64,000 nt of DNA from Ferrithrix thermotolerans DSM 19514 (GCA_945861025.1 CAMASN010000005.1:7239-71238), one strand, 5' to 3'; counted from the stretch's first letter, positions 1-64,000 are shown. Notes: generated by a model from the letters alone, not told the origin. Made by a program: numbers and translations.

Positions 1-997
1 ACGCAATGTCGGTTGGGCCGTGGATGCTGATGTCGTTGCCGTAGCGCTCGGTGAGCGTGCGGATGGCGTATGAACCCAACTTCATTTCGTGCTCGCGAAC
101 ATTGGCCATGCCCAGATTGCTCAGGTAATCAACCGCTGCGCCGAGACCTATGGTCTCGATGATTGCCGGAGTGCCCGCCTCGAACTTGGCGGGCAGGGGA
201 GCAGTGGTGAAACCGTCGAGACGAACGTCGGCGATCATGTTGCCGCCGCCGAGAAATGGCGGCATGGCATCGAGCAGTTGCTCGCGGCCCCACAGCACTC
301 CGATACCGCTAGGCCCGCACATTTTGTGGCTGCTGAAGGCCAAGAAATCGGCACCCCATGCCTGCACATCGGTGACGTTGTGCGGCACGTATTGGCAACC
401 ATCGACAATGGCAATGGCGCCGGCTGCATGAGCCGCGTCGCACAATTGCTGCACCGGTGTAATGGTTCCGAGCACGTTGCTCATTGCGGTGAAGCTGAAC
501 ACCTTGGCGTCGGTGAGTAATGCGGTGAGATCGGTGAGGTCGAGTTGACCATCGGCGGTAAGCGGAACCCAACGCAGCACGATGCCACGCTCGGCCTGCA
601 ACATGTGCCACGGCACGATGTTGGCGTGATGCTCGAGATGGGTGAGCACCACGACATCGCCAGCATTCAGATTGGCACGACCCCAGCTGTAGGCGAGCAG
701 GTTGAGCGACTCGGTTGTGTTCTTGGTGAAGATCACTTCGTCGGCCGAACGTGCGTTGATGAACCGAGCAACTTTGGAACGAGCAGCTTCGAACGCATCG
801 GTTGCTTCGCCGGCCAGTCGGTAGGCGCTGCGGTTGATGGGGGCGTACGAGTTCTGCATGAACGACGTCATTGCGTCGATGACTTGGCGTGGCTTCTGCG
901 ACGTGTTGGCAGAGTCGAGATACACAATCGGCGCGCCGTCGATGAAACGTTCGAAGATAGGGAAGTCCTTGCGGACAAGCGCTCCGTCGAAGCTCAT
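1..997 (-). CDS. sufS: Cysteine desulfurase SufS (PLP-dependent, class V aminotransferase); C-terminal end cut by the window edge
   Basis: Own minus-strand translation from the ATG at 995-997: MSFDGALVRKDFPIFERFIDGAPIVYLDSANTSQKP...FLAFSSHKMCGPSGIGVLWG (SSHK PLP-lysine motif). It lies directly downstream of sufC. It is not in the ORF track because it runs off the window. Confidence 0.9.
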   Translation of the reverse strand, partial: MSFDGALVRKDFPIFERFIDGAPIVYLDSANTSQKPRQVIDAMTSFMQNSYAPINRSAYRLAGEATDAFEAARSKVARFINARSADEVIFTKNTTESLNLLAYSWGRANLNAGDVVVLTHLEHHANIVPWHMLQAERGIVLRWVPLTADGQLDLTDLTALLTDAKVFSFTAMSNVLGTITPVQQLCDAAHAAGAIAIVDGCQYVPHNVTDVQAWGADFLAFSSHKMCGPSGIGVLWGREQLLDAMPPFLGGGNMIADVRLDGFTTAPLPAKFEAGTPAIIETIGLGAAVDYLSNLGMANVREHEMKLGSYAIRTLTERYGNDISIHGPTDIA

Positions 998-1000
998 GGA

Positions 1001-1750
1001 TTACGCCCGGAAGGATTCGTAGCCGTCGGCTTCGAGCTTCTCGGCCAGCTCCATGCCGCCCGAGGCCACAATGCGGCCGTCGATGAGAATGTGCACATGG
1101 TCGGGCTGCAGCTCGTTGAGCAAGCGCTGGTAATGCGTGATGAGCACGATGCCGAGCGTAGGCCGATCGACCTTGACCTCGCGAATGCCCTTGGCCACGA
1201 TGCGAAGCGCATCGATGTCGAGGCCAGAGTCGGTCTCATCGAGAATGGCCAAGTCGGGCTCGAGAATGGCCATCTGCATGATCTCGTTGCGCTTCTTTTC
1301 GCCGCCGCTGAAACCCTCGTTGAGGTACCGGTCGACGAAGCTCGAATCCATACCGAGGCGCTTCATCCAATCCATGGTCGCAAGGCGAAGTTCGAGCACC
1401 GACAGGTCGATGCCTTTACGAGCGCTGAGTGCCTGACGAAGGAACTGGATCACCGAAACGCCGGGGATTTCTTGCGGATACTGAAAGCCCAAGAACATGC
1501 CAGCCTTGGCACGCACATCGGTAGGCCAAGCGGTGACATCGTCGCCACGAAAGTTGATGCTTCCGGAGGTGACTTCGTACTCGGGACTCGCAAGCAGGGT
1601 GCTGGCCAGCGTGCTTTTACCGCTGCCGTTCGGGCCCATAATTGCGTGTACTTCGCCCTCGTTCACGGTTAACGAAACGCCGCGCAGGATCTGAGTATCG
1701 CCCTCGACGGGCTTGGCATGCAGGTCTTCTATGCGAAAGAGTTCGCTCAC
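1001..1750 (-). CDS. sufC: Fe-S cluster assembly ATPase SufC
   Basis: 249-aa ORF with Walker A GPNGSGKST, ABC signature FSGGEKKR and Walker B LAILDETDSGLD. Adjacent to sufS. Confidence 0.95.
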   Translation of the reverse strand: MSELFRIEDLHAKPVEGDTQILRGVSLTVNEGEVHAIMGPNGSGKSTLASTLLASPEYEVTSGSINFRGDDVTAWPTDVRAKAGMFLGFQYPQEIPGVSVIQFLRQALSARKGIDLSVLELRLATMDWMKRLGMDSSFVDRYLNEGFSGGEKKRNEIMQMAILEPDLAILDETDSGLDIDALRIVAKGIREVKVDRPTLGIVLITHYQRLLNELQPDHVHILIDGRIVASGGMELAEKLEADGYESFRA

Positions 1751-1837
1751 GTGGGGCAGTCTACGCAGATGGCCATTCGATTAACACTACGTACATAGGA
1801 GAAATGGAGTCATCGGTCACGATGGCTGCCATGAGGC

Positions 1838-2818
1838 CTACGAAGCGGTCTGCAGCGCCTTCCAGAGCGCCGGATAACTGGCGTACTCGAGCGTGTCATC
1901 GATGTAGCCGCTGTCGTGCAGTGCTTGGTTGAACCGAGGCAGGTTGCGCATCGGCACGCCCGAATCCACGTGGTGGGCGAGGTGCAAACCAATGTTGTAC
2001 GGAACCAGCATGAACCGCGCTAGCGGATGTTGGCGCACCGCATGAGTGGTGATGCGGCGATCTTTTGAGGCCGACATCCCGCCGTGCTCGGCGATAGACC
2101 GCAGGCGGTTGATGACCCGCCACACGGTGAGATAGGGGAGCAACCAGAACACTAGGTAGAGCCACCACGCGTCGGCCACGATGCATGCCGCGAACATCGC
2201 TAACTGCAGCACCCAGATCTTGCGTTGCGTGTTGCGCACCACTGCCTCGGGTGCGCTGAGGCTGCGCAGTTGTTGGCGCAAGAGTTTGAGGCCGGTGCGG
2301 CCGGTGGCATCGCGCATGAGCTTGCGACGAAGCGACGCGGCGGCTACGGGGTAGCTGGCGTACAGCGCGAAGTCGGGTTCGTCGGGACCGAACTCTTCGC
2401 GGTGATGTGCCATGTGCACGCGGCGGTATCCGTCGGTAGTGGTGAAGCCGGGGAAGCCGAGCAGCCAACGCCCAACGGTGTCGTTGAGTGTGCGATTCTT
2501 GAACAGCAAGCGATGCGCGGCCTCATGCATGAGTGATGCGAACTGAGCGTGAGTGCGGCCCATCAATACGAACACGATTGGCCATGTGAGTAATCGCCAC
2601 AGGCCTGGCGATGCGACGACAACTGCGACGAGCGCGGCGACCTGCACGTAGAGGAACGCAACGCTGAGGCCGTTGCGAAGCGACGGGATGCGGCGCAGTT
2701 CGTCGCGCATCGCCGATTGCGGTCGCCCATCGGCGCGGATGAGTGCGGTCTCGTGCGCAGATGGCAATGACTCCACACGTGGACTCATGCCTCCGAGACG
2801 AATGCCGCTGCTGTTCAT
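1838..2818 (-). CDS. Membrane fatty-acid desaturase family protein
   Basis: Histidine boxes HEAAHRLLF, HMAHHREEF and HLAHHVD, plus hydrophobic segments. The ATG at 2816-2818 overlaps the upstream gene's TGA by 1 nt; the track start at 2839 is an alternative. Confidence 0.85.
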   Translation of the reverse strand: MNSSGIRLGGMSPRVESLPSAHETALIRADGRPQSAMRDELRRIPSLRNGLSVAFLYVQVAALVAVVVASPGLWRLLTWPIVFVLMGRTHAQFASLMHEAAHRLLFKNRTLNDTVGRWLLGFPGFTTTDGYRRVHMAHHREEFGPDEPDFALYASYPVAAASLRRKLMRDATGRTGLKLLRQQLRSLSAPEAVVRNTQRKIWVLQLAMFAACIVADAWWLYLVFWLLPYLTVWRVINRLRSIAEHGGMSASKDRRITTHAVRQHPLARFMLVPYNIGLHLAHHVDSGVPMRNLPRFNQALHDSGYIDDTLEYASYPALWKALQTAS

Positions 2819-3432
2819 CACCAGCCTCGGTCGACCCATTCCCGCAAGTGCGGGCGCTCGTGGCCAATGGTGGTGTCGAGCCCGTGGCCGGGCAACACGA
2901 TGGTGCTCGGCGGCAAGGTGAACAGCTTGTTGTCGATGGAGTCGATGATGGTGTTGAAGTCGCCGCCTTCGAACTTGGTGCCGCCGGGGCCGCCGGGAAA
3001 CAGGGTGTCGCCGCTGAACAAGAGCGGCGCGCCTTCTATGAGAAACGAGATCGAGCCTGGCGTGTGGCCCGGATTGTGGATGGCGTGCAAGCGCAAGCGT
3101 CCAACCTCGATAACTTCGGCGTCGTCGATGAATACGTCGTAGCCAACGTCTTTGAGCATCGGCGCGTCGGCGGCGGTGACGGCAACTGAAAGTCCTGCCT
3201 CACGCAGCGCGGGCACGGCCTGAATGTGATCCCAGTGGCCGTGAGTTTCAAGCACTCGACGCACGTTGAGAGCAGTGCACAACTCGAGCAACTTCTCGTG
3301 CTCGTTGGCTGCGTCGATCAATACGGCTTCGCCGGTTTCACGGCAACGAATGACGAACACGTTGTTGTCATATGAACCAACGACAAGGCGATGCACTTCG
3401 AGTCGGCTGTCAGCCCAATGCAGAGTGGTCAT
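2818..3432 (-). CDS. MBL-fold metallo-hydrolase (glyoxalase II-like)
   Basis: 204-aa ORF with the THGHWDHIQA metal-binding motif and later HTPGS / GD...PGGPG segments. Confidence 0.85.
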   Translation of the reverse strand: MTTLHWADSRLEVHRLVVGSYDNNVFVIRCRETGEAVLIDAANEHEKLLELCTALNVRRVLETHGHWDHIQAVPALREAGLSVAVTAADAPMLKDVGYDVFIDDAEVIEVGRLRLHAIHNPGHTPGSISFLIEGAPLLFSGDTLFPGGPGGTKFEGGDFNTIIDSIDNKLFTLPPSTIVLPGHGLDTTIGHERPHLREWVDRGW

Positions 3433-3471
3433 TTCGAAAGTCTGCCATCACGGCACACTCGATGCTGACGC

Positions 3472-3876
3472 CTAACTGGACAACACATCGAAGTTCATTG
3501 ATAGCGCCACGGGAATCTGGGCGGCATCGAAGGTGACGAAACGAATGGGTCGCGGCAGGCGATCGGCGGCTGCGAGATGTAACGCATCGCTGAGGCGCAA
3601 CGGTTGATCTCGCATCAGCCGCGCCGCGCGATCGAGGCACGCTTGATCAACCGGCACGATGGCCAAACGGTCCCATGTGAGGCGCACGTAATCTTCGAGG
3701 TCTTGGCGCAGGATCGGCTCTTCGGTCACGCGGTCGATGAGCGCCAGTGCCTCGACTAACGTGAGCGCACTGGTGCACCATTCGGCATCGTCGTTCATCG
3801 CGGTGGTCACGTGCTCGCGAATGGGTGCGTCGAGATGCAGCGCCACGAGCGCACTGGCATCGAGATACAGAGTCAT
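3472..3876 (-). CDS. vapC: PIN-domain ribonuclease toxin (VapC family)
   Basis: Internal start MTLYLDASALVALH...LRLSDALHLAAADRL, with acidic PIN residues at the expected positions. The ATGA overlaps the upstream antitoxin stop. The 126-aa Arg-rich N-terminal extension in the track ORF was rejected. Confidence 0.8.
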   Translation of the reverse strand: MTLYLDASALVALHLDAPIREHVTTAMNDDAEWCTSALTLVEALALIDRVTEEPILRQDLEDYVRLTWDRLAIVPVDQACLDRAARLMRDQPLRLSDALHLAAADRLPRPIRFVTFDAAQIPVALSMNFDVLSS

Positions 3877-4157
3877 CCTCGAACCTCGCGCAGTAGTCGG
3901 TCGAGGCGAACGCTGCCCCAGACCTGAATGGTGTTCGGCTGCGACGCGGCGCTGCGTCGCTCGGTGCGCCGCGGGGCGATGAGTAAACCCTGCGCGACGA
4001 GTTCGTCGAGTGATCGTTCGGCTCCGTGACTGGTGAGTGGCGCCAACTGCGCAACGGGTCGTCCGCCCACGGTGATTACGGTGCGTTGCCCGCCCTCGGC
4101 TCGACGCACCGCCGCAGCGGCGCTGGCGCGTAGTTCGCGAATGCCTATTCGTTCCAT
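3873..4157 (-). CDS. Phd/YefM-type antitoxin
   Basis: MERIGIRELRASAAAAVRRAEGGQRTVITVGGRPVAQLAPL..., about 94 aa. Its stop overlaps the vapC start (ATGA). A palindrome lies just upstream. Confidence 0.75.
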   Translation of the reverse strand: MERIGIRELRASAAAAVRRAEGGQRTVITVGGRPVAQLAPLTSHGAERSLDELVAQGLLIAPRRTERRSAASQPNTIQVWGSVRLDRLLREVRG

Positions 4158-4165
4158 CGGGCGAG

Positions 4166-4181
4166 TGTACACATGTGTACA
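4166..4181. promoter_or_regulatory. Perfect 16-bp palindrome TGTACACATGTGTACA; candidate antitoxin operator
   Basis: Read directly. It sits 9 nt upstream of the antitoxin start, in the 61-nt divergent region shared with the acyl-CoA dehydrogenase gene. Confidence 0.55.
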
Positions 4182-4218
4182 TTCTTCGAGTTGACGACGC
4201 ACCGTTCGGCGCGACAGC

Positions 4219-5343
4219 ATGATCGCTATGAACTTTGCATTTACAGACGAACAAGAAGAACTCCGTAAGACAGTCCGCAGCTTCCTCGAGAGCAAGTCGG
4301 CCGAGACCGCGGTTCGCGAGCAGATGGAAACCGAGTCAGGTTTCGATCCCGCCATCTGGAGCCAGATGGGCGAGCAGATGGGTCTGCAGGGTCTGCACAT
4401 TCCAGAGGCATACGGGGGCAGCGGCTATGGCTATGTAGAGCTCGGCATCGTGCTCGAAGAAATGGGTCGCTCACTGTTGTGCGCACCGTTCTTCAGCACC
4501 GTGGTGCTCGCAGCCAACACCCTCATCCATAGCGGTGACGAAGCAGCCAAGCAGGCATACCTGCCAGGCATCGCCAGCGGCGAGACCATCGCCACGGTTG
4601 CCTTCACCGAGCCAAGCGGCAAGTGGGACGAAGCCGGCATCACGATGCCAGCCTCGGGTAGCGGCGACAGCTACACACTCACCGGCACCAAGATGTTCGT
4701 CATCGACGGCCACACTGCCAACCTCATCATCGTTGCGGCTCGCACCGCAGGCGGCGTGAGCTTGTTCGCAGTCGAGGGCAACGCAGCCGGCCTCACCCGC
4801 ACGGCGCTGTCCACCATGGACCAGACCCGCAAGCAGGCCAAGCTCGAGTTCGCAAACACTCCTGCCAAGCTCATCGGAGCCGAGGGCAAGGGTTGGGACA
4901 CTCTCAACACCGTGCTCGACCTTGCTGCTGTCGGCCTCGCAGCCGAGCAAGTTGGCGGCGCTCAGAAGGTGCTCGAGATGGCTGTCGAATACGCCAAGGT
5001 GCGCGTTCAGTTCGGTCGCCCAATCGGTTCGTTCCAGGCCATCAAGCACAAGTGCGCCGACATGCTGCTCGAAGTTGAGTCAGCCAAGTCAGCTGCGTAC
5101 TACGGCATGTGGTGTGCATCAGAGATGAACGACGAGCTCGCCTCGGTCGCTTCGCTCGCCAAGGCCTATTGCTCAGAGGCGTACTTCCACGCCACAGCCG
5201 AGAACATTCAGATTCACGGCGGCATCGGCTTCACCTGGGAACACCCAGCACACCTGTACTTCAAGCGTGCGAAGTCGAGCGAGTTGCTGTTCGGCGATCC
5301 TACGTATCACCGCGAGCTGCTTGCTCAGCGCATCGGCATCTGA
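4219..5343 (+). CDS. Acyl-CoA dehydrogenase family protein
   Basis: 374 aa. FTDEQEELRKTVRSFL N-terminus; C-terminal ...ENIQIHGGIGFTWEHPAHLYFKRAK typical of ACADs. Confidence 0.9.
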   Translation: MIAMNFAFTDEQEELRKTVRSFLESKSAETAVREQMETESGFDPAIWSQMGEQMGLQGLHIPEAYGGSGYGYVELGIVLEEMGRSLLCAPFFSTVVLAANTLIHSGDEAAKQAYLPGIASGETIATVAFTEPSGKWDEAGITMPASGSGDSYTLTGTKMFVIDGHTANLIIVAARTAGGVSLFAVEGNAAGLTRTALSTMDQTRKQAKLEFANTPAKLIGAEGKGWDTLNTVLDLAAVGLAAEQVGGAQKVLEMAVEYAKVRVQFGRPIGSFQAIKHKCADMLLEVESAKSAAYYGMWCASEMNDELASVASLAKAYCSEAYFHATAENIQIHGGIGFTWEHPAHLYFKRAKSSELLFGDPTYHRELLAQRIGI

Positions 5344-5416
5344 CCGACCGCAAACTAAACATAACGCAACCTCGATCAAGAGGGTGGCCGTAGGCCGGTG
5401 AGTAAGCTCACCAATA

Positions 5417-5875
5417 GTGCCTACGATCACCCTCTTTTTCATTGCCCTTGCAGCCGTATTCACCTTCGTGTTGGCTGCTGTAGTTGTTGGCCGTGAGGCC
5501 CATCGCCTCGATGCGCTTGCGCCGAGGGTGGTCTACATCGAAGAGCAGGCCATTGCCTTCGTAGCCGAGCGCTTGCCCGACGAAACGCAAGCTCGGCTCA
5601 CACTCGAAGAGCTCGCCCAGTTGCTCACCTTTCACTTGCGTTGGCTCAACGCCAAAGGCCTGCAGCCCGACGATGTGATCGACCGTCGTCAGAGCGCCGA
5701 TGCGAGTGTGGTGGTCGAAAGCGTCGATGTCGCCGCCTATTTGCTGGGCGCGGCCGAGAGCCACGGAATCGAGATCCTCGACGATGTTGATGTCGTGCAT
5801 GTGGTCGAGGCGCATCAGCAATACTTCGATGCCATTGGCGCTGTGGGTCCTCTCGCACATGAAATCGACGGCTGA
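5417..5875 (+). CDS. Hypothetical protein with an N-terminal transmembrane anchor
   Basis: 152-aa ORF. N-terminus ITLFFIALAAVFTFVLAAVVVG, followed by an acidic soluble part. No family recognised. Confidence 0.5.
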   Translation: MPTITLFFIALAAVFTFVLAAVVVGREAHRLDALAPRVVYIEEQAIAFVAERLPDETQARLTLEELAQLLTFHLRWLNAKGLQPDDVIDRRQSADASVVVESVDVAAYLLGAAESHGIEILDDVDVVHVVEAHQQYFDAIGAVGPLAHEIDG

Positions 5876-5893
5876 GCCGCACGGCGGCTAACT

Positions 5894-6127
5894 TTGGCCT
5901 CTATGGAACGGCCCACGCGGTTTGAGCACACCCAGTTTCTTGGCGACAAGCGTACGCAGCTGGTCTACGACGTAGACGCATGGACCGATGCGTCTGTTAT
6001 CGACGAGATCGTCGCCAGCGAAACGGGTCTTTGCTTTGGTCCCGACACACTGGCCGAGGCTCGCAACCGCGGTTACGCGTTGGCCGTGCCGGGTGCCCAT
6101 CGCAGGCATCGCAAACCGCGTGCCTGA
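5894..6127 (+). CDS. Small hypothetical protein
   Basis: 77-aa ORF that fills the gap ahead of the hydrolase gene. Codon third positions are moderately GC-rich. No recognisable family. Confidence 0.3.
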   Translation: MASMERPTRFEHTQFLGDKRTQLVYDVDAWTDASVIDEIVASETGLCFGPDTLAEARNRGYALAVPGAHRRHRKPRA

Positions 6128-6148
6128 TTCTCCTGTGAGCGACTCGTT

Positions 6149-6907
6149 ATGAACGGTTCGTTCCTGTCTGGCGGGCGGAAACTTGCTCGCTATTTGGCCA
6201 TGCCGGCGGGGCGTAACGAGCCGTTGCCAGGCCTCATTTTGTGCCACGGATTTCCCATTGGGCCAATCGATGCGCGTCACTCGGGCGTCACATTTCCTGA
6301 GCTCATCGATCGCGCTGCCAACGAGCTCGGTTGGGCAGCGATGACCTTCACCTTTCGCGGATGCGGCGAGAGCGAAGGCGACTTCTCGCTGCAGTCTTGG
6401 GTCGACGATCTGCGCGCAGCAATCGACCATCTCATCGAGGAGGCCGAGCCGTCGGGCATCTGGTTAGTGGGCACCAACACTGGTGGGTCCATCGCAGTGT
6501 GCGTAGCGGCCGATGATCCTCGAGTGCGCGGTGCGGCGTTGTTGGCGCCACGAGCCGACTTCGACGATTGGGCCGAGCAGCCCCGGCGATTCTTAGAGCA
6601 CGCTCGCGACACCGGTGCCGTTCGCACACCAGGGTTCCCCAAGGATTACGAAGAGTGGAGTCGCGAGTTGCGCCGCTTTCGTCCAGCCGAGGCGGCTCGC
6701 CGTTTGGCACCGCGTCCGCTGCTAGTGATGCACGGTGACGACGATGAAAGCGTGCCAGTGGCCGATGCTCGAGTGCTCGCCGAAGCGCATGGCAGCGCCG
6801 AGTTGCGTCTGGTCGCCGGAGCCGGTCACCGTCTGCGTCACGATCCTCGTGCGGTGGCGATTCTGCTCGGCTGGCTCGACCGCCAACGCCTCACCGACGC
6901 CCTGTAA
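6149..6907 (+). CDS. Alpha/beta hydrolase
   Basis: LILCHGFPIGP, nucleophile-elbow-like GTNTGGS, and HGDDDESVPV...GAGHRL. Confidence 0.8.
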   Translation: MNGSFLSGGRKLARYLAMPAGRNEPLPGLILCHGFPIGPIDARHSGVTFPELIDRAANELGWAAMTFTFRGCGESEGDFSLQSWVDDLRAAIDHLIEEAEPSGIWLVGTNTGGSIAVCVAADDPRVRGAALLAPRADFDDWAEQPRRFLEHARDTGAVRTPGFPKDYEEWSRELRRFRPAEAARRLAPRPLLVMHGDDDESVPVADARVLAEAHGSAELRLVAGAGHRLRHDPRAVAILLGWLDRQRLTDAL

Positions 6908-6942
6908 AGCGTCAGCGCACGGTTGACGTGCGCTGGTGCTTT
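6906..6942 (+). terminator. Stem-loop after the hydrolase gene (copy 1 of a duplicated 43-bp element)
   Basis: AAAGCGTCAGCGCACG-GTTGA-CGTGCGCTGGTGCTTT. Relative to copy 2, the two differences become G.U wobbles in the plus-sense RNA, so a 16-bp stem is kept. Confidence 0.5.
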
Positions 6943-6953
6943 ATGGAGGCGGT

Positions 6954-6979
6954 TGTACATCAACGTACATTGATGTACA
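6954..6979. promoter_or_regulatory. Inverted repeat TGTACATCAA-CGTACA-TTGATGTACA; candidate antitoxin operator
   Basis: Read directly. The 10-bp arms are exact reverse complements. GTACAT occurs three times. It lies immediately upstream of the antitoxin start. Confidence 0.55.
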
Positions 6980-6987
6980 TTTACGAG

Positions 6988-7281
6988 ATGTCGACGAGCG
7001 TAACCATGAGCGAGGCGCGAGCAATCTTGCCCGAGCTGCTTGATCGCGTTCTGAACGGCGACGAGATCACCCTCACTCGGCATGGGGTGCCGGTGGCCGT
7101 AATGGTGCGTCCCGACACATTGCGACTGCGTCGCGCCGATCAGGCGCTGGGCCGAGCCGCAAAGGTGCACGAGATCCTCGAACAGGGACGACGCCGCAAC
7201 CTAAACGCCACGCCCGGCGTGAGTCGTAAACGAGCTGAGACTCTTGTGAATAACGTGCAGTCGTCTCGTTCGCGGGGCTGA
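6988..7281 (+). CDS. Phd/YefM-type antitoxin
   Basis: MSTSVTMSEARAILPELLDRVLNGDEITLTRHGVPVAVMVRPD... The start is at 6988; 7006 is an alternative. The earlier track start at 6928 lies inside the terminator repeat. Confidence 0.75.
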   Translation: MSTSVTMSEARAILPELLDRVLNGDEITLTRHGVPVAVMVRPDTLRLRRADQALGRAAKVHEILEQGRRRNLNATPGVSRKRAETLVNNVQSSRSRG

Positions 7282-7291
7282 GCCCAGCCGC

Positions 7292-7720
7292 ATGGATGCC
7301 TTCGATGCCGATGTGATGATCTACGCAGCAGTGAAGGGGCACGCACTCGGGCGTCGGGTGCGAGCACTCTTCGCCGAGGTATCTGCCGCCGATGCTGATG
7401 CCGTAGCTGGTGTGGGGTCGGTGTTGTTGTTGCCTGAGTTGTTGGCGAAGCCAATGAGGGACAACGTCGGCACTGAGTTGGAAGAACTCGGCGCGCTGCT
7501 TGCTCGGCTCGATCTGCGGCCAGTAGATCAAGCCACGGCCGAACTCGCCACTGCGCTTGGCGCTTCATACGGCTTGCGAGCAGCAGATGCGACGCATCTT
7601 GCGACGGCTGTAATCGCCGGTGCTGACCGGTTCATTACCAATAACTCCAAGGACTTCCCGAAGTCGATTGTCGAGATCGACATCACCTACCCAGCCGACC
7701 TGCCCGACCCGCGCAAATAG
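7292..7720 (+). CDS. vapC: PIN-domain toxin (VapC family)
   Basis: MDAFDADVMIYAA...LLPELL...LRAADATHLATAVIAGADRFITNNSKDF. Starts 10 nt after the antitoxin stop. Confidence 0.8.
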   Translation: MDAFDADVMIYAAVKGHALGRRVRALFAEVSAADADAVAGVGSVLLLPELLAKPMRDNVGTELEELGALLARLDLRPVDQATAELATALGASYGLRAADATHLATAVIAGADRFITNNSKDFPKSIVEIDITYPADLPDPRK

Positions 7721-7761
7721 CGCGCAGTTGGCTGGCTCGTGGATCGTGGCGGGGCCTCCAG

Positions 7762-7798
7762 AAAGCGTCAGCGCACGGTTGACGTGCGCTGACGCTTT
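7762..7798. terminator. Perfect 16-bp stem / 5-nt loop hairpin between convergent genes (copy 2 of the 43-bp element)
   Basis: AAAGCGTCAGCGCACG-GTTGA-CGTGCGCTGACGCTTT. The 3' arm overlaps the stop codon (7797-7799) of the minus-strand GT2 gene. Confidence 0.6.
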
Positions 7799-8789
7799 AT
7801 GAAGCGCGGTAGGTGTCGGTGTCGAAGTTTGGTGACAGTCCGGCGGCGTAAGCGAACAGTGTTGATTCGGCGACGGTGCGTCGACGGGGGAGTTGGCGCC
7901 TAGCCAGCAGAGCCGCAGGCAACGCAACCAGTGCTCGGCCGAATGAGCGGATGCGTTGCACGCGATAGGGGCCGGTGATGCAGCCCTTGGCGTGCACGAT
8001 GAGTCGTGAGCCCCACACGCGCAACGCTGATTGCAGGGTGAAGTTCTTGGCGGCGCACAGCAGCAGATTGCGCTGCACGAGCTCGTATCGGGCAGGTTCG
8101 CCGAGCAACCGGGTAGAGGCTGCATGTTGGTGAAACACCACGGCGTTGGTGGCCGCCACAATGCGCTGGCCAGCGCGCTGGGCACGCAGCACCCAGTCGA
8201 TGTCTTCGTAGTACAACCGGTAGCGCTCGTCGAGCGGGCCGACGCTTGCGCTGTCGAAGGCGTCACAGCGGAACATTGCTGCGCTGAAACATGGTCCCAA
8301 TACATCGGCACCGTTGGATACCTGGTTGTTCCAGCGCTGACCGATGAATGCGTTGAACGCTTCGCCGTTGGGGCGGATAACAACGCCGATGCTGTCGATG
8401 AGGTCGGGCTGATTGGCGAGCATCACGCGAGGTGCTACTGCCACGATTGTCGGGTCGGCCGCAAGCGCAACGGCACACAGAGCGAGTGCGTTGGGGGCAA
8501 CCGTTGCGTCGTCGTTGAGCAACACGATTCCGTCGCCATCTCGCCGCGCAGTGAGGCCGATGTTCACACCACTGGCGAAGCCGTCGTTGCGCGGCGAGGT
8601 GATGAGTTGCACGCGTGAATGTGTGCGCCACTCGGCGCAGGCTGCGCCACGATCTGGGGAAGCGTTGTCGACAAGAACCACGCGGATATCGACGCCCTCA
8701 GAGTCGAGCAGCGACTGCACGCACGAATGAACCGTACTCGCGGTTGAACCGTGCACGACAACTACTGCCGTGACGGTGGGCGATGTCAC
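7797..8789 (-). CDS. Family 2 glycosyltransferase
   Basis: VTAVVVVHGSTAS...VVLVDNASPDRG...LLNDDA... (GT2 fold, DxD-like). The GTG at 8787-8789 forms a GTGA overlap with the galE stop; the track start at 8828 is an alternative. Confidence 0.85.
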   Translation of the reverse strand: MTSPTVTAVVVVHGSTASTVHSCVQSLLDSEGVDIRVVLVDNASPDRGAACAEWRTHSRVQLITSPRNDGFASGVNIGLTARRDGDGIVLLNDDATVAPNALALCAVALAADPTIVAVAPRVMLANQPDLIDSIGVVIRPNGEAFNAFIGQRWNNQVSNGADVLGPCFSAAMFRCDAFDSASVGPLDERYRLYYEDIDWVLRAQRAGQRIVAATNAVVFHQHAASTRLLGEPARYELVQRNLLLCAAKNFTLQSALRVWGSRLIVHAKGCITGPYRVQRIRSFGRALVALPAALLARRQLPRRRTVAESTLFAYAAGLSPNFDTDTYRAS

Positions 8790-9769
8790 GTTGCGTAACC
8801 GTTGGGGTGCGTTGAATGCCAACGCCATGCGGTTTCGATGATTGTGTCGAGGCTGTGCTCGGGAGTCCAGCCGAGTGTGCTGCGCACCAGAGTTGGATCG
8901 CTGTAGGTGCTCACCGGATCGCCGGCACGCCGAGGCGCAAGCGTGGTGGGAACGGTGACCCCGCCGATGCGTTCGGTGGCGTGCACCACATCGAACACGC
9001 TGCTACCAACGCCGGTGCCCACGTTGAGCGCAATGGTGTCGCCGCCATCAGCGAGGTAGGCAAGCGACAGCACATGTGCGTTGGCGAGATCTTCGACGTG
9101 GATGTAATCGCGAATCGCGGTGCCGTCGGGAGTGGGATAGTCGGTGCCGAAGATCTGCACGGGTGGCGCCATGCCCATCGCGGCTTTCATCACCACAGGA
9201 ATCAGGTTGGCGCTGTGGGTCCAGTCTTCGCCGATTGCGTTGTCGAGGCTGGCGCCAGCAGCGTTGAAGTAACGCAGGCTGACCGAGCGTAGGCCCGAGG
9301 TAACGCCGTACCACCGCAGCACCCGTTCGGTCATCGCCTTCGTTTCGGCATAGACGCTTTCGGGATCGATGGGGGCGGCTTCGCTGACGGGCACAACGGC
9401 CGGTGTGCCGTAGACCGAGCACGATGATGAGAACACGAATTGCTTCACGCCAGCGTGGAGCAATGCATCAACGAAGCGCGCAGAACCATCGACGTTGTTG
9501 CGCCAGTACTTCGCTGGGTTCTGCATTGATTCGCCCACGGCTTTGTGCGCAGCGAAGTGCACCACCGAGGTGACCTTGTGGTCGCCGCACACTTGGTTCA
9601 CGAGTTCGGCATCGGCGATGTTGCCGATGACGAGCGGCGTGTCGAGCGCTGCTTGAGCGTGGCCGGTGTCGAGCGAGTCGAGCACCACCACGTTGCGGCC
9701 GAGGCTGCGCAGTTGGCGCACCGTGTGCGAGCCGATGTAACCGGCCCCGCCAGAGACGAGCACTGTCAT
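8786..9769 (-). CDS. galE: UDP-glucose 4-epimerase
   Basis: MTVLVSGGAGYIGSH..., the S...YxxxK SDR pattern (YAETKAM), 327 aa. Confidence 0.9.
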   Translation of the reverse strand: MTVLVSGGAGYIGSHTVRQLRSLGRNVVVLDSLDTGHAQAALDTPLVIGNIADAELVNQVCGDHKVTSVVHFAAHKAVGESMQNPAKYWRNNVDGSARFVDALLHAGVKQFVFSSSCSVYGTPAVVPVSEAAPIDPESVYAETKAMTERVLRWYGVTSGLRSVSLRYFNAAGASLDNAIGEDWTHSANLIPVVMKAAMGMAPPVQIFGTDYPTPDGTAIRDYIHVEDLANAHVLSLAYLADGGDTIALNVGTGVGSSVFDVVHATERIGGVTVPTTLAPRRAGDPVSTYSDPTLVRSTLGWTPEHSLDTIIETAWRWHSTHPNGYAT

Positions 9770-9802
9770 GTTGGCCTCCTTGGGTAGACGTGCGTGCGGT
9801 GG

Positions 9803-10753
9803 TTATAGCGACAGTTCGTCGCGGATTGCGTCGATCATTGGGATGAGGCCATCGCGTAGCGACACGGTAGGGGTCCATCCGAGTTCTGTCGAGATCAGTG
9901 AGATGTCGGGGCAGCGCTGCATCGGGTCGCCTTCGCGTTCGGCGGGCAACGGCATCGTGATGATCTCGCTTGAGGTTCCGGTGAGTTCGACCACGAGTTC
10001 GGCGAGTTGGCGCATCGTGAATTCGCCGGGGTTACCCACGTTGATGGGTCCGGTGAGCGGGCCATCGAGCACAGCGATAAGGCCGCGCACCTCGTCGGCT
10101 ACGTAGCAAAAGCTGCGAGTCTGGCTGCCGTCGCCGAACAGGGTGATGGGCTGGCCTAGCAGTGCTTGGCAGATGAAGTTGCCGACCACTCGGCCATCGT
10201 CGGGGCGCATGCGCGGGCCGTAGGTATTGAAGATGCGCACGATGCGAACCTCGAGGTCGTGCACGCGATGGTACGCCATGGTGATTGCTTCTGAGAAGCG
10301 CTTGGCTTCGTCGTAGCAACTGCGCGGACCAATGCTGCTCACGTTGCCCCAATATGACTCGGGTTGCGGGTGCACGAGCGGATCGCCGTAGACCTCGCTG
10401 GTGCTGGCCAAAAAGAAGCGAGCGTCTTTGATGACAGCAAGGTCGAGCAGGTTGCGTGTGCCCGTACTTCCGACATCGAGGATCTCGAGCGGAATGGTGG
10501 CGAAGTCGTTCGGCGACGCGGGGCTGGCGAGATCCATCACTGCATCGATGTATCCGTCGATGAACAACTGCTCGGTCACGTCTTGCTCGAGGAACAAGAA
10601 GTTGGGATGATCGGCGAGATGTGCGATGTTCTCGGGGCGGCCGCTGATGAAGTTGTCGACAGCGATCACCTCGTCGCCGCGAGCAAGCAGAGCGTCGGCC
10701 AGATGCGAGCCGATGAACCCTGCGCCGCCAGCGATGAGCACGCGGTATGTCAT
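9803..10753 (-). CDS. UDP-glucuronate decarboxylase (UXS-type extended SDR)
   Basis: Internal start MTYRVLIAGGAGFIGSH...ASTSEVYGDPLVHPQPESYWGNVSSIGPRSCYDEAKR. The ATGA overlaps the ugd stop. Confidence 0.85.
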   Translation of the reverse strand: MTYRVLIAGGAGFIGSHLADALLARGDEVIAVDNFISGRPENIAHLADHPNFLFLEQDVTEQLFIDGYIDAVMDLASPASPNDFATIPLEILDVGSTGTRNLLDLAVIKDARFFLASTSEVYGDPLVHPQPESYWGNVSSIGPRSCYDEAKRFSEAITMAYHRVHDLEVRIVRIFNTYGPRMRPDDGRVVGNFICQALLGQPITLFGDGSQTRSFCYVADEVRGLIAVLDGPLTGPINVGNPGEFTMRQLAELVVELTGTSSEIITMPLPAEREGDPMQRCPDISLISTELGWTPTVSLRDGLIPMIDAIRDELSL

Positions 10754-12018
10754 CGGCCAACGCCTTGGTAGCTGAAGCCGAGGCGAATGGCGGCTGAACG
10801 GTCGAGCAAGTTGCGTGTGTCGACAATGCTCGAGCCGCGCAGACGCCGCTTGGCTTCGGCCAGATCGAGCCAGCGGAATTCGTCCCACTCGGTGAGCACG
10901 ACAAGCGCATCGGCGCCGTCGCACACTTCGAGGGCGTCGGTGCCGACCGTGATGCTGGGGTGCGATTTCACCTGTGGGTCATAGGCCTTGACAACGGCGC
11001 CCCTGGCGATGAGTTCGGTGATGATCGCAATCGCTGGCGACTCGCGAAGGTCGTCGGTGTTGGCCTTGAACGTGAGGCCCCATGCGGCGACCACTGCGCC
11101 GTCAAGGTTGCCGCCAACGGCGCGCTCGACCTTGGCCACCATGCGCTCGCGCTGTTCGTCGTTGACCACAACAACACCCTTGAGCAAGTTGAAGTCGTAG
11201 CCGGCGTCTTCGGCGATCTTGACCATCGCTCGCGTGTCTTTCGGGAAGCAACTGCCGCCCCAGCCCGGGCCGGGGCGAAGGAACTCGTGACCGATGCGCT
11301 TGTCGTAACCGAGCCCGAGCACGACATCGTTCACGTCGGCACCCACGGCTTCGCACACGGCGGCCACTGCGTTGACGAACGAAATCTTCGTTGCCAAGAA
11401 CGCGTTGGCTGCGTACTTGATGGTCTCGGCCGATGCTGGATCGGTGACGATGAGGTGTGTGCTGGTGGTGGAGTACAGATCGGCCACGCGGGTGGCGGCG
11501 CTGGGATCGTCGCTGCCGATGACAACTCGATCAGGTTTCAGGAAGTCGCTGACGGCCGAACCTTCGCGCAAGAACTCGGGGTTCGAGACCACCGAGACAT
11601 CGTGACGACCGAGCACACGCTCGACCACTTTGGTAGAGCCGACTGGCACGGTTGATTTGTTGACGACCACTGCGTGAGCAGGAAGCACCGATGCAATCTC
11701 GGCGGCCGCTTGTTGCAGGTAGGTGAGGTCGGCAGCGCCATCGTCGCCCTGCGGGGTCTGCACGCACAGGTAAGCGAACTCGCAATCCTTGGCGGCAACT
11801 GCAGCGCCCACGACGAAGCGAAGGTGACCGCTGGCGATGCCCGCCTCGACGATCTCTTGCAGGCCTGGCTCGTAGATCGGCAAGATGCCGTTGCTGAGCC
11901 GCTCGATGCGGGCCGGGTCGATGTCGGCGCACACCACGTGGTGTCCAAGGTGCGCAAAGCACGCACCGGTCGTGAGACCAACGTAGCCCGTGCCGATGAT
12001 TGCGATTCGTGAACCCAT
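10750..12018 (-). CDS. ugd: UDP-glucose 6-dehydrogenase
   Basis: MGSRIAIIGTGYVGLTTGACFAHLGHHVVCADID...GWGGSCFPKD (catalytic Cys motif). Confidence 0.9.
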   Translation of the reverse strand: MGSRIAIIGTGYVGLTTGACFAHLGHHVVCADIDPARIERLSNGILPIYEPGLQEIVEAGIASGHLRFVVGAAVAAKDCEFAYLCVQTPQGDDGAADLTYLQQAAAEIASVLPAHAVVVNKSTVPVGSTKVVERVLGRHDVSVVSNPEFLREGSAVSDFLKPDRVVIGSDDPSAATRVADLYSTTSTHLIVTDPASAETIKYAANAFLATKISFVNAVAAVCEAVGADVNDVVLGLGYDKRIGHEFLRPGPGWGGSCFPKDTRAMVKIAEDAGYDFNLLKGVVVVNDEQRERMVAKVERAVGGNLDGAVVAAWGLTFKANTDDLRESPAIAIITELIARGAVVKAYDPQVKSHPSITVGTDALEVCDGADALVVLTEWDEFRWLDLAEAKRRLRGSSIVDTRNLLDRSAAIRLGFSYQGVGR

Positions 12019-12121
12019 GTGCCCTTCACCCTGCTGACAAAGCCCTCCTGAGGGCTGCAACAGTCTAGAGGTGAGCGCAGACCCGAGTGGGCCACTGACG
12101 GCCTACTAGTGTGAGGTCTTC

Positions 12122-12859
12122 ATGGCCCCGAGACGACACAGAGCATCATTCGCTGAGGCCGATATCGCACTTGAGCAAACGCTTGAGGAACTCGACGAGC
12201 ATGTACCCAATTACAACGAGTGGCTGCGCTCGCTTGTTGAGCTGGCATCGCATGGCCGAGTGCTCGAGGTAGGTGCCGGCGTGGGCACGTTCACCTTGGC
12301 CCTGCTGCAGACCGCCGATCATGTGGTCGCGGTTGAGCCGTCTCTTCGGGGCAGCGCCGCAATCGCGAAGACAACTCATGGCGACCACCGCGTCACGGTG
12401 GTGCACGGATACGCCAGCGATGCCGCGGCGCTTGGTCCGTTTGATGGAGCCGTGTTGTCGAACGTGCTTGAGCACATTGAAGACGACGAAGCTACGTTGC
12501 GCGAGCTCTGCACGGTTGTGCGTCCCGGTGGTTTCGTTGCGGTGTATAGCCCGGCGTTTGAACTGTTGATGAGCGACTTCGATAGGTCGATCGGTCACGT
12601 GCGTCGCTATCGCAAGCGAGAGTTGAGCGATCGTTTTGCCGCCGCCGGCTTCGAGGTAGTTGAAGCCCGTTACGTAAACGTGCCGGGGTTCTTTGCCTGG
12701 CTGCTGGTGGCTCGATTGCTGCGCAAGAGACCAACGCATTCGGTGCTCAGCGGCATTTACGATCGGTTCGTCGTGCCGCCAACGCGCTGGCTCGAATCGC
12801 ATGTGCGGCCACCGTTTGGCCAATCGGTGTTGGTCATCGGACGCGTGCCGCAGGCCTAA
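12122..12859 (+). CDS. Class I SAM-dependent methyltransferase
   Basis: VLEVGAGVGTFTLAL motif I, then AVLSNVLEHIEDDEATL. Divergent from ugd. Confidence 0.8.
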   Translation: MAPRRHRASFAEADIALEQTLEELDEHVPNYNEWLRSLVELASHGRVLEVGAGVGTFTLALLQTADHVVAVEPSLRGSAAIAKTTHGDHRVTVVHGYASDAAALGPFDGAVLSNVLEHIEDDEATLRELCTVVRPGGFVAVYSPAFELLMSDFDRSIGHVRRYRKRELSDRFAAAGFEVVEARYVNVPGFFAWLLVARLLRKRPTHSVLSGIYDRFVVPPTRWLESHVRPPFGQSVLVIGRVPQA

Positions 12860-13256
12860 GCAGTGCATCGATCTCTCCCCTTCGGTAATCCCGCAGACAC
12901 TCACTGTTGATACATCGCCTTCGGTTCGATGGCTTGATCACTTTCGACATCGCAGATGGACAACACGGCAGCACAAGAATTGCCAGCACGATTGCGTGGT
13001 GCGGCTATGCGCGCCAGTTGGTGCTGTCTCCTACGCACTTGTCCGATATTCAAAGGCAGTTGTTCTTCTGTAGCCAGCGTTACCTGCTCGCCAACGGCGC
13101 ATTACTCCCGTTTCTCGGATGGAACTCGAAGTCGCATGCATAGGGGATCGACGTGCAGTCGATCGCGATGCGGTAGTACACAATCGACAGTTGCATCTCG
13201 AAGGTTGCGGCACGTCTGAAAGCGGCTTTACCGACAGCAGTTTTTGAGGCCTTGCT

Positions 13257-14903
13257 GTGGTCAAGCTGCGAGGATCAAACTTGGGAACACCTGCCGCGCT
13301 CGTTGGCCATAGATGCCGCCAACTTGCCGGCTCACGTGGTCGGTTTGATCACGAACAGCGCAACTGTCGTGCGTCGGAGTTCGGGAAAATTCTGCGGTAC
13401 TGTTCGACAATCAAACTGCAAGCCTTGGCCCCCAAATCTGTTGGTGGAAGAAGCCGTATCTTGTTGGCGGCGTGTGCATCAGTCGTTGCCCTGACGGGAC
13501 TCATGATTCGCCTTTTGATTCACGCGATGCCGGTGGGCAGGGTGAACTCCGATGAGGCAATCGCCGGGCTGATGGCCCGGCATTTCGCTCGGGGCGAGTG
13601 GACCACGTTCTATTGGGGTCAGAGCTACGCAGGTTCGCTTGAGATGGTCGTGACAGGCGCGATCATGAAGGTAACCGGATCCGATGTGTTCGCGTTTTAT
13701 GCAGTGCCGTTCGTCGAATCGTTGCTTGTGGCTGGTCTGACATTCCTGATCGCTCGAAACCACGTCGGGAGAGATCGAGCCATATTTGCCGGTCTCTTGG
13801 TTTGGGTTTTTCCGGCTGCATGGGTGTTGCTCAGCACAAAGGCAATGCTGTTTTACCAGCCCACGCTGATATTCGGATTGACTGCCGTTTTGGCTGCCGA
13901 TTCGTTGATCCAGCGGAATCGATCGCGTTTGATCGTGTGGTTTGGATTTGGTTTGGTACTTGGACTCGGATGGTGGTGTTCGTTCCAGATCCTTTTTTTC
14001 GCAGTGCCAGCAATCGTTTGGCTGCTTGTGCGCCGTGGCAACAGGTTCGCCGAGTGGCTCGTTGCGCTGGTTGGGGGCTTGATCGGCGCTTCGCCATGGC
14101 TTGTGTACTACATCAAATATGACGGCTTGCCGCTTAAACAGCTTGCGGGGGGCCAAGGTGGTTATGTCGACCACCTCAACTCAATTGTTACCGCCGGACT
14201 CCCAATGGCCGTTGGTGGCCGCCAGCCGTACACGGAGCGGTGGCTCACACTCGGGGCGGGTCCGTTGGTGCCGATTTTGATTCTTGGCGCGATAGCGACG
14301 GCAGTAGTGGTCTGCTGTCGAAACAGGGTGGTCTGGCACCCGTTATTTCTTGTTGCGCTCGTGTTCGTACCCTTGCATGCCCTCGCCGCAGGTGCTTTCT
14401 ATGTCGGTTCTGGTCGTTACTTTATTTTCTTGGCGCCAACTGTGGCCTTTTGTATTGTCAGTTGCACCCGAAGGTTGTCGATACTCGCTGGCTTGTCGGT
14501 CTTCGCTGCGTTGGTGAGTGGCGCGACGATTTGGGGTATTCGAGATGCTTACGTAGCGCCCCCTTCGACGGCGCCGGTGGGGCGCTTGTTAGAGAGTCGC
14601 CAGATTCGTCACGTATATGCGAGTTATTGGGTGGCGTACAAGTTGACGTGGGAATCACACGAGGCCGTGCGCGCGGCATCTGACTTTGATCGTTATCCGT
14701 TGTGGAGCGTTGAGGCTCGCAGCGCGGCCAGTGCTGCCTACGTGATGTATCTCCCAATTGCTCAAGACGAGCATCGTTACGAAGCAGTTGTTGACGGGCT
14801 CAAAGACCAATCGATTGCTTATGAGGAATTCATCCGGGGCGCGTACGTCGTGATAATCCCGGAGCGAAACGTTGCTCCTGAGGCGCTAGGGCTCGCAGGT
14901 TAA
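13257..14903 (+). CDS. Polytopic membrane protein, GT-C / ArnT-PMT (GT39)-like glycosyltransferase candidate; start uncertain
   Basis: Many hydrophobic helices. An acidic D-E motif lies in the first predicted external loop (GRVNSDEAIAGLMARHF) after TM1 (ILLAACASVVALTGLMIRLLI). There is a C-terminal soluble domain. The gene sits in a visibly AT-richer stretch. Confidence 0.6.
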   Translation: MVKLRGSNLGTPAALVGHRCRQLAGSRGRFDHEQRNCRASEFGKILRYCSTIKLQALAPKSVGGRSRILLAACASVVALTGLMIRLLIHAMPVGRVNSDEAIAGLMARHFARGEWTTFYWGQSYAGSLEMVVTGAIMKVTGSDVFAFYAVPFVESLLVAGLTFLIARNHVGRDRAIFAGLLVWVFPAAWVLLSTKAMLFYQPTLIFGLTAVLAADSLIQRNRSRLIVWFGFGLVLGLGWWCSFQILFFAVPAIVWLLVRRGNRFAEWLVALVGGLIGASPWLVYYIKYDGLPLKQLAGGQGGYVDHLNSIVTAGLPMAVGGRQPYTERWLTLGAGPLVPILILGAIATAVVVCCRNRVVWHPLFLVALVFVPLHALAAGAFYVGSGRYFIFLAPTVAFCIVSCTRRLSILAGLSVFAALVSGATIWGIRDAYVAPPSTAPVGRLLESRQIRHVYASYWVAYKLTWESHEAVRAASDFDRYPLWSVEARSAASAAYVMYLPIAQDEHRYEAVVDGLKDQSIAYEEFIRGAYVVIIPERNVAPEALGLAG

Positions 14904-15033
14904 AACGCGGCCTCTTTCCCTCATTTGTGTTCGCCCGTGTCAGCAAGGCGCCCCACTCTGCAGACAGCAGACCCGCAGAACGATTTCGATCCCGGATTAG
15001 GGTGAAGTCGCGCCGCCATCAAATCTGCTGGTG

Positions 15034-17652
15034 CTACGTGGATCGGGGCACAAGGTGAGCCCACACATCGGCCGAATAGGTTTTCCATGTTGGCCATTGC
15101 CGAGCCTTGGCCTCGAGTCGCAATCGATTGAGTTCGATTGGGTCCGTGAGCAATTTACGCATTGCGTCGGCAATCTCTGACGGCACCCTTGGATCGACCA
15201 TGACGGCGCCGCCGCCGTCTCCGACCTCGTGCATTGAGCCGTAGTTCGATGTGATCACTGGGGTTCCGGAGGCTAGGGATTCCGCAATTGGCAGTCCGAA
15301 CCCCTCGAGGAGGGATGGGAAAACGGTAAATTCTGCCAAGCGGTACAACGACCAGATTTGATTCTCGGTGGCGCTCTTGATGACTTGGATGTCGCGGTTG
15401 GACGCGATGAGTCGTCGGCTGAAGTTGTTGAACTCGTCGCCCTTCCACCCGCTGCCTCCCACAAAAACCAATTGAAATTCGAGGCCACCGCGCCACAACG
15501 ACTCGGCAGCTTCAAGTACCGAAATGTGGTTCTTGCGGGGCTCGTGACTTCCGAGCACGAGCACTAATGGGGTCCGACCGAGACCGAGCTGTGCATGAGT
15601 GTCGGCGAGATTCTGCTCGGTCAAGCCGACTACTTCTGATGGCAGCGGATGCGCTGCGATGTTGGGCCCGACGAGCCCTTGCAACGCAAAGGTGGAGCAA
15701 AAAGCCGTGTATTCGGTGGCGGTGGCTTTGCTGATGGCTGAAATGCGATCAGCGGCCTTTGTCACTGTGACGGCGTTGGCGAACATGGTGGGCATGCCGT
15801 CGGCCACGGTCTCAGGGGCGGTATACGGAATCAAATCGTAAGCGATCATTGAGAGTTGGCAGATTCCCGACGTCCGCATCGTTCGGTATCCATTGCATCT
15901 GTCGGCTTCGGCAGCGAGTTCGGGAATGACGAGCACGGAGTTCCATGGGATGACCACTCTGCCCGAAGCGTCTCCGATGTCTCGGGGCCCGGTGGTTGTG
16001 TCGCCGGCGAGATGTTCCCTCCAGCCAACGAAGCGGTTGACCTCGGCATCGGACATCCGTTTCGGCGAGTTGGTTGAGAAATCCCAATGTACGAGCACAA
16101 CATCATCGTGGGCGCCGACCCACTCCGACACGGTCTCACGTGTAACGCGTTGGATGCCGGTGTGAAGGCTGTGTGCGGCGGTGTGGCTGACATCGACCAA
16201 GACTGACTGGGAGATGATCTCAAGGGGTAGATCCGTAGCCCGGCCGTAGCGGCAACAGTTGGCGAAGAACCGGGTCGCGTGGTCGAACAAAGACTGAGGG
16301 CCGTCAAGGCGTAACGCCCGAGCAGCCTCCGCGACCTCAATGTCGTTCGGGTAAGCCGCTCCTGCGGCGACGAGTACCAGCCAAGCTGAGGTGGTTGGCT
16401 CGAGCGCTGAGGCTACGAGGCATGCCCCAATTTGGTCGAAGGTATCAAGCTGCGACATTTCGGGATCGGTATCGGGATCGATAAGCACCGCTACCTGCCG
16501 TAGGCGAGCCAGCGCTGCGGCCGACAACGGCGAACCGCGGTGGGACAACTTGTTCGTTTCTGGTTCGACAGTCTTCTGTTGGACGAGGACGGCCTTTGAC
16601 TTTCCTGCAAAACGACGTACTACCCGGATTGGCTTTGTGATTCGCCAAGAAAGAGTCTGGTGAATAGCGTGAACAAGTTGCGCATAGTGATCGCGTTCAC
16701 TGTGGTTGTGCTGGTTGGCGACCAGGATCTGATCCCGTTCTCGCTCGACCGTGCTGAGCGATTCGTTGAGGCCGAGAATTTCGTGCCTCTGCGCCCGCCG
16801 CCTTGCCTCGATGAAGTTCAGCGACTGCTCTAACACTCGGTTCTTCTCGGTCAACTCATCGACAAGCCGCTGGGCCGAGCGTTGAGCGCTGATCACGTTC
16901 TGGGTGACGGCCTCTTGAAAAGAGGGCAACTGGGATGCGACATACGGCTGGTCGTGCGCGCCTGCGGGGTAGGTAAGTAGCGGGAGCAGGTCTATGTGTT
17001 CGCCAGCAACGAAAATGCTGTTGAGCCCATCGAAGAGTGCATGGGTGTAGTTGTGCGCAACAAGCGCTGGCCGCCACTCGCCGTCTGTCTCCTGGGCTGA
17101 GAACGGCTCGGTTGACCCAATCACGATGACCCATGGGCGAACAGTGGACAAGTCGATGCCGGCCAAGACCGCTGCCTCGGCGCCTTCGACGTCAATTTTC
17201 AGAAAGTGGATTTCGTGGTTCGCTAGCGGTGTTTCCGCGATCAGGCCATCCAGTCGGCGAACGTCAACCGACACTTTCTCAATGCCGAATCCAAGGGCCC
17301 CATCGCGCTCGGCTCGGTCATCGCTGGGAGACGACGGTCCGGTGCCATGCGACAGGTTGAACGTTGCGGGACCATCCGAGGCTCCGGCCGCAACGTGAAG
17401 TGTGGTGTCGCGCGGGCGCAGAGCGCTGAGCTGGCCGGCATATTCCTCAGCAGGCACCACGTTGATGCCCGACCAACCCCGGTCGTAGAACGCTTTCGTG
17501 ACGGAGTACCTCATGGGATCGCATGCCCCTACATCAACGTAGGTGCCGTTGGTGATGTGGCGTAAAGCGCGCCACAGCACGACGTCCTCGGCGTTCTGTG
17601 CGTATGAAATGAACGTTGCGCCGTGGCCTAGGAGATCTTTTGGTTGGTTCAA
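15034..17652 (-). CDS. Three-part fusion: FkbM-family methyltransferase, coiled coil, GT4 glycosyltransferase
   Basis: N-terminus YVDVGACDPMRYSV...FLKIDVEGAEAAVL (FkbM). Heptad-rich SAQRLVDELTEKNRVLEQSLNFIEARRRAQRHEILGLNESLSTVERERDQIL, followed by SWRITKPIRV. C-terminus DVSHTAAHSLHTGIQRVTRE...FPSLLEGFGLPIAESLASGTPVITS (GT4). Confidence 0.85.
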   Translation of the reverse strand: MNQPKDLLGHGATFISYAQNAEDVVLWRALRHITNGTYVDVGACDPMRYSVTKAFYDRGWSGINVVPAEEYAGQLSALRPRDTTLHVAAGASDGPATFNLSHGTGPSSPSDDRAERDGALGFGIEKVSVDVRRLDGLIAETPLANHEIHFLKIDVEGAEAAVLAGIDLSTVRPWVIVIGSTEPFSAQETDGEWRPALVAHNYTHALFDGLNSIFVAGEHIDLLPLLTYPAGAHDQPYVASQLPSFQEAVTQNVISAQRSAQRLVDELTEKNRVLEQSLNFIEARRRAQRHEILGLNESLSTVERERDQILVANQHNHSERDHYAQLVHAIHQTLSWRITKPIRVVRRFAGKSKAVLVQQKTVEPETNKLSHRGSPLSAAALARLRQVAVLIDPDTDPEMSQLDTFDQIGACLVASALEPTTSAWLVLVAAGAAYPNDIEVAEAARALRLDGPQSLFDHATRFFANCCRYGRATDLPLEIISQSVLVDVSHTAAHSLHTGIQRVTRETVSEWVGAHDDVVLVHWDFSTNSPKRMSDAEVNRFVGWREHLAGDTTTGPRDIGDASGRVVIPWNSVLVIPELAAEADRCNGYRTMRTSGICQLSMIAYDLIPYTAPETVADGMPTMFANAVTVTKAADRISAISKATATEYTAFCSTFALQGLVGPNIAAHPLPSEVVGLTEQNLADTHAQLGLGRTPLVLVLGSHEPRKNHISVLEAAESLWRGGLEFQLVFVGGSGWKGDEFNNFSRRLIASNRDIQVIKSATENQIWSLYRLAEFTVFPSLLEGFGLPIAESLASGTPVITSNYGSMHEVGDGGGAVMVDPRVPSEIADAMRKLLTDPIELNRLRLEAKARQWPTWKTYSADVWAHLVPRST

Positions 17653-17786
17653 TGTTTCAGATCCTAGGTTCGCCGCGAGTACGAGTACAGGCGTTGTGGG
17701 TAGCGGTGTTGATCGTGAAACTGTGAACGAACGGGGTGCCGCCGACCCGCCAACAGCCGACCTGTTCGGGTCCTTGTTGACTCACG

Positions 17787-18983
17787 TCAGGACCCCATCG
17801 ACCACTGTGGGCGCATTGTCACGAGCCCGCCGGTCTCATAGGGCTTGCCCGACATGACATCGAAACGCAAGGCCAGATGCACGTTGTCGTATTCGTGTTG
17901 CCGATTGAAGTCGGTGACGGTGGTGTGAATGTCGTAGGTGCCAGGAAGCAAACCGACCGCATCCATCACGATGTCTACGTGCCCTTCGCCCGAAACCATT
18001 TCGGGAATAAGGCCAACGTCGCGAGTGCACGGCGCGGTCACGGTTGCGCCGCCGAGGCTCTCGATCTCGAACCCAAAGATGGGCTTCGGAACCGGCTTGG
18101 CGGCGGTGTAGTTCAGTCGCAAACGAATGTTGTCCGATGTGCGGAAACGCTTGACGGGTTCGGGGTTGTCGCCCACGAATAGCTCGACCGACGAGATCTG
18201 CAGTTCGCCTGACCCGCGGCGCACGCTGCCATCAACGTTGCGGTTGCGATTGCCCAGCATCATCTCGGTGTAGGCGTCGACAAGATCTGATGGGTCGCCT
18301 TCGCCTGTGATGACGCCGTGGGTCAACCAGATGGCGCGGTCACACATGTTCTTCACGCTGCCGAGGTCGTGGGTCACCAAGATGATGGTGCGCCCGTCGT
18401 TACGGAACTCAACGAACTTCTCGAGGCAGCGCTGCTGAAAGGTCACGTCGCCCACAGCAAGAATCTCGTCAACGATGAGCAAGCGCGGATCAACGTTGAT
18501 GGCGACGGCGAACGCCAAGCGCACGTACATGCCCGACGAATATGTCTTCACGGGTGCATCGATAAAGCTCTCCAAGCCGGAGAACTCGACGATCTCGTCG
18601 AACCGTGCCGCAATCTCGCGGCGTCCCATTCCGAGAATGGCGGCGTTCAAAAAGATGTTCTCGCGGCCGCTGAGTTCGGGGTGGAATCCGGCGCCCAGTT
18701 CGAGCAGCGCCGACATGCGCTTGTGCACCGTGACGGAGCCAGCATTGGGCTGCAAGATGCCGGCCATGCACTTGAGCAGCGTTGATTTGCCCGAGCCGTT
18801 TTGTCCGATGACGCCGAAGACTTCGCCTTCGTTCACGGTGAACGACACATCGCTGAGTGCGGTGAACTCTGCGAACTTGTTACGCCCACCAGTTGCGATG
18901 AGTTGCTTGATCGAATTGGTCTTTTCGCTATGCAAGCGGAAGCTCTTGGTGAGGTGCGATACCTCGAGGGCGATGTTGCTCAT
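17787..18983 (-). CDS. wzt: Polysaccharide ABC exporter ATP-binding protein Wzt/TagH type, with a ~145-aa C-terminal extension
   Basis: GQNGSGKSTLLK, SSGMYVRLAFA, LLIVDEILAVGD. After about aa 250 there is a beta-rich tail (ELQISSVELFVGD...RLRLNYTA...FGFEIE...HVDIVMD...YDIHTTV). Confidence 0.9.
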   Translation of the reverse strand: MSNIALEVSHLTKSFRLHSEKTNSIKQLIATGGRNKFAEFTALSDVSFTVNEGEVFGVIGQNGSGKSTLLKCMAGILQPNAGSVTVHKRMSALLELGAGFHPELSGRENIFLNAAILGMGRREIAARFDEIVEFSGLESFIDAPVKTYSSGMYVRLAFAVAINVDPRLLIVDEILAVGDVTFQQRCLEKFVEFRNDGRTIILVTHDLGSVKNMCDRAIWLTHGVITGEGDPSDLVDAYTEMMLGNRNRNVDGSVRRGSGELQISSVELFVGDNPEPVKRFRTSDNIRLRLNYTAAKPVPKPIFGFEIESLGGATVTAPCTRDVGLIPEMVSGEGHVDIVMDAVGLLPGTYDIHTTVTDFNRQHEYDNVHLALRFDVMSGKPYETGGLVTMRPQWSMGS

Positions 18984-18986
18984 GGT

Positions 18987-19784
18987 CTACATCTCCTCGG
19001 CGAACTTGGGGGAGAGACGGTTGAAGACCCACGCACCCAGAAAGAACATTCCAAAGCCAAGCACCATGAGTTCGACAAGGTTGATCACGCCAGGAATTCG
19101 ACCGTCGTACATGATGTCGTGCGCAGCTGTGATGAAGGCACCCGTTGGTCCGTAGCGGGCGAGATACTGAAGTGCTGGCAAGCCGACTGAGGCTGGAAAG
19201 TAGATAACCGGGGTGGCGTAGAAGAGCAGTTGAGACCCGATGGTCCACAGGTAGTTCACGTCGTGGAAGAACACGTTGGCTGCCGAGAGCGCAAGCGCTA
19301 CGCCGGTAGTGAACAGCGCAAGCATGCACATCACGGCAATCATCGCTGGAAGCCACGGCAGCACCATGTTGCCGCCGATGAGCATGGCAACAGTGAGGAC
19401 GCCCAGCTCAATCATCAGCGTCACGAACTGGGCAATGACCACAGAAAAGACGAGATGCTCGTGGGGGAACTGCACCTTCTTGATCAGCCCGGCGCCGCCT
19501 TGCACCGCACCGATGGATACGCCCACGGTGATCGCAAAGAAGTTGAAGGGCAACAGGCCCGAGAGAAAGTACAACGGAAAGTTGGCGAGCCCGCTGGGGT
19601 CGCCGGCCAAAGGTTTTGCCTTGAACACGTAGCGGAAGATCACGGTGAAGATGACCATCTGCGACAGCGGGTTGAGCAGGCTCCATGCCCAGCCCAGTAC
19701 CGATTTCTTATATCGCGTGCGCAATTCTTTGAGCGACAGCAAATACAACAGGTTGCGGTGCGCCATCGCGGACTTGAGAGACAT
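18987..19784 (-). CDS. wzm: ABC-2 type polysaccharide exporter permease Wzm
   Basis: 265 aa. N-terminus LLYLLSLKELRTRYKKSVLGWAWSLLNPL, typical of ABC-2 permeases, with about 6 TM segments. Ends 3 nt upstream of the wzt start. Confidence 0.9.
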   Translation of the reverse strand: MSLKSAMAHRNLLYLLSLKELRTRYKKSVLGWAWSLLNPLSQMVIFTVIFRYVFKAKPLAGDPSGLANFPLYFLSGLLPFNFFAITVGVSIGAVQGGAGLIKKVQFPHEHLVFSVVIAQFVTLMIELGVLTVAMLIGGNMVLPWLPAMIAVMCMLALFTTGVALALSAANVFFHDVNYLWTIGSQLLFYATPVIYFPASVGLPALQYLARYGPTGAFITAAHDIMYDGRIPGVINLVELMVLGFGMFFLGAWVFNRLSPKFAEEM

Positions 19785-19864
19785 GAAGACCTCACTCTAG
19801 TTGCGTAGGCATCTGCCACGTGCTCAATCCAAGTGACCCGCCGAGGCGGCTAGCCTGTGCGCTT

Positions 19865-20194
19865 ATGCCAGCCAAGCCCGGTAGCGACAACACCAACGAC
19901 AACGAACTCGCCCAACTGCGTGCCGAAGTCGATCGCCTGCGTGCTCTCGTGGGACCCAACGAGCAGACATATATTCAGCTCAAGACCGAGATCTGGAGCG
20001 CCCGCGATGCGGTTATCGGCGCCGAAGCCGAGAACGGGTTGCTGCGCGGCCAAGTGAAGTCAATGCATGCGGCGGTTGCCCCAACACTGATGATCCATCA
20101 GTTCCTCAAAGACGAAGTGCTCTTGCGTGTCAAGCGGTGGCGTACCTACGTGCGTCGGTTGGTCATCAAGGTCGGCAAGAAGTTGCGCCGATGA
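19865..20194 (+). CDS. Small coiled-coil protein of unknown function
   Basis: MPAKPGSDNTNDNELAQLRAEVDRLRALVGPNEQTYIQLKTEIW... Its stop overlaps the ATG of the next GT gene (ATGA at 20191-20194). Confidence 0.5.
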   Translation: MPAKPGSDNTNDNELAQLRAEVDRLRALVGPNEQTYIQLKTEIWSARDAVIGAEAENGLLRGQVKSMHAAVAPTLMIHQFLKDEVLLRVKRWRTYVRRLVIKVGKKLRR

Positions 20195-21786
20195 CCCCGT
20201 TGTTCTCGGTGCTCACGCCGGTGTACGACCCGCCGCACGACGTGCTGTTGGCGATGATCGATTCGGTCGTTGCGCAGACCTTCGACAACTGGGAACTGTG
20301 CCTTGTTAACGATTGCTCTACCGATCCAGTGATCGCTTCGTTACTCGATGCCGCTGCTCGTTCTGACAAGCGCATCAAGGTCATTCACCGAAGTGAGAAC
20401 GGTGGCATCATCGCCGCCTCGGCCGATGCACTGGCAATGGCCACTGGCGACTTCGTTGCGTTACTCGACCACGACGACCTACTCAACGAAGTAGCACTTG
20501 CCAGTTTCGTCGAGGTGCTCGGCATGCATCCCGACATCGACTACTCGTATAGCGACGAAGCGCATCTCACGCCATCGGGTCAGATTGTCACGCCGTTCTA
20601 TAAGCCCGATTGGTCGCCCGAGCGCCTTCGCAGCCAGAACTACTGCACGCACTTTTCGGTGTTGCGCCGCTCGTTGGTCAACGAGGTAGGTGGGTTCCGT
20701 CCGGGCTTCGAAGGCAGTCAGGATTACGACCTGATTCTGCGGGTCACCGAGAAGGCGCGCTACATCCATCACTTTCCGTACCTGCTCTACATCTGGCGGC
20801 AGCTACCAACTTCGGTGGCCGGCAACAAAGACGCCAAGCCCTACGCATATGAGTCGGGCAAGCGAGCTCTGCAAGATCACGCCGACCGCTTGGGCATCGC
20901 CGCCACGGTCGAGATGCAAGAGCCGCTCGGCACCTATCGCTTTCGTCGGCACCTCACGCGTACACCTCGCGTCAGCGTGATCATCCCTACTCGCGGCACG
21001 AGCTCAATCGTGTGGGGCGTCACGCGCAATCTTGTTGTTGAGACCGTCGAAAGTTTGATCGAGAAAGAGAGCTATCCAGATCTCGAGATCATCATCGTGG
21101 CCGACACGCCAACGCCACCGTCGGTTATTCATGCGTTGCAACGCATCGGCGGCGATCGAGTGAAGATCGTTTGGTACGACCGTCCGTTTAACTTCAGCGA
21201 GAAGATCAATCTGGGTGCAGCGCATGCAACCGGCGAGCTGTTGCTGATGCTCAACGACGACATGCAAGTGATCACTCCCGATTTTTTAACCGACATGGTG
21301 CCGCTTGCGCTCGAAGATGGCGTGGGCATGGTGGGTGCCAAGCTGTACTTCGCCGACGGCACCATTCAGCACGCTGGCCACGTGTACAACGGCGACCCCT
21401 ATCACGCCATGTTCCGTTGGGCAGGCAATGAGCTCGGGCCATTTGGTCTGTTGGTGGTGCAACGCGAAACCGTTGGCGTCACCGCCGCATGTGCGTTGTT
21501 GCGAATGGACGTGTTCGAGCAAGTGGGCGGGCTCACGCCGATGCTGCACTCGAGCTACAACGATGTCGACCTCAGTTTGAAGGTGCGTTCGCAAGGCCAT
21601 CGGGTCGTTTGGACACCGTACGTAGAGCTGTATCACTTCGAGAGCCAGACCCGTGAGCCTCACCCCAGCGACGAAGAGCACGCGTTCATTCGCAGCCGCT
21701 GGCGCGAGCAGTTGGTCAACGACCCGTACTACAACCACAACCTCGCGCCTCGCCGCGACGACTGGGTGAGCAAGGCGTTGCGCTGA
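20191..21786 (+). CDS. Glycosyltransferase with two GT2 domains
   Basis: Domain 1: FSVLTPVYDPPHDVLLAMIDSVVAQTFDNWELCLVNDCSTD...LLDHDD. Domain 2: VSVIIPTRGTSS...EIIIVADTPTP...LMLNDDM. Confidence 0.85.
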   Translation: MTPLFSVLTPVYDPPHDVLLAMIDSVVAQTFDNWELCLVNDCSTDPVIASLLDAAARSDKRIKVIHRSENGGIIAASADALAMATGDFVALLDHDDLLNEVALASFVEVLGMHPDIDYSYSDEAHLTPSGQIVTPFYKPDWSPERLRSQNYCTHFSVLRRSLVNEVGGFRPGFEGSQDYDLILRVTEKARYIHHFPYLLYIWRQLPTSVAGNKDAKPYAYESGKRALQDHADRLGIAATVEMQEPLGTYRFRRHLTRTPRVSVIIPTRGTSSIVWGVTRNLVVETVESLIEKESYPDLEIIIVADTPTPPSVIHALQRIGGDRVKIVWYDRPFNFSEKINLGAAHATGELLLMLNDDMQVITPDFLTDMVPLALEDGVGMVGAKLYFADGTIQHAGHVYNGDPYHAMFRWAGNELGPFGLLVVQRETVGVTAACALLRMDVFEQVGGLTPMLHSSYNDVDLSLKVRSQGHRVVWTPYVELYHFESQTREPHPSDEEHAFIRSRWREQLVNDPYYNHNLAPRRDDWVSKALR

Positions 21787-21787
21787 G

Positions 21788-24052
21788 GTGGCGGTACTCG
21801 CGGGTGAATCGTGTCGAGTGTGCCTCATCGTGCCCGCTGGTCAATGGAACCTCGTGCCCATCACGAGCGCGCTTCGTCAGCATCATCCTCGCTGGTCGAT
21901 CTCAGCGGTCTGGTGTGGCGACCCGCACCTGCGTCCAACGCTGCCAACGTCGTTGGCGATTGAATGGTGCGATGTCGACCTCGCCGAGCCAACTGGTGCG
22001 GGGTGGGGGCGGCTGATTACGGCGCTGCCCGCCCGCCTCTATGAATGGTGTCGCGCGGCGGTGGCTGTCGAGCGACTTCTCGACCGAGCCGACGAGTCGG
22101 TTGTGGTCCTGCGCGTCGGTTCGGTAGCTGTGTTGGGTGATTGCTCGTCGATGGTGAGTGCCGATGTGGCGACCTTGATTTCTCGATCCTCCTCTGTGCT
22201 TCCAAGCGATGGGTTGGCGCCCAAAGAAGGCGATCTCATCGAGCGAGGCGAGCACTGCACCGTTGCCGCTGCGTTTCGACCAGGAGCGCAAGGTGCACTT
22301 GTGTGGCTGTATCAACAACTCGGGTGCGCCGCTGGCGAGGTCGGTCCGTGGCTCGATCGTATGGGTCGGATGTTTGGTGCGGGTCACTGTGTTGACGAAC
22401 GAATCGGTGCTGGCCCGTGGCGGGCACCTACCGCAATCGCACCGACCCTCGTCGATATTGATCTCATCGATCGCGACCAGCCGTGGTTCTTCTCGTTCGA
22501 TGGCGCGCCGACCCGGATGCGTCTGTCTGATGACTCAGTATTGGCCGCAGCGGTGCAATCAGCGACAGCTCAGATTGAGGGCGCCGAGGCTCCGATCAAA
22601 TTGCCGGGAGGCATCGCGGTGGACCACGCGATGCGCACGCTGATGCGCGCAGCGATCTTGGCGTGGCGTCAGGGCGTCGCACAGTTGCCACCAGAGCCGT
22701 TTAGTACTCACAACGCTGCGTTCATGCGCTGGCTTGAGTCACCCGAACCTGGTGGCGCAGATATCGGGCGTTACTGGTTGGCCGTACGTGACCAGCGTCC
22801 CGATCTGCAGGCAGCGTTTCCGCATGCACGCAGCGTCGACGCAGCGAGATTTGCTGAGTGGGCCGATGCGAGTTGGCGGCTCGAGGGTCGTTCCGCGTTG
22901 CTTGCGTCCGGCGTTGGTGCGTGCAATGCAATTAAGTCGATCGGCTTCGATTCGGCAGGTGTCAACGTGCTCGGCTACATCGACTTCGATCAGAGTCAGG
23001 GGCATATCGCGCGCGAGTTGGTGGCGGCCTTCGGGGCGGCAGGTGTTGGCGTGTCGGCGCTGAACCACAATCGTTCGCTTGGGGCTCGCCGTAGCGACGA
23101 AGCTGCGACGCCCCGAGAAGCTCGCTTCGCCACAAACATCGTTGTCGTCAACGCTGATCAATTTGAGTTCGTTGTGTCCGATCACGGCGCCACCTTGCTC
23201 GATGGTCGCTACACAATCGGATACTGGTTCTGGGAACTCGAACACATCCCGGCGACGATGCTGCCAGCAATCGATCACGTAGACGAAATATGGACCGGCT
23301 CGCAGTTCGTTGCCGATGCATTCTCGCGGGTTACCGACAAACCAGTTCGATGCGTGCCGCTGCCGGTGGCTCAGCCGCAACCGTCGCAGCGCACGCGTGC
23401 AAGCTTCGGATTGCCTAATGACCGCTTTGTGTTTTTGGCAACGTTCGATCAGTTCAGCGTGCCCGAACGTAAGAACCCATTTGGGGTGATCGAGGCGTTC
23501 ACCCGTGCGTTCGCCGATGGCGAAGGGCCGTTGCTGTGGATCAAGACCCTCAACGGCGACAAGGGGTGGCAGCAGCACGAACGGTTACTCCTGGCTGCGT
23601 CGGGCCGTAGCGACATCATCGTGCGTGACGAGCATCTCAGCCGTCCCGATCAGATGGCGGTGTTGCAGGTTGCCGACTGTCTCGTCTCGTTGCACCGATC
23701 CGAAGGCCTTGGCCTTCATTGCGCCGAGGCAATGTGGCTGCGTAAGCCGGTTATCGCAACGCGCTATTCGGGCAATCTCGATTTCATGGACGACTCGTGC
23801 GCTGCAATGGTCGACTACGAGCTGGTGCCAGTGCGGCACGGTCAGGGCATCTATCCACCTGAGGCGATGTGGGCCGAACCCGATGTCGAACAAGCTGCGG
23901 CACACATGCGCGCGTTGGCGTCAGACTCGGCGCTGTGTTCTCGACTTGGCGCGAGCGCCCGCGAACGAATGGCGTCGCAAGCTTCTCAAGCGGAGACCGG
24001 CCGCATGATGGTCGAGTTAGCAACCAGACATTTCACGAAGGGAAGCATCTGA
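21788..24052 (+). CDS. Large glycosyltransferase: ~480-aa N-terminal region of unknown function plus a C-terminal GT4 domain
   Basis: GTG start 2 nt after the previous stop. C-terminus FLATFDQFSVPERKNP...VSLHRSEGLGLHCAEAMWLRKPVIATRYSGNLDF (GT4 EX7E-type region). Confidence 0.8.
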   Translation: MAVLAGESCRVCLIVPAGQWNLVPITSALRQHHPRWSISAVWCGDPHLRPTLPTSLAIEWCDVDLAEPTGAGWGRLITALPARLYEWCRAAVAVERLLDRADESVVVLRVGSVAVLGDCSSMVSADVATLISRSSSVLPSDGLAPKEGDLIERGEHCTVAAAFRPGAQGALVWLYQQLGCAAGEVGPWLDRMGRMFGAGHCVDERIGAGPWRAPTAIAPTLVDIDLIDRDQPWFFSFDGAPTRMRLSDDSVLAAAVQSATAQIEGAEAPIKLPGGIAVDHAMRTLMRAAILAWRQGVAQLPPEPFSTHNAAFMRWLESPEPGGADIGRYWLAVRDQRPDLQAAFPHARSVDAARFAEWADASWRLEGRSALLASGVGACNAIKSIGFDSAGVNVLGYIDFDQSQGHIARELVAAFGAAGVGVSALNHNRSLGARRSDEAATPREARFATNIVVVNADQFEFVVSDHGATLLDGRYTIGYWFWELEHIPATMLPAIDHVDEIWTGSQFVADAFSRVTDKPVRCVPLPVAQPQPSQRTRASFGLPNDRFVFLATFDQFSVPERKNPFGVIEAFTRAFADGEGPLLWIKTLNGDKGWQQHERLLLAASGRSDIIVRDEHLSRPDQMAVLQVADCLVSLHRSEGLGLHCAEAMWLRKPVIATRYSGNLDFMDDSCAAMVDYELVPVRHGQGIYPPEAMWAEPDVEQAAAHMRALASDSALCSRLGASARERMASQASQAETGRMMVELATRHFTKGSI

Positions 24053-24264
24053 TGGCACTGATGTCACGACTGAGCCGACTCGTCGGTGGCCGTTCTAACG
24101 CGCAAACCACCGCCGGTTACCGTGAGGAGTTGCGGGCGCTACACATAAAGGTTGGGCGACTTGATGAAGAGCTTCACCAACTTCGCTCACAGATGCGCGA
24201 AACGGTCAACGATCTCGGCGATCGCATCGGCTCGGTGGCGGAACGGCTTAACTCGGCCCCGTAA
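24052..24264 (+). CDS. Small coiled-coil protein of unknown function
   Basis: MALMSRLSRLVGGRSNAQTTAGYREELRALHIKVGRLDEELHQLRSQMRETVNDLGDRIGSVAERLNSAP. The ATG overlaps the TGA of the preceding GT gene by 1 nt. Confidence 0.45.
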   Translation: MALMSRLSRLVGGRSNAQTTAGYREELRALHIKVGRLDEELHQLRSQMRETVNDLGDRIGSVAERLNSAP

Positions 24265-24283
24265 CGCGCCGATAGATCAGGTG

Positions 24284-26935
24284 ATGTTTCTTCGCCGGTC
24301 TGCGCTCGTACTTGTTCTCACCGTGGGCCTGCTGCCGTTAGCTGCGCAGCCGGCCATCGCCGTTACTCCTGGCACCCAAGTAGACCTCACGGGGGCGCTC
24401 TCGCCGCCTGCAAACCTGTCGACATCGGGCGACTTCGCCACCGACACGTTCAGCGATCCGTGGGACTTCTCGAACGCCGAAGACATCATCCCCATCGTCG
24501 GCGCTGGTGTCGCAAACGCCGATGCTGTTGATCTCTCTGGCGGTGTGCTGACGGCCGCCACCAGAAACTATGCCGAGCTGCGATTGCTGATGAACTGGTC
24601 GCAAACCAGTGCGGTACTGCCATGGGGGCACGACGGATGGAAGCGCCCTATCGATGGTGGGCGCTACACGCAGGTCACCATGCGCATTCGTGCCGAAGCC
24701 GATATGAGCTTCGCGATTCGATGGTGGAACGCTGCGGGCCAAGAGGGTTTGATTGGCTTCAACCTGTTGGCTACTCCCGGATTCCAGAACGTGCATTTCG
24801 ATCTCACCGATCGCAGCAACTACAAGGCCGCTGGGGCTGCTGCGGTGTGGGGCGGGCACATTGTTCGCTTTGAACTGTTCCGCGGCATCGCTCTTGCTGG
24901 CGGTGACCCAGCAATCAACGTGCAGATCGATTGGGTGCGCCTGCATCGTGCCGGCGCATCGCAAACTCCGCCCACCGGAGTGCCGCGTCCAGTGGTGATC
25001 ACGCCTAACGAAGAAGGCGGCGCTGACTACGCCACCGTCGAGCGTGGAAACCCGTGGGACTTTGCAGGCATGGACGACGTGAACCTCACCAACGACGTCG
25101 CCTTTCTTTCCACCGCGAGCGGCGACCTCACCGGCTCCAGCGTGCGTAACGACCCGTTCATTGGATTGGCCCTCGGACCGCCGTTGAACACCGATCGCTA
25201 TCACCACCTCACTGTCGACGTTTGCTACAACGGTGGCTTCAGCCTCGGCGGCGGCTCGGGTGAAGGCATGGTTGGTCGCATGGCGTGGATGCCCGCTGGA
25301 ACATGGACAGAGACGCAGGACTTCATTGTGTTCCCCGGATGCCACCGGATGTCGATCGATATGTCCACCGCCCCGCCGGGGGCGATACATGACCAGAACA
25401 GCGGCATCGTGTCGGGTTGGCGTGGCCAGCGCCCCACGCGTCTGCGGTTCGACCTCAACGAAGACCCAGGTGTGCGAGCGTTCAACCTGCGTGAGATTCG
25501 CTTGGCCGACGACGCAGCCTTCAGCTCGAGTTACCCGATCACGTTTGCCGATGCCGCCGGCGCAGCCAACGCCAAAGCCGACATCTATGTCACCACCACC
25601 CGTGGCAGTTACAGCGGAACGCAGATTGCCAGCAACATCTCGGTGGTCGGTGGGGTCAACACGTTCAACTGGAACGGCACCGATGTTGCGGGTTCAGCAA
25701 TGGCCAACGGCACCTATTGGGTCTACATCGTGATGCGTAACACCTCGGGTTCTGGCGTGGGCTACGCGTCGGGTCCGTTGCGTCAAGAGAAGCCGGTGCC
25801 TCCAACGCCGAGTTACTTTGTGCCGCTCACACCGTCCCGCTTGCTCGACACTCGCACTGGAGAGGGCGGCAACATCGTTCCGTTGAACACGGGGGTCTTC
25901 ACCGAACTCAACGTGGCGGGTCTTGGCGGTGTGCCCGCCGTTGGCGTCACCGCGGTGGTGATGAACGTGACCGTTACCGAGCCAACATGGTTTGGCTTCA
26001 TCACGGCGTGGCCATCGGGCGAGGCGCAACCGTTGGTCTCAAACCTCAACTTCGTGCCCGGCCAAACCGTACCAAATTTGGTCACGGTGAAACTCGGGGC
26101 CAACGGCAAAGTGAACCTGTTCAACTCAATCGGCAGCACCCATCTCATCGCCGATGTGGCCGGTTATTACACCGCTTCGCCTCCGCCGTCGGGCGGCCGA
26201 TTTACCGCAGTGACTCCAGCTCGATTGCTCGACACCCGCGATGGCACCGGCACTGGTGGCAACACGGCTCCCATCGGGCGGGCCGCATCTATCAACCTCT
26301 CTGTCACGGGCGTTGGCGGAGTTCCGTCAACGGGTGTTTCGGGCGTGGCGTTGAACGTGACGGTTGATCAGCCCACTGGCCAGGGATTCGTTACGGTGTG
26401 GCCCGCCGGGGAGGCGCGGCCGAATGCGTCGACACACAACTATGTGCCCGGTCTCACGGTGGCCAACTTGGTGGTCTCAAAGGTTGGTGGCAACGGCCAG
26501 GTGAGCATCTTCAACTCGGCTGGCTCTTCGCATGTGGTTGCCGATGTCATTGGCTACTTCTCGGCGCGTGGTGGAGCATTCGTTCCTGTTGCACCGCAAC
26601 GACTCGTCGATACTCGCGATGGCACTGGTGTGCGCCCGGGTGGCATTGGCCAACGCCAGTCGTTGGGCTTACCGATGACTACAAATAGTCCGGTGCCCAG
26701 CGGAGCCACTGCAGTCATCGTCAACGTCACCTCGGTGAACAGTTCGGCGCCGTCGTTTGTCACGGTGTGGCCCACAGGTTCGACAATGCCGTTGGCATCA
26801 ACGCTGAATCCTGTGATTGGTTGGCCGGTGCCAAACCAGGCGTATCTTCGCCTCGGCCAAGACGGGTCGCTACAGGCCTACAACAACGCGGGCCGCACCG
26901 ACCTCATCGTCGACGTGTTCGGCTACGTGCTCTAA
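24284..26935 (+). CDS. Secreted multidomain protein: signal peptide, two 'PWDF' jelly-roll-like modules, an FlgD-Ig-like domain, and 3 tandem ~120-aa repeats
   Basis: Start at MFLRRSALVLVLTVGLLPLAAQPAIA (signal peptide). Internal duplication DPWDFSNAED.../NPWDFAGMDD... NTFNWNGTDVAGSAMANGTYWVYIV is FlgD-Ig-like. The C-terminal triple repeat is listed as a separate feature. Confidence 0.8.
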   Translation: MFLRRSALVLVLTVGLLPLAAQPAIAVTPGTQVDLTGALSPPANLSTSGDFATDTFSDPWDFSNAEDIIPIVGAGVANADAVDLSGGVLTAATRNYAELRLLMNWSQTSAVLPWGHDGWKRPIDGGRYTQVTMRIRAEADMSFAIRWWNAAGQEGLIGFNLLATPGFQNVHFDLTDRSNYKAAGAAAVWGGHIVRFELFRGIALAGGDPAINVQIDWVRLHRAGASQTPPTGVPRPVVITPNEEGGADYATVERGNPWDFAGMDDVNLTNDVAFLSTASGDLTGSSVRNDPFIGLALGPPLNTDRYHHLTVDVCYNGGFSLGGGSGEGMVGRMAWMPAGTWTETQDFIVFPGCHRMSIDMSTAPPGAIHDQNSGIVSGWRGQRPTRLRFDLNEDPGVRAFNLREIRLADDAAFSSSYPITFADAAGAANAKADIYVTTTRGSYSGTQIASNISVVGGVNTFNWNGTDVAGSAMANGTYWVYIVMRNTSGSGVGYASGPLRQEKPVPPTPSYFVPLTPSRLLDTRTGEGGNIVPLNTGVFTELNVAGLGGVPAVGVTAVVMNVTVTEPTWFGFITAWPSGEAQPLVSNLNFVPGQTVPNLVTVKLGANGKVNLFNSIGSTHLIADVAGYYTASPPPSGGRFTAVTPARLLDTRDGTGTGGNTAPIGRAASINLSVTGVGGVPSTGVSGVALNVTVDQPTGQGFVTVWPAGEARPNASTHNYVPGLTVANLVVSKVGGNGQVSIFNSAGSSHVVADVIGYFSARGGAFVPVAPQRLVDTRDGTGVRPGGIGQRQSLGLPMTTNSPVPSGATAVIVNVTSVNSSAPSFVTVWPTGSTMPLASTLNPVIGWPVPNQAYLRLGQDGSLQAYNNAGRTDLIVDVFGYVL
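25817..26932 (+). repeat. Three tandem protein-level repeats (25817-26200, 26201-26578, 26579-26932) of an unnamed module
   Basis: Each copy runs F-x-[PA]-[LV]-x-P-x-R-L-[LV]-D-T-R ... N-V-T-[VS] ... F-[IV]-T-[AV]-W-P-x-G ... S-x-[LH]-N ... V-[PA]-N ... [IV]-[AV]-D-V-x-G-Y. Confidence 0.75.
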
Positions 26936-28806
26936 CGAACTCGGTAGATGTAGCGCTCGCCAGCGGTGTTCGGTTCGTCGACAAGTTGCAGACACACACC
27001 ATCGGCTGCCTGCTCGGTGATCACATACGTGATGCCCAGTTTTTGTAGCGCGGCATCGCACGTTGGTGTGGTGATCACGATCTGATCGGTCACGGGTAGG
27101 GCAATGTCGATGCCCGGCAGTTCGTCGTTGATCTCCATCGACACCATTGCGAAGCGATCCCATGTGTTGCGGTTATCGGCTGCCGGATCAAGCTTTGTCC
27201 ATGCGGCTGGATCGGCGTACCAACTCACGTGCGTGGCGGTTGGTACTCCGGATGCGGCCAAGATCGATAGCGCATGCCCGGCTCCGGCGCCGAGGGCTGC
27301 CCATGCAGCCGACTCGTTGCCAACGCGCTCGCGTTGAATCTGCAGCATCAGTGGGTCGCGCGTGATGGGCTCGAGACCCACTTGAATTGGGTTGATTCGC
27401 GCTGATCCGATGAGCAAGAACGCGCATGCGCTGCCAAGCCCGAGCACGACTCGACCGTTCAATATTGCAGCGACAACCAAGCTGATCAGCGCCAGCAGAA
27501 TCAGGATTCGAGGGTTCCCTACCGGTGCGTCTTTGATGGTGGTCTGGGCGCCAACCCATCCGGTAACAAACACAAACATGAGCGTGGCGATGAGCACGCG
27601 ATCTCGAGACGGTCGAACGCTTGGGTCGCTGACAATGCGGTGCACATACAGTCCGGCGGCAAGCGCTCCGGCCACCGTGAGCGGCAACATCAAACGATCG
27701 CCGGGAACGCTGGTGAGGCCCAACAGTGATCCCACGAATGAAGGCACAGGCAGCAGTGCCCATGCGGCAAGGATCATTGAAACGGTGAGCACCGCAGCGA
27801 GAGCGCGGCTGGCTTGTTCACGAGATCTGAATCCGCTGAAACCGCCACCCACGATGAGGATGGGCAGCCACAGCATGAGGCCCGACGATGCTTCTGACTG
27901 ATTGGTGCCGTTGTGGTTCGCCATCGGTGCGGTGGTGGCGTACACGTCGTAGGGGGCACCGAACAGCAGGGATGGTCGCGCAACACCACTCGGCGAGATG
28001 CGATGACCTGGGTACACCGAGTTCGAGATGGCCTTCAACGCCACCTGGTGGTCGCGAAGGTAGATGGCCATGACGATGACGAGCACGCCGCCAAACGCTG
28101 CGGCGAACATCGCTACCTGCCGCCACCCGATGAAGGTGCCTCTCAGCTGCGTGAGCGCTATGGCTCCGAAGATCAAACTGAGCGGCAGCAGCCACGGCAG
28201 ATACAGCAGCACGGCGAAGCAACTAGCAACCCATCCAGCGGCAGCGGCAAGCGCGTAGCGTCGGCGGCCGTGGTGTCGGCATGCCATGATGAACAACGCC
28301 AGCATGGTGCCGCCGTAGAGAACCGATAGGCCTGTCGTGGGGATAGCCCACCACACGGTGGCTGGGGCAAGCGTGACCAGCAGCCCCGAGAAAATCGACA
28401 CCCACCGCGAGCGAGTGAGCGCAGCAACGACTGCGTAGATACCCAACAGCGGGCCAAGTGCAACGAGCCACCATTCGATCGCAAAGGCCCGCTCGACATC
28501 GAGCACGAAGTACGACCACGAATGCGGCTTGGCGATGGATGACAACGCCTTCACGGGCAGATCTGAGAGCACGCCGGTGTCGTGAACTCCGACGCCAAGC
28601 TGGGTGGTGGCCGGAAAACTCAGCGCCGCTTGGCGGATCACTAACGGTGTTCGCGTGAGCCATTCGTCGGTGCGGATGGGGCGAGGGGTGAGCGCGGTTT
28701 GTGCCGACGGGTCGGTCTCAGAATGCAGCGCGATGGAACTGCCGCTGACCTTGAACATCCCTAGTACGAAGATGAGGGCCAACACAACAAGGGGAGGGGC
28801 GAGCAT
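26932..28806 (-). CDS. Large polytopic membrane protein with a C-terminal soluble domain; GT-C-like candidate; start uncertain
   Basis: 685-aa track ORF. The hydrophobic core starts at MLAPPLVVLALIFVLGMF, followed by more than 10 hydrophobic segments. The stop overlaps the stop of the convergent secreted-protein gene. Confidence 0.6.
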   Translation of the reverse strand: MLAPPLVVLALIFVLGMFKVSGSSIALHSETDPSAQTALTPRPIRTDEWLTRTPLVIRQAALSFPATTQLGVGVHDTGVLSDLPVKALSSIAKPHSWSYFVLDVERAFAIEWWLVALGPLLGIYAVVAALTRSRWVSIFSGLLVTLAPATVWWAIPTTGLSVLYGGTMLALFIMACRHHGRRRYALAAAAGWVASCFAVLLYLPWLLPLSLIFGAIALTQLRGTFIGWRQVAMFAAAFGGVLVIVMAIYLRDHQVALKAISNSVYPGHRISPSGVARPSLLFGAPYDVYATTAPMANHNGTNQSEASSGLMLWLPILIVGGGFSGFRSREQASRALAAVLTVSMILAAWALLPVPSFVGSLLGLTSVPGDRLMLPLTVAGALAAGLYVHRIVSDPSVRPSRDRVLIATLMFVFVTGWVGAQTTIKDAPVGNPRILILLALISLVVAAILNGRVVLGLGSACAFLLIGSARINPIQVGLEPITRDPLMLQIQRERVGNESAAWAALGAGAGHALSILAASGVPTATHVSWYADPAAWTKLDPAADNRNTWDRFAMVSMEINDELPGIDIALPVTDQIVITTPTCDAALQKLGITYVITEQAADGVCLQLVDEPNTAGERYIYRVR

Positions 28807-28902
28807 TGATCGAGACACTCGGGTTCGGGTGTCTCTGAGCCGCACAGGATTTCCTTCGCTGATGGGTGATACCGGAGGAATCAACTGGCCAAGTCTAGCA
28901 TT

Positions 28903-29274
28903 GTGACCATGAGCGTCATTGTGAAGCAGAGCGCTGTCATCTTCGTGTGCGGGGCAGCATTGCTCGTGCTCACCGTCAGGTTGCTGCATCGCCGCCGCTT
29001 GTCATTCCACTATGCATCGGGCTGGGTGGCGGTGTCGCTGGCGGTCATTGCATCGTCGTTGCTCACCCCGTTGGTTGGCCCTGTTGCCCGGCTGTTCTCG
29101 ATGAGTGGCACAGCAGTGTTTCTTGTGGTGGCGGTTGGTTTCGTTGTGGCGATGTGTCTGCAGTTGTCGATCAGCGTCTCGTTGTTGCACGAGCGTGCGC
29201 GTGACCTTGCCGAGGCCAACGCAATGCTGCGCGCCGAGCTCGATCGTCGCATTCCAGCATCTGACACTCACTGA
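28903..29274 (+). CDS. Small 3-4 TM membrane protein, DUF2304-like
   Basis: 123 aa. Hydrophobic helices, then a C-terminal amphipathic tail LHERARDLAEANAMLRAELDRR. ATGA-coupled to the following GT2, which is the usual genomic context of DUF2304-type proteins. Confidence 0.65.
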   Translation: MTMSVIVKQSAVIFVCGAALLVLTVRLLHRRRLSFHYASGWVAVSLAVIASSLLTPLVGPVARLFSMSGTAVFLVVAVGFVVAMCLQLSISVSLLHERARDLAEANAMLRAELDRRIPASDTH

Positions 29275-30065
29275 TGAAACCTGCTCTCGTACTTATCCCC
29301 GCGTACAACGAAGAGACGTCGGTCGGTGGCATCGTGCAGCGAGTGCTCGCCGCTGGCCTCGACTGCGCCGTCGTTGTCGATGGGTCGGTAGACCTCACAG
29401 CCCGCCGCGCTCGCGAGGCCGGAGCAGTCGTCATCGAGTTGCCGGTGAACCTTGGTATCGGTGGCGCGCTGCGGTGTGGGTTCCGTTACGCGATTGAGCA
29501 TGGCTACGAACGTGTCGTGCAGTGCGACGCCGATGGCCAGCATCCGCCCGAAGACATACCCCGCCTCATCGACGAAGCCGAGCGGCTGAACGCTCACTTG
29601 CTTATTGGCTCGCGCTGGCTTGCGGGCTCTGGCGATTACGACCTGCACGGCGCGCGTCGGTTCGCGATGAAGATGCTGTCGCGGCTTGCGTACTCTCGTG
29701 GGCGCGTGCGCGTGCGCGACTCGACCTCGGGCTTCCGGGTCATCTCAGAGCCCTTGCTCACCGAGTTCGCTCGTTCGTATCCGGCGCAGTTCATGGAGTC
29801 GTTCGAAGTGCTCGTGTCATCGGGCCGCGCTGGGTATCGCGTGTGCGAGGTGCCTGCCGATTTCAGCCAACGTGTAGCGGGCGAAGCGTCAACGAGTTCG
29901 TTCAGAGCCGTCTGGCAGATTGTGCGCGTCGGCATCGGTGCGCTGATGGGCCTTGGCCCGCGATTCAGACCGTTTGCTGAGAATCGCGGCGATGGGGCAG
30001 GTCGTTCAACAGCAACGAACCCTTCTGTCGCGACGCTGCAAATCGACCCCGAACCAGGTCGCTGA
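29274..30065 (+). CDS. GT2 polyprenyl-phosphate glycosyltransferase (DPM1/GtrB-like)
   Basis: LVLIPAYNEETSVGGIV...VVVDGSVDLT...VQCDADGQHPPEDIPRLI. Confidence 0.85.
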   Translation: MKPALVLIPAYNEETSVGGIVQRVLAAGLDCAVVVDGSVDLTARRAREAGAVVIELPVNLGIGGALRCGFRYAIEHGYERVVQCDADGQHPPEDIPRLIDEAERLNAHLLIGSRWLAGSGDYDLHGARRFAMKMLSRLAYSRGRVRVRDSTSGFRVISEPLLTEFARSYPAQFMESFEVLVSSGRAGYRVCEVPADFSQRVAGEASTSSFRAVWQIVRVGIGALMGLGPRFRPFAENRGDGAGRSTATNPSVATLQIDPEPGR

Positions 30066-30888
30066 GCATCTGCACCACGAGGTGCGCACGAACGAGAATA
30101 CGGTGCCTGCACGCCCGTGCTGTGCGAGTCCAACCTTGGTTGAGCGCTCGCGCTTCAAGCGCTCGAGCGAAACCAATCTCTTCGACGAAACGTTGTGAGT
30201 CGGCGGTGAGCGTTGATGTTTGGTTCGACCCATGGCGGCGGTATTCGTAGAGCGGTTGGCGAACGGCCCGCAAGCGCGAGCCGGCGAGCAGCAACGTGGC
30301 CATGTGCTCAAGGTCGAGCATGAACTTCCAGCCGCCATCGAACGGGTCGGCGGCCAGTGAGGCAGCTCGATAACAAAGCGTTGGGCAAAACACGTAGTTG
30401 CCGGCAGCGATTCCAGCCAGTCCGTGATCGCCCACGACGTCGTGATCGGCTGCCGGTCGGCGGATGAGTCGCTTGGCGAGATCGGGAAGGGATCGGGCGG
30501 GTAAGCCGCCGGGTCCGATGATGACGGCATCGGTGAACACGCCGGCAGCATCGGGGTGTGCAGCTGCAGCAGCGAGCACAGCTTCTGCGTAGCCGGGCAA
30601 CAACCGGTCATCAGAGTGCAACAACGTGACGTAGGGCGTGGTGGCGTGGCGCAGACATTCGTTCCAGTTGCCAGCCAGTCCGAGGTTGACCTCGTTGCGC
30701 ACGTAGCTGATGCGGGGGTCATCGAGCGCTGCCACTAGATCTGCAGCGGACTCGGGTCCAGCATCGTCGACGACGATCATCTCCCAGTTCGAGGTGGTTT
30801 GCGCGAGCACGCTGTCGATTGCCTCGCGGAGGTACCCGAGGTTGCTGTAATAAGGAATTGCAAACGTGATCGCGGCTGGGAAAGTCAC
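29965..30888 (-). CDS. Family 2 glycosyltransferase
   Basis: ITFAIPYYSNLGYLREAIDSVLAQTTSNWEMIVVDDAGPE...LLHSDD. The 3' end overlaps the convergent GT2 gene by 101 nt. Confidence 0.8.
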   Translation of the reverse strand: MTFPAAITFAIPYYSNLGYLREAIDSVLAQTTSNWEMIVVDDAGPESAADLVAALDDPRISYVRNEVNLGLAGNWNECLRHATTPYVTLLHSDDRLLPGYAEAVLAAAAAHPDAAGVFTDAVIIGPGGLPARSLPDLAKRLIRRPAADHDVVGDHGLAGIAAGNYVFCPTLCYRAASLAADPFDGGWKFMLDLEHMATLLLAGSRLRAVRQPLYEYRRHGSNQTSTLTADSQRFVEEIGFARALEARALNQGWTRTARACRHRILVRAHLVVQMLSDLVRGRFAASRQKGSLLLNDLPHRRDSQQTV

Positions 30889-30955
30889 TGAGCGCCGAGG
30901 CTAATGCGCCGGTGTGAGCGTGTCGGGCTACGACCGGTTCTCCTAGGCTGGGGCG

Positions 30956-31561
30956 GTGACGTCGAAGCCGCAGCCATCAACCAGCGATGCCGCGTACGCC
31001 CGGCGGTTGCAGCGACTGTCGGCGCGTGGCGGGTGGGCGCGCCGAGTCATCGATCCGCAGATCCCATACCGATGGAATCTGAGGCGCATGCAACCGGGCT
31101 TTGTGCTCGACATCGGCTGCGGAATCGGCCGCAACTTGGCGCATCTCAACGGCCACGGCGTAGGCGTGGATCACAACCCAACCAGCGTTGCTGCGTGTGT
31201 CAGCGGCGGCCTCACGGCTTTCTCTCCGGAAGACTTCGAGCAAAGCCGCTACGCCGAAAGCAACACCTTCGACTCCGTGCTCTTGGCACATGTGGTTGAG
31301 CACATGACCGAAGTCGAAGCTTGTGACCTCATCACTGCGTATCTTGCCTACCTTCGGCCTGGCGGACGTGTGATTTTGATTACCCCGCAAGAACGGGGTC
31401 AAGCGAGCGATCACACCCATGTGCGCTTTGTTGATTACGCCGCGGTGCATGGTCTCGCACGTCAGGTCGGCCTTGGCGTGGTGGCGCTGCGTTCGTTTCC
31501 GCTGCCACGTGTGGCCGGTCGGGTGTTCACCTACAACGAGACGGTTGCGGTCCTCGCGTAG
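30956..31561 (+). CDS. Class I SAM-dependent methyltransferase
   Basis: GTG start. VLDIGCGIGRNLAHL motif I, then LLAHVVEHMTEVEA...GGRVILITP. Confidence 0.75.
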   Translation: MTSKPQPSTSDAAYARRLQRLSARGGWARRVIDPQIPYRWNLRRMQPGFVLDIGCGIGRNLAHLNGHGVGVDHNPTSVAACVSGGLTAFSPEDFEQSRYAESNTFDSVLLAHVVEHMTEVEACDLITAYLAYLRPGGRVILITPQERGQASDHTHVRFVDYAAVHGLARQVGLGVVALRSFPLPRVAGRVFTYNETVAVLA

Positions 31562-31873
31562 GGCGTTAACGCTTCGGCAACCACAGCCCGACGAAATCCT
31601 CTGCGCTTGAGCAGGGAAGTGTCTATCGCTTCACGGGTAGGGACTAATGGCCCTCACTTCGCTACCGGCGGCCTTCATAGCCTGCAAGCGCCCCAAAGTT
31701 TGCGAGATGTCGTGGTTATGCGAGACGGCTCAAAGACAACCGTTTGTTGCTCACCCTTGGTGGTAAGCGACCCTCAAGGAAGTCTCAAGATCCACACATT
31801 TGGTGTTCGTTGCTCAAGCAACGGCTCGTTTGTGTCGAAACACCTCACAGATGGTTTTCGAGAAGGAACTGCT

Positions 31874-33901
31874 ATGAGGCGACTCGCCCACATTTGGAGA
31901 ATTGTTGTCACCTTCGCAGTAGCGATGGCATTGACCGGTGGCGCCTTCGCAACCGATGCATTTGCCGACGCAACACCGCCTTTCATTCCTCGCGATGCCG
32001 ATTGGTTGGTCACGGTGAATTACTACCGCGAGATGGCTAATCTGGCGCCAGTAGCAGCCGACCCAGTGTTATCCGCGGGCGCCTACAACCACTCGTGCTA
32101 CATGCTTCAAAACGGCATCAGCCACGACGAGATTCCAGGCGTGCCCGGGTATAGCCCCAGCGGCGATCTCGCTGGCAACAACGGCAACGTTGCGGTGTCA
32201 AGCGCTTACAACGCCACAGCCCGCTCGCATGTTGAGTTGTGGATGACGGGGCCATTTCACGCAATCGGAGTGCTTCGTCCGAATCTAAAAACGGTTGGTT
32301 TTGGCAAGTGCGATGATCCATCTACACCGCTTTGGCATTCGGGTGCAACGCTCGACATCATCCGAGGCCTCGGGCCACAGGTGCCGCAAATCGTTCCGAT
32401 CACGTTCCCGGGCAACGGCACCACAACCAACCTTGATCGCTTTGTGGTCGAGACTCCAGATCCGTTGGGCTTTTGCGGATGGAGCGGCGCCGCCGGTTTG
32501 CCAGTGATTGCGCTGATGCCAGAAGCCCTGGGGTCAGCGCCATCGGCGACGATGCACAGCAGCAGCGGCAACCTTGAGGTGTGTGTGTTGTCGCAACACA
32601 ACACCACGGGTACGGCCCAAGCGATTTTGGCTGGTAACAACGCAGTTGTCGTCGTCCCTCGCATTCAGCTACCCGCCGATAGCTACACCGTGTCGGTTAC
32701 CTCGCGTGCTCGCGTTGTCGGTTGGACGTTTACAGTGGATCCCGCAGCGTCAACCGGCATGCAGCCTGTGCCGACGACGGCACCGCTCGGCAGTGGTGGT
32801 GGTTTGCACCCAGTCGTTCCAGAGCGCCTTGTTGACACACGTTTGAACCGTGGCGCCAGCCGTCTTGCCGACTTCACAACGAAGCGCATTCAGATCGCAG
32901 GCCGTGGCAGCGTTCCGGCCGATGCCCAAGCGATCAGTGCCAACTTCACGGTTGTCGGCCCCGAGATGGGCTCCTACCTCAGCATCTGGAACTGTTCGGC
33001 GAGTCGACCAACGGTGTCAACGCTGAACTTCGATGCCTTACAGACGGTTCCCAACGGAGCGAATGTGCCGCTCGACGCAACGGGCGGCTTGTGTGTGTAC
33101 TCGCCGTCAAGCACCGATTTACTCGTTGACGTAAACGGCTACTTCTCGCCGACGGCAACTGGGCATTTCGCCTCGGTGGCGCCGGCTCGATTGATGGATA
33201 CTCGAAGCGGCCTTGGCGCACCCTCACGCCTTGGCGCATTCTCGACCACGGTGCTTCGGGTGACCGGCGCTGAAGGCATTCCGGTGGGTGCCACTGCGGC
33301 GATGCTCAACGTGACCAGTGTTTTCCCTGACTACAACGGCTTTGTCTCCGTGTACCCGTGTGATGCGCCGATGCCAACAGTGTCGAGCCTGAACCCAGCG
33401 ATATGGACGATCACCCCCAATAACGTGGTGACCCCTATTGCTGCCGATGGAACCGTGTGTATCTACACCTCGACTCCGGTGGATCTCGTGGTCGACATCA
33501 CCGGCTCGGTGAATGACGTAGCGACGCACGACTACGTGCCCGCCGCACCATTCAGGCTCACCGACACCCGCGACCGTCTTCGGATTGAGATGCAAGGCGG
33601 AGTGAACGGCCTCCTAGTGGCACAGGGTCAGACCCTGGTTATCCAAGTGGCTGGCACCCGCGGCATCGCTGCTGGAGCGAAGGGCATCTCTGCCAACTTC
33701 ACTGCCGTGGGCGCGTCCACATGGGGGTATCTCACTGTGTGGCCGTGCGGCGAGCGACCCACCACCTCGGTGGTGAACTTTGTGCCTCTGAACGCGATTG
33801 CCAACGGGGCGCAAGTGCCGCTATCGGAATCGGGCCAACTGTGCGTCTATGCATCGAACCCCACCCACGTGATCATCGACGTCAACGGTTGGTGGAAGTA
33901 G
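31874..33901 (+). CDS. Secreted protein: signal peptide, CAP/SCP (PR-1-like) domain, middle region, and 3 tandem copies of the same ~120-aa repeat
   Basis: The ATG at 31874 is preceded by GAAGGAA. Signal peptide MRRLAHIWRIVVTFAVAMALTGGAFATDAFA. CAP-like VNYYREMANLAPV...SHVELWMTGPFHAIGVLRPNLKTVGFG. The 89-aa upstream extension in the track ORF was rejected. Confidence 0.8.
   Translation: MRRLAHIWRIVVTFAVAMALTGGAFATDAFADATPPFIPRDADWLVTVNYYREMANLAPVAADPVLSAGAYNHSCYMLQNGISHDEIPGVPGYSPSGDLAGNNGNVAVSSAYNATARSHVELWMTGPFHAIGVLRPNLKTVGFGKCDDPSTPLWHSGATLDIIRGLGPQVPQIVPITFPGNGTTTNLDRFVVETPDPLGFCGWSGAAGLPVIALMPEALGSAPSATMHSSSGNLEVCVLSQHNTTGTAQAILAGNNAVVVVPRIQLPADSYTVSVTSRARVVGWTFTVDPAASTGMQPVPTTAPLGSGGGLHPVVPERLVDTRLNRGASRLADFTTKRIQIAGRGSVPADAQAISANFTVVGPEMGSYLSIWNCSASRPTVSTLNFDALQTVPNGANVPLDATGGLCVYSPSSTDLLVDVNGYFSPTATGHFASVAPARLMDTRSGLGAPSRLGAFSTTVLRVTGAEGIPVGATAAMLNVTSVFPDYNGFVSVYPCDAPMPTVSSLNPAIWTITPNNVVTPIAADGTVCIYTSTPVDLVVDITGSVNDVATHDYVPAAPFRLTDTRDRLRIEMQGGVNGLLVAQGQTLVIQVAGTRGIAAGAKGISANFTAVGASTWGYLTVWPCGERPTTSVVNFVPLNAIANGAQVPLSESGQLCVYASNPTHVIIDVNGWWK
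32804..33898 (+). repeat. Three tandem protein-level repeats (32804-33166, 33167-33532, 33533-33898) of the module also found at 25817-26932
   Basis: PERLVDTR / PARLMDTR / PFRLTDTR openings, N-[FV]-T, [WY]-[NP]-C, S-x-[LV]-N, C-[VI]-Y, D-[VI]-[NT]-G closings. Confidence 0.75.
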
Positions 33902-33914
33902 CCACCAACCGTGG

Positions 33915-36626
33915 CTACATATGGGTCGGGTCTGGTGCGTCGGGGTTGATGTTGTAACGACGGATCGCATCGGCAACCACGGCAGGCTGCAACGAACCAG
34001 TTGCGGCAAGCGCAGACAACGTGGCAACCACGATGTGCCCTGCGTCGACCTCGAAGTGATGACGCAACGCCTCTCGTGTGTCGGAACGTCCCATACCATC
34101 CGTGCCGAGCGAGATGAACTGTCGACCCGACACGAACCGGGCGATCTGATCGGGCACCGCTTTCATGAAATCGGTGGTGGCGATGATTGGCCCCGGCGAC
34201 TGATGCAGCAGGCTGGTGACCAACGAAACCTGCGGCGCTGACTCGGGGTGCAGGCGGTTCCGGCGTTCGGTAGCGAGCGCCTCTTCGCGCAGAGCTTTGT
34301 ATGAGGTTGCTGACCACAACTCGGCACCAACGCCGTAGAGCCTGAGCAGGTCGGCTGCTGCAGCACGCACCGCGCCTTGGGCCGAACCCGAGAACAACAA
34401 CGTGGCGCCCAGGTCGGCAGCGGGAGCTTCGGCGAATCGATACAAGCCACGGACGATCTCTTCATCGATGCCCTCGCGTTGGGGAATCGCAGGCATTGCG
34501 TAGGTCTCGTTGTACAGCGTGAGGTAGTAGAAGATGTCTTCGCTCTGCGGGCCGTACATGCGATGCAGGCCAGCGCGCACGATGGCGGCCACCTCGTACG
34601 CGAACGCAGGGTCGTATGCCTGACACGCTGGCACGGTGCTCGCGAGCACCAAGCTGTGGCCGTCTTGATGCTGCAAGCCCTCGCCCATCAAGGTGGTTCG
34701 CCCGGCAGTTGCGCCGAGCAAGAAACCCTTGGTGCGCGCGTCGGCTGCTTGCCAGATGAGGTCGCCCACACGTTGGAAACCAAACATTGAGTAGAACGTG
34801 TAGAACGGCACCATCGGCACACCGCGTGTTGCGTATGCCGTGCCTGCGGCAATGAAGCTGGCGAGTGAGCCGGCTTCGGTGATGCCTTCCTCGAGAATCT
34901 GTCCGTCGCTGGATTCGGCGTATGACTGAAGCAAATCGTGGTCTACGGGCTCGTACTTTTGGCCTTGCGACGCATAGATCTTGAGTTCGCGGAACAAGCC
35001 GTCCATGCCGAACGTGCGCGCTTCGTCGGGCACGATTGGAACGATGCGCTGACCAATGTGTGGATCGCGGCACAGGCTGCGAAGGAGCCGCGTGAATCCC
35101 ATGGTGGTGCTCACGGCCGCGTCGGCCGAGCCAGCGCGCAGTTCGCCGAAGGCGGCATCGTCGGGAAGGTCGAGGGCGCGACGAGTCTTGATGACACGAC
35201 GCGGGACACTCCCGCCAAGGGCGCGTCGCCGCTCGATCATGTATTGGTATTCGACGCTGTCTTGTGGCGGGCGATAGTAGGGGAGTGCGCCGTTATCGAA
35301 GGCGGTGTCGGGGATCTCGTCGCGAAGGAATAACCGATCGCGCAGCGCCATCAATTGATCGGCGGTGAGCTTTTTGATCTGGTGGGTGGCGTTGCGACCT
35401 TCGACATCGGGGCCAAGCGTCCAGCCCTTGATGGTCTTGCACAAAATGACGGTGGGCGCACCGCTGCCGAGGTTGTCGACTGCGGCCTTATACGCGGCGT
35501 AGAGCTTGTGATAATCGTGCCCGCCGCGCGGCAGGTTGAGCAGATCATGGTCGGACAGGTGGGTCACCATTTGGCGTAGCCGCGGGTCGGGGCCAAAGAA
35601 GTTCTCGCGAATGAAGTTGCCGTCTTCGACCGAGTAACGCTGAAACTCGCCGTCGACGGTGTTGTTCATCTGATTGAGCAAGACGCCGTCGGTGTCGGCG
35701 GCCAGCAGGTCGTCCCATTTGGATCCCCAAATGACCTTGATCACGTTCCAGCCGGCACCGCGGAAGGTGGCCTCGAGTTCTTGGATGACCTTGCCGTTGC
35801 CGCGCACGGGTCCATCGAGTCGCTGCAGGTTGCAGTTCACCACGAAGATCAGGTTGTCGAGCTTCTCTCGGCTGGCCAACGAAATAGAGCCGAGCGTTTC
35901 GGGTTCGTCGCACTCGCCGTCGCCCACGAAGGCCCACACGCGGCTTTGGCTGGTGTCGTCAAGGCGGCGGTTGTGAAGGTAGCGATTGAACCGGGCTTGA
36001 TACAGCGCGGAGAGCGGGCCGAGGCCCATGCTGACCGTGGGGAACTCCCAGAAATCGGGCATCAGGCGGGGGTGCGGATAGCTACTGAGGCCGCGTCCGT
36101 CGCGTCCGATTTCACGGCGGAAGTGGTCGAGATCGTTTTCGCTGAGGCGGCCTTCGAGAAACGCTCGGGCGTATATGCCGGGAGCAGCGTGACCTTGAAA
36201 GTACACATGATCGCCGGCCATGCCGTCGTCTTTGCCGCGGAAAAAATGGTTGAAGCCAATCTCGTAGAGGCTGGCGCTGCTGGCAAACGTAGAGAGGTGA
36301 CCACCCACGCCCTCAGCGAGGGTGTTGGCGCGCACGACCATCATCGCTGCGTTCCAGCGGACGTAGGCGCGTACCCGTTGTTCGAGGTAGCTGTCTCCGG
36401 GGAACCAGGGCTCGCTCTCGCGAGGGATGGTGTTCACATACGGCGTGCTCACGGTGGGCGGGAAGCTCACTTGGCTGGACTGAGCGTGCTCGAGCAGCTT
36501 GCTCAACAAGTAGCGGGCTCGGGATTTGCCGTGCACATCGATGACGGCGTCGAGGCTGTCGAGCCATTCTTGCGTTTCGCCGGGATCGGTATCGGGGAGT
36601 TGGTTGACGAATCCGTCAAAAGTCAT
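33915..36626 (-). CDS. aceE: Pyruvate dehydrogenase E1 component, homodimeric type
   Basis: 903 aa. DPGETQEWLDSLDAVI N-terminus; GDGECDEPETLGS (ThDP-binding region). Confidence 0.95.
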   Translation of the reverse strand: MTFDGFVNQLPDTDPGETQEWLDSLDAVIDVHGKSRARYLLSKLLEHAQSSQVSFPPTVSTPYVNTIPRESEPWFPGDSYLEQRVRAYVRWNAAMMVVRANTLAEGVGGHLSTFASSASLYEIGFNHFFRGKDDGMAGDHVYFQGHAAPGIYARAFLEGRLSENDLDHFRREIGRDGRGLSSYPHPRLMPDFWEFPTVSMGLGPLSALYQARFNRYLHNRRLDDTSQSRVWAFVGDGECDEPETLGSISLASREKLDNLIFVVNCNLQRLDGPVRGNGKVIQELEATFRGAGWNVIKVIWGSKWDDLLAADTDGVLLNQMNNTVDGEFQRYSVEDGNFIRENFFGPDPRLRQMVTHLSDHDLLNLPRGGHDYHKLYAAYKAAVDNLGSGAPTVILCKTIKGWTLGPDVEGRNATHQIKKLTADQLMALRDRLFLRDEIPDTAFDNGALPYYRPPQDSVEYQYMIERRRALGGSVPRRVIKTRRALDLPDDAAFGELRAGSADAAVSTTMGFTRLLRSLCRDPHIGQRIVPIVPDEARTFGMDGLFRELKIYASQGQKYEPVDHDLLQSYAESSDGQILEEGITEAGSLASFIAAGTAYATRGVPMVPFYTFYSMFGFQRVGDLIWQAADARTKGFLLGATAGRTTLMGEGLQHQDGHSLVLASTVPACQAYDPAFAYEVAAIVRAGLHRMYGPQSEDIFYYLTLYNETYAMPAIPQREGIDEEIVRGLYRFAEAPAADLGATLLFSGSAQGAVRAAAADLLRLYGVGAELWSATSYKALREEALATERRNRLHPESAPQVSLVTSLLHQSPGPIIATTDFMKAVPDQIARFVSGRQFISLGTDGMGRSDTREALRHHFEVDAGHIVVATLSALAATGSLQPAVVADAIRRYNINPDAPDPTHM

Positions 36627-36701
36627 GGGACGTAGTCTGTCAGGGTTACCACTCGGTACCGGTTACCTGCGCGCGACTCGAGTGGTGGCAAGATCTACCC
36701 C

Positions 36702-37175
36702 GTGATTGAGGTCTTTACTGATGGAGCGTGCCAAGGCAACCCCGGCCCGGGTGGATGGGCGTGGGCGGTTGCTCCCGATGGCTCGCCGTCGGGTTCGGGC
36801 GGTGCAGCGCACACCACGAACCAACGCATGGAGGTGCAAGCTGTGCTCGAGGCGCTGCGCGAACTCACCGGCGAGATCACCATTGTGTCTGACTCCACCT
36901 ATGTGGTGAACTGCTTTCGCGATCGTTGGTGGGCTAAGTGGGAACGCAACGGTTGGCGTAACTCGCAAAAGCAGCCGGTAGCCAACACCGATCTGTGGAT
37001 CCCGCTCATCGAACTGGTCAAGGTTCGTCAGCCCGCCTTTCGTTGGGTAAAGGGCCACAGCGGCAACCGGATGAACGATCTCGTCGACCAGCTTGCTGTC
37101 GCCGCAGCGAAAGGTCCGTTTGACGTCGATTCGGTCGAGAGCACCGATGCCGGTGGGCCGCTCACATTGTTCTAA
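36702..37175 (+). CDS. rnhA: Ribonuclease HI
   Basis: IEVFTDGACQGNPGPGGWAWAV...TNQRMEVQAVLEAL...VSDSTYVVN...WVKGHSGNRMNDLVDQLA. Confidence 0.9.
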   Translation: MIEVFTDGACQGNPGPGGWAWAVAPDGSPSGSGGAAHTTNQRMEVQAVLEALRELTGEITIVSDSTYVVNCFRDRWWAKWERNGWRNSQKQPVANTDLWIPLIELVKVRQPAFRWVKGHSGNRMNDLVDQLAVAAAKGPFDVDSVESTDAGGPLTLF

Positions 37176-37205
37176 TTCGCCGCCGGAAGCTGTTGTTGCC
37201 TAGCC

Positions 37206-37991
37206 TTGCGAACTATGGATCTCAACGGCGTTAGCGCAATTGTCACTGGTGGAGCTTCGGGTATCGGAGCCGCCACCGCTCGTCTTCTCGCCAGCAAGGG
37301 CGCAAAAGTGGTCGTGGCCGACCTGCAAGAAGATCGCGGTACGGCGCTCGCCACCGAAATCGGCGGCGCCTTCTGTCGTGTCGACGTCACCAAGACCGAC
37401 GAAATTGTGAACGCGATCGAGATGGCCAAGAGCATGGGCCCACTTCGCGTGCTGGTGAACTCGGCCGGTATCGGCTGGGCGCAGCGCACCATCGGCAAAG
37501 ACGGCAGCTACGACTCGGCCGCCAACCTCGAGGCCTTCAAGAAGGTCATCGCGATCAACCTCGTCGGCACCTTCGATTGCATCCGCCTTGCAGCGACTGC
37601 AATGAGCACAACCGAGCCACTCGAATACGGCGAGCGTGGCGCCATCGTGAACATTGCGTCGGTCGCAGCGTTCGATGGTCAGATCGGCCAAGCCAGCTAT
37701 TCGGCCTCGAAGGGCGGCGTTGTGGGCATGACCTTGCCAATCGCTCGTGACCTGTCGGCGTCGGGTATCCGCGTCAACACTGTTGCGCCGGGCCTCATCG
37801 ACACACCCATCTACGGCCAGGGCGAGGGCAGCGAAGCGTTTAAGGCGAACCTCGAAAAGGGTGTGCTCTTCCCTCATCGTTTGGGCGAAGGCACCGAGTT
37901 GGCCAGCATGGTGGTCGAGTGCATCACCAACAGCTACATGAATGCCGAGACCATCCGGGTCGACGGTGGCATTCGTATGCCACCAAAGTGA
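37206..37991 (+). CDS. Short-chain dehydrogenase/reductase (3-hydroxyacyl-CoA dehydrogenase type 2-like)
   Basis: AIVTGGASGIGAATA...SYSASKGGVVGMTLPIARDL...IRVNTVAPGLIDTP. Confidence 0.9.
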   Translation: MRTMDLNGVSAIVTGGASGIGAATARLLASKGAKVVVADLQEDRGTALATEIGGAFCRVDVTKTDEIVNAIEMAKSMGPLRVLVNSAGIGWAQRTIGKDGSYDSAANLEAFKKVIAINLVGTFDCIRLAATAMSTTEPLEYGERGAIVNIASVAAFDGQIGQASYSASKGGVVGMTLPIARDLSASGIRVNTVAPGLIDTPIYGQGEGSEAFKANLEKGVLFPHRLGEGTELASMVVECITNSYMNAETIRVDGGIRMPPK

Positions 37992-38181
37992 CCTGAGTCG
38001 TCAATAACTCTCACGTCTCGCATTGCGCCCGTCTGCATGGGCGCGATGTGAGACAGCAGTTGATTCCGCCTCCCAAATCGCGCCCATGCAAGCGGGATGG
38101 CGGATGGGGTGCTGGCGGATTTGAGGGTGGCGGATGGGGCTGCCGATGTCGCACTGCCGACGTTGCGCCAGCTGGCGGGTG

Positions 38182-39363
38182 TCAGGTGGTGTAGTCGGCG
38201 TTGATGCGCACGTATCCGTCGGTGAGATCGCATCCCCACACGGTGGCGGTGCCGTCGGCAATGCCGAGGCTCACATGAATGAGTACTTCGTCGCCGCCAA
38301 GGTACGCGCTGAGTTGGGCGAGGCCGGCAGCATCGACCTGATTCGGGAAGCACTCTTGCGAGCCGAACCTAATGACCACGTTGTCTTCGATGATGTCGGT
38401 TTCGTCGCCGCACTTGCCGACGGCCATCGCTACTCGGCCCCAGTTGGGATCGGCGCCATGAACGGCAGTCTTCACGAGCGGTGAGTTCACGATTGCTTTG
38501 GCCACGCGCTTGGCCTGGGCGTTGTCGCGAGCACCATCGACCACAACCTCAATGAGCGTTTCGGCGCCTTCGCCATCGCGCGCAACTTGCTTGGTAAGCG
38601 ACAGGGCTACGTGGAACAGCGCAGCCTCGAACGCAACGATGTCTACCGAGCCGGCCACACCGCTGGCAAGCACGATGGCAGTGTCGCTGGTGGATGTGTC
38701 GGTGTCTACCGAGACGCAGTTGAACGTGCCGTCGATGACTCGGCGAAAGATGGTGTCGAGCGACGCGGGGTCGATGTCGGCATCGGTGAACATGAGCGTG
38801 ATGAGCGTGGCCATGTTTGGCTCGATCATGCCAACGCCCTTGGCGACGCCGACAACCACTGCGGTGGAACCGGCGATAGTTGCAGATGCAACTTTCTCGA
38901 CCGTGTCGGTGGTCATGATGCCCGTGGCCACAGCGTGAGCGTCGTTGCTAGCGAATGGCAGCGACAACTCAGACAGCGCAGACAGGCCAGAGCGAATGCG
39001 GTCCATTGGATACTGGCGGCCGATAACGCCAGTAGAAGCGATCTGTACTTCGTGTGCGGGGCAACCAAGCGCGCTGGCGACGCCAGCGACGATCTCGTGA
39101 GCATTTGCCAGACCCTGCTCGCCCGTAGCCACGTTGGCGTTCTTTGAGATAACAACCACGCCCCGGGCACGATGCTGGGCGATGTTGGCCCGACTCACCA
39201 CCACGCTTGGCCCGCTAAAACGGCTTTGGGTGAACACCGCCGCTGCAGCACATGTGTGATCGGCGGCAACAACAACAAAATCGGTGCTGGTGTTTTTGAC
39301 GCCAACGTTGGCGACGTGGCAACTGAAACCGCGGGGGAGCGAAAGCGACATAGTGCTGCTCAT
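38182..39363 (-). CDS. argJ: ArgJ-family glutamate N-acetyltransferase / ornithine acetyltransferase
   Basis: GFSCHVANVGVK...GIMTTDT...GVGMIEPNMATLITLMFTDA (self-cleavage Thr region)...RINADYTT C-terminus. Confidence 0.8.
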   Translation of the reverse strand: MSSTMSLSLPRGFSCHVANVGVKNTSTDFVVVAADHTCAAAAVFTQSRFSGPSVVVSRANIAQHRARGVVVISKNANVATGEQGLANAHEIVAGVASALGCPAHEVQIASTGVIGRQYPMDRIRSGLSALSELSLPFASNDAHAVATGIMTTDTVEKVASATIAGSTAVVVGVAKGVGMIEPNMATLITLMFTDADIDPASLDTIFRRVIDGTFNCVSVDTDTSTSDTAIVLASGVAGSVDIVAFEAALFHVALSLTKQVARDGEGAETLIEVVVDGARDNAQAKRVAKAIVNSPLVKTAVHGADPNWGRVAMAVGKCGDETDIIEDNVVIRFGSQECFPNQVDAAGLAQLSAYLGGDEVLIHVSLGIADGTATVWGCDLTDGYVRINADYTT

Positions 39364-39384
39364 GTTAGATGCCTGTGGGGCTTG

Positions 39385-39852
39385 TTAGCGGGTGCGTTTT
39401 GGGGTCTCGGCGAGGCCTGCTCCGACGGCGGCAAAGATGTCACCAAGCACTTCGATCTGAGCCGGGGTGAGCCGATCGATGAGGTGTGTGCGCACGCTGC
39501 GCACGTGGTCGGCGACAGCCGCCTTGAACGCTGCGAGTCCCGGGGGCGTGATGTAGGCGAAGGTGACGCGTCGATCGTTGGTGCATTGGGCCCGGCTGAC
39601 ATAGCCGGCCTTCACGAGACCATCGAGTCGACGAGTGAGGCCGCTGGGCGAGAGGTTGAGGCGTTCGGACAGGTCGCACATACGCACCTGCCCTTCGGAT
39701 GCCTCACTGAGCAACATCAACACCTCGTAGTCGCCGAGCGAGAGCTGATGGGGCGAGAGCCCGTGCTCAAGCGCAGCCTGCAGTTGATAAGTGGTTTCGA
39801 TGTACGCGCGCCACGCTCGCATCTCTGCGGGGGAGAGCCACTTCGTTGCCAT
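39385..39852 (-). CDS. MarR-family transcriptional regulator
   Basis: 155 aa. LSLGDYEVLMLLSEA...MCDLSERLNLSPSGLTRRLDGLVKAGYVSRAQCTNDRR (winged helix-turn-helix). Confidence 0.85.
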   Translation of the reverse strand: MATKWLSPAEMRAWRAYIETTYQLQAALEHGLSPHQLSLGDYEVLMLLSEASEGQVRMCDLSERLNLSPSGLTRRLDGLVKAGYVSRAQCTNDRRVTFAYITPPGLAAFKAAVADHVRSVRTHLIDRLTPAQIEVLGDIFAAVGAGLAETPKRTR

Positions 39853-39877
39853 GGCGAAGACACTAACAATTTTCCTG

Positions 39878-39929
39878 ACAATAGTTGCGACCGCAAATGA
39901 TTGCGCTTACAATAGTTCGCATCGCAACT
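39878..39929. promoter_or_regulatory. Candidate MarR operator(s) in the marR / yceI divergent region
   Basis: Direct repeat ACAATAGTT at 39878 and 39909. Palindrome TTGCG-AC-CGCAA at 39885-39896. AGTTGCGA (39883) is the reverse complement of TCGCAACT (39922). Confidence 0.4.
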
Positions 39930-39946
39930 AAATAGGAGAACGGCTC

Positions 39947-40507
39947 ATGTCCATCACAGCTCACACCGACAACAACCCAGGGATCGCCTCGGGCGTCTGG
40001 ACCATTGATCCAGCGCACTCAACTGTTGGCTTCGCAGTACGTCACTTGATGGTGGCGAAAGTGCGTGGCCGCTTCGGTGCGTTCACCGGAACGATCACCA
40101 TCGCCGACAACGTGCTCGAGTCACGCCTCGACGCATCGGTTGAGATGACGTCGGTCGACACCGGCGATGCTGGCCGCGACGGCCACCTGCGTGGCGCCGA
40201 CTTTCTCGATGTCGAGACGTTCCCGACGATGACATTCGCCAGCACGTCGTTGAAGGCCGTTGACGGGCACTATGCGCTCAATGGCATTTTGACGATCAAG
40301 GGTGTCGCCAAGCCAGTTACGTTTGCGCTTGAGTTCGATGGTGTCGCTATCGATCCTTGGGGCAACACCAAGGCTGGATTCTCGGCCACTGCCGAGATCA
40401 ACCGCAAGGACTGGGGCATCGAATGGAACGCTGTCCTCGAAGCGGGTGGCGTGCTGGTTGGCGAGAAAGTAAAGATTCAACTCGACATCGAAGCCGCCAA
40501 GGCCTAA
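39947..40507 (+). CDS. YceI-family polyisoprenoid-binding protein
   Basis: WTIDPAHSTVGFAVRHLMVAKVRGRF...LTIKGVAKPVTF...INRKDWGIEWN. Confidence 0.85.
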   Translation: MSITAHTDNNPGIASGVWTIDPAHSTVGFAVRHLMVAKVRGRFGAFTGTITIADNVLESRLDASVEMTSVDTGDAGRDGHLRGADFLDVETFPTMTFASTSLKAVDGHYALNGILTIKGVAKPVTFALEFDGVAIDPWGNTKAGFSATAEINRKDWGIEWNAVLEAGGVLVGEKVKIQLDIEAAKA

Positions 40508-40538
40508 CGAGTCGGATAGAGACAAAGGGAACATCGCT

Positions 40539-41030
40539 ATGGCCAGTGTCCAACGTCTGAACCATGCAGTGCTGTGGGTGCGCGATGCGCGCATCTCGGC
40601 AGAGTTCTACTGCAACGTGCTCGGGTTCGAAGTGGTCACCGACCTTGGGCCTGGTCAAGCGATGTTTCTGCGGGCCAGTGGCTCGGGCAACCACCACGAT
40701 CTCGGCATATTCAGCCGTGGAGCAACTGCGACCGTGCCTGCTCGTGGTTCGCTCGGTTTGTATCACCTGGCTTGGCAAGTAGACACCATCGACGAGCTTG
40801 TTGAGATCCAAGAAGTGTTGCGGGCGCACAACGCCATCGTCGGCGCATCCGATCACGGCATGTCGAAGAGCCTCTATGCGGTGGACCCAGATGGCATCGA
40901 GTTTGAAGTGGCGTGGATGGTTCCCCGGGCGAACTGGGAGGGCGACCGCACCGTGGCGCTCGATCTCGGTGCCGAAGTGCGTCGTTGGAGTGGCGTTGCA
41001 ACCGCAGCAGAGGCCACCCAGCGCCTCTGA
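40539..41030 (+). CDS. VOC (glyoxalase / extradiol dioxygenase) family protein
   Basis: LNHAVLWVRDARISAEFYCNVLGFEV...HHDLGIF...LYHLAWQV...SLYAVDPDGIEFEV. Confidence 0.8.
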   Translation: MASVQRLNHAVLWVRDARISAEFYCNVLGFEVVTDLGPGQAMFLRASGSGNHHDLGIFSRGATATVPARGSLGLYHLAWQVDTIDELVEIQEVLRAHNAIVGASDHGMSKSLYAVDPDGIEFEVAWMVPRANWEGDRTVALDLGAEVRRWSGVATAAEATQRL

Positions 41031-41057
41031 TCACAGCGGGCGTCGTAGGTTGCTGCC

Positions 41058-42290
41058 TCAGCCAGCGGCGTTGAGATAGTGCAGCACGGCCTCGCCGCAT
41101 CGGCGACCCGAGAACAACGCTCCCTGAATCGAGGCAGTGTCGCGATGATCGCCGCACACGAACAATCCGCTGTCGAGCGACACCGCCTTTTCCGGATTGA
41201 ACGGCGGGTTCTGATTGGGCTGGCCGTGGGCAATGCGATAGGTGCGCAGGTGTCGCCACGAATCAACTTGGGTGCCCCACCAACCGCGTAGCTGTTGGCG
41301 GGCGAGTGCCTCGAGATCGCCTCCGATGACTCCGGGCATTGCTACCGCGATGAGGTGTTGTCCTGCTGGTGCATACGTGGGCGCAATATTGCTCATCACC
41401 GCAACATTGAGCGCTGGACCAGTGTTGTCTGCGTCGAGCACGATGAGCCGTTTGTCGGTTGGCGCGACATCGGCCGCGAAGTACACGCAGCCGGCCGACT
41501 GCGAGGCCACCGGTGGCAACGACAGCAGCGCACTTGCAGATGGACCTTCGGTTGCGACGACAACCGCTCGCGCATCCACGGTGCTGCCGTCGGCAAGTGT
41601 GACGCAGCGTGCGTTCACGGCCGAGACGGGCGAGTTGAGCCGAACAGTTCCGGGAGTAAGACCAGCAGCCATCTGCGTGCCGATTGCGCCCATACCTTGC
41701 GCAGGCACCGCTGAGTCGCCCTCGGACAACCAACGGAAGATCACCTCGAAGGCGCGGTTTGACGTGTTCATTGAGGGGTCGAGTTGGATGCCTCCAATGA
41801 GCGGTCGCAAGAAACGATTGATCATCTTCGGTGAGAAACCTTGCGATTGCAGCGAAGCAAGTGTTGAGGTGTCGGGTCCGCCGAGCAACGCCCGAATCGG
41901 GCGGCGGCGAACACGCGAACGCAACAGCGCAATACGCAACTTGTCGGCTGGCGACCCAATGGGGGCAAGGGCGGTGGCGAGTGCTTGAGTGGGACGCCGA
42001 AATGGATCGCTGACAACATGGCCGCGACCCTTGGTCCACACCAGAGCACCAGGCTCGAAGTTCTGCAGATCGAGTGCGGCAAGGTCGAGTTGCTGGGGCA
42101 GCTCGGGATACGCGGTGAGCAGCACTTGGAACCCGCGGTCGAGCAAGAAGCCATCGACATGGTCGGTGCGCACGCGCCCGCCGACACCGTCTGATGCCTC
42201 GAGAACTGTCACTGTCTTGCCGACAGCGGTGAGCGTGCGCGCCGCTGCGAGGCCGGCAAGGCCGGCGCCAACAATGACGACGTCGGTCAT
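41058..42290 (-). CDS. FAD-dependent amine-oxidase-like oxidoreductase
   Basis: Internal start MTDVVIVGAGLAGLAAARTLTAVGKTVTVLEASDGVGGRVRT. The ATGA overlaps the upstream gene's stop. The 163-aa upstream extension was rejected. Confidence 0.8.
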   Translation of the reverse strand: MTDVVIVGAGLAGLAAARTLTAVGKTVTVLEASDGVGGRVRTDHVDGFLLDRGFQVLLTAYPELPQQLDLAALDLQNFEPGALVWTKGRGHVVSDPFRRPTQALATALAPIGSPADKLRIALLRSRVRRRPIRALLGGPDTSTLASLQSQGFSPKMINRFLRPLIGGIQLDPSMNTSNRAFEVIFRWLSEGDSAVPAQGMGAIGTQMAAGLTPGTVRLNSPVSAVNARCVTLADGSTVDARAVVVATEGPSASALLSLPPVASQSAGCVYFAADVAPTDKRLIVLDADNTGPALNVAVMSNIAPTYAPAGQHLIAVAMPGVIGGDLEALARQQLRGWWGTQVDSWRHLRTYRIAHGQPNQNPPFNPEKAVSLDSGLFVCGDHRDTASIQGALFSGRRCGEAVLHYLNAAG

Positions 42291-43189
42291 GCCGCGGCTC
42301 GACCAAGAATGCTGCGCAGGGCGTGTTCGAGGGTGGCGTGCTGGAACGCAAAGCCGTCGTCGAGCAACACCTTGGGTAACACCTTTTGGCCAGTGAACAA
42401 CAACGCATTGGCGAGTTCGCCACCGAGCAAGAGCTTGGGCCCGAACTTGGGGATGGGAAGCAGGGTGGGCCGATGGAGCACCTTGCCGAGGGTCTTCGTG
42501 AACGTGGCCTGGGTGACGGGTGCCGGTGCAGTGAGGTTGACGGCGCCGTGCACGGGGGCGGTAATGAGGTGGAGAATGGCGCGCACTTCGTCGTCGAGCG
42601 AGATCCAACTCTGCCATTGGCTCCCGTTGCCGAACTTGCCGCCGAGACCCAACTTGAACAACGGCAGTTGCTTCGCCAATGCACCGGCCGACTCGGCCAG
42701 AACAATGCCGGTGCGCAGGTGAGCCACGCGCACCCCGGCGTCGCTGGCTGCAGCGGTGGCTGCTTCCCACTTCACGCACAGGTCGGCCAAGAAGCCGCTG
42801 CCGACGCTGCTGTGCTCGTCGAGGTTTTCGTCGTCGCGCGCGCCGTATACGCCGATGGCTGAACCCGACAGAAACACGGCGGGCTTGTGATCGAGCGAGG
42901 CAATCGCCGATGCCAACAGTTCGGTGCCGAGCACACGACTGTCGACGAGCTCTCGCTTGTACTCGGTGGTCCAGCGGCGATCACCGATGCCAGCGCCCGC
43001 AAGGTGCACAACAGCGTCGGCACCTTCGAGCGCAGCGGCTTCGATGGTTCCGTCAGTGGGATTCCAGTGCGCCTCGCCGGGTCGCGGCGTTCGTCGAACG
43101 AGTCGCGTGACATCGTTTCCGTCGGCGCTGAGCTTCTTGACCAGTGCGGTTCCGATGAGACCTGAGGATCCGGTGACGACTACATGCAT
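42287..43189 (-). CDS. TIGR01777/YfcH-type NAD-dependent epimerase-like SDR
   Basis: MHVVVTGSSGLIGTALVKKL...VVHLAGAGIGDRRWT...FLSGSAIGVYG. Confidence 0.8.
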   Translation of the reverse strand: MHVVVTGSSGLIGTALVKKLSADGNDVTRLVRRTPRPGEAHWNPTDGTIEAAALEGADAVVHLAGAGIGDRRWTTEYKRELVDSRVLGTELLASAIASLDHKPAVFLSGSAIGVYGARDDENLDEHSSVGSGFLADLCVKWEAATAAASDAGVRVAHLRTGIVLAESAGALAKQLPLFKLGLGGKFGNGSQWQSWISLDDEVRAILHLITAPVHGAVNLTAPAPVTQATFTKTLGKVLHRPTLLPIPKFGPKLLLGGELANALLFTGQKVLPKVLLDDGFAFQHATLEHALRSILGRAAA

Positions 43190-43251
43190 ACCGCGACGAT
43201 AGACCTACGGCGACACCTATTTGCGACGCATTGGGGGGATTGTGTGTGACG

Positions 43252-45087
43252 TCAGTCGACGATGACGGGCACCGACGTGACCACGGTGTTAGGTCGATAC
43301 AACAACTTGGCCTTGATGGCCAGTGCCGATTGGTTGTGCAGCCATTGGCTGGAGAACTTTGTGACGAATTCGGGGATGACCACGGTGATCATTTCGTCGG
43401 CCGACTGCTCGTCGAGTTCATCGATATATCTCAAGATCGGGCCAGTGAGATCGCGGTACGGCGAACTGACCGTGTGCAGTTCGATCGAGATGTCGAACGT
43501 GTCCCATTGCTCACGGAAGTGACGTTCTTCTTCAGGGTCAGACACGACTGACAGAGCGATGAGGCGATCGGGAGCAAGGCTGGCTGCGTATTGCAGGGCA
43601 TGGAGCACACCCTTGTTGATGCTGCCGACGAGCACCACCACGAGGTGCTGCTGGCGTTGCACTTTGTAGCCGGGCTCAACATGGGTTGCCTTATTGACAC
43701 GAGAGTAGTGGCGACTGATGCCCTTGAAGGTGCTCGACATCGCGACAATGACCACCACGCTGATCCATGCGCCCGACATGAACTTGGTGACGATGACGAT
43801 GAGCGCCACGAGACCGGTAGTGACTGCGCCGAATGCGTTGATGGCAAGGTTGCGCCTCCAGCCGGGCTCTTTGAGCTTTACGTGGTGCACGCACATGCCG
43901 GTCTGGCTGAGGGTGAAGCCAGTGAACACGCCAACGGCGTACAGCGGGATCAACAGTTCGATCTTGCCTTTGAACACCACAACAAGCGCAATGGCTGCGA
44001 TGGACAAAAACAAAATTCCGTTCGAGAACACCAAGCGGTCGCCACGGTTGGAGAACTGTCGTGGCAGGAATCCGTCCTTGGCGATGATTGATGACAGACG
44101 CGGATAGTCGGCGTAGGCAGTGTTGGCGGCCAAGATGAGCACGGCGAAGGTGGCGAACTGGGTAATGAAGAACGGCACGTTTCGTCCGCCGTAAATGTGC
44201 TCGGCAAGCTGTGCGAGCACCGTGCCGCCGAAGCCGGGAACTGGCTGCAGGCGGTTGGCCACGATAGAGATTCCGAAGAAGCACACGCCGAGAATGACCG
44301 CCATCCAGACGAGCGTGATCGATGCGTTTTTTGACTCGGGCTTCTTGAACGCAGGGACACCATTAGAAACGGCTTCAACGCCGCTCAAGGCCACAGCGCC
44401 TGATGAAAATCCCTTCAGGAATAGCAGCAGCGAAATGCCTCCGAGATGTCCGAGCTCCTCGGCGGCCAAACCAGTGTGCTGAATGGGACCGAGATCCTGC
44501 ACGAACACCCGGTATAGACCAACCACGATGAGCGCCACGAGGCTGAGAACGTAGATGTATGTGGGCGGAGCAAACAACGCGCCGGATTCTTTGAGCCCGC
44601 GCAGGTTGGCGATGGTCATGACGACGATGAAGCCAACGCAGAGTTCGACTCGGTATTGCACGAGGCTTGGGAAGGCCGCCACGATGGCCGCACTACCGCC
44701 GGCAACAGATACACAAACCGTCAAGATGTAGTCGGTGAGCAGAGAACTACCTGCGACCAACGAGGGAATCTCGCCGAGGTTTTCGCGGCTGACCACGTAT
44801 GAGCCGCCACCGCTTGGGTAAGCGAAGATGGTTTGTCGATAGCTGACCACCACGACCGCGAGCAGCACCACGACCATGATCGAGATGGGCACCAGCTTGG
44901 CGTAGGCGGCGGCGCCCACTCCGGCGATGATGAACACGTGCAGGATCTCTTCGGTCGCGTATGCGGTGGACGAGATGGCGTCGCTGGAAAAGACCGGAAG
45001 TGCGATCTTCTTAGAGAGGCGTTGATGTTGTTCTTCGGCAGACGCGAGTGGTTTGCCGATAAGGAGTCTCTTCAAAGAAGTGGCCAT
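43252..45087 (-). CDS. APC-family permease with a C-terminal cytoplasmic domain
   Basis: 611 aa. LPVFSSDAISSTAYATEEIL N-terminal motif, about 12 TM segments, then a soluble tail. Divergent from the trkA pair, as in other actinobacteria. Confidence 0.85.
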   Translation of the reverse strand: MATSLKRLLIGKPLASAEEQHQRLSKKIALPVFSSDAISSTAYATEEILHVFIIAGVGAAAYAKLVPISIMVVVLLAVVVVSYRQTIFAYPSGGGSYVVSRENLGEIPSLVAGSSLLTDYILTVCVSVAGGSAAIVAAFPSLVQYRVELCVGFIVVMTIANLRGLKESGALFAPPTYIYVLSLVALIVVGLYRVFVQDLGPIQHTGLAAEELGHLGGISLLLFLKGFSSGAVALSGVEAVSNGVPAFKKPESKNASITLVWMAVILGVCFFGISIVANRLQPVPGFGGTVLAQLAEHIYGGRNVPFFITQFATFAVLILAANTAYADYPRLSSIIAKDGFLPRQFSNRGDRLVFSNGILFLSIAAIALVVVFKGKIELLIPLYAVGVFTGFTLSQTGMCVHHVKLKEPGWRRNLAINAFGAVTTGLVALIVIVTKFMSGAWISVVVIVAMSSTFKGISRHYSRVNKATHVEPGYKVQRQQHLVVVLVGSINKGVLHALQYAASLAPDRLIALSVVSDPEEERHFREQWDTFDISIELHTVSSPYRDLTGPILRYIDELDEQSADEMITVVIPEFVTKFSSQWLHNQSALAIKAKLLYRPNTVVTSVPVIVD

Positions 45088-45211
45088 GCAATCGGGAAGC
45101 TTCGTCGGTTGTGGAGACCTTGTGCAACATAGGAAATGAATTGTTCAGAAAACTTGGTGGTTCTCGTGGGGTAATGCCTACGATTCGGGCGACTTCTTTG
45201 GAGGACGTGCG

Positions 45212-45877
45212 ATGCATGTTGTGATTGTTGGTTGTGGACGTGTTGGGTCGGCGCTTGCACGCGACCTCATTGAGGGTGGGCATTCGGTGGCCATCATCGA
45301 CCGCAAAGCCGAGGCGTTCACCCGTCTAGGTGCAGACTTCGCTGGGCAGACCATCATTGGTATTGGGTTCGACCGAGAGGTGCTCATCGCCGCCGGCATC
45401 GAACGCGCCGAAGCAGTGGCTGCGGTAACCAGCGGCGACAACTCAAACATCCTCGTAGCGCGAGTCGCTCGTGAGAACTTCGGCATCGAGCGCGTTGTCG
45501 CTCGCATCTACGACCCGCAGCGCGCCGCCGTGTATCAGCGTCTCGGCATCTCCACCGTTGCCACCGTGTCGTGGACCACCGAGCGCGTGTTGCGTCGAGT
45601 GCTTCCCGCCGAGACCGCTGTCGAGTGGGTCGACGCAAGTGCGCAGGTGTCGCTCGTTGAGCGCCCTATTGTGGGCGCACTCGCCGGCCGCAACTACTCA
45701 GATATTGAAGAAGCAGCAACTGTGCGCATTGTGGCCGTCAGCCGTTTGGGTTCGGCGATGTTGCTCACCCCAGGCCTTGTGGCGCAAGAAGGCGACCTTG
45801 CCTATTTTGCGATTGCGTCCAAAGACGTCGATGGCCTGCACGACTTACTCGCCGCCCCGGCCTCACACGGTCACTAG
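45212..45877 (+). CDS. trkA: TrkA-type K+ transport regulatory protein (RCK N+C)
   Basis: MHVVIVGCGRVGSALARDL (Rossmann) plus a C-terminal TrkA-C-like part. Confidence 0.9.
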   Translation: MHVVIVGCGRVGSALARDLIEGGHSVAIIDRKAEAFTRLGADFAGQTIIGIGFDREVLIAAGIERAEAVAAVTSGDNSNILVARVARENFGIERVVARIYDPQRAAVYQRLGISTVATVSWTTERVLRRVLPAETAVEWVDASAQVSLVERPIVGALAGRNYSDIEEAATVRIVAVSRLGSAMLLTPGLVAQEGDLAYFAIASKDVDGLHDLLAAPASHGH

Positions 45878-45892
45878 GAACAGGAACTCGTC

Positions 45893-46564
45893 ATGAAAGC
45901 AGTGATCGTTGGCGGCGGAAGCGTCGGTCGGTTCATCGCCGAGCAACTCGGTAGCTCGGGCCACACCGTGGTGATTTTGGACAATGACCCTCGAGTGTTC
46001 AAGCAGTATCAAAAGGCCGAAAAGCTTGCCGGAGTTTCATGGGTTCAGGGCGACGGTTGCGACCTTGGCGCGCTCAAGGCTGTTGGCCTGTCTGACTGCG
46101 ATGTTGTCGCAGCCGTAACTGGCGACGACGAAGACAACTTGGTTGTGTCGTTGTTGTCGAAGCAAGAGTTCGGCGTGCCCCGTGTTGTAGCTCGTGTGAA
46201 CAACCCCAACAACGAGTGGATGTTCAACGAGATGTGGGGTGTCGACGTTTCGGTGTCCACGCCGCATCTCATCACGGGCTTGGTGCAAGAGGCTGTAGCT
46301 GTTGGCTCGTTCGTTCGACTGCTGTCGTTCGAGGGCGGCAAGGCCAAGTTGGCCGAGGTTACCTTGGCCACCGACTCGCCAGCCATCGACAAAGAGATCA
46401 CCGCACTTGGCTTTCCTCGCGATGCCACCGTGGCGGCCATTTTGCGTCACGACCACATGGTGCATCCTCGTGGTGACACCGTGCTGCGCGCCGGCGACGA
46501 AGTGATCGTGTTGGTTACTGGCGATAGCGAGAACGACGTTCGCCGCATTCTCATCGCCGAATAG
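45893..46564 (+). CDS. trkA: TrkA-type K+ transport regulatory protein, second paralog
   Basis: MKAVIVGGGSVGRFIAEQL...GDGCDLGALKAVG...VLRAGDEVIVLV. Confidence 0.9.
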   Translation: MKAVIVGGGSVGRFIAEQLGSSGHTVVILDNDPRVFKQYQKAEKLAGVSWVQGDGCDLGALKAVGLSDCDVVAAVTGDDEDNLVVSLLSKQEFGVPRVVARVNNPNNEWMFNEMWGVDVSVSTPHLITGLVQEAVAVGSFVRLLSFEGGKAKLAEVTLATDSPAIDKEITALGFPRDATVAAILRHDHMVHPRGDTVLRAGDEVIVLVTGDSENDVRRILIAE

Positions 46565-46615
46565 GCACCGCACCGCCGACCCGAGTTGGCGTGGCAAGCA
46601 AGCGGCCGTTGTGGC

Positions 46616-46972
46616 TTAGCCCGAGATCAGCGTGTACGACGGATTCAGCATCACGCGCCGGCCGCGCTCGTCGTGCGCAACGCCTTCGATGACCATTGCT
46701 CGACCGTGCTCGATGCCACGAATGGCGCGTCGGCCGGTAAAGACTGCAACCGCATCGCCGGTGCCATCGGATACCACGATCTCGAGTGCCGGAATGCCCT
46801 TGCGCGGAGCGACCCGAATGCGCCTCACTTCTCCACCAACTCGCGAAGATATGCGGCACTGCAGTTCAGAGATGGGCATGAGCTTGAGATCGGTGAAGCG
46901 TTCCTGCAGTCGCTCGGCATCAAGATTCTCGGGCTTCGACTTCAGACGGTGGGCGAGGTCGCGAAGTCCCAT
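46616..46972 (-). CDS. OB-fold nucleic-acid-binding domain protein
   Basis: 118 aa. ...VGGEVRRIRVAPRKGIPALEIVVSDGTGDAVAVFTGRR... Its position after the trkA pair is conserved in actinobacteria. Confidence 0.7.
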   Translation of the reverse strand: MGLRDLAHRLKSKPENLDAERLQERFTDLKLMPISELQCRISSRVGGEVRRIRVAPRKGIPALEIVVSDGTGDAVAVFTGRRAIRGIEHGRAMVIEGVAHDERGRRVMLNPSYTLISG

Positions 46973-47574
46973 CAGTTGCCTGCAATCGTGTTTGCGAGGG
47001 CGTCATCGAGGGCCTTCTCGTTGATCGTGCCAAGAGAGGTGGTGGTTGTTCCATTTGGCGAAACAAAGGCCCATGCGGGTTGCGCCGGCACACCGAAGCG
47101 GGCGAAGAGATCGCCGGTTTGATCGTTCATGTTCGCAAAGGTGATGCCGTGACGGTCGATGAACGCCTGCATTGAGTCTTCGTCGCCGTTCCATGCCACA
47201 CCGACGACCGTGATCTTGTCGGCCCACTTCTTGCTTGCCGCCTCGACCGAGGCAGCTTCTGCGTTGCACGCACTTCAACCAGGTGCCCAGAACCAAAAGG
47301 CGACGGGTCTACCGATGAACGAGGCAGCATCGATCTGGCCGCCGCCGACAGTTGCTGAGGTGAATGCCAAGAGGCCCGACGGCGAGCTTGATCCGGTTGT
47401 TGGCTCGGCGGTTGGTGAGGTGGGCGTCGAGAGAATCGATGCGGAGCTTTCGGCCACGGTTGTTGGCTCGGCGGTCGTGATCTTCGCAGAGCTTCCGCAA
47501 GCCGTAAGTGCGGCGGCAGCGGTGATCAAAGCGACTGTGCGTATCGCGCGCCGGTGAAGTAGAGCGGGGTCCAT
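46972..47574 (-). CDS. TlpA/ResA-like thioredoxin-fold lipoprotein interrupted by one in-frame TGA (47275-47277) at the first CXXC position; candidate selenoprotein or pseudogene
   Basis: Track ORFs 47275..47961 and 46972..47199 are in the same frame. The joined product is MDPALLHRRAIRTVALITAAAALTAC(lipobox)...GRPVAFWFWAPG-TGA-SACNAEAASVEAASKKWADKITVVGVAWNGDED...FGVPAQPAWAFV. Confidence 0.6.
47237..47256 (-). other. mRNA hairpin downstream of the in-frame UGA (candidate bacterial SECIS apical stem-loop)
   Basis: Minus-strand RNA GCUGCCUC-GGUC-GAGGCGGC: an 8-bp stem with one U.G pair and a GGUC tetraloop. The stem starts 18 nt after the UGA. Confidence 0.35.
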
Positions 47575-47635
47575 TTGCGCAACCCTATCGAGATTCGAGT
47601 AGGTGTGGGCCGCACTGGTTCGTAGTCTGTGGGGG

Positions 47636-48067
47636 ATGAAGACCCGAACGTTGCTCTTGCTTGCAGTTACGTGCGGGCTCGTGATCTTGTTGGCCGGCAG
47701 CATCAAGTTGTTCGGTATCGGTGAGGAGCGACAGGCGAAGCATCTCACGGTTGGCCAAAGCGACACCATTGGCGATATGAAGGTCACGGTTGTGTCGGTC
47801 AAGCGTGAACTCGGTCTCATCCTGGTTTCGGTCACGCTGGTCGGCGCCGACGACGCCAACGGAGCCACTACGTGGAAACTCGGATTGGGCACCGATGCAA
47901 ACCTTGCTCCGGTGGCTACACCGCCAGAGGCTGGCGCGCAGTGCGCCGCCACGAAGGCCACTCAGCCCACCTCGTGCGTGTTGGCGTTCGTCACCTCAAA
48001 GACTCTCGGCGTGTTGCTCTACGAACGCGCCGGAGAGACTCGCCGCTGGGATATTGATCTGCCATAA
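47636..48067 (+). CDS. Hypothetical exported or membrane-anchored protein
   Basis: MKTRTLLLLAVTCGLVILLAGS N-terminus, preceded by a G-rich RBS-like tract. No family recognised. Confidence 0.55.
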   Translation: MKTRTLLLLAVTCGLVILLAGSIKLFGIGEERQAKHLTVGQSDTIGDMKVTVVSVKRELGLILVSVTLVGADDANGATTWKLGLGTDANLAPVATPPEAGAQCAATKATQPTSCVLAFVTSKTLGVLLYERAGETRRWDIDLP

Positions 48068-48180
48068 GTGGTGGTGTCAGCAACCCCTTCGCGCCCCTTT
48101 TAGACCCTTCATGTGGTGGCTCGCGAGGGCCGAACAGCTACGGTGACATCCGAAGATCTCGCCCTGCGCGAGCGCAATGT

Positions 48181-49608
48181 GTGGAGGTGGTTGGTCTGGC
48201 CGAGCAGTTCGATCTCGTGATTATTGGGGGAGGCCCCGGAGGCTACGGCGCAGCGCTATATGCGGCCTCGGCTGGTCTCAATGTGGCGCTCGTCGAGAAA
48301 GACGTCGTCGGCGGCACCTGCCTCAACAGGGGCTGCATCCCAGCGAAGGCGTTTCTCGAAACGGCCGCGGTGAATCGCCACGTTGTGCACGCTGCCGACT
48401 TCGGCATTGAGTCCAGCGCTCCGCATGTGAACTTTGCCGTGGCCCAGGCTCGCAAGCAAAAGATCGTCGACGGTTTAGTCAAGGGCATCGGCGGGCTCAT
48501 CAAAAGCCGCAAGATCACGTACTACCTCGGCTCTGGTTCGCTTGGCGCCGACCGCACGGTCACCGTTGCCTTGGCCGATGGTGGCACTGCGCAGGCACAA
48601 GGTCGCGCAGTCGTGCTGGCTGCCGGTTCGGTCCCACGAACTATCCCAGGGTTCGATCGTGGTGGTCCAATCATGACCAGCGACGAAGTGCTCATGCTCG
48701 ATTACGTGCCGGCGCGTTTGGCGGTCATTGGTGGCGGTGCCATCGGGTGCGAGTTCGCTTCTACCTTTGCCGACCTCGGTTCGCAGGTCACCATCCTCGA
48801 GGGTTTGCCGAAGATCTTGCCGGGCCTCGACGCCGACCTTGCCAATGTTGTGGTGCGCAGCTTCAAGAAGAAGAACATCGACATTCGCACCGGCGTTTCT
48901 GTCAACGGGCATACGCCACAAGCCGGAGCCGACGGGCGTGGTTACACCACGGTTCACTTTGGTGAAGGTGAGAGCCTTGAGGTCGATGCCGTTGTGGTGT
49001 CGGTTGGCCGCCGCCCCTACGCCGACGAACTCGGGTTGGTTTCCACCCGCGTCAGCGTCACCGAGCGAGGCTTTGTCGAGGTCGACGAGTTTTGTCGCAC
49101 CGGCGAACCTGGCGTCTACGCAATCGGCGACCTCATCAACACGCCGCAACTCGCGCACGTCGCATATGCCGAGGCGATCTTGGTGGTCAAAGATCTGCTC
49201 GGCGAGAAGCCAATGCCCATTCGTTACGACCGAGTTCCGTGGGCCATTTACTGTCACCCCGAAGTTGCGTGGTCTGGTCTCGGCGAAGAGGCAGCGAATG
49301 CCCTCGGCTTTGAAATCGTTGTGAGCAAGCACCAGTTCAGGGCCAACAGCCGCGCCCAGATCATCGGCGAGATTGATGGCCTCGTGAAGGTCGTAGCCAA
49401 GAAGAATGCCGACGGCAGCGCCGGCCAGGTGCTCGGTGTGCACATGGTTGGCCCATGGGTGACCGAGCAGCTCAGCGGCGGATACCTCGCCGTGAACTGG
49501 GAGGCCACCGTCGCCGAGGTTGCTGAATTCATTCAGCCGCATCCCAGCCTGAGCGAGCTGTTCGGTGAGACGATGTTGTCCCTCACTGGGCGTAGTCTCA
49601 ACAGCTGA
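48181..49608 (+). CDS. lpd: Dihydrolipoyl dehydrogenase (E3)
   Basis: FDLVIIGGGPGGYGAALYAA...GGTCLNRGCIPAK (redox disulfide)...HPSLSE C-terminal motif. Confidence 0.92.
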   Translation: MEVVGLAEQFDLVIIGGGPGGYGAALYAASAGLNVALVEKDVVGGTCLNRGCIPAKAFLETAAVNRHVVHAADFGIESSAPHVNFAVAQARKQKIVDGLVKGIGGLIKSRKITYYLGSGSLGADRTVTVALADGGTAQAQGRAVVLAAGSVPRTIPGFDRGGPIMTSDEVLMLDYVPARLAVIGGGAIGCEFASTFADLGSQVTILEGLPKILPGLDADLANVVVRSFKKKNIDIRTGVSVNGHTPQAGADGRGYTTVHFGEGESLEVDAVVVSVGRRPYADELGLVSTRVSVTERGFVEVDEFCRTGEPGVYAIGDLINTPQLAHVAYAEAILVVKDLLGEKPMPIRYDRVPWAIYCHPEVAWSGLGEEAANALGFEIVVSKHQFRANSRAQIIGEIDGLVKVVAKKNADGSAGQVLGVHMVGPWVTEQLSGGYLAVNWEATVAEVAEFIQPHPSLSELFGETMLSLTGRSLNS

Positions 49609-49644
49609 TTCGCACGTACGCAATGCAAGATTTGGAAGGATTTC

Positions 49645-51051
49645 ATGGCTGACATCACGTTGCCACAACTCGGCGAGACAGTGACCGAGGGAACGATCAC
49701 GCGCTGGTTCAAAAAGGTCGGTGACGCGGTCACGGCCGATGAGCCATTGTTCGAAGTGTCTACCGACAAGGTCGACACCGAAGTGCCAGCGCCGAGCAGC
49801 GGAGTGTTGCTTGAGATTCGCGCCCAAGAAGGCGACACGGTTCCCGTTGGAGCAATCATCGCCGTGGTGGGCGCAGCCGATGGTGCAGCACCATCCCCGG
49901 CTCCCACGCCACCACCCGCACCCGCAGTTGTTGCCGCTCCAGCGCCGCCACCGCCACCCCCCACCGCGGTGGTGCCACCCCCGGCCCCAGCTCCAGCTCC
50001 AGCCGTTGCGCCCGTGCCGATGAGCCCGATTGCCGCAGCTGTTGCAGCCGCGGCCGACGTGGCCGCAGGTGTCGACGACAACCGCTTGTTGTCGCCAGTA
50101 GTGCGCCGTTTAGTGGCCGAACACAACATCGATACTGCGTCGCTCGTGGGCACCGGTCCCGGCGGAAGAATCACTCGTGAAGATGTGCTTGATCGCATCG
50201 ATTCGATGGCGGCCAATGCAGCTCCTGCGCCTGCGCCTGCGGTGGCGCCAACCCCAGCGCCTGCTCCGGCGCCAGCGCCAGTCGCAGCCGCTCCTGTGGC
50301 CGCCCCAGCACCGGCACCGGCATCGGCGGCAAGCGACGAGCGCGACGATGTTGTGAAGCTCAGCAAGATCCGCAAACTCACCGGTGCGCACATGGTGATG
50401 AGCAAAGGTGTGAGCCCCCATGCGTTCAGCGTTGTCGAGGTCGACTTCGCGAATGTCGATTCCGCACGCAACAAGATCAAGGACTCGTGGAAAGCCGACG
50501 AAGGCTTCGGCATCACGTATCTGAGCTTCATTACCCGTGCCGTTGTCGACGCATTGCGCGAGTTTCCACATCTCAACGCCACCGTCGATGGCGACAACCT
50601 CATCGTGCACAACTTTGTCGATCTCGGCATCGCTGTAGACCTCGACTACAGCGGTCTGCTGGTGCCGGTTATCCGCGGCGCAGAGACCAAGCGCTTGCGC
50701 GCTATCGCTCGCGAGATCAACGATCTCGGCACGCGGGCTCGTGGTCGCAAGCTCGGTCCCGATGAGATCTCTGGCGGCACCTTCACCATCAGCAACAATG
50801 GCTCCGCCGGCAGCGTGCTCACGATGGCCATCATCAACCAGCCTCAGGTGGCGATTTTGTCTACCGATGCAATCGTTCGCAAGCCGGTTGTTGTGCGGTC
50901 GGCAGATGGTGGCGAAAGCATCGCAATTCACCCAATGGGCAACCTTGCGATGAGCTGGGACCATCGGGCATTCGATGGCGCGTATGCCGCCGGTTTCTTG
51001 GTCAAGGTGAAGTCACTGCTCGAGACCCGCGATTGGGGTGCCGAGCTCTGA
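49645..51051 (+). CDS. 2-oxoacid dehydrogenase E2 dihydrolipoamide acyltransferase
   Basis: One lipoyl domain (EVSTDKVDTEVPAP), Pro/Ala linkers, the PSBD (LSPVVRRLVAEHNIDTASLVGTGPGGRITREDV) and the catalytic domain (SWDHRAFDGA). Confidence 0.92.
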   Translation: MADITLPQLGETVTEGTITRWFKKVGDAVTADEPLFEVSTDKVDTEVPAPSSGVLLEIRAQEGDTVPVGAIIAVVGAADGAAPSPAPTPPPAPAVVAAPAPPPPPPTAVVPPPAPAPAPAVAPVPMSPIAAAVAAAADVAAGVDDNRLLSPVVRRLVAEHNIDTASLVGTGPGGRITREDVLDRIDSMAANAAPAPAPAVAPTPAPAPAPAPVAAAPVAAPAPAPASAASDERDDVVKLSKIRKLTGAHMVMSKGVSPHAFSVVEVDFANVDSARNKIKDSWKADEGFGITYLSFITRAVVDALREFPHLNATVDGDNLIVHNFVDLGIAVDLDYSGLLVPVIRGAETKRLRAIAREINDLGTRARGRKLGPDEISGGTFTISNNGSAGSVLTMAIINQPQVAILSTDAIVRKPVVVRSADGGESIAIHPMGNLAMSWDHRAFDGAYAAGFLVKVKSLLETRDWGAEL

Positions 51052-52781
51052 TGAGCTCTTCCGTCGGGCCACTGCATGTGCGTTGGCTCGGCCGCGTTCC
51101 ATACGGCGAAGCGTTGGCGGTGCAGAACGCGTTGTTCGAACACGGATCACGCAACCACTTGTTGCTGCTCGAGCATCGTCATGTGTTTACCCATGGTTCG
51201 CGCGCCGATGTATCGGCCAACGTGTTGGTAGATCCGGCCTCGGTTGGCGCCGAACTGCTGGCGGTGAACCGCGGTGGCGATGTCACGTATCACGGCCCTG
51301 GCCAACTGGTGGGTTACCCGGTGTTGTCGCTGAATCCCAAATACGGCGGCGCCGCTGGCCCTGCCGACACGGTGGCGCATGTGCGCAATGTCGAGCAACT
51401 CATTATCGATGCGCTCGGCGAACTTGGTGTGCCCAATGCCGGACGCCTCGCCGAGTATCCAGGCGTGTGGGTCGAGCCCGACGGGCCGAATCCACGCAAG
51501 ATTTGTGCCATTGGAGTTCGCGTGTCGCGAGGTCGAAGCATGCACGGATTCGGGATCAACGTGAGCACCGATATGCGCTACTTGCGCGAGTACATCGTTG
51601 CGTGCGGCATCACCGATCGCCCAGTTACGTCGCTGCTCGAAGAAGGCATCGATGCGTCGATGGCCGATGTCGTCGATGTCGTCGCTCGTCTCGCTGCAGT
51701 GCGTTGGGGAAACGGTGCCGCCGAGCGTCAAGACGTGGCGTGGCGTGAGCGCCCCGACGACCTGTCTGCGTTTTCGCGCGGCGAAGGTCCGGGCGCGCCA
51801 GTGCGTTCTGCCAGCGACCATGGCGTGACGCAACCTCAGCGCGACGACCCGGCTCGGCCAGAGCCGGTGCGCATGCGGGCGCGTTTGGCGCAAGCTGGGG
51901 TTACCGAGTCGGTTGCGCTGAGCGACCGCAAACCCGAGTGGCTGCGGCCTAAGGTGCAGCTTGGCGCCGAGGTGCTGGCGCTGAAACGAACCGTGCGCGA
52001 CCTCAATCTCGTCACCGTGTGCGAAGAAGCTGGGTGCCCCAATCTCAGCGAATGTTGGGCCGATGGCACAGCAACGTTCATGGTGCTTGGCGAACGCTGC
52101 ACGCGTGCGTGTGGGTTTTGTCTTGTCGACACGAACAAGCCGCTGCCCCCGTCGAGCGACGAACCCCAACGCGTGGCTGAAGCCATCGAGCGAATGGGTG
52201 TGTCGCATGCAGTGCTCACGATGGTGGCCCGCGACGACCTCGACGACGGCGGCATGGCTCACGTTGCAGCATGCGTTGAGGCGATTCATCTTCGTTGCCC
52301 CACCACGCGCGTCGAGACGCTCATCTCCGACTGCAAGGGCGACGCAGACGCATTGTCGTTGCTGTTTGCTGCCCGTCCAGATGTGCTCAACCACAACGTC
52401 GAGACCGTGCCTCGATTGCAGCGTGCGGTTCGGCCGTCTGCCGGGTATGCGCGCAGCCTCAGCGTGTTGGCGCGGGCCAAGGCGGCTGGCCTTGTGACGA
52501 AGTCTGGCTTTGTCTTGGGTATGGGCGAAACGGTCGACGAGGTCGATGGCGTGTTGCTCGACCTTGCTTCGATCGGCGTCGACGTCGTGACCATTGGACA
52601 GTACCTGCGGCCAACATCGAACCACTTGCCGGTGCAACGGTGGATCGATCCAGCCGAGTTTCAACGCTGGAAGGCGCTTGGCGAATCGGTGGGCATTGGT
52701 CACGTCGAATCCAGCCCGCTCACGCGTAGCAGCTATCACGCTCGTCAATCTGCCGAAGCTGTTGAGGCACGCATCGGCTGA
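51051..52781 (+). CDS. lipB-lipA: Single continuous ORF encoding octanoyltransferase LipB (N-terminal) and lipoyl synthase LipA (C-terminal)
   Basis: LipB: HLLLLEHRHVFTHG...VNRGGDVTYHGPGQLVGYP...KICAIGVRV. A roughly 60-aa linker follows. LipA: RKPEWLRPKV...VCEEAGCPNLSECW...GERCTRACGFC. No stop codon lies between the two. A possible internal LipA start is the ATG at 51873. Confidence 0.8.
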   Translation: MSSSVGPLHVRWLGRVPYGEALAVQNALFEHGSRNHLLLLEHRHVFTHGSRADVSANVLVDPASVGAELLAVNRGGDVTYHGPGQLVGYPVLSLNPKYGGAAGPADTVAHVRNVEQLIIDALGELGVPNAGRLAEYPGVWVEPDGPNPRKICAIGVRVSRGRSMHGFGINVSTDMRYLREYIVACGITDRPVTSLLEEGIDASMADVVDVVARLAAVRWGNGAAERQDVAWRERPDDLSAFSRGEGPGAPVRSASDHGVTQPQRDDPARPEPVRMRARLAQAGVTESVALSDRKPEWLRPKVQLGAEVLALKRTVRDLNLVTVCEEAGCPNLSECWADGTATFMVLGERCTRACGFCLVDTNKPLPPSSDEPQRVAEAIERMGVSHAVLTMVARDDLDDGGMAHVAACVEAIHLRCPTTRVETLISDCKGDADALSLLFAARPDVLNHNVETVPRLQRAVRPSAGYARSLSVLARAKAAGLVTKSGFVLGMGETVDEVDGVLLDLASIGVDVVTIGQYLRPTSNHLPVQRWIDPAEFQRWKALGESVGIGHVESSPLTRSSYHARQSAEAVEARIG

Positions 52782-52810
52782 CGGCCGTTGGTTTCGGGCA
52801 GAATGGTGCC

Positions 52811-53947
52811 ATGCAAACTCCAGGCGCCGCAGCTCCTTTGTCTACTGCCGTATACGCCGATCGTCTCGATCGTGCACGCGCCCAGATGCGTGACAAGAAC
52901 ATCGATGTGCTGTTGCTCTCGCTGGGCCTCGACCTGCCCTACATCACCGGCTATCACGCGATGCCGCTCGAGCGTCTCACAATGTTGGTGGTGCCCCGCG
53001 AAGGTGAAGCGCGCATGGTGATCCCGCGCATGGAAGCGCCACGTGTAGCGCCCCAGCCCGGCGTGTTCGAGATCTATCCGTGGGGAGAAACCGAGAACCC
53101 GGTTGAGATCGTTGCTCGTCTCGCCCGCGAAGCTGGGGCCACGCACAACGTGGCGGTAGGCGATCAGATGTGGGCGCGTTTTTTAGTTGAGCTGTTGCCG
53201 TTGTTGCCTGGCGCTCACTATCAGCGAGCCGATGTGGTCACCTCGATGCGCATGGCCAAGGACGCCGACGAGATCGCAGCATTGTTCGCCGCTGGCGCTG
53301 CAGTCGATCGAATTGCTGGCGAACTCCAGGCTGGAAACATCGGCTTGGTTGGACGCACCGAAGCAGCCGTGTCGGCCGATCTGGGCGAACGCATTTTGGC
53401 CGAAGGTCATCAGGTGGTGAACTTCGCGATTGTTGCCGCAGGCGAAAATGCAGCGTCGCCGCACCACAGCCCCGGCGATCGCGTGATCCGCAAGAACGAG
53501 ATTTTGCTGTGCGATTTCGGTGGCACGATGAACGGCTACTGCAGCGATATCACCCGCTGCGTGTATTTGGGTACGCCCCCCGCAGAGGTAGTTGATGCCT
53601 ACGCGGTGCTGCAAGAAGCTCAGGCCGCAGCCGTTGCTGCTGGCGTTGTCGGTGCCCCGTGCGAAGAGGTCGACCGCGCGGCGCGGCGCATCATCACAGC
53701 GGCCGGTTACGGCGACTATTTCTTTCATCGCACTGGGCACGGCATCGGCATGGAGGCCCACGAAGATCCATACATGGTCGAGGGCAACTCGCTGCCGCTC
53801 GCTGCCGGACACGCCTTCAGCGTTGAGCCCGGCATCTATGTCGAGGGCAAGTGGGGCATGCGTCTCGAAGACATTGTGGTGGCATCCGCCGATGGCCCAG
53901 TGCCGATGAACTCGGCCCGGCACGAACTGGCCTGCCTCGACGTGTAG
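52811..53947 (+). CDS. M24-family Xaa-Pro aminopeptidase/dipeptidase
   Basis: Creatinase-like N-terminal domain plus ...CDFGGTMNGYCSDITR...FHRTGHGIGMEAHE...GHAFSVEPGIY...MRLED. Confidence 0.85.
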   Translation: MQTPGAAAPLSTAVYADRLDRARAQMRDKNIDVLLLSLGLDLPYITGYHAMPLERLTMLVVPREGEARMVIPRMEAPRVAPQPGVFEIYPWGETENPVEIVARLAREAGATHNVAVGDQMWARFLVELLPLLPGAHYQRADVVTSMRMAKDADEIAALFAAGAAVDRIAGELQAGNIGLVGRTEAAVSADLGERILAEGHQVVNFAIVAAGENAASPHHSPGDRVIRKNEILLCDFGGTMNGYCSDITRCVYLGTPPAEVVDAYAVLQEAQAAAVAAGVVGAPCEEVDRAARRIITAAGYGDYFFHRTGHGIGMEAHEDPYMVEGNSLPLAAGHAFSVEPGIYVEGKWGMRLEDIVVASADGPVPMNSARHELACLDV

Positions 53948-54013
53948 CCCGCCGCGTGAGTCGAGATCGGTCTGAACACGTTTTTCAGCTGCTCAAGATG
54001 TAATAATTCGCCC

Positions 54014-55381
54014 ATGACAGCGCTCGACGATCAGCCCGGCATCGATACCCGACTCCCATGGCACATGCGTGGCAACTATGCCCCGGTGATGGATGAGGTC
54101 GAAGCATTCGATCTGCCCGTCATTGGCAAACTGCCAGCCGATCTCAACGGTCGCTATTTCCGTAACGGTGCCAACCCGATGAACGCCCCCACGCTGCATT
54201 GGTTTGCGGGCGACGGAATGATTCATGGCATCCGCATTCGCGACGGCAAGGCCGAGTGGTATCGCAACCGTCTCGTGCGCACCAAGGCGCTCGCCGGTGT
54301 CGATCGTTTCGACATGACAAACGGCGCGATGGACCTCACTGTTGGTCTGGCCAACACGCACATCGTGAGCCACGCCAACCGCATCTTGGCGCTCGAAGAG
54401 GGCAGCTTGCCCAACGAGTTGTCGAACGAACTCGACACGCTTGGGCCATACAACTTCGAGGGCCGTCTCGATACGCCGATGACCGCGCACCCGCACACGT
54501 GCGCCGAGACCGGCGAGATGCATTTCTTCGGGTACGGATTTATGCCGCCGTTCGTCACGTATCACGTGGCCGATGCTGGCGGACAGTTGGTGCACACTCA
54601 GGCCATCGATGTGCCTGGTCCAACGATGATCCACGACTTTGCGATCAGCCGCAACTACGCGATCTTCCTCGACCTTCCCGTCACCTTCAATATCGAAGAC
54701 GCAATGTCGGGTGGCATGCCGTTCGGTTGGGAAGAGGGCTACGGAGCTCGCATTGGTTTGTTGAACCGAGAGGCAGCGCGGCGTGGCGAGCAGCCACGCT
54801 GGTTCGACATCGACCTGTGCTACATCTTCCACATCATGAACGCATGGGACGATGGTCCCGATGGTCACACGGTGTGGCTCGACGCTGGTCGTCACGCAAG
54901 CATGTGGCAGGGCGGCGCCGACAAGTTTGAGCCGTGCTACCTGTGGCGCTGGCGCTTCGATCTCAACACGGGCACTGTGCACGAAGAGCAACTCGACGAC
55001 CGCGAGCACGCTTTTCCGCGCATCGACGATCGTCGCTGCGGGTTGCAGAACAAGGTCGGCTGGGCATTGAGCTCGCGTGATCAAGGTTCAAGCGAGATGG
55101 ACGGCTCGAGCGTGTTTCTCAAGTACGACCTTGCCAAGGGAACAAGCGAAGTGCACGACTTCGGCCCAACCACCGTGTCGGGCGAGCCAGTGTTTGTGCC
55201 CGCCGCAAACGGCACTGCCGAGGACGATGGCTACGTGATTACATACCTCTACGACAAGGCCACTCAGAGTTCATCGTTCGTGGTGCTCGATGCGCGCGAC
55301 ATGGGTGCAGAGCCACTGGCGATTGTGCCGCTACCGCAGCGAGTGCCGTTTGGCTTTCACGGCAGCTGGATCGCCGACTGA
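54014..55381 (+). CDS. Carotenoid oxygenase (RPE65/CCD) family dioxygenase
   Basis: NYAPV...GRYFRNGANP...HWFAGDGMIHGIRI...NTHIVSHANRILAL...MIHDFAISRNYAIF...FHGSW. Confidence 0.85.
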   Translation: MTALDDQPGIDTRLPWHMRGNYAPVMDEVEAFDLPVIGKLPADLNGRYFRNGANPMNAPTLHWFAGDGMIHGIRIRDGKAEWYRNRLVRTKALAGVDRFDMTNGAMDLTVGLANTHIVSHANRILALEEGSLPNELSNELDTLGPYNFEGRLDTPMTAHPHTCAETGEMHFFGYGFMPPFVTYHVADAGGQLVHTQAIDVPGPTMIHDFAISRNYAIFLDLPVTFNIEDAMSGGMPFGWEEGYGARIGLLNREAARRGEQPRWFDIDLCYIFHIMNAWDDGPDGHTVWLDAGRHASMWQGGADKFEPCYLWRWRFDLNTGTVHEEQLDDREHAFPRIDDRRCGLQNKVGWALSSRDQGSSEMDGSSVFLKYDLAKGTSEVHDFGPTTVSGEPVFVPAANGTAEDDGYVITYLYDKATQSSSFVVLDARDMGAEPLAIVPLPQRVPFGFHGSWIAD

Positions 55382-55457
55382 AACGTTGTTCGTTGAGAAC
55401 GAGTTGATGGAGCCAAGCTGGGGTTGCCCCCAGCCGGCTCGGTCACAACTGTTGGGC

Positions 55458-56660
55458 TCAGAGGCCTGACTTCTCGAGGATGTGGATGCCACATGCCGAG
55501 CCGAGGCCGATGACATGGGCCAAGCCAACCTTGGCGCCTTGGATCTGACGATCGCCAGCCTCGCCGCGCAGGTGATGACACACTTCCCAGACGTTGGCAA
55601 TGCCGGTGGCTGCGATGGGGTGACCCTTTGACTCGAGGCCGCCCGACACGTTGACCGGGGTTGAGCCATCGCGCCATGTGGCGCCGCTCTTGAAGAAGTC
55701 GGCAGCTTCGCCTGGCTTGCACAGACCGAGGTTGTCGTAATGCACGAGCTCGGCTGTGGCGAAGCAGTCGTGCAGCTCAACGAGGTCGAGGTCTTCGGGG
55801 CCGATGCCAGCCTTGGCGTACGCCTGAGCGGCGGCACTTCGGGTGAGCGTGTTCACATCGGGGAGCACCTGGCAGGCCTCTTCGTATGGATCAGAGGTGA
55901 GCACCGACGCCGAGATCTTGACCGCACGGCGCTGCTGCTCGAGCGACAAGGTCTTGAGCTTGGCATCGCTCACCAGCACCGCTGCGGCGCCGCCGTCGCA
56001 GTTGGCTGAGCACATGGCGCGGGTGTTTGGATACGCGATCATCATGTCGTTCATGATCTCGTCGAGGGTGAAGCGCTTCTGGTAGGCAGCCAACGGGTTG
56101 AGCGTTGAGTGAGCGTGGTTCTTCTCGCTGATCTGAGCGAACAATTTGAAGTCGGCGCCGCCGTACTTGTGGGCGTATTCCATGCCGACCTGAGCGAACA
56201 CGCCAGGCATGGTGTCGGTGCCAATGCGGCCATCGGTTGAGGCCACTGCGCCGTAACGGCCAGCGCGGTTCCAGGTCTTGCCGTCGTCTTTGCGGTTGCC
56301 GCCCGACAACAGGCCAACGCCGCTGAGCTTCTCGACGCCTACAGCGAGACCGAAGTCGCACTCGCCGCTCTTGATCGACATGTAGGCAACGCGCAACGCC
56401 GTGGCGCCGGTGGCGCAAGCGTTCGACACGTTGTAGGCCGGGATGCCGGTCTGGCCGATCTGCTTTTGGATCATCTGGGCAATACCGCCGCCGCCCATCA
56501 GGCAACCTGCGGCCAACACGCCCATGTCGGCCATGGTGACACCGCCGTCGGCAAGCGCGGCCATCGCTGCTTGCGCAGCGAGGTCGACGGTGTCTTTGTC
56601 GGTGTGCTTACCGAACTTGGTCATGTTGATCCCGAGGATCCAAACGTCGCCGCTAGACAT
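55458..56660 (-). CDS. Thiolase-like protein (SCP-x / lipid-transfer type)
   Basis: 400 aa. VSNACATGATALRVA (active-site Cys)...ELHDCFATAE...NVSGGLESKGHPIAATG. Confidence 0.85.
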   Translation of the reverse strand: MSSGDVWILGINMTKFGKHTDKDTVDLAAQAAMAALADGGVTMADMGVLAAGCLMGGGGIAQMIQKQIGQTGIPAYNVSNACATGATALRVAYMSIKSGECDFGLAVGVEKLSGVGLLSGGNRKDDGKTWNRAGRYGAVASTDGRIGTDTMPGVFAQVGMEYAHKYGGADFKLFAQISEKNHAHSTLNPLAAYQKRFTLDEIMNDMMIAYPNTRAMCSANCDGGAAAVLVSDAKLKTLSLEQQRRAVKISASVLTSDPYEEACQVLPDVNTLTRSAAAQAYAKAGIGPEDLDLVELHDCFATAELVHYDNLGLCKPGEAADFFKSGATWRDGSTPVNVSGGLESKGHPIAATGIANVWEVCHHLRGEAGDRQIQGAKVGLAHVIGLGSACGIHILEKSGL

Positions 56661-56733
56661 GGCTACTCCTTACAAGTGAGTTCTGAGAGTTCTTATTAGT
56701 TGATGAAGAAAGGGTCCTGACCTGTGATGCAGA

Positions 56734-57177
56734 TCAGGAGATAGGTTCGAAGGCGAAGTTGACGGCTTCGGTGCCGGCCTCGTCGCTGCCGACGACATAG
56801 GTGGTGAGGCGCACCTTCATGCCGAGCGACACGTGCTCTGGGTCGGCAGTGACGTTGGTGAGGTTGCCGCGAACGCTGGTGCCGTCGCACTCGATGATGG
56901 CCGACACGAACGGCACAGGGATGCCTGGCGCAGCGAACGCCACGATGGTGAACGAGCGCACGAAGCCTTCGGTGGCGATGTCAGCGTCGGCGAACGACGT
57001 ACCAAAGCACGATGCGCAGGCGTTGCGGCGATCGAAGAACCGGGCGCCACACGAGGTGCACTGGTGGGCGACAAGGTGAGGGGTGGGGGCGAGATGGAGA
57101 TACTCGACGAAGGGAATCTGTTCGGACACGAAGTCATTCTTCAGGACTCGGTGGACAAAAGGCAAAGCGGAGGACAC
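56734..57177 (-). CDS. DUF35 Zn-ribbon / OB-fold protein (thiolase partner)
   Basis: CTSCGARFFDRRNACASC zinc ribbon, then an OB-like region. Lies directly upstream of the thiolase gene. Confidence 0.8.
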   Translation of the reverse strand: MSSALPFVHRVLKNDFVSEQIPFVEYLHLAPTPHLVAHQCTSCGARFFDRRNACASCFGTSFADADIATEGFVRSFTIVAFAAPGIPVPFVSAIIECDGTSVRGNLTNVTADPEHVSLGMKVRLTTYVVGSDEAGTEAVNFAFEPIS

Positions 57178-57235
57178 GCCCGATCACCCACTCGTGCAAT
57201 AACGTCACGTTGAGATTCGCTGAGAGGGGTCCGCA

Positions 57236-58948
57236 ATGTTGGATGTAGTGATCACTGGAGGCAAGGTCATCGACGGCACCGGCCGTGCCGCCGTTGCTGC
57301 CGATATCGGAATTCGCGATGGTGTCATCGTCGAGATTGGTGATGTAACCGAGGCCGCGCGCCAACGTATTGATGCCACCGATCAGGTGGTGGCCCCTGGG
57401 TTCATCGACATTCACACCCACTACGACGCGCAGGCTTTTTGGGACACCACGCTGAGTCCGTCGCCGTTACACGGAGTCACCACCGTGATGGGCGGCAACT
57501 GCGGTTTCACGATTGCGCCGCTTGCCCCAGAAGACGGCGATTACCTGATGCGTATGTTGGCCCGAGTCGAGGGCATGCCACTCGAGTCGCTGCAGCAAGG
57601 TGTGCCGTGGGACTGGCGTACAACTGGCGAATACCTCGACCGCCTCGACGGCACCTTGATGCCCAACGCTGGTTTCTTGGTTGGGCACTCGGCCATTCGT
57701 CGCAGCGTGCTCAAAGACCAAGCCACCGAGCGAGCGGCCACTCCCGAAGAGATCGTGAAGATGCAGAACCTGTTGCGCGAAGGCCTCGCTGCCGGCGGCA
57801 TGGGTTTTTCTTCCACATGGTCCACCTCGCACAACGACCACACCGGCTCGCCAGTTCCGTCTCGCCATGGCACCCGTGAAGAACTCGTAGCTCTGTGCAG
57901 CGTCGTACGCGAGTTCCCTGGAACCACGCTTGAGTTCATCCCGCAGGTGGGTCGCTTTACCGACGAGTCGTTCGATCTCATGGCCGCGATGAGCGTTGCG
58001 GCCAACCGTCCGCTCAACTGGAACTTGTTGCAGGTCCAGACTCAAAACTGGGAGCAGGTTCAGCATCAGCTCACGGGCGGAGACATCGCCGAGGCCAAGG
58101 GAGGGCGCGTCTTGGCGCTCACGTTGCCCGACACGTTCCGTCTGCGCTTGAACCTGCGCAGCGGTTTCGTACTCGATATCTTGCCGGGATGGGACAAGCT
58201 CATGGCGCTCGCTCCTGCGACCAAGCTGGCGATGCTGCGCGATCCTGCGGGCCGCGTCGAGATGAATCGCCTTGCGCAATCGGCGCCAGAACCGATGCGC
58301 TCGTTGGCCAACTGGGGCACCTACACGTTGCTCGAAACCTTCAGCGAAAACTGGAAGCGGTTTGAGGGTCTCACCATCGGGGCGATTGCCACCGAACTCA
58401 ACAAAGACTCGTGGGACGCGCTGGTCGACATCGCGATCGACGACGATCTCAAAACCGTCATCGCCAGTATGGATACCGGCCAAACCGATGCCAGTTGGGA
58501 AAAGCGCGTCGAGGTGTGGCGCGACCCTCGAGCCATCGTTGGTGCATCCGACGCCGGAGCCCACCTCGACATGATCGACAGCTTCAGCTACGCCACCACG
58601 TTGATTGCTCGCACCACCGTCGATCGCGAGCTACTGCCACTCGAAGAAGCCGTGCACTACCTCACCGGCGCGCCGGCGGCGTTGTATGGCCTGAAGGGCC
58701 GTGGCACGTTGGCAGTGGGTAACGCTGCCGACATCGTTGTATTCGATCGCCACAACATTGGTCCGGGCGAGGTGTTCACCAAGTTCGACCTACCTGGCGG
58801 CGCTGGTCGTGTCTACGGCGAGGCCAACGGCATTAGTCATGTGCTCGTGAACGGTGTGCCGTGCGTGCAGCATGGCGAGATGCTCGATGCTCGACCCGGC
58901 ACGTTGCTGCGTAGCGGCCGCGACACAAACACCGTGCGGGTGCAATAG
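57236..58948 (+). CDS. Amidohydrolase, N-acyl-D-amino-acid deacylase (D-aminoacylase) family
   Basis: DVVITGGKVIDGTG...IRDGVIVEIGD...APGFIDIHTHYD...GASDAGAHLD. Confidence 0.85.
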   Translation: MLDVVITGGKVIDGTGRAAVAADIGIRDGVIVEIGDVTEAARQRIDATDQVVAPGFIDIHTHYDAQAFWDTTLSPSPLHGVTTVMGGNCGFTIAPLAPEDGDYLMRMLARVEGMPLESLQQGVPWDWRTTGEYLDRLDGTLMPNAGFLVGHSAIRRSVLKDQATERAATPEEIVKMQNLLREGLAAGGMGFSSTWSTSHNDHTGSPVPSRHGTREELVALCSVVREFPGTTLEFIPQVGRFTDESFDLMAAMSVAANRPLNWNLLQVQTQNWEQVQHQLTGGDIAEAKGGRVLALTLPDTFRLRLNLRSGFVLDILPGWDKLMALAPATKLAMLRDPAGRVEMNRLAQSAPEPMRSLANWGTYTLLETFSENWKRFEGLTIGAIATELNKDSWDALVDIAIDDDLKTVIASMDTGQTDASWEKRVEVWRDPRAIVGASDAGAHLDMIDSFSYATTLIARTTVDRELLPLEEAVHYLTGAPAALYGLKGRGTLAVGNAADIVVFDRHNIGPGEVFTKFDLPGGAGRVYGEANGISHVLVNGVPCVQHGEMLDARPGTLLRSGRDTNTVRVQ

Positions 58949-58957
58949 CCCTTTGGC

Positions 58958-59578
58958 CTACTGGCCGGTGAGCGAAGTGTTGAACAACTTGATATCCACC
59001 GTGTCGGTCAGCCCGGTGAGCGTGATGAGCAGGTCGGGTGTGTTTTGATAGGCGAGCATGCCGTTTTCGAGCACGCAGTACTTCTTGGTGCCACTGGTGA
59101 AGCTGAGTTGCGCACACGTGGCGTTCTGATCGACAAATTGCTCAACCGATGCGATTGCCGGGCCAACCATCGCGGTGACATCTTGGCGAATGCGTGATGC
59201 CGGCGCCGAGCCATAGAACTCGTGCGTCACCGAGAGATTGCTGATGGTGGCGTCGTTGGCGCCGATTGAGCACTGCCCGGTAGACAACGTGCACGTGCGG
59301 AAGCCGCCCTGCGACTGCAGGAAGCGAATGTCGCCAAAGGTGATCGAACGTTCGCTTTCGTTCTGGATCGCAACGGTCACGGGCGTGACGAAATTGCCGA
59401 ATCGGGTGAGCAGCGAATAGTTCGCGGTGAACGGGCCGATGGATGTATCGAGCCTGCTGAGGACTGCCTCGATAGCTGGGTCTGACTGCGAGCCGAACGA
59501 CGGGCGCTCGCCGGTGATGCACCCGCTGAAGAGCAGAGGGGCAACTGCGGCGACGGCGAAAGAGCGGAAGAAACGCAT
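58958..59578 (-). CDS. Hypothetical lipoprotein
   Basis: MRFFRSFAVAAVAPLLFSGC (lipobox LFSGC). No family recognised. Confidence 0.6.
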   Translation of the reverse strand: MRFFRSFAVAAVAPLLFSGCITGERPSFGSQSDPAIEAVLSRLDTSIGPFTANYSLLTRFGNFVTPVTVAIQNESERSITFGDIRFLQSQGGFRTCTLSTGQCSIGANDATISNLSVTHEFYGSAPASRIRQDVTAMVGPAIASVEQFVDQNATCAQLSFTSGTKKYCVLENGMLAYQNTPDLLITLTGLTDTVDIKLFNTSLTGQ

Positions 59579-59646
59579 ACGAGTTGCGATCGTAGGGGAT
59601 GAACTGAGCGAAACGGTGTCTGTCGCCCCTTGCGCGCCTATCGTCG

Positions 59647-60408
59647 GTGATCGTGATCCGTATCGACGCCGCCACCGTATTGCTGCAGTGGTCCACTGGT
59701 GGAATGTTTTTCTTGTGGTTCACCACCCGGCGCCGAGTCGTTGGCGCTGGCTACGGGTGGCTGCTACGTGGCGTCTATTTGCTGATGGCCTTTGGCGCGC
59801 TGGGGTGCGGTTTGCGCTTTGGCTCCGAAGTTGTGCGCGAGATTGCATCGTTCGGTGTGGGCATCGCTGCGTTGGTCACGCTTGTGGTGTCAATCGTGCG
59901 ACGCCGCGACGATCGCTTTGCTCCGTGGCTCGATCTGGTGGCTCCAGCGATTGGTCTGGTAGGTCTTGTTGCCGCTGGCATTGGCGCAGGCGGAAACGAT
60001 CTGGTTGCAGTGATCCGCACGGTGGTGGGCGCAGCCTTTCTTGGTGCGGTCACCGACGCCATGTTGCTTGGCCACTGGTATCTGGTGCAGCCAGGTCTGC
60101 CTCGCAGCCTGCTGAACGAATTGGTGCAGGTCACGCAGTATGCGTTGCCTGTTGAGGTGGCCGCCTTATTGTTGCCCACCGGCATGCTCAGCGTGCTCAG
60201 CGGCACCGTTTCCGACGGCTGGAATGGCACGCTCGGGTACTTCTGGGTGGCGTGTTCAATCACCACGGCCGTGTTGTGCTGGGTCACCAAGCGAGCGCTT
60301 CGCGAGCGGTATTACTCGGCAGTGATGGCCGCTACCGGCCTGCTGTATCTCGCAATTCTTACTGCCTTCGGCACCGACCTGGTCGCCCGAGCGGTGCTTG
60401 CTGGCTAG
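59647..60408 (+). CDS. Hypothetical polytopic membrane protein
   Basis: 253-aa ORF with about 7 hydrophobic segments. GTG start is uncertain. Confidence 0.55.
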   Translation: MIVIRIDAATVLLQWSTGGMFFLWFTTRRRVVGAGYGWLLRGVYLLMAFGALGCGLRFGSEVVREIASFGVGIAALVTLVVSIVRRRDDRFAPWLDLVAPAIGLVGLVAAGIGAGGNDLVAVIRTVVGAAFLGAVTDAMLLGHWYLVQPGLPRSLLNELVQVTQYALPVEVAALLLPTGMLSVLSGTVSDGWNGTLGYFWVACSITTAVLCWVTKRALRERYYSAVMAATGLLYLAILTAFGTDLVARAVLAG

Positions 60409-60430
60409 TCCCGCTTTAGCATCGGCGGTC

Positions 60431-61591
60431 ATGCAGCAGATTCCGCGCACCCTGTTCAACGACGATCACGATCAGTTCCGCAGCGCCTTTCGAGCGTGGC
60501 TCGACAACGAGGTCGTTCCGAACCATGAGCAGTGGGAGCGCGATGGCCTCGTGTCTCGCGAGATTTGGCTCGAAGCCGGACGACACGGATTCCTTGGTCT
60601 CACGGTTCCCGAGAAGTTCGGTGGCGGCGGAACCGACGACTACCGCTTTGCGGCCGTCATGGCCGAAGAGATCGGCATGACCGGTGTCATTGGTAGCGCC
60701 AACGGCATGACCCTGCACAACGACATCGTGCTGCCCTACTTCGTGAGCCTGTGCAACGAAGAGCAGCAACAGCGGTGGTTGCCCGGCATGGTCACCGGCG
60801 AACGCATCGGTGCAATCGCGATGACCGAGCCGCACACCGGCAGCGATCTCGTAGGCATCAAGACCACAGCGGTGCGTCATGGCGACTCATTTGTGGTGAA
60901 CGGCGCCAAGACGTTTATCTCGAACGGCATCCTCAGCGACGCCGTCATCACCGTGGTGAAGACCGATCCATCAAAGGCGCATCGCGGGATGAGTCTGCTT
61001 GTGCTCGAGCGGGGCATGCCCGGCTTCGAGCGTGGCCGCAACCTCGACAAGATGGGAATGCACGCTCAAGACACCGCCGAGTTGTTCTTCACCGATGTCG
61101 AGGTGCCCGCCGCCAACATGCTTGGTGACGAAGGCATGGGCTTCATGTACTTGATGACCAACCTCGCTCAAGAGCGCCTCGGCATTGCGATTGGCGCAGT
61201 GGCGGTTGCCCAAGCAGCGTTGAACTGGACCGTTGACTACACCACCGAGCGCAAGGCGTTCGGTCAGTCGATTGCGCACTTTCAGCACAGCAAGTTCTTG
61301 CTCGCCGAACTCGCGACCGAAGTGCAGATTGCGCAGGTGTACGCCGACCGCTGTATCGAGTTGCATCTCAATCAGGCGCTGACTGTCGAGCAGGCTGCGG
61401 CCGCCAAGTTCTGGTGCACCGAACTGCAGAACAAGGTGGTCGATCGTTGCGTGCAACTGCATGGCGGTTACGGCTACATGCGTGAGTACCCCATCGCTCG
61501 GGCGTGGGCCGACAGCCGTATTCAGACCATTTACGGCGGCACCAGCGAGATCATGAAAGAGATCGTGGGCCGCAGCGTGGTGGGCGGCTAG
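60431..61591 (+). CDS. Acyl-CoA dehydrogenase
   Basis: Start MQQIPRTLFNDDHDQFR...AMTEPHTGSDL...QLHGGYGYMREYPIARAWADSRIQTIYGGTSEIMKEI. Confidence 0.9.
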   Translation: MQQIPRTLFNDDHDQFRSAFRAWLDNEVVPNHEQWERDGLVSREIWLEAGRHGFLGLTVPEKFGGGGTDDYRFAAVMAEEIGMTGVIGSANGMTLHNDIVLPYFVSLCNEEQQQRWLPGMVTGERIGAIAMTEPHTGSDLVGIKTTAVRHGDSFVVNGAKTFISNGILSDAVITVVKTDPSKAHRGMSLLVLERGMPGFERGRNLDKMGMHAQDTAELFFTDVEVPAANMLGDEGMGFMYLMTNLAQERLGIAIGAVAVAQAALNWTVDYTTERKAFGQSIAHFQHSKFLLAELATEVQIAQVYADRCIELHLNQALTVEQAAAAKFWCTELQNKVVDRCVQLHGGYGYMREYPIARAWADSRIQTIYGGTSEIMKEIVGRSVVGG

Positions 61592-61594
61592 CGC

Positions 61595-62941
61595 TTAGGC
61601 GCGAGCACGAACGCCGCGACTGGCAGCGAGGCCAAGCACAGCGCACAGGGCGGCCAGTGCGAAGTTCACGCCGACGGCGCTCTGCAAGGTGGCCGAGGTG
61701 CGATCAGCGAATGCAACCGTCGAGCCGCCGAGAACACCCATCATTCCAAAGCCGAGCGAATCAGCGAGATGGATCTGGCTGCTGATCTCTCCTTCGCGCC
61801 CGTCGTCGGCGTAGCTCATTGAGGCGACGGTGGTGGGGTTAAACAATATGCCCATACCGAAGCCGCCGATTGCCCAAGTGGCGAACACTAGTGGCAACGG
61901 CCACGACGGCGATAGCACCGGCGCAACCGTGGCGATGCCAATCAGCAAGAAGCCAAAGCCCATAGCCGACACTCGACCAGGGTTGATGCGGTCGACGCGG
62001 CGTGCTGTCACTGCTTGGCCGATGGTCCACGTGATGGCTGCGCCGGAGATGACGAAGCCCTGCACGATGGGTCGAGCGCCGTGGAGTCGGTCGGCTGCAA
62101 GGGGCACGAAACTGTCGACGCCTAAGAATGTGGCGGTAGCGAGAAATCGAACGGCGACGATGGCGGGCAGGCCCCGTCGAGCTCGAAACACTCCGGCGGG
62201 GAGCATGAACCGCAACGCGGGAAGGGCGATGGCGATGCCGGCAATGCACAGTGGCGCGGCCAACAGCAGATGCTTGTTCTGGAGGCCGGCGGCCAAAATG
62301 CCCACTCCGGCGGAGGCCTGAAAGGCGCGGTGCAAGCGCGTTGGCCGGCGATCGATGATTACCTCGGATGGCGCGAGGTGAGCCATGGCGCGAGCCGTGA
62401 GCAATGCAACTGCAGCGGCAAGTGGAGCGATGCCAATGAAGACCCAGCGCCATCCGGCGCGGTCGACAACGACGCCTGCAATCACCGGCCCGAGCAAACT
62501 GGGCAACACCCAGCCAGCGCTGAGGTATGCGTACATCGAGGCTTGGCGCTCAACTGGAAAGGCGCGGCGAACAGCGATGTACGACAGCGGAGCGAAGCCG
62601 CCGCTTCCGGCTCCCTGCAATAGGCGACCGATGAGCACCATCGTCATCGACTGCGCCGTGGCGGCAACGACGAGTCCGATCACAAAGATTCCGATACACG
62701 CGAGGAATGGTCGACGCACACCGTGGAGGTCGGCCTGCTCGCCAGCCCACACTAAGGCCACGAGGTCGGCCAGCATGTAGGCCGCAAGGGTGGCGCCATA
62801 CAACGAGTCGCCGCTCAGTGCCTCGGCGATGGTGGGTAGCGCCGTAATGACGGCGGTTGATTCGAATGCAACAAGCGTGACACTGAGTACGAGTCCAACG
62901 GCGAGAGCGCGCTGGCTCGCATCGAGGGGGACGCGTGTCAT
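61595..62941 (-). CDS. MFS transporter
   Basis: 448 aa, about 14 TM segments, with the GRLLQGAGSGG motif. Confidence 0.85.
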   Translation of the reverse strand: MTRVPLDASQRALAVGLVLSVTLVAFESTAVITALPTIAEALSGDSLYGATLAAYMLADLVALVWAGEQADLHGVRRPFLACIGIFVIGLVVAATAQSMTMVLIGRLLQGAGSGGFAPLSYIAVRRAFPVERQASMYAYLSAGWVLPSLLGPVIAGVVVDRAGWRWVFIGIAPLAAAVALLTARAMAHLAPSEVIIDRRPTRLHRAFQASAGVGILAAGLQNKHLLLAAPLCIAGIAIALPALRFMLPAGVFRARRGLPAIVAVRFLATATFLGVDSFVPLAADRLHGARPIVQGFVISGAAITWTIGQAVTARRVDRINPGRVSAMGFGFLLIGIATVAPVLSPSWPLPLVFATWAIGGFGMGILFNPTTVASMSYADDGREGEISSQIHLADSLGFGMMGVLGGSTVAFADRTSATLQSAVGVNFALAALCAVLGLAASRGVRARA

Positions 62942-62971
62942 CGTGGCCAGTCTAAAGACGGGTCGTTGTGT

Positions 62972-64000
62972 TTAGCCCCGGGCGACAGATGGGGCCACGA
63001 GTGGCCACGGCTGCGTGCGCTCAATCATCAGCGAGGCGTCGAGCAGCAACTGCTCAGAGTAGTGGCGACCAACGATCTGCAGACCAACGGGTAAACCGTC
63101 GATGGTGCCAGCCGGAACGCTGACCGCTGGGTTGCCGTGCAGGTTTGCGGGGAACGTAAGGCGACCGTTGTTGGCGGCGCCAGCAGTGAGGCCGCCGAAC
63201 TCGCTTGGCAACGGACCCTCGGCGCCGAACGCGATGTCGGGGTTGCTGGCCGTGATGACAAAGTCGACTTCGGAGAAAATCTGAGCCATGCGCTCGTTGA
63301 GTTCCATACGACGGTCTTCGATCTTGGCGCGTGCCTCGACGCCGTAGCGGCCCAAGGTCTGCTCAATGCCCATGCGAATTTCGGGGGTGAGTACGTCTTT
63401 GCATTCGGGCCAATAGGCGGCGAGTTGCGCGTGAATCTCGATCATGCCGCTGATGGACCACGCCGCGCCCATGCTGGGCAGGCTGATGTCGACTCCGTCG
63501 ATGCGGCGCATGCCAGCATTGGCGATGAGATCGTCGGCAACGTTTTCGAGCACGACCCACATCGCGGGCGATATAACGGCGCCGCCCCAGTCGGGGACCA
63601 CCGCAACGCGCATGCCGCGCAGTGTCTCGGTGTGAGCGCCGAGTTCGCTTTCCCAACCGCTGGTGCGGGGCAGGCTGAACTGGTCGCGGGCGTCGTAGCC
63701 GTTGCACACGTCGAACCAGCGCGCTGTGTCGCGCACCGACCGGCTGAGACAACCGGTGGTGACGGTCATGTTGCCGATGGTGGTGCGTGGGGCGCGTGGA
63801 ATGCGGCCGAAGGTTGCCTTGAGGCCGAACAGGCCGGTGAAGCCAGCGGGGATGCGGATCGAGCCGCCCCCGTCGCCGCCCGTTGCGATCGTGACAAGAC
63901 CGCCAGCAACCGCAGCGCCCGTGCCGCCGCTTGAGCCGCCGGGCGTGTGCGCCGTGTTCCACGGGTTCAGGGTGGCGCCGTGCAACACGGTGCGGGTGAG
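62972..64000 (-). CDS. Amidase-signature family amidase; N-terminus beyond the window edge
   Basis: The frame stays open to position 64000. GGSSGGTGAAVAGG...GGDGGGSIRIPA (amidase signature Ser-cisSer-Lys region). Confidence 0.85.
   Translation of the reverse strand, partial: LTRTVLHGATLNPWNTAHTPGGSSGGTGAAVAGGLVTIATGGDGGGSIRIPAGFTGLFGLKATFGRIPRAPRTTIGNMTVTTGCLSRSVRDTARWFDVCNGYDARDQFSLPRTSGWESELGAHTETLRGMRVAVVPDWGGAVISPAMWVVLENVADDLIANAGMRRIDGVDISLPSMGAAWSISGMIEIHAQLAAYWPECKDVLTPEIRMGIEQTLGRYGVEARAKIEDRRMELNERMAQIFSEVDFVITASNPDIAFGAEGPLPSEFGGLTAGAANNGRLTFPANLHGNPAVSVPAGTIDGLPVGLQIVGRHYSEQLLLDASLMIERTQPWPLVAPSVARG

Follow-up and report, generated by a model that had tools for sequence, protein, structure and literature searches.

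The selenoproteins closest to the one considered here are the UxxC proteins of the thioredoxin fold, which were catalogued in 2005-2008 and again in a 2026 review (PMC1088965, PMC2398784, PMC13188914). The catalogued families include Prx-like thiol:disulfide oxidoreductases (PF00578), Prx-like 1/3 (of which Prx-like 3 is PF08534) and a TlpA-like thiol-disulfide isomerase-like family (cd02966), and they were predicted from an in-frame UGA, Cys homologues and a bacterial SECIS element (PMC13188914 Table 1; PMC2398784 Table 2; PMC1088965). Among Cys proteins of this fold, DsbE (MPT53, Rv2878c, PDB: 1LU4) and DsbF (Rv1677, PDB: 3IOS) of M. tuberculosis both aid oxidative folding in vitro (PMC3853704). 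Within the class Acidimicrobiia, a full set of selA, selB, selC and selD is reported for each of the 84 complete Actinomarinales genomes, with ca five predicted selenoproteins per genome (bioRxiv 10.64898/2026.04.03.716425).

In this study, we analyze a redoxin gene with an in-frame TGA in a window of DNA, i.e. the whole stretch of 64,000 nucleotides under investigation. We will argue that its product is very probably a thiol-disulfide oxidoreductase that contains selenocysteine (Sec), is anchored by a lipid outside the cytoplasm and belongs to the DsbE/DsbF (MPT53) branch, with a TlpA-like thioredoxin fold. It has in common with the Prx-like and TlpA-like UxxC selenoproteins the Pfam families, the UxxC motif and the placement of the candidate Sec at the nucleophilic position, and this kind of protein is already known, the first UxxC thioredoxin-fold selenoproteins dating from the catalogues of 2005-2008. 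Deltaproteobacteria and marine reads were the basis on which those families were defined, whereas the present redoxin is a predicted lipoprotein of Acidimicrobiia, mainly from lakes and soils; it is set apart from them by their descriptions and not by sequence. With DsbE and DsbF, which are secreted or lipid-anchored actinobacterial thioredoxin-fold proteins, it shares the context WFW-x-P-x-CxxC-N/Q-x-EAP. The differences are that these two proteins have Cys at the first active-site position, where the window redoxin would have Sec, and that they are without the hairpin sequence discussed below, having EAPSLS or EAPVVG at that place as opposed to EAPSVE in the Sec redoxin. The Actinomarinales belong to the same class and differ in order and habitat. 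Their SelD starts with MRLT..., as does the SelD found here, and no DsbE/DsbF-like or redoxin selenoprotein is named in the preprint or its supplement (bioRxiv 10.64898/2026.04.03.716425).

The gene and the protein that it encodes have the following parts (window coordinates):

46972..47574, minus strand: candidate selenoprotein redoxin gene, 200 codons including the putative UGA-Sec at codon 100, plus the stop (translation, Pfam)
47497..47574, minus strand: predicted signal peptide with the lipobox L-T-A-C (47497-47508) at its end (read from the sequence)
47377..47496, minus strand: low-complexity Thr/Pro/Ser/Ala linker, residues 27-66, ca 40 residues (sequence)
46975..47376, minus strand: thioredoxin-fold domain of the DsbE/DsbF (MPT53) type, residues 67-200 (Pfam, PDB matches)
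47266..47277, minus strand: active-site motif U-S-A-C, equivalent to CxxC (alignment to 1LU4 CPFC and 3IOS CPTC)
46972..46974, minus strand: true stop, also TGA, which overlaps the ATG of the next gene (TGATG; translation)

When the minus strand of 46972-47961 is translated, a single frame is obtained whose sole break is the TGA at 47275-47277, just as the earlier note on this DNA had stated. Reading through from the ATG at 47572-47574 to the TGA at 46972-46974 yields a product of 200 residues. The complete redoxin of about 200 codons that the note had proposed, with a lipoprotein signal and a Thr/Pro/Ser linker, is thus borne out by the translation, and also by Pfam, whose cut-offs are passed when Cys is put in place of the stop (AhpC-TSA, PF00578, 45.9 bits with a cut-off of 26; Redoxin, PF08534, 39.7 bits with a cut-off of 26.6). 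The Met start is the same in the orthologues (e.g. RVAQM.., RVARM.. and RVAHM..). The N-terminal part contains MDPALLHRRAIRTVALITAAAALTAC, with the lipobox LTAC, and from the lipobox pattern the mature protein would begin with a lipidated Cys26. A lipobox-like motif is found upstream of the domain in 81 of the 88 family members, as judged by a pattern match and not by a dedicated predictor. The linker varies freely in both length and sequence among the orthologues.

Among solved structures, M. tuberculosis MPT53/DsbE (1LU4, E 2.6e-25) and DsbF (3IOS, E 3.6e-21) match best, and at the level of sequence these matches fix the predicted fold and the position of the active site. The stop codon aligns on the first Cys of CPFC in 1LU4 and on that of CPTC in 3IOS, i.e. 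on the nucleophilic Cys of the active site, where the earlier note had placed it. Its context is ...GRPVAFWFWAPG-[TGA]-SAC-NAEAASVE..., and the tryptic peptide across residue 100 would be PVAFWFWAPG-U-SACNAEAASVEAASK. The columns Q65, P66 and A67 (Q-P-A, the cis-Pro region, with the cis conformation presumed), together with other columns, are invariant across 17 sequences.

The interrupted codon and the nucleotide preceding it are:

47275..47277, minus strand: in-frame UGA, in all likelihood read as selenocysteine, residue 100 (TGA at the homologous codon in 14/15 genome loci and 80/80 metagenome loci)
47278..47278, minus strand: U immediately 5' of the UGA (alignment column)

One explanation for this codon is an error of sequencing or assembly at 47275, which enters the discussion as a prior possibility only. 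Seven independent metagenome assemblies carry exactly the same 603 nt, and a further two depart from them at one base. These nine assemblies agree although they come from different samples and from different assemblers and pipelines (ENA GROS21, ERZ2728xxxx, Logan ERR3719165), and we discount the error altogether.

The comparison with orthologues that the earlier note had envisaged was made by two scans. In the first, each species was represented by one metagenome-assembled genome (MAG), and only the C-terminal half of the protein served as the pattern, so that there was no Cys codon in the query. This gave 15 species-level loci at 47-90% protein identity, with TGA at the homologous codon in 14 and TGC in one, and the MAGs are labelled Acidimicrobiaceae, Acidimicrobiales, Ilumatobacteraceae or Actinomycetota. 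Two further labels, Bifidobacterium breve and Acidobacteria, belong to MAGs that look misbinned. In the second scan, of metagenomes, 418 relatives were confirmed, and TGA is present in all 80 of the loci kept, a set that is somewhat enriched for Sec forms because one of the two search patterns held the hairpin-encoded peptide. The sources of these loci are lakes, soils, wastewater and the sea. TGC occupies the homologous codon in the syntenic orthologues P0001/L001 and L025, and Cys is also found there in 1LU4 and 3IOS.

Downstream of the TGA, the 100 codons have dN/dS values of 0.04-0.29 at dS up to 1.4 (eight species), and the 33 codons before it show the same behaviour. Frame and amino acids are thus kept over such divergence, and the gene is therefore not a dead one. 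This bears on the competing proposal of the earlier note, namely that a nonsense mutation from TGC or TGT to TGA killed the redoxin. That a Cys-form orthologue exists, and that gene callers split the gene in all public assemblies, would fit a pseudogene. However, 94 loci from many species have kept the TGA, the frame downstream is intact and under purifying selection, and the RNA hairpin described below is conserved and covarying. Nor do the loci represent one clone, their identity going down to ca 47% with dS above 1. We assign next to no probability to the pseudogene.

The TGA codon has kept its ordinary function elsewhere. It terminates 14 of the 26 confident genes in the window, and the terminal stops of the family genes are TGA in 53 cases, TAA in 24 and TAG in 16 (n=93, the TGA count including the window redoxin). 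As TGA is still an ordinary stop in the window and in the family genes, the recoding is specific to this site. The U directly 5' of the UGA is kept in 67 of 68 distinct sequences, in GGU or ACU codons, and may be a sequence-context requirement for recoding. What these comparisons reveal is that the UGA in the nucleophilic position of the CxxC site is recoded, and that this recoding is site-specific, conserved and under selection. That the UGA at 47275-47277 is a real Sec codon is a reading in which we have high confidence; the UxxC selenoprotein put forward as a candidate in the earlier note gains support from the conservation of the TGA, from purifying selection, from the covariation of the hairpin and from Cys forms that are without the hairpin.

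The hairpin lies just 3' of the UGA, inside the coding region:

47237..47256, minus strand: candidate bacterial SECIS hairpin, with the 5' arm at 47249-47256, the GGUC loop at 47245-47248 and the 3' arm at 47237-47244

Its sequence is GCUGCCUC-GGUC-GAGGCGGC, and the 8-bp stem that had been described from the sequence, with one U.G pair and a GGUC loop, is found at 47256-47237. Counted from the UGA, the distance is 18 nt to the start of the stem and 26 nt to that of the loop, and this loop start is within the spacing reported for bacterial SECIS elements. Taken alone, the window copy is not exceptional (66-nt fold, z = -0.89), and it is the comparative data that make the hairpin real beyond chance. 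The 12-nt core C-Y-U-C-GGUC-G-A-R-G is fixed, and the GGUC loop invariant, over the 68 distinct sequences compared. Stem pair 39-48 is CG in 56 of these sequences, UA in 11 and UG in one, and it is never unpaired; stem pair 36-51 is CG in 55, AU in three, UA in three, UG in two and GC in one. Compensatory changes, which the earlier note had considered as a check on the hairpin, are accordingly present across the set, and the covariation score of the stem is reached by none of 500 shuffles, while slid registers score and pair far less. Four of the eight stem pairs are nearly invariable, two of them invariant, which means that part of the support for the hairpin comes from frozen sequence and not from covariation.

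The changes in the stem can also be read at the codon level. The compensatory replacement of C-G by U-A consists of two paired synonymous changes, Pro CCC to CCT and Glu GAG to GAA. Hairpin codons are frozen at synonymous sites, with Ser TCG in 83/83 and Val GTC in 83/83 sequences. All other conserved degenerate codons in the gene use 2-4 synonyms, and TCG and GTC each account for ca 41% of their own codon family in the rest of these genes. Two Cys-form orthologues encode PMVA or PTIE at the hairpin site, and their sequences do not fold into the hairpin. The RNA hairpin is under selection.

Position 37/50 is mismatched in 57 of the 68 sequences, which suggests that a 1x1 internal loop is conserved beneath an apical stem of 4 bp; the mismatch is absent from the window's own copy. 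In the SECIS element of E. coli fdhF, a GGUC apical loop sits on an apical stem of 4 bp, below which come an unpaired position and G-C pairs. The present hairpin is similar to it in its location just 3' of the UGA within the coding region, in its GGUC loop and in its 4-bp apical stem. It differs in that the loop, at 26 nt after the UGA, is several nt further away than in fdhF, and in that fdhF has a bulged U where most members here have the 1x1 mismatch that the window copy lacks.

The covariance-model check came out negative, as no SECIS family was matched by Rfam either on the whole window at the gathering score or on 47150-47350 at E up to 10, the latter giving chance matches only (e.g. flavi_FSE). 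A second, smaller hairpin, UGCGU-GCA-ACGCA, had also been noted between the UGA and the main stem. It is indeed present in the window (47260-47272), but across the 68 relatives only 45.6% of its cells are paired, and it was dropped as a part of the element on account of this lack of conservation, so that it falls outside the conserved element.

Another option considered was that termination at the UGA is the real outcome. In that case, the product would be a lipoprotein fragment of 99 residues, with or without a separate C-terminal fragment, and the hairpin would be a pause or attenuation signal. A GTG at 47199 does open a 75-aa ORF that gene callers report. However, the break falls within the CxxC motif of one thioredoxin fold, the residues from the UGA to the GTG (SACNAEAASVE...) are conserved as protein, and the second active-site Cys is invariant. 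This makes termination highly improbable compared to read-through with insertion of Sec.

We turn to the selenium machinery. The earlier note had looked to the rest of the genome for selD, and an intact copy is found ca 7.7-8.7 kb past the right end of the window, ca 24 kb from the UGA. It was reached by extending 10 kb past the window via contig L107, whose 99.992% identity to window 51595-64000 places it in the same genome. The gene (L107 249-1244) encodes 331 aa, scores 317.6 bits with TIGR00476 (cut-off 125) and carries the active site GGCAAK, which is the Cys form. The TGA-redoxin and selD also occur together on one contig of 110 kb (JAYUWK010000070.1) in a second species. Close relatives of the selD are many, some of them named Ilumatobacteraceae or Acidimicrobiales. 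The pair of selD and RNase HII is conserved in four relatives, in the closer ones with a MOSC-domain gene preceding it, and neither selA nor selB is located beside selD in these four. The window and ca 830 kb of related loci yielded no selA, selB or tRNA-Sec by tblastn with E. coli queries and by ARAGORN. A selD on its own may also be an orphan gene, or function in selenium pathways other than that of Sec (PMC5029168). The earlier note had regarded Sec as unusual for an actinobacterium-like genome; it is less so, given that Sec use is reported for every one of the 84 complete genomes from the sister order Actinomarinales.

These results bear on a further alternative, in which the hairpin directs recoding of the UGA and the inserted residue is not Sec. 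It could be Cys, brought by a SelB-dependent, tRNA(Sec)-like tRNA(Cys), or Trp or Cys from a near-cognate tRNA. Variants of the Sec system that insert Cys are known from other bacteria, and such a reading is also favoured by the outcome of the search for selA, selB and tRNA-Sec given above. On the other hand, the same genome has an intact selD, the maker of the selenium donor, and the GGUC loop is the one of the E. coli fdhF SECIS. Moreover, a UGA with a hairpin would, for Cys, give no gain over TGC, which is used by the sister clade. We consider the insertion of another residue improbable, and Sec remains the preferred identity of residue 100.

A second selenoprotein gene was sought in two ways. 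Outside the redoxin gene, the frozen core motif of the SECIS was met three times only, each time in a non-candidate, and a generic search for a TGA with a GGUC-loop hairpin, with frames open on both sides, gave two out-of-frame artefacts only. Listing every frame of the window that is split by a TGA gave too much noise to be of use.

On this basis, the following mechanism can be proposed. During translation, the UGA at codon 100 would be decoded as selenocysteine, an identity that draws on established knowledge of such systems. The hairpin, with its 4-bp apical stem, GGUC loop and, in most members, 1x1 internal loop, would recruit SelB and Sec-tRNA(Sec) to the ribosome. The redoxin would then be exported, lipidated on Cys26 and kept off the membrane by the Thr/Pro/Ser linker. 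There, the U-x-x-C site would cycle between the selenol/thiol and the selenenylsulfide forms, exchanging disulfides with envelope or secreted proteins. As a first guess, the predicted role is that of an oxidase or isomerase, because DsbE and DsbF promote oxidative folding in vitro.

Regarding annotation, a search with the Cys-substituted redoxin among 5.8 billion predicted proteins gave a single match, which is a Cys-form orthologue. The full-length Sec form is absent from the same set, and the 99-aa N-terminal fragment is likewise unrecorded. In the assemblies examined, the gene is called as a fragment of 66-75 aa together with a spurious antisense ORF. No selenoprotein-specific or equivalog model of NCBIfam matches, the best one being the ResA subfamily at 41.6 bits with a cut-off of 170, and a literature search gave no paper connecting selenocysteine with DsbE, DsbF or MPT53. 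What may be new is the specific family, a DsbE/DsbF-type lipoprotein, as well as its hosts, Acidimicrobiia of lakes and soils, and its breadth. It is possible, at somewhat less than even chances, that these genes form an undescribed family of exported DsbE/DsbF-type enzymes, anchored by a lipid and with Sec in the nucleophilic position, which is shared widely by aerobic Acidimicrobiia of lakes and soils and has been either split or missed by all public annotations examined; that this family is perhaps a main reason why the Sec machinery is kept; and that its SECIS lies in helix alpha-1 after the active site, fixing both the RNA and the peptide E-A-P/A-S-V-E.

If this is true, selenium would be a growth-relevant trace element for these abundant Acidimicrobiia. 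A widespread gene is mis-annotated throughout the public data. The occurrence of the redoxin and selD in the same genome points to selenium use by freshwater and soil Acidimicrobiia, which are common and mostly uncultured. A natural Sec/Cys pair in a structurally solved family, DsbE/DsbF, could be used to learn what selenium adds to extracytoplasmic disulfide exchange. The understanding of selenocysteine decoding itself is unchanged, as no new mechanism is involved.

Finally, the redoxin gene is followed directly by another gene:

46616..46972, minus strand: gene for an OB-fold protein of 118 aa, downstream of the redoxin, its start overlapping the redoxin stop

Because of this overlap, the OB-fold gene is probably co-transcribed with the redoxin, and a functional link between the two would be conjectural only. 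Past it are two trkA genes on the opposite strand. Upstream of the redoxin, and divergent from it, is a gene for a small membrane-anchored protein, followed by the lpdA-E2-lipoyl synthase genes. No CcdA/DsbD, DsbB or VKOR partner is found near the redoxin gene. The pairing of redoxin and OB-fold genes also occurs in L001 and in close relatives. Indeed, the order lpdA, small protein, redoxin, OB-fold is retained in L001, which is a Cys-form genome, and the Sec and Cys forms are therefore orthologues.

The genome that encodes the redoxin, a DsbE/DsbF-type lipoprotein with an in-frame UGA as candidate Sec codon, also carries an intact selD gene. It lies on a contig (L107) that is 99.992% identical to the right-hand part of the window and extends past its end:

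L107 249-1244, minus strand in the locus, ca 7.7-8.7 kb past the window's right end: selD

The product is a selenophosphate synthetase of 331 aa, in the Cys form. selD is paired with the gene for RNase HII in all four relatives examined, and in the closer ones a MOSC-domain gene precedes the pair. In one selD locus (L110) this gene is degraded to a weak 68-aa remnant, and in another (L111) it is absent before the pair. A few kb from selD, the more distant relative represented by L110 also has an ordinary redoxin gene, flanked by SCO1/SenC and LpqE-like genes:

L110 16869-18621, minus strand: Cys-type AhpC-TSA/Redoxin protein

This is probably a copper-delivery redoxin that is unrelated to the selenoprotein.

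Turning to the UGA itself, 67 of the 68 distinct family sequences have U directly 5' of it (column 12 of alignment A4; window 47278, minus strand), and the codon before it is GGU or ACU despite a G+C content of ca 61%. Directly 3' of the UGA, most family sequences have A or G. These flanking bases suggest a sequence-context requirement for recoding.

In public assemblies the selenoprotein gene is broken up by the gene calls, as exemplified by locus L002, with the same pattern in L003-L011:

L002 9416-9658, minus strand: antisense ORF
L002 9774-10001, plus strand: C-terminal fragment

The called fragment is 66-75 aa long, and opposite the N-terminal half a spurious 80-aa ORF is called on the antisense strand. 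As a result, protein databases lack the selenoprotein.

Ahead of the lipobox, some orthologues carry a signal that resembles the twin-arginine type (TRRTFLGAGA...), among them L019, where it lies upstream of 3001; the window copy reads HRRAIRTV. Members of the redoxin family may differ in whether they are exported by Tat or by Sec.

Other loci in the window are:

47603-48067, plus strand: 143-154-aa protein, divergent from the redoxin
51033-52781, plus strand: lipoate-protein ligase A/B catalytic domain fused to lipoyl synthase, a single 582-aa ORF
about 10750-29000: cell-surface polysaccharide cluster

The divergent protein has a hydrophobic N-terminal segment and no Pfam or NCBIfam family match; the Cys-form genome (L001) also places its gene between lpdA and the redoxin. 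The fusion ORF, whose lipoyl synthase part comprises LIAS_N plus Radical SAM, directly follows the lpdA and E2 genes, and the same fusion is called in related assemblies (576 aa). The polysaccharide cluster contains a 927-aa ORF that matches no family, UDP-glucose dehydrogenase, a Wzt-type ABC ATPase, a DUF7657/DUF7654 protein and several GT2/GT4 glycosyltransferases, one of which is fused to an FkbM methyltransferase.
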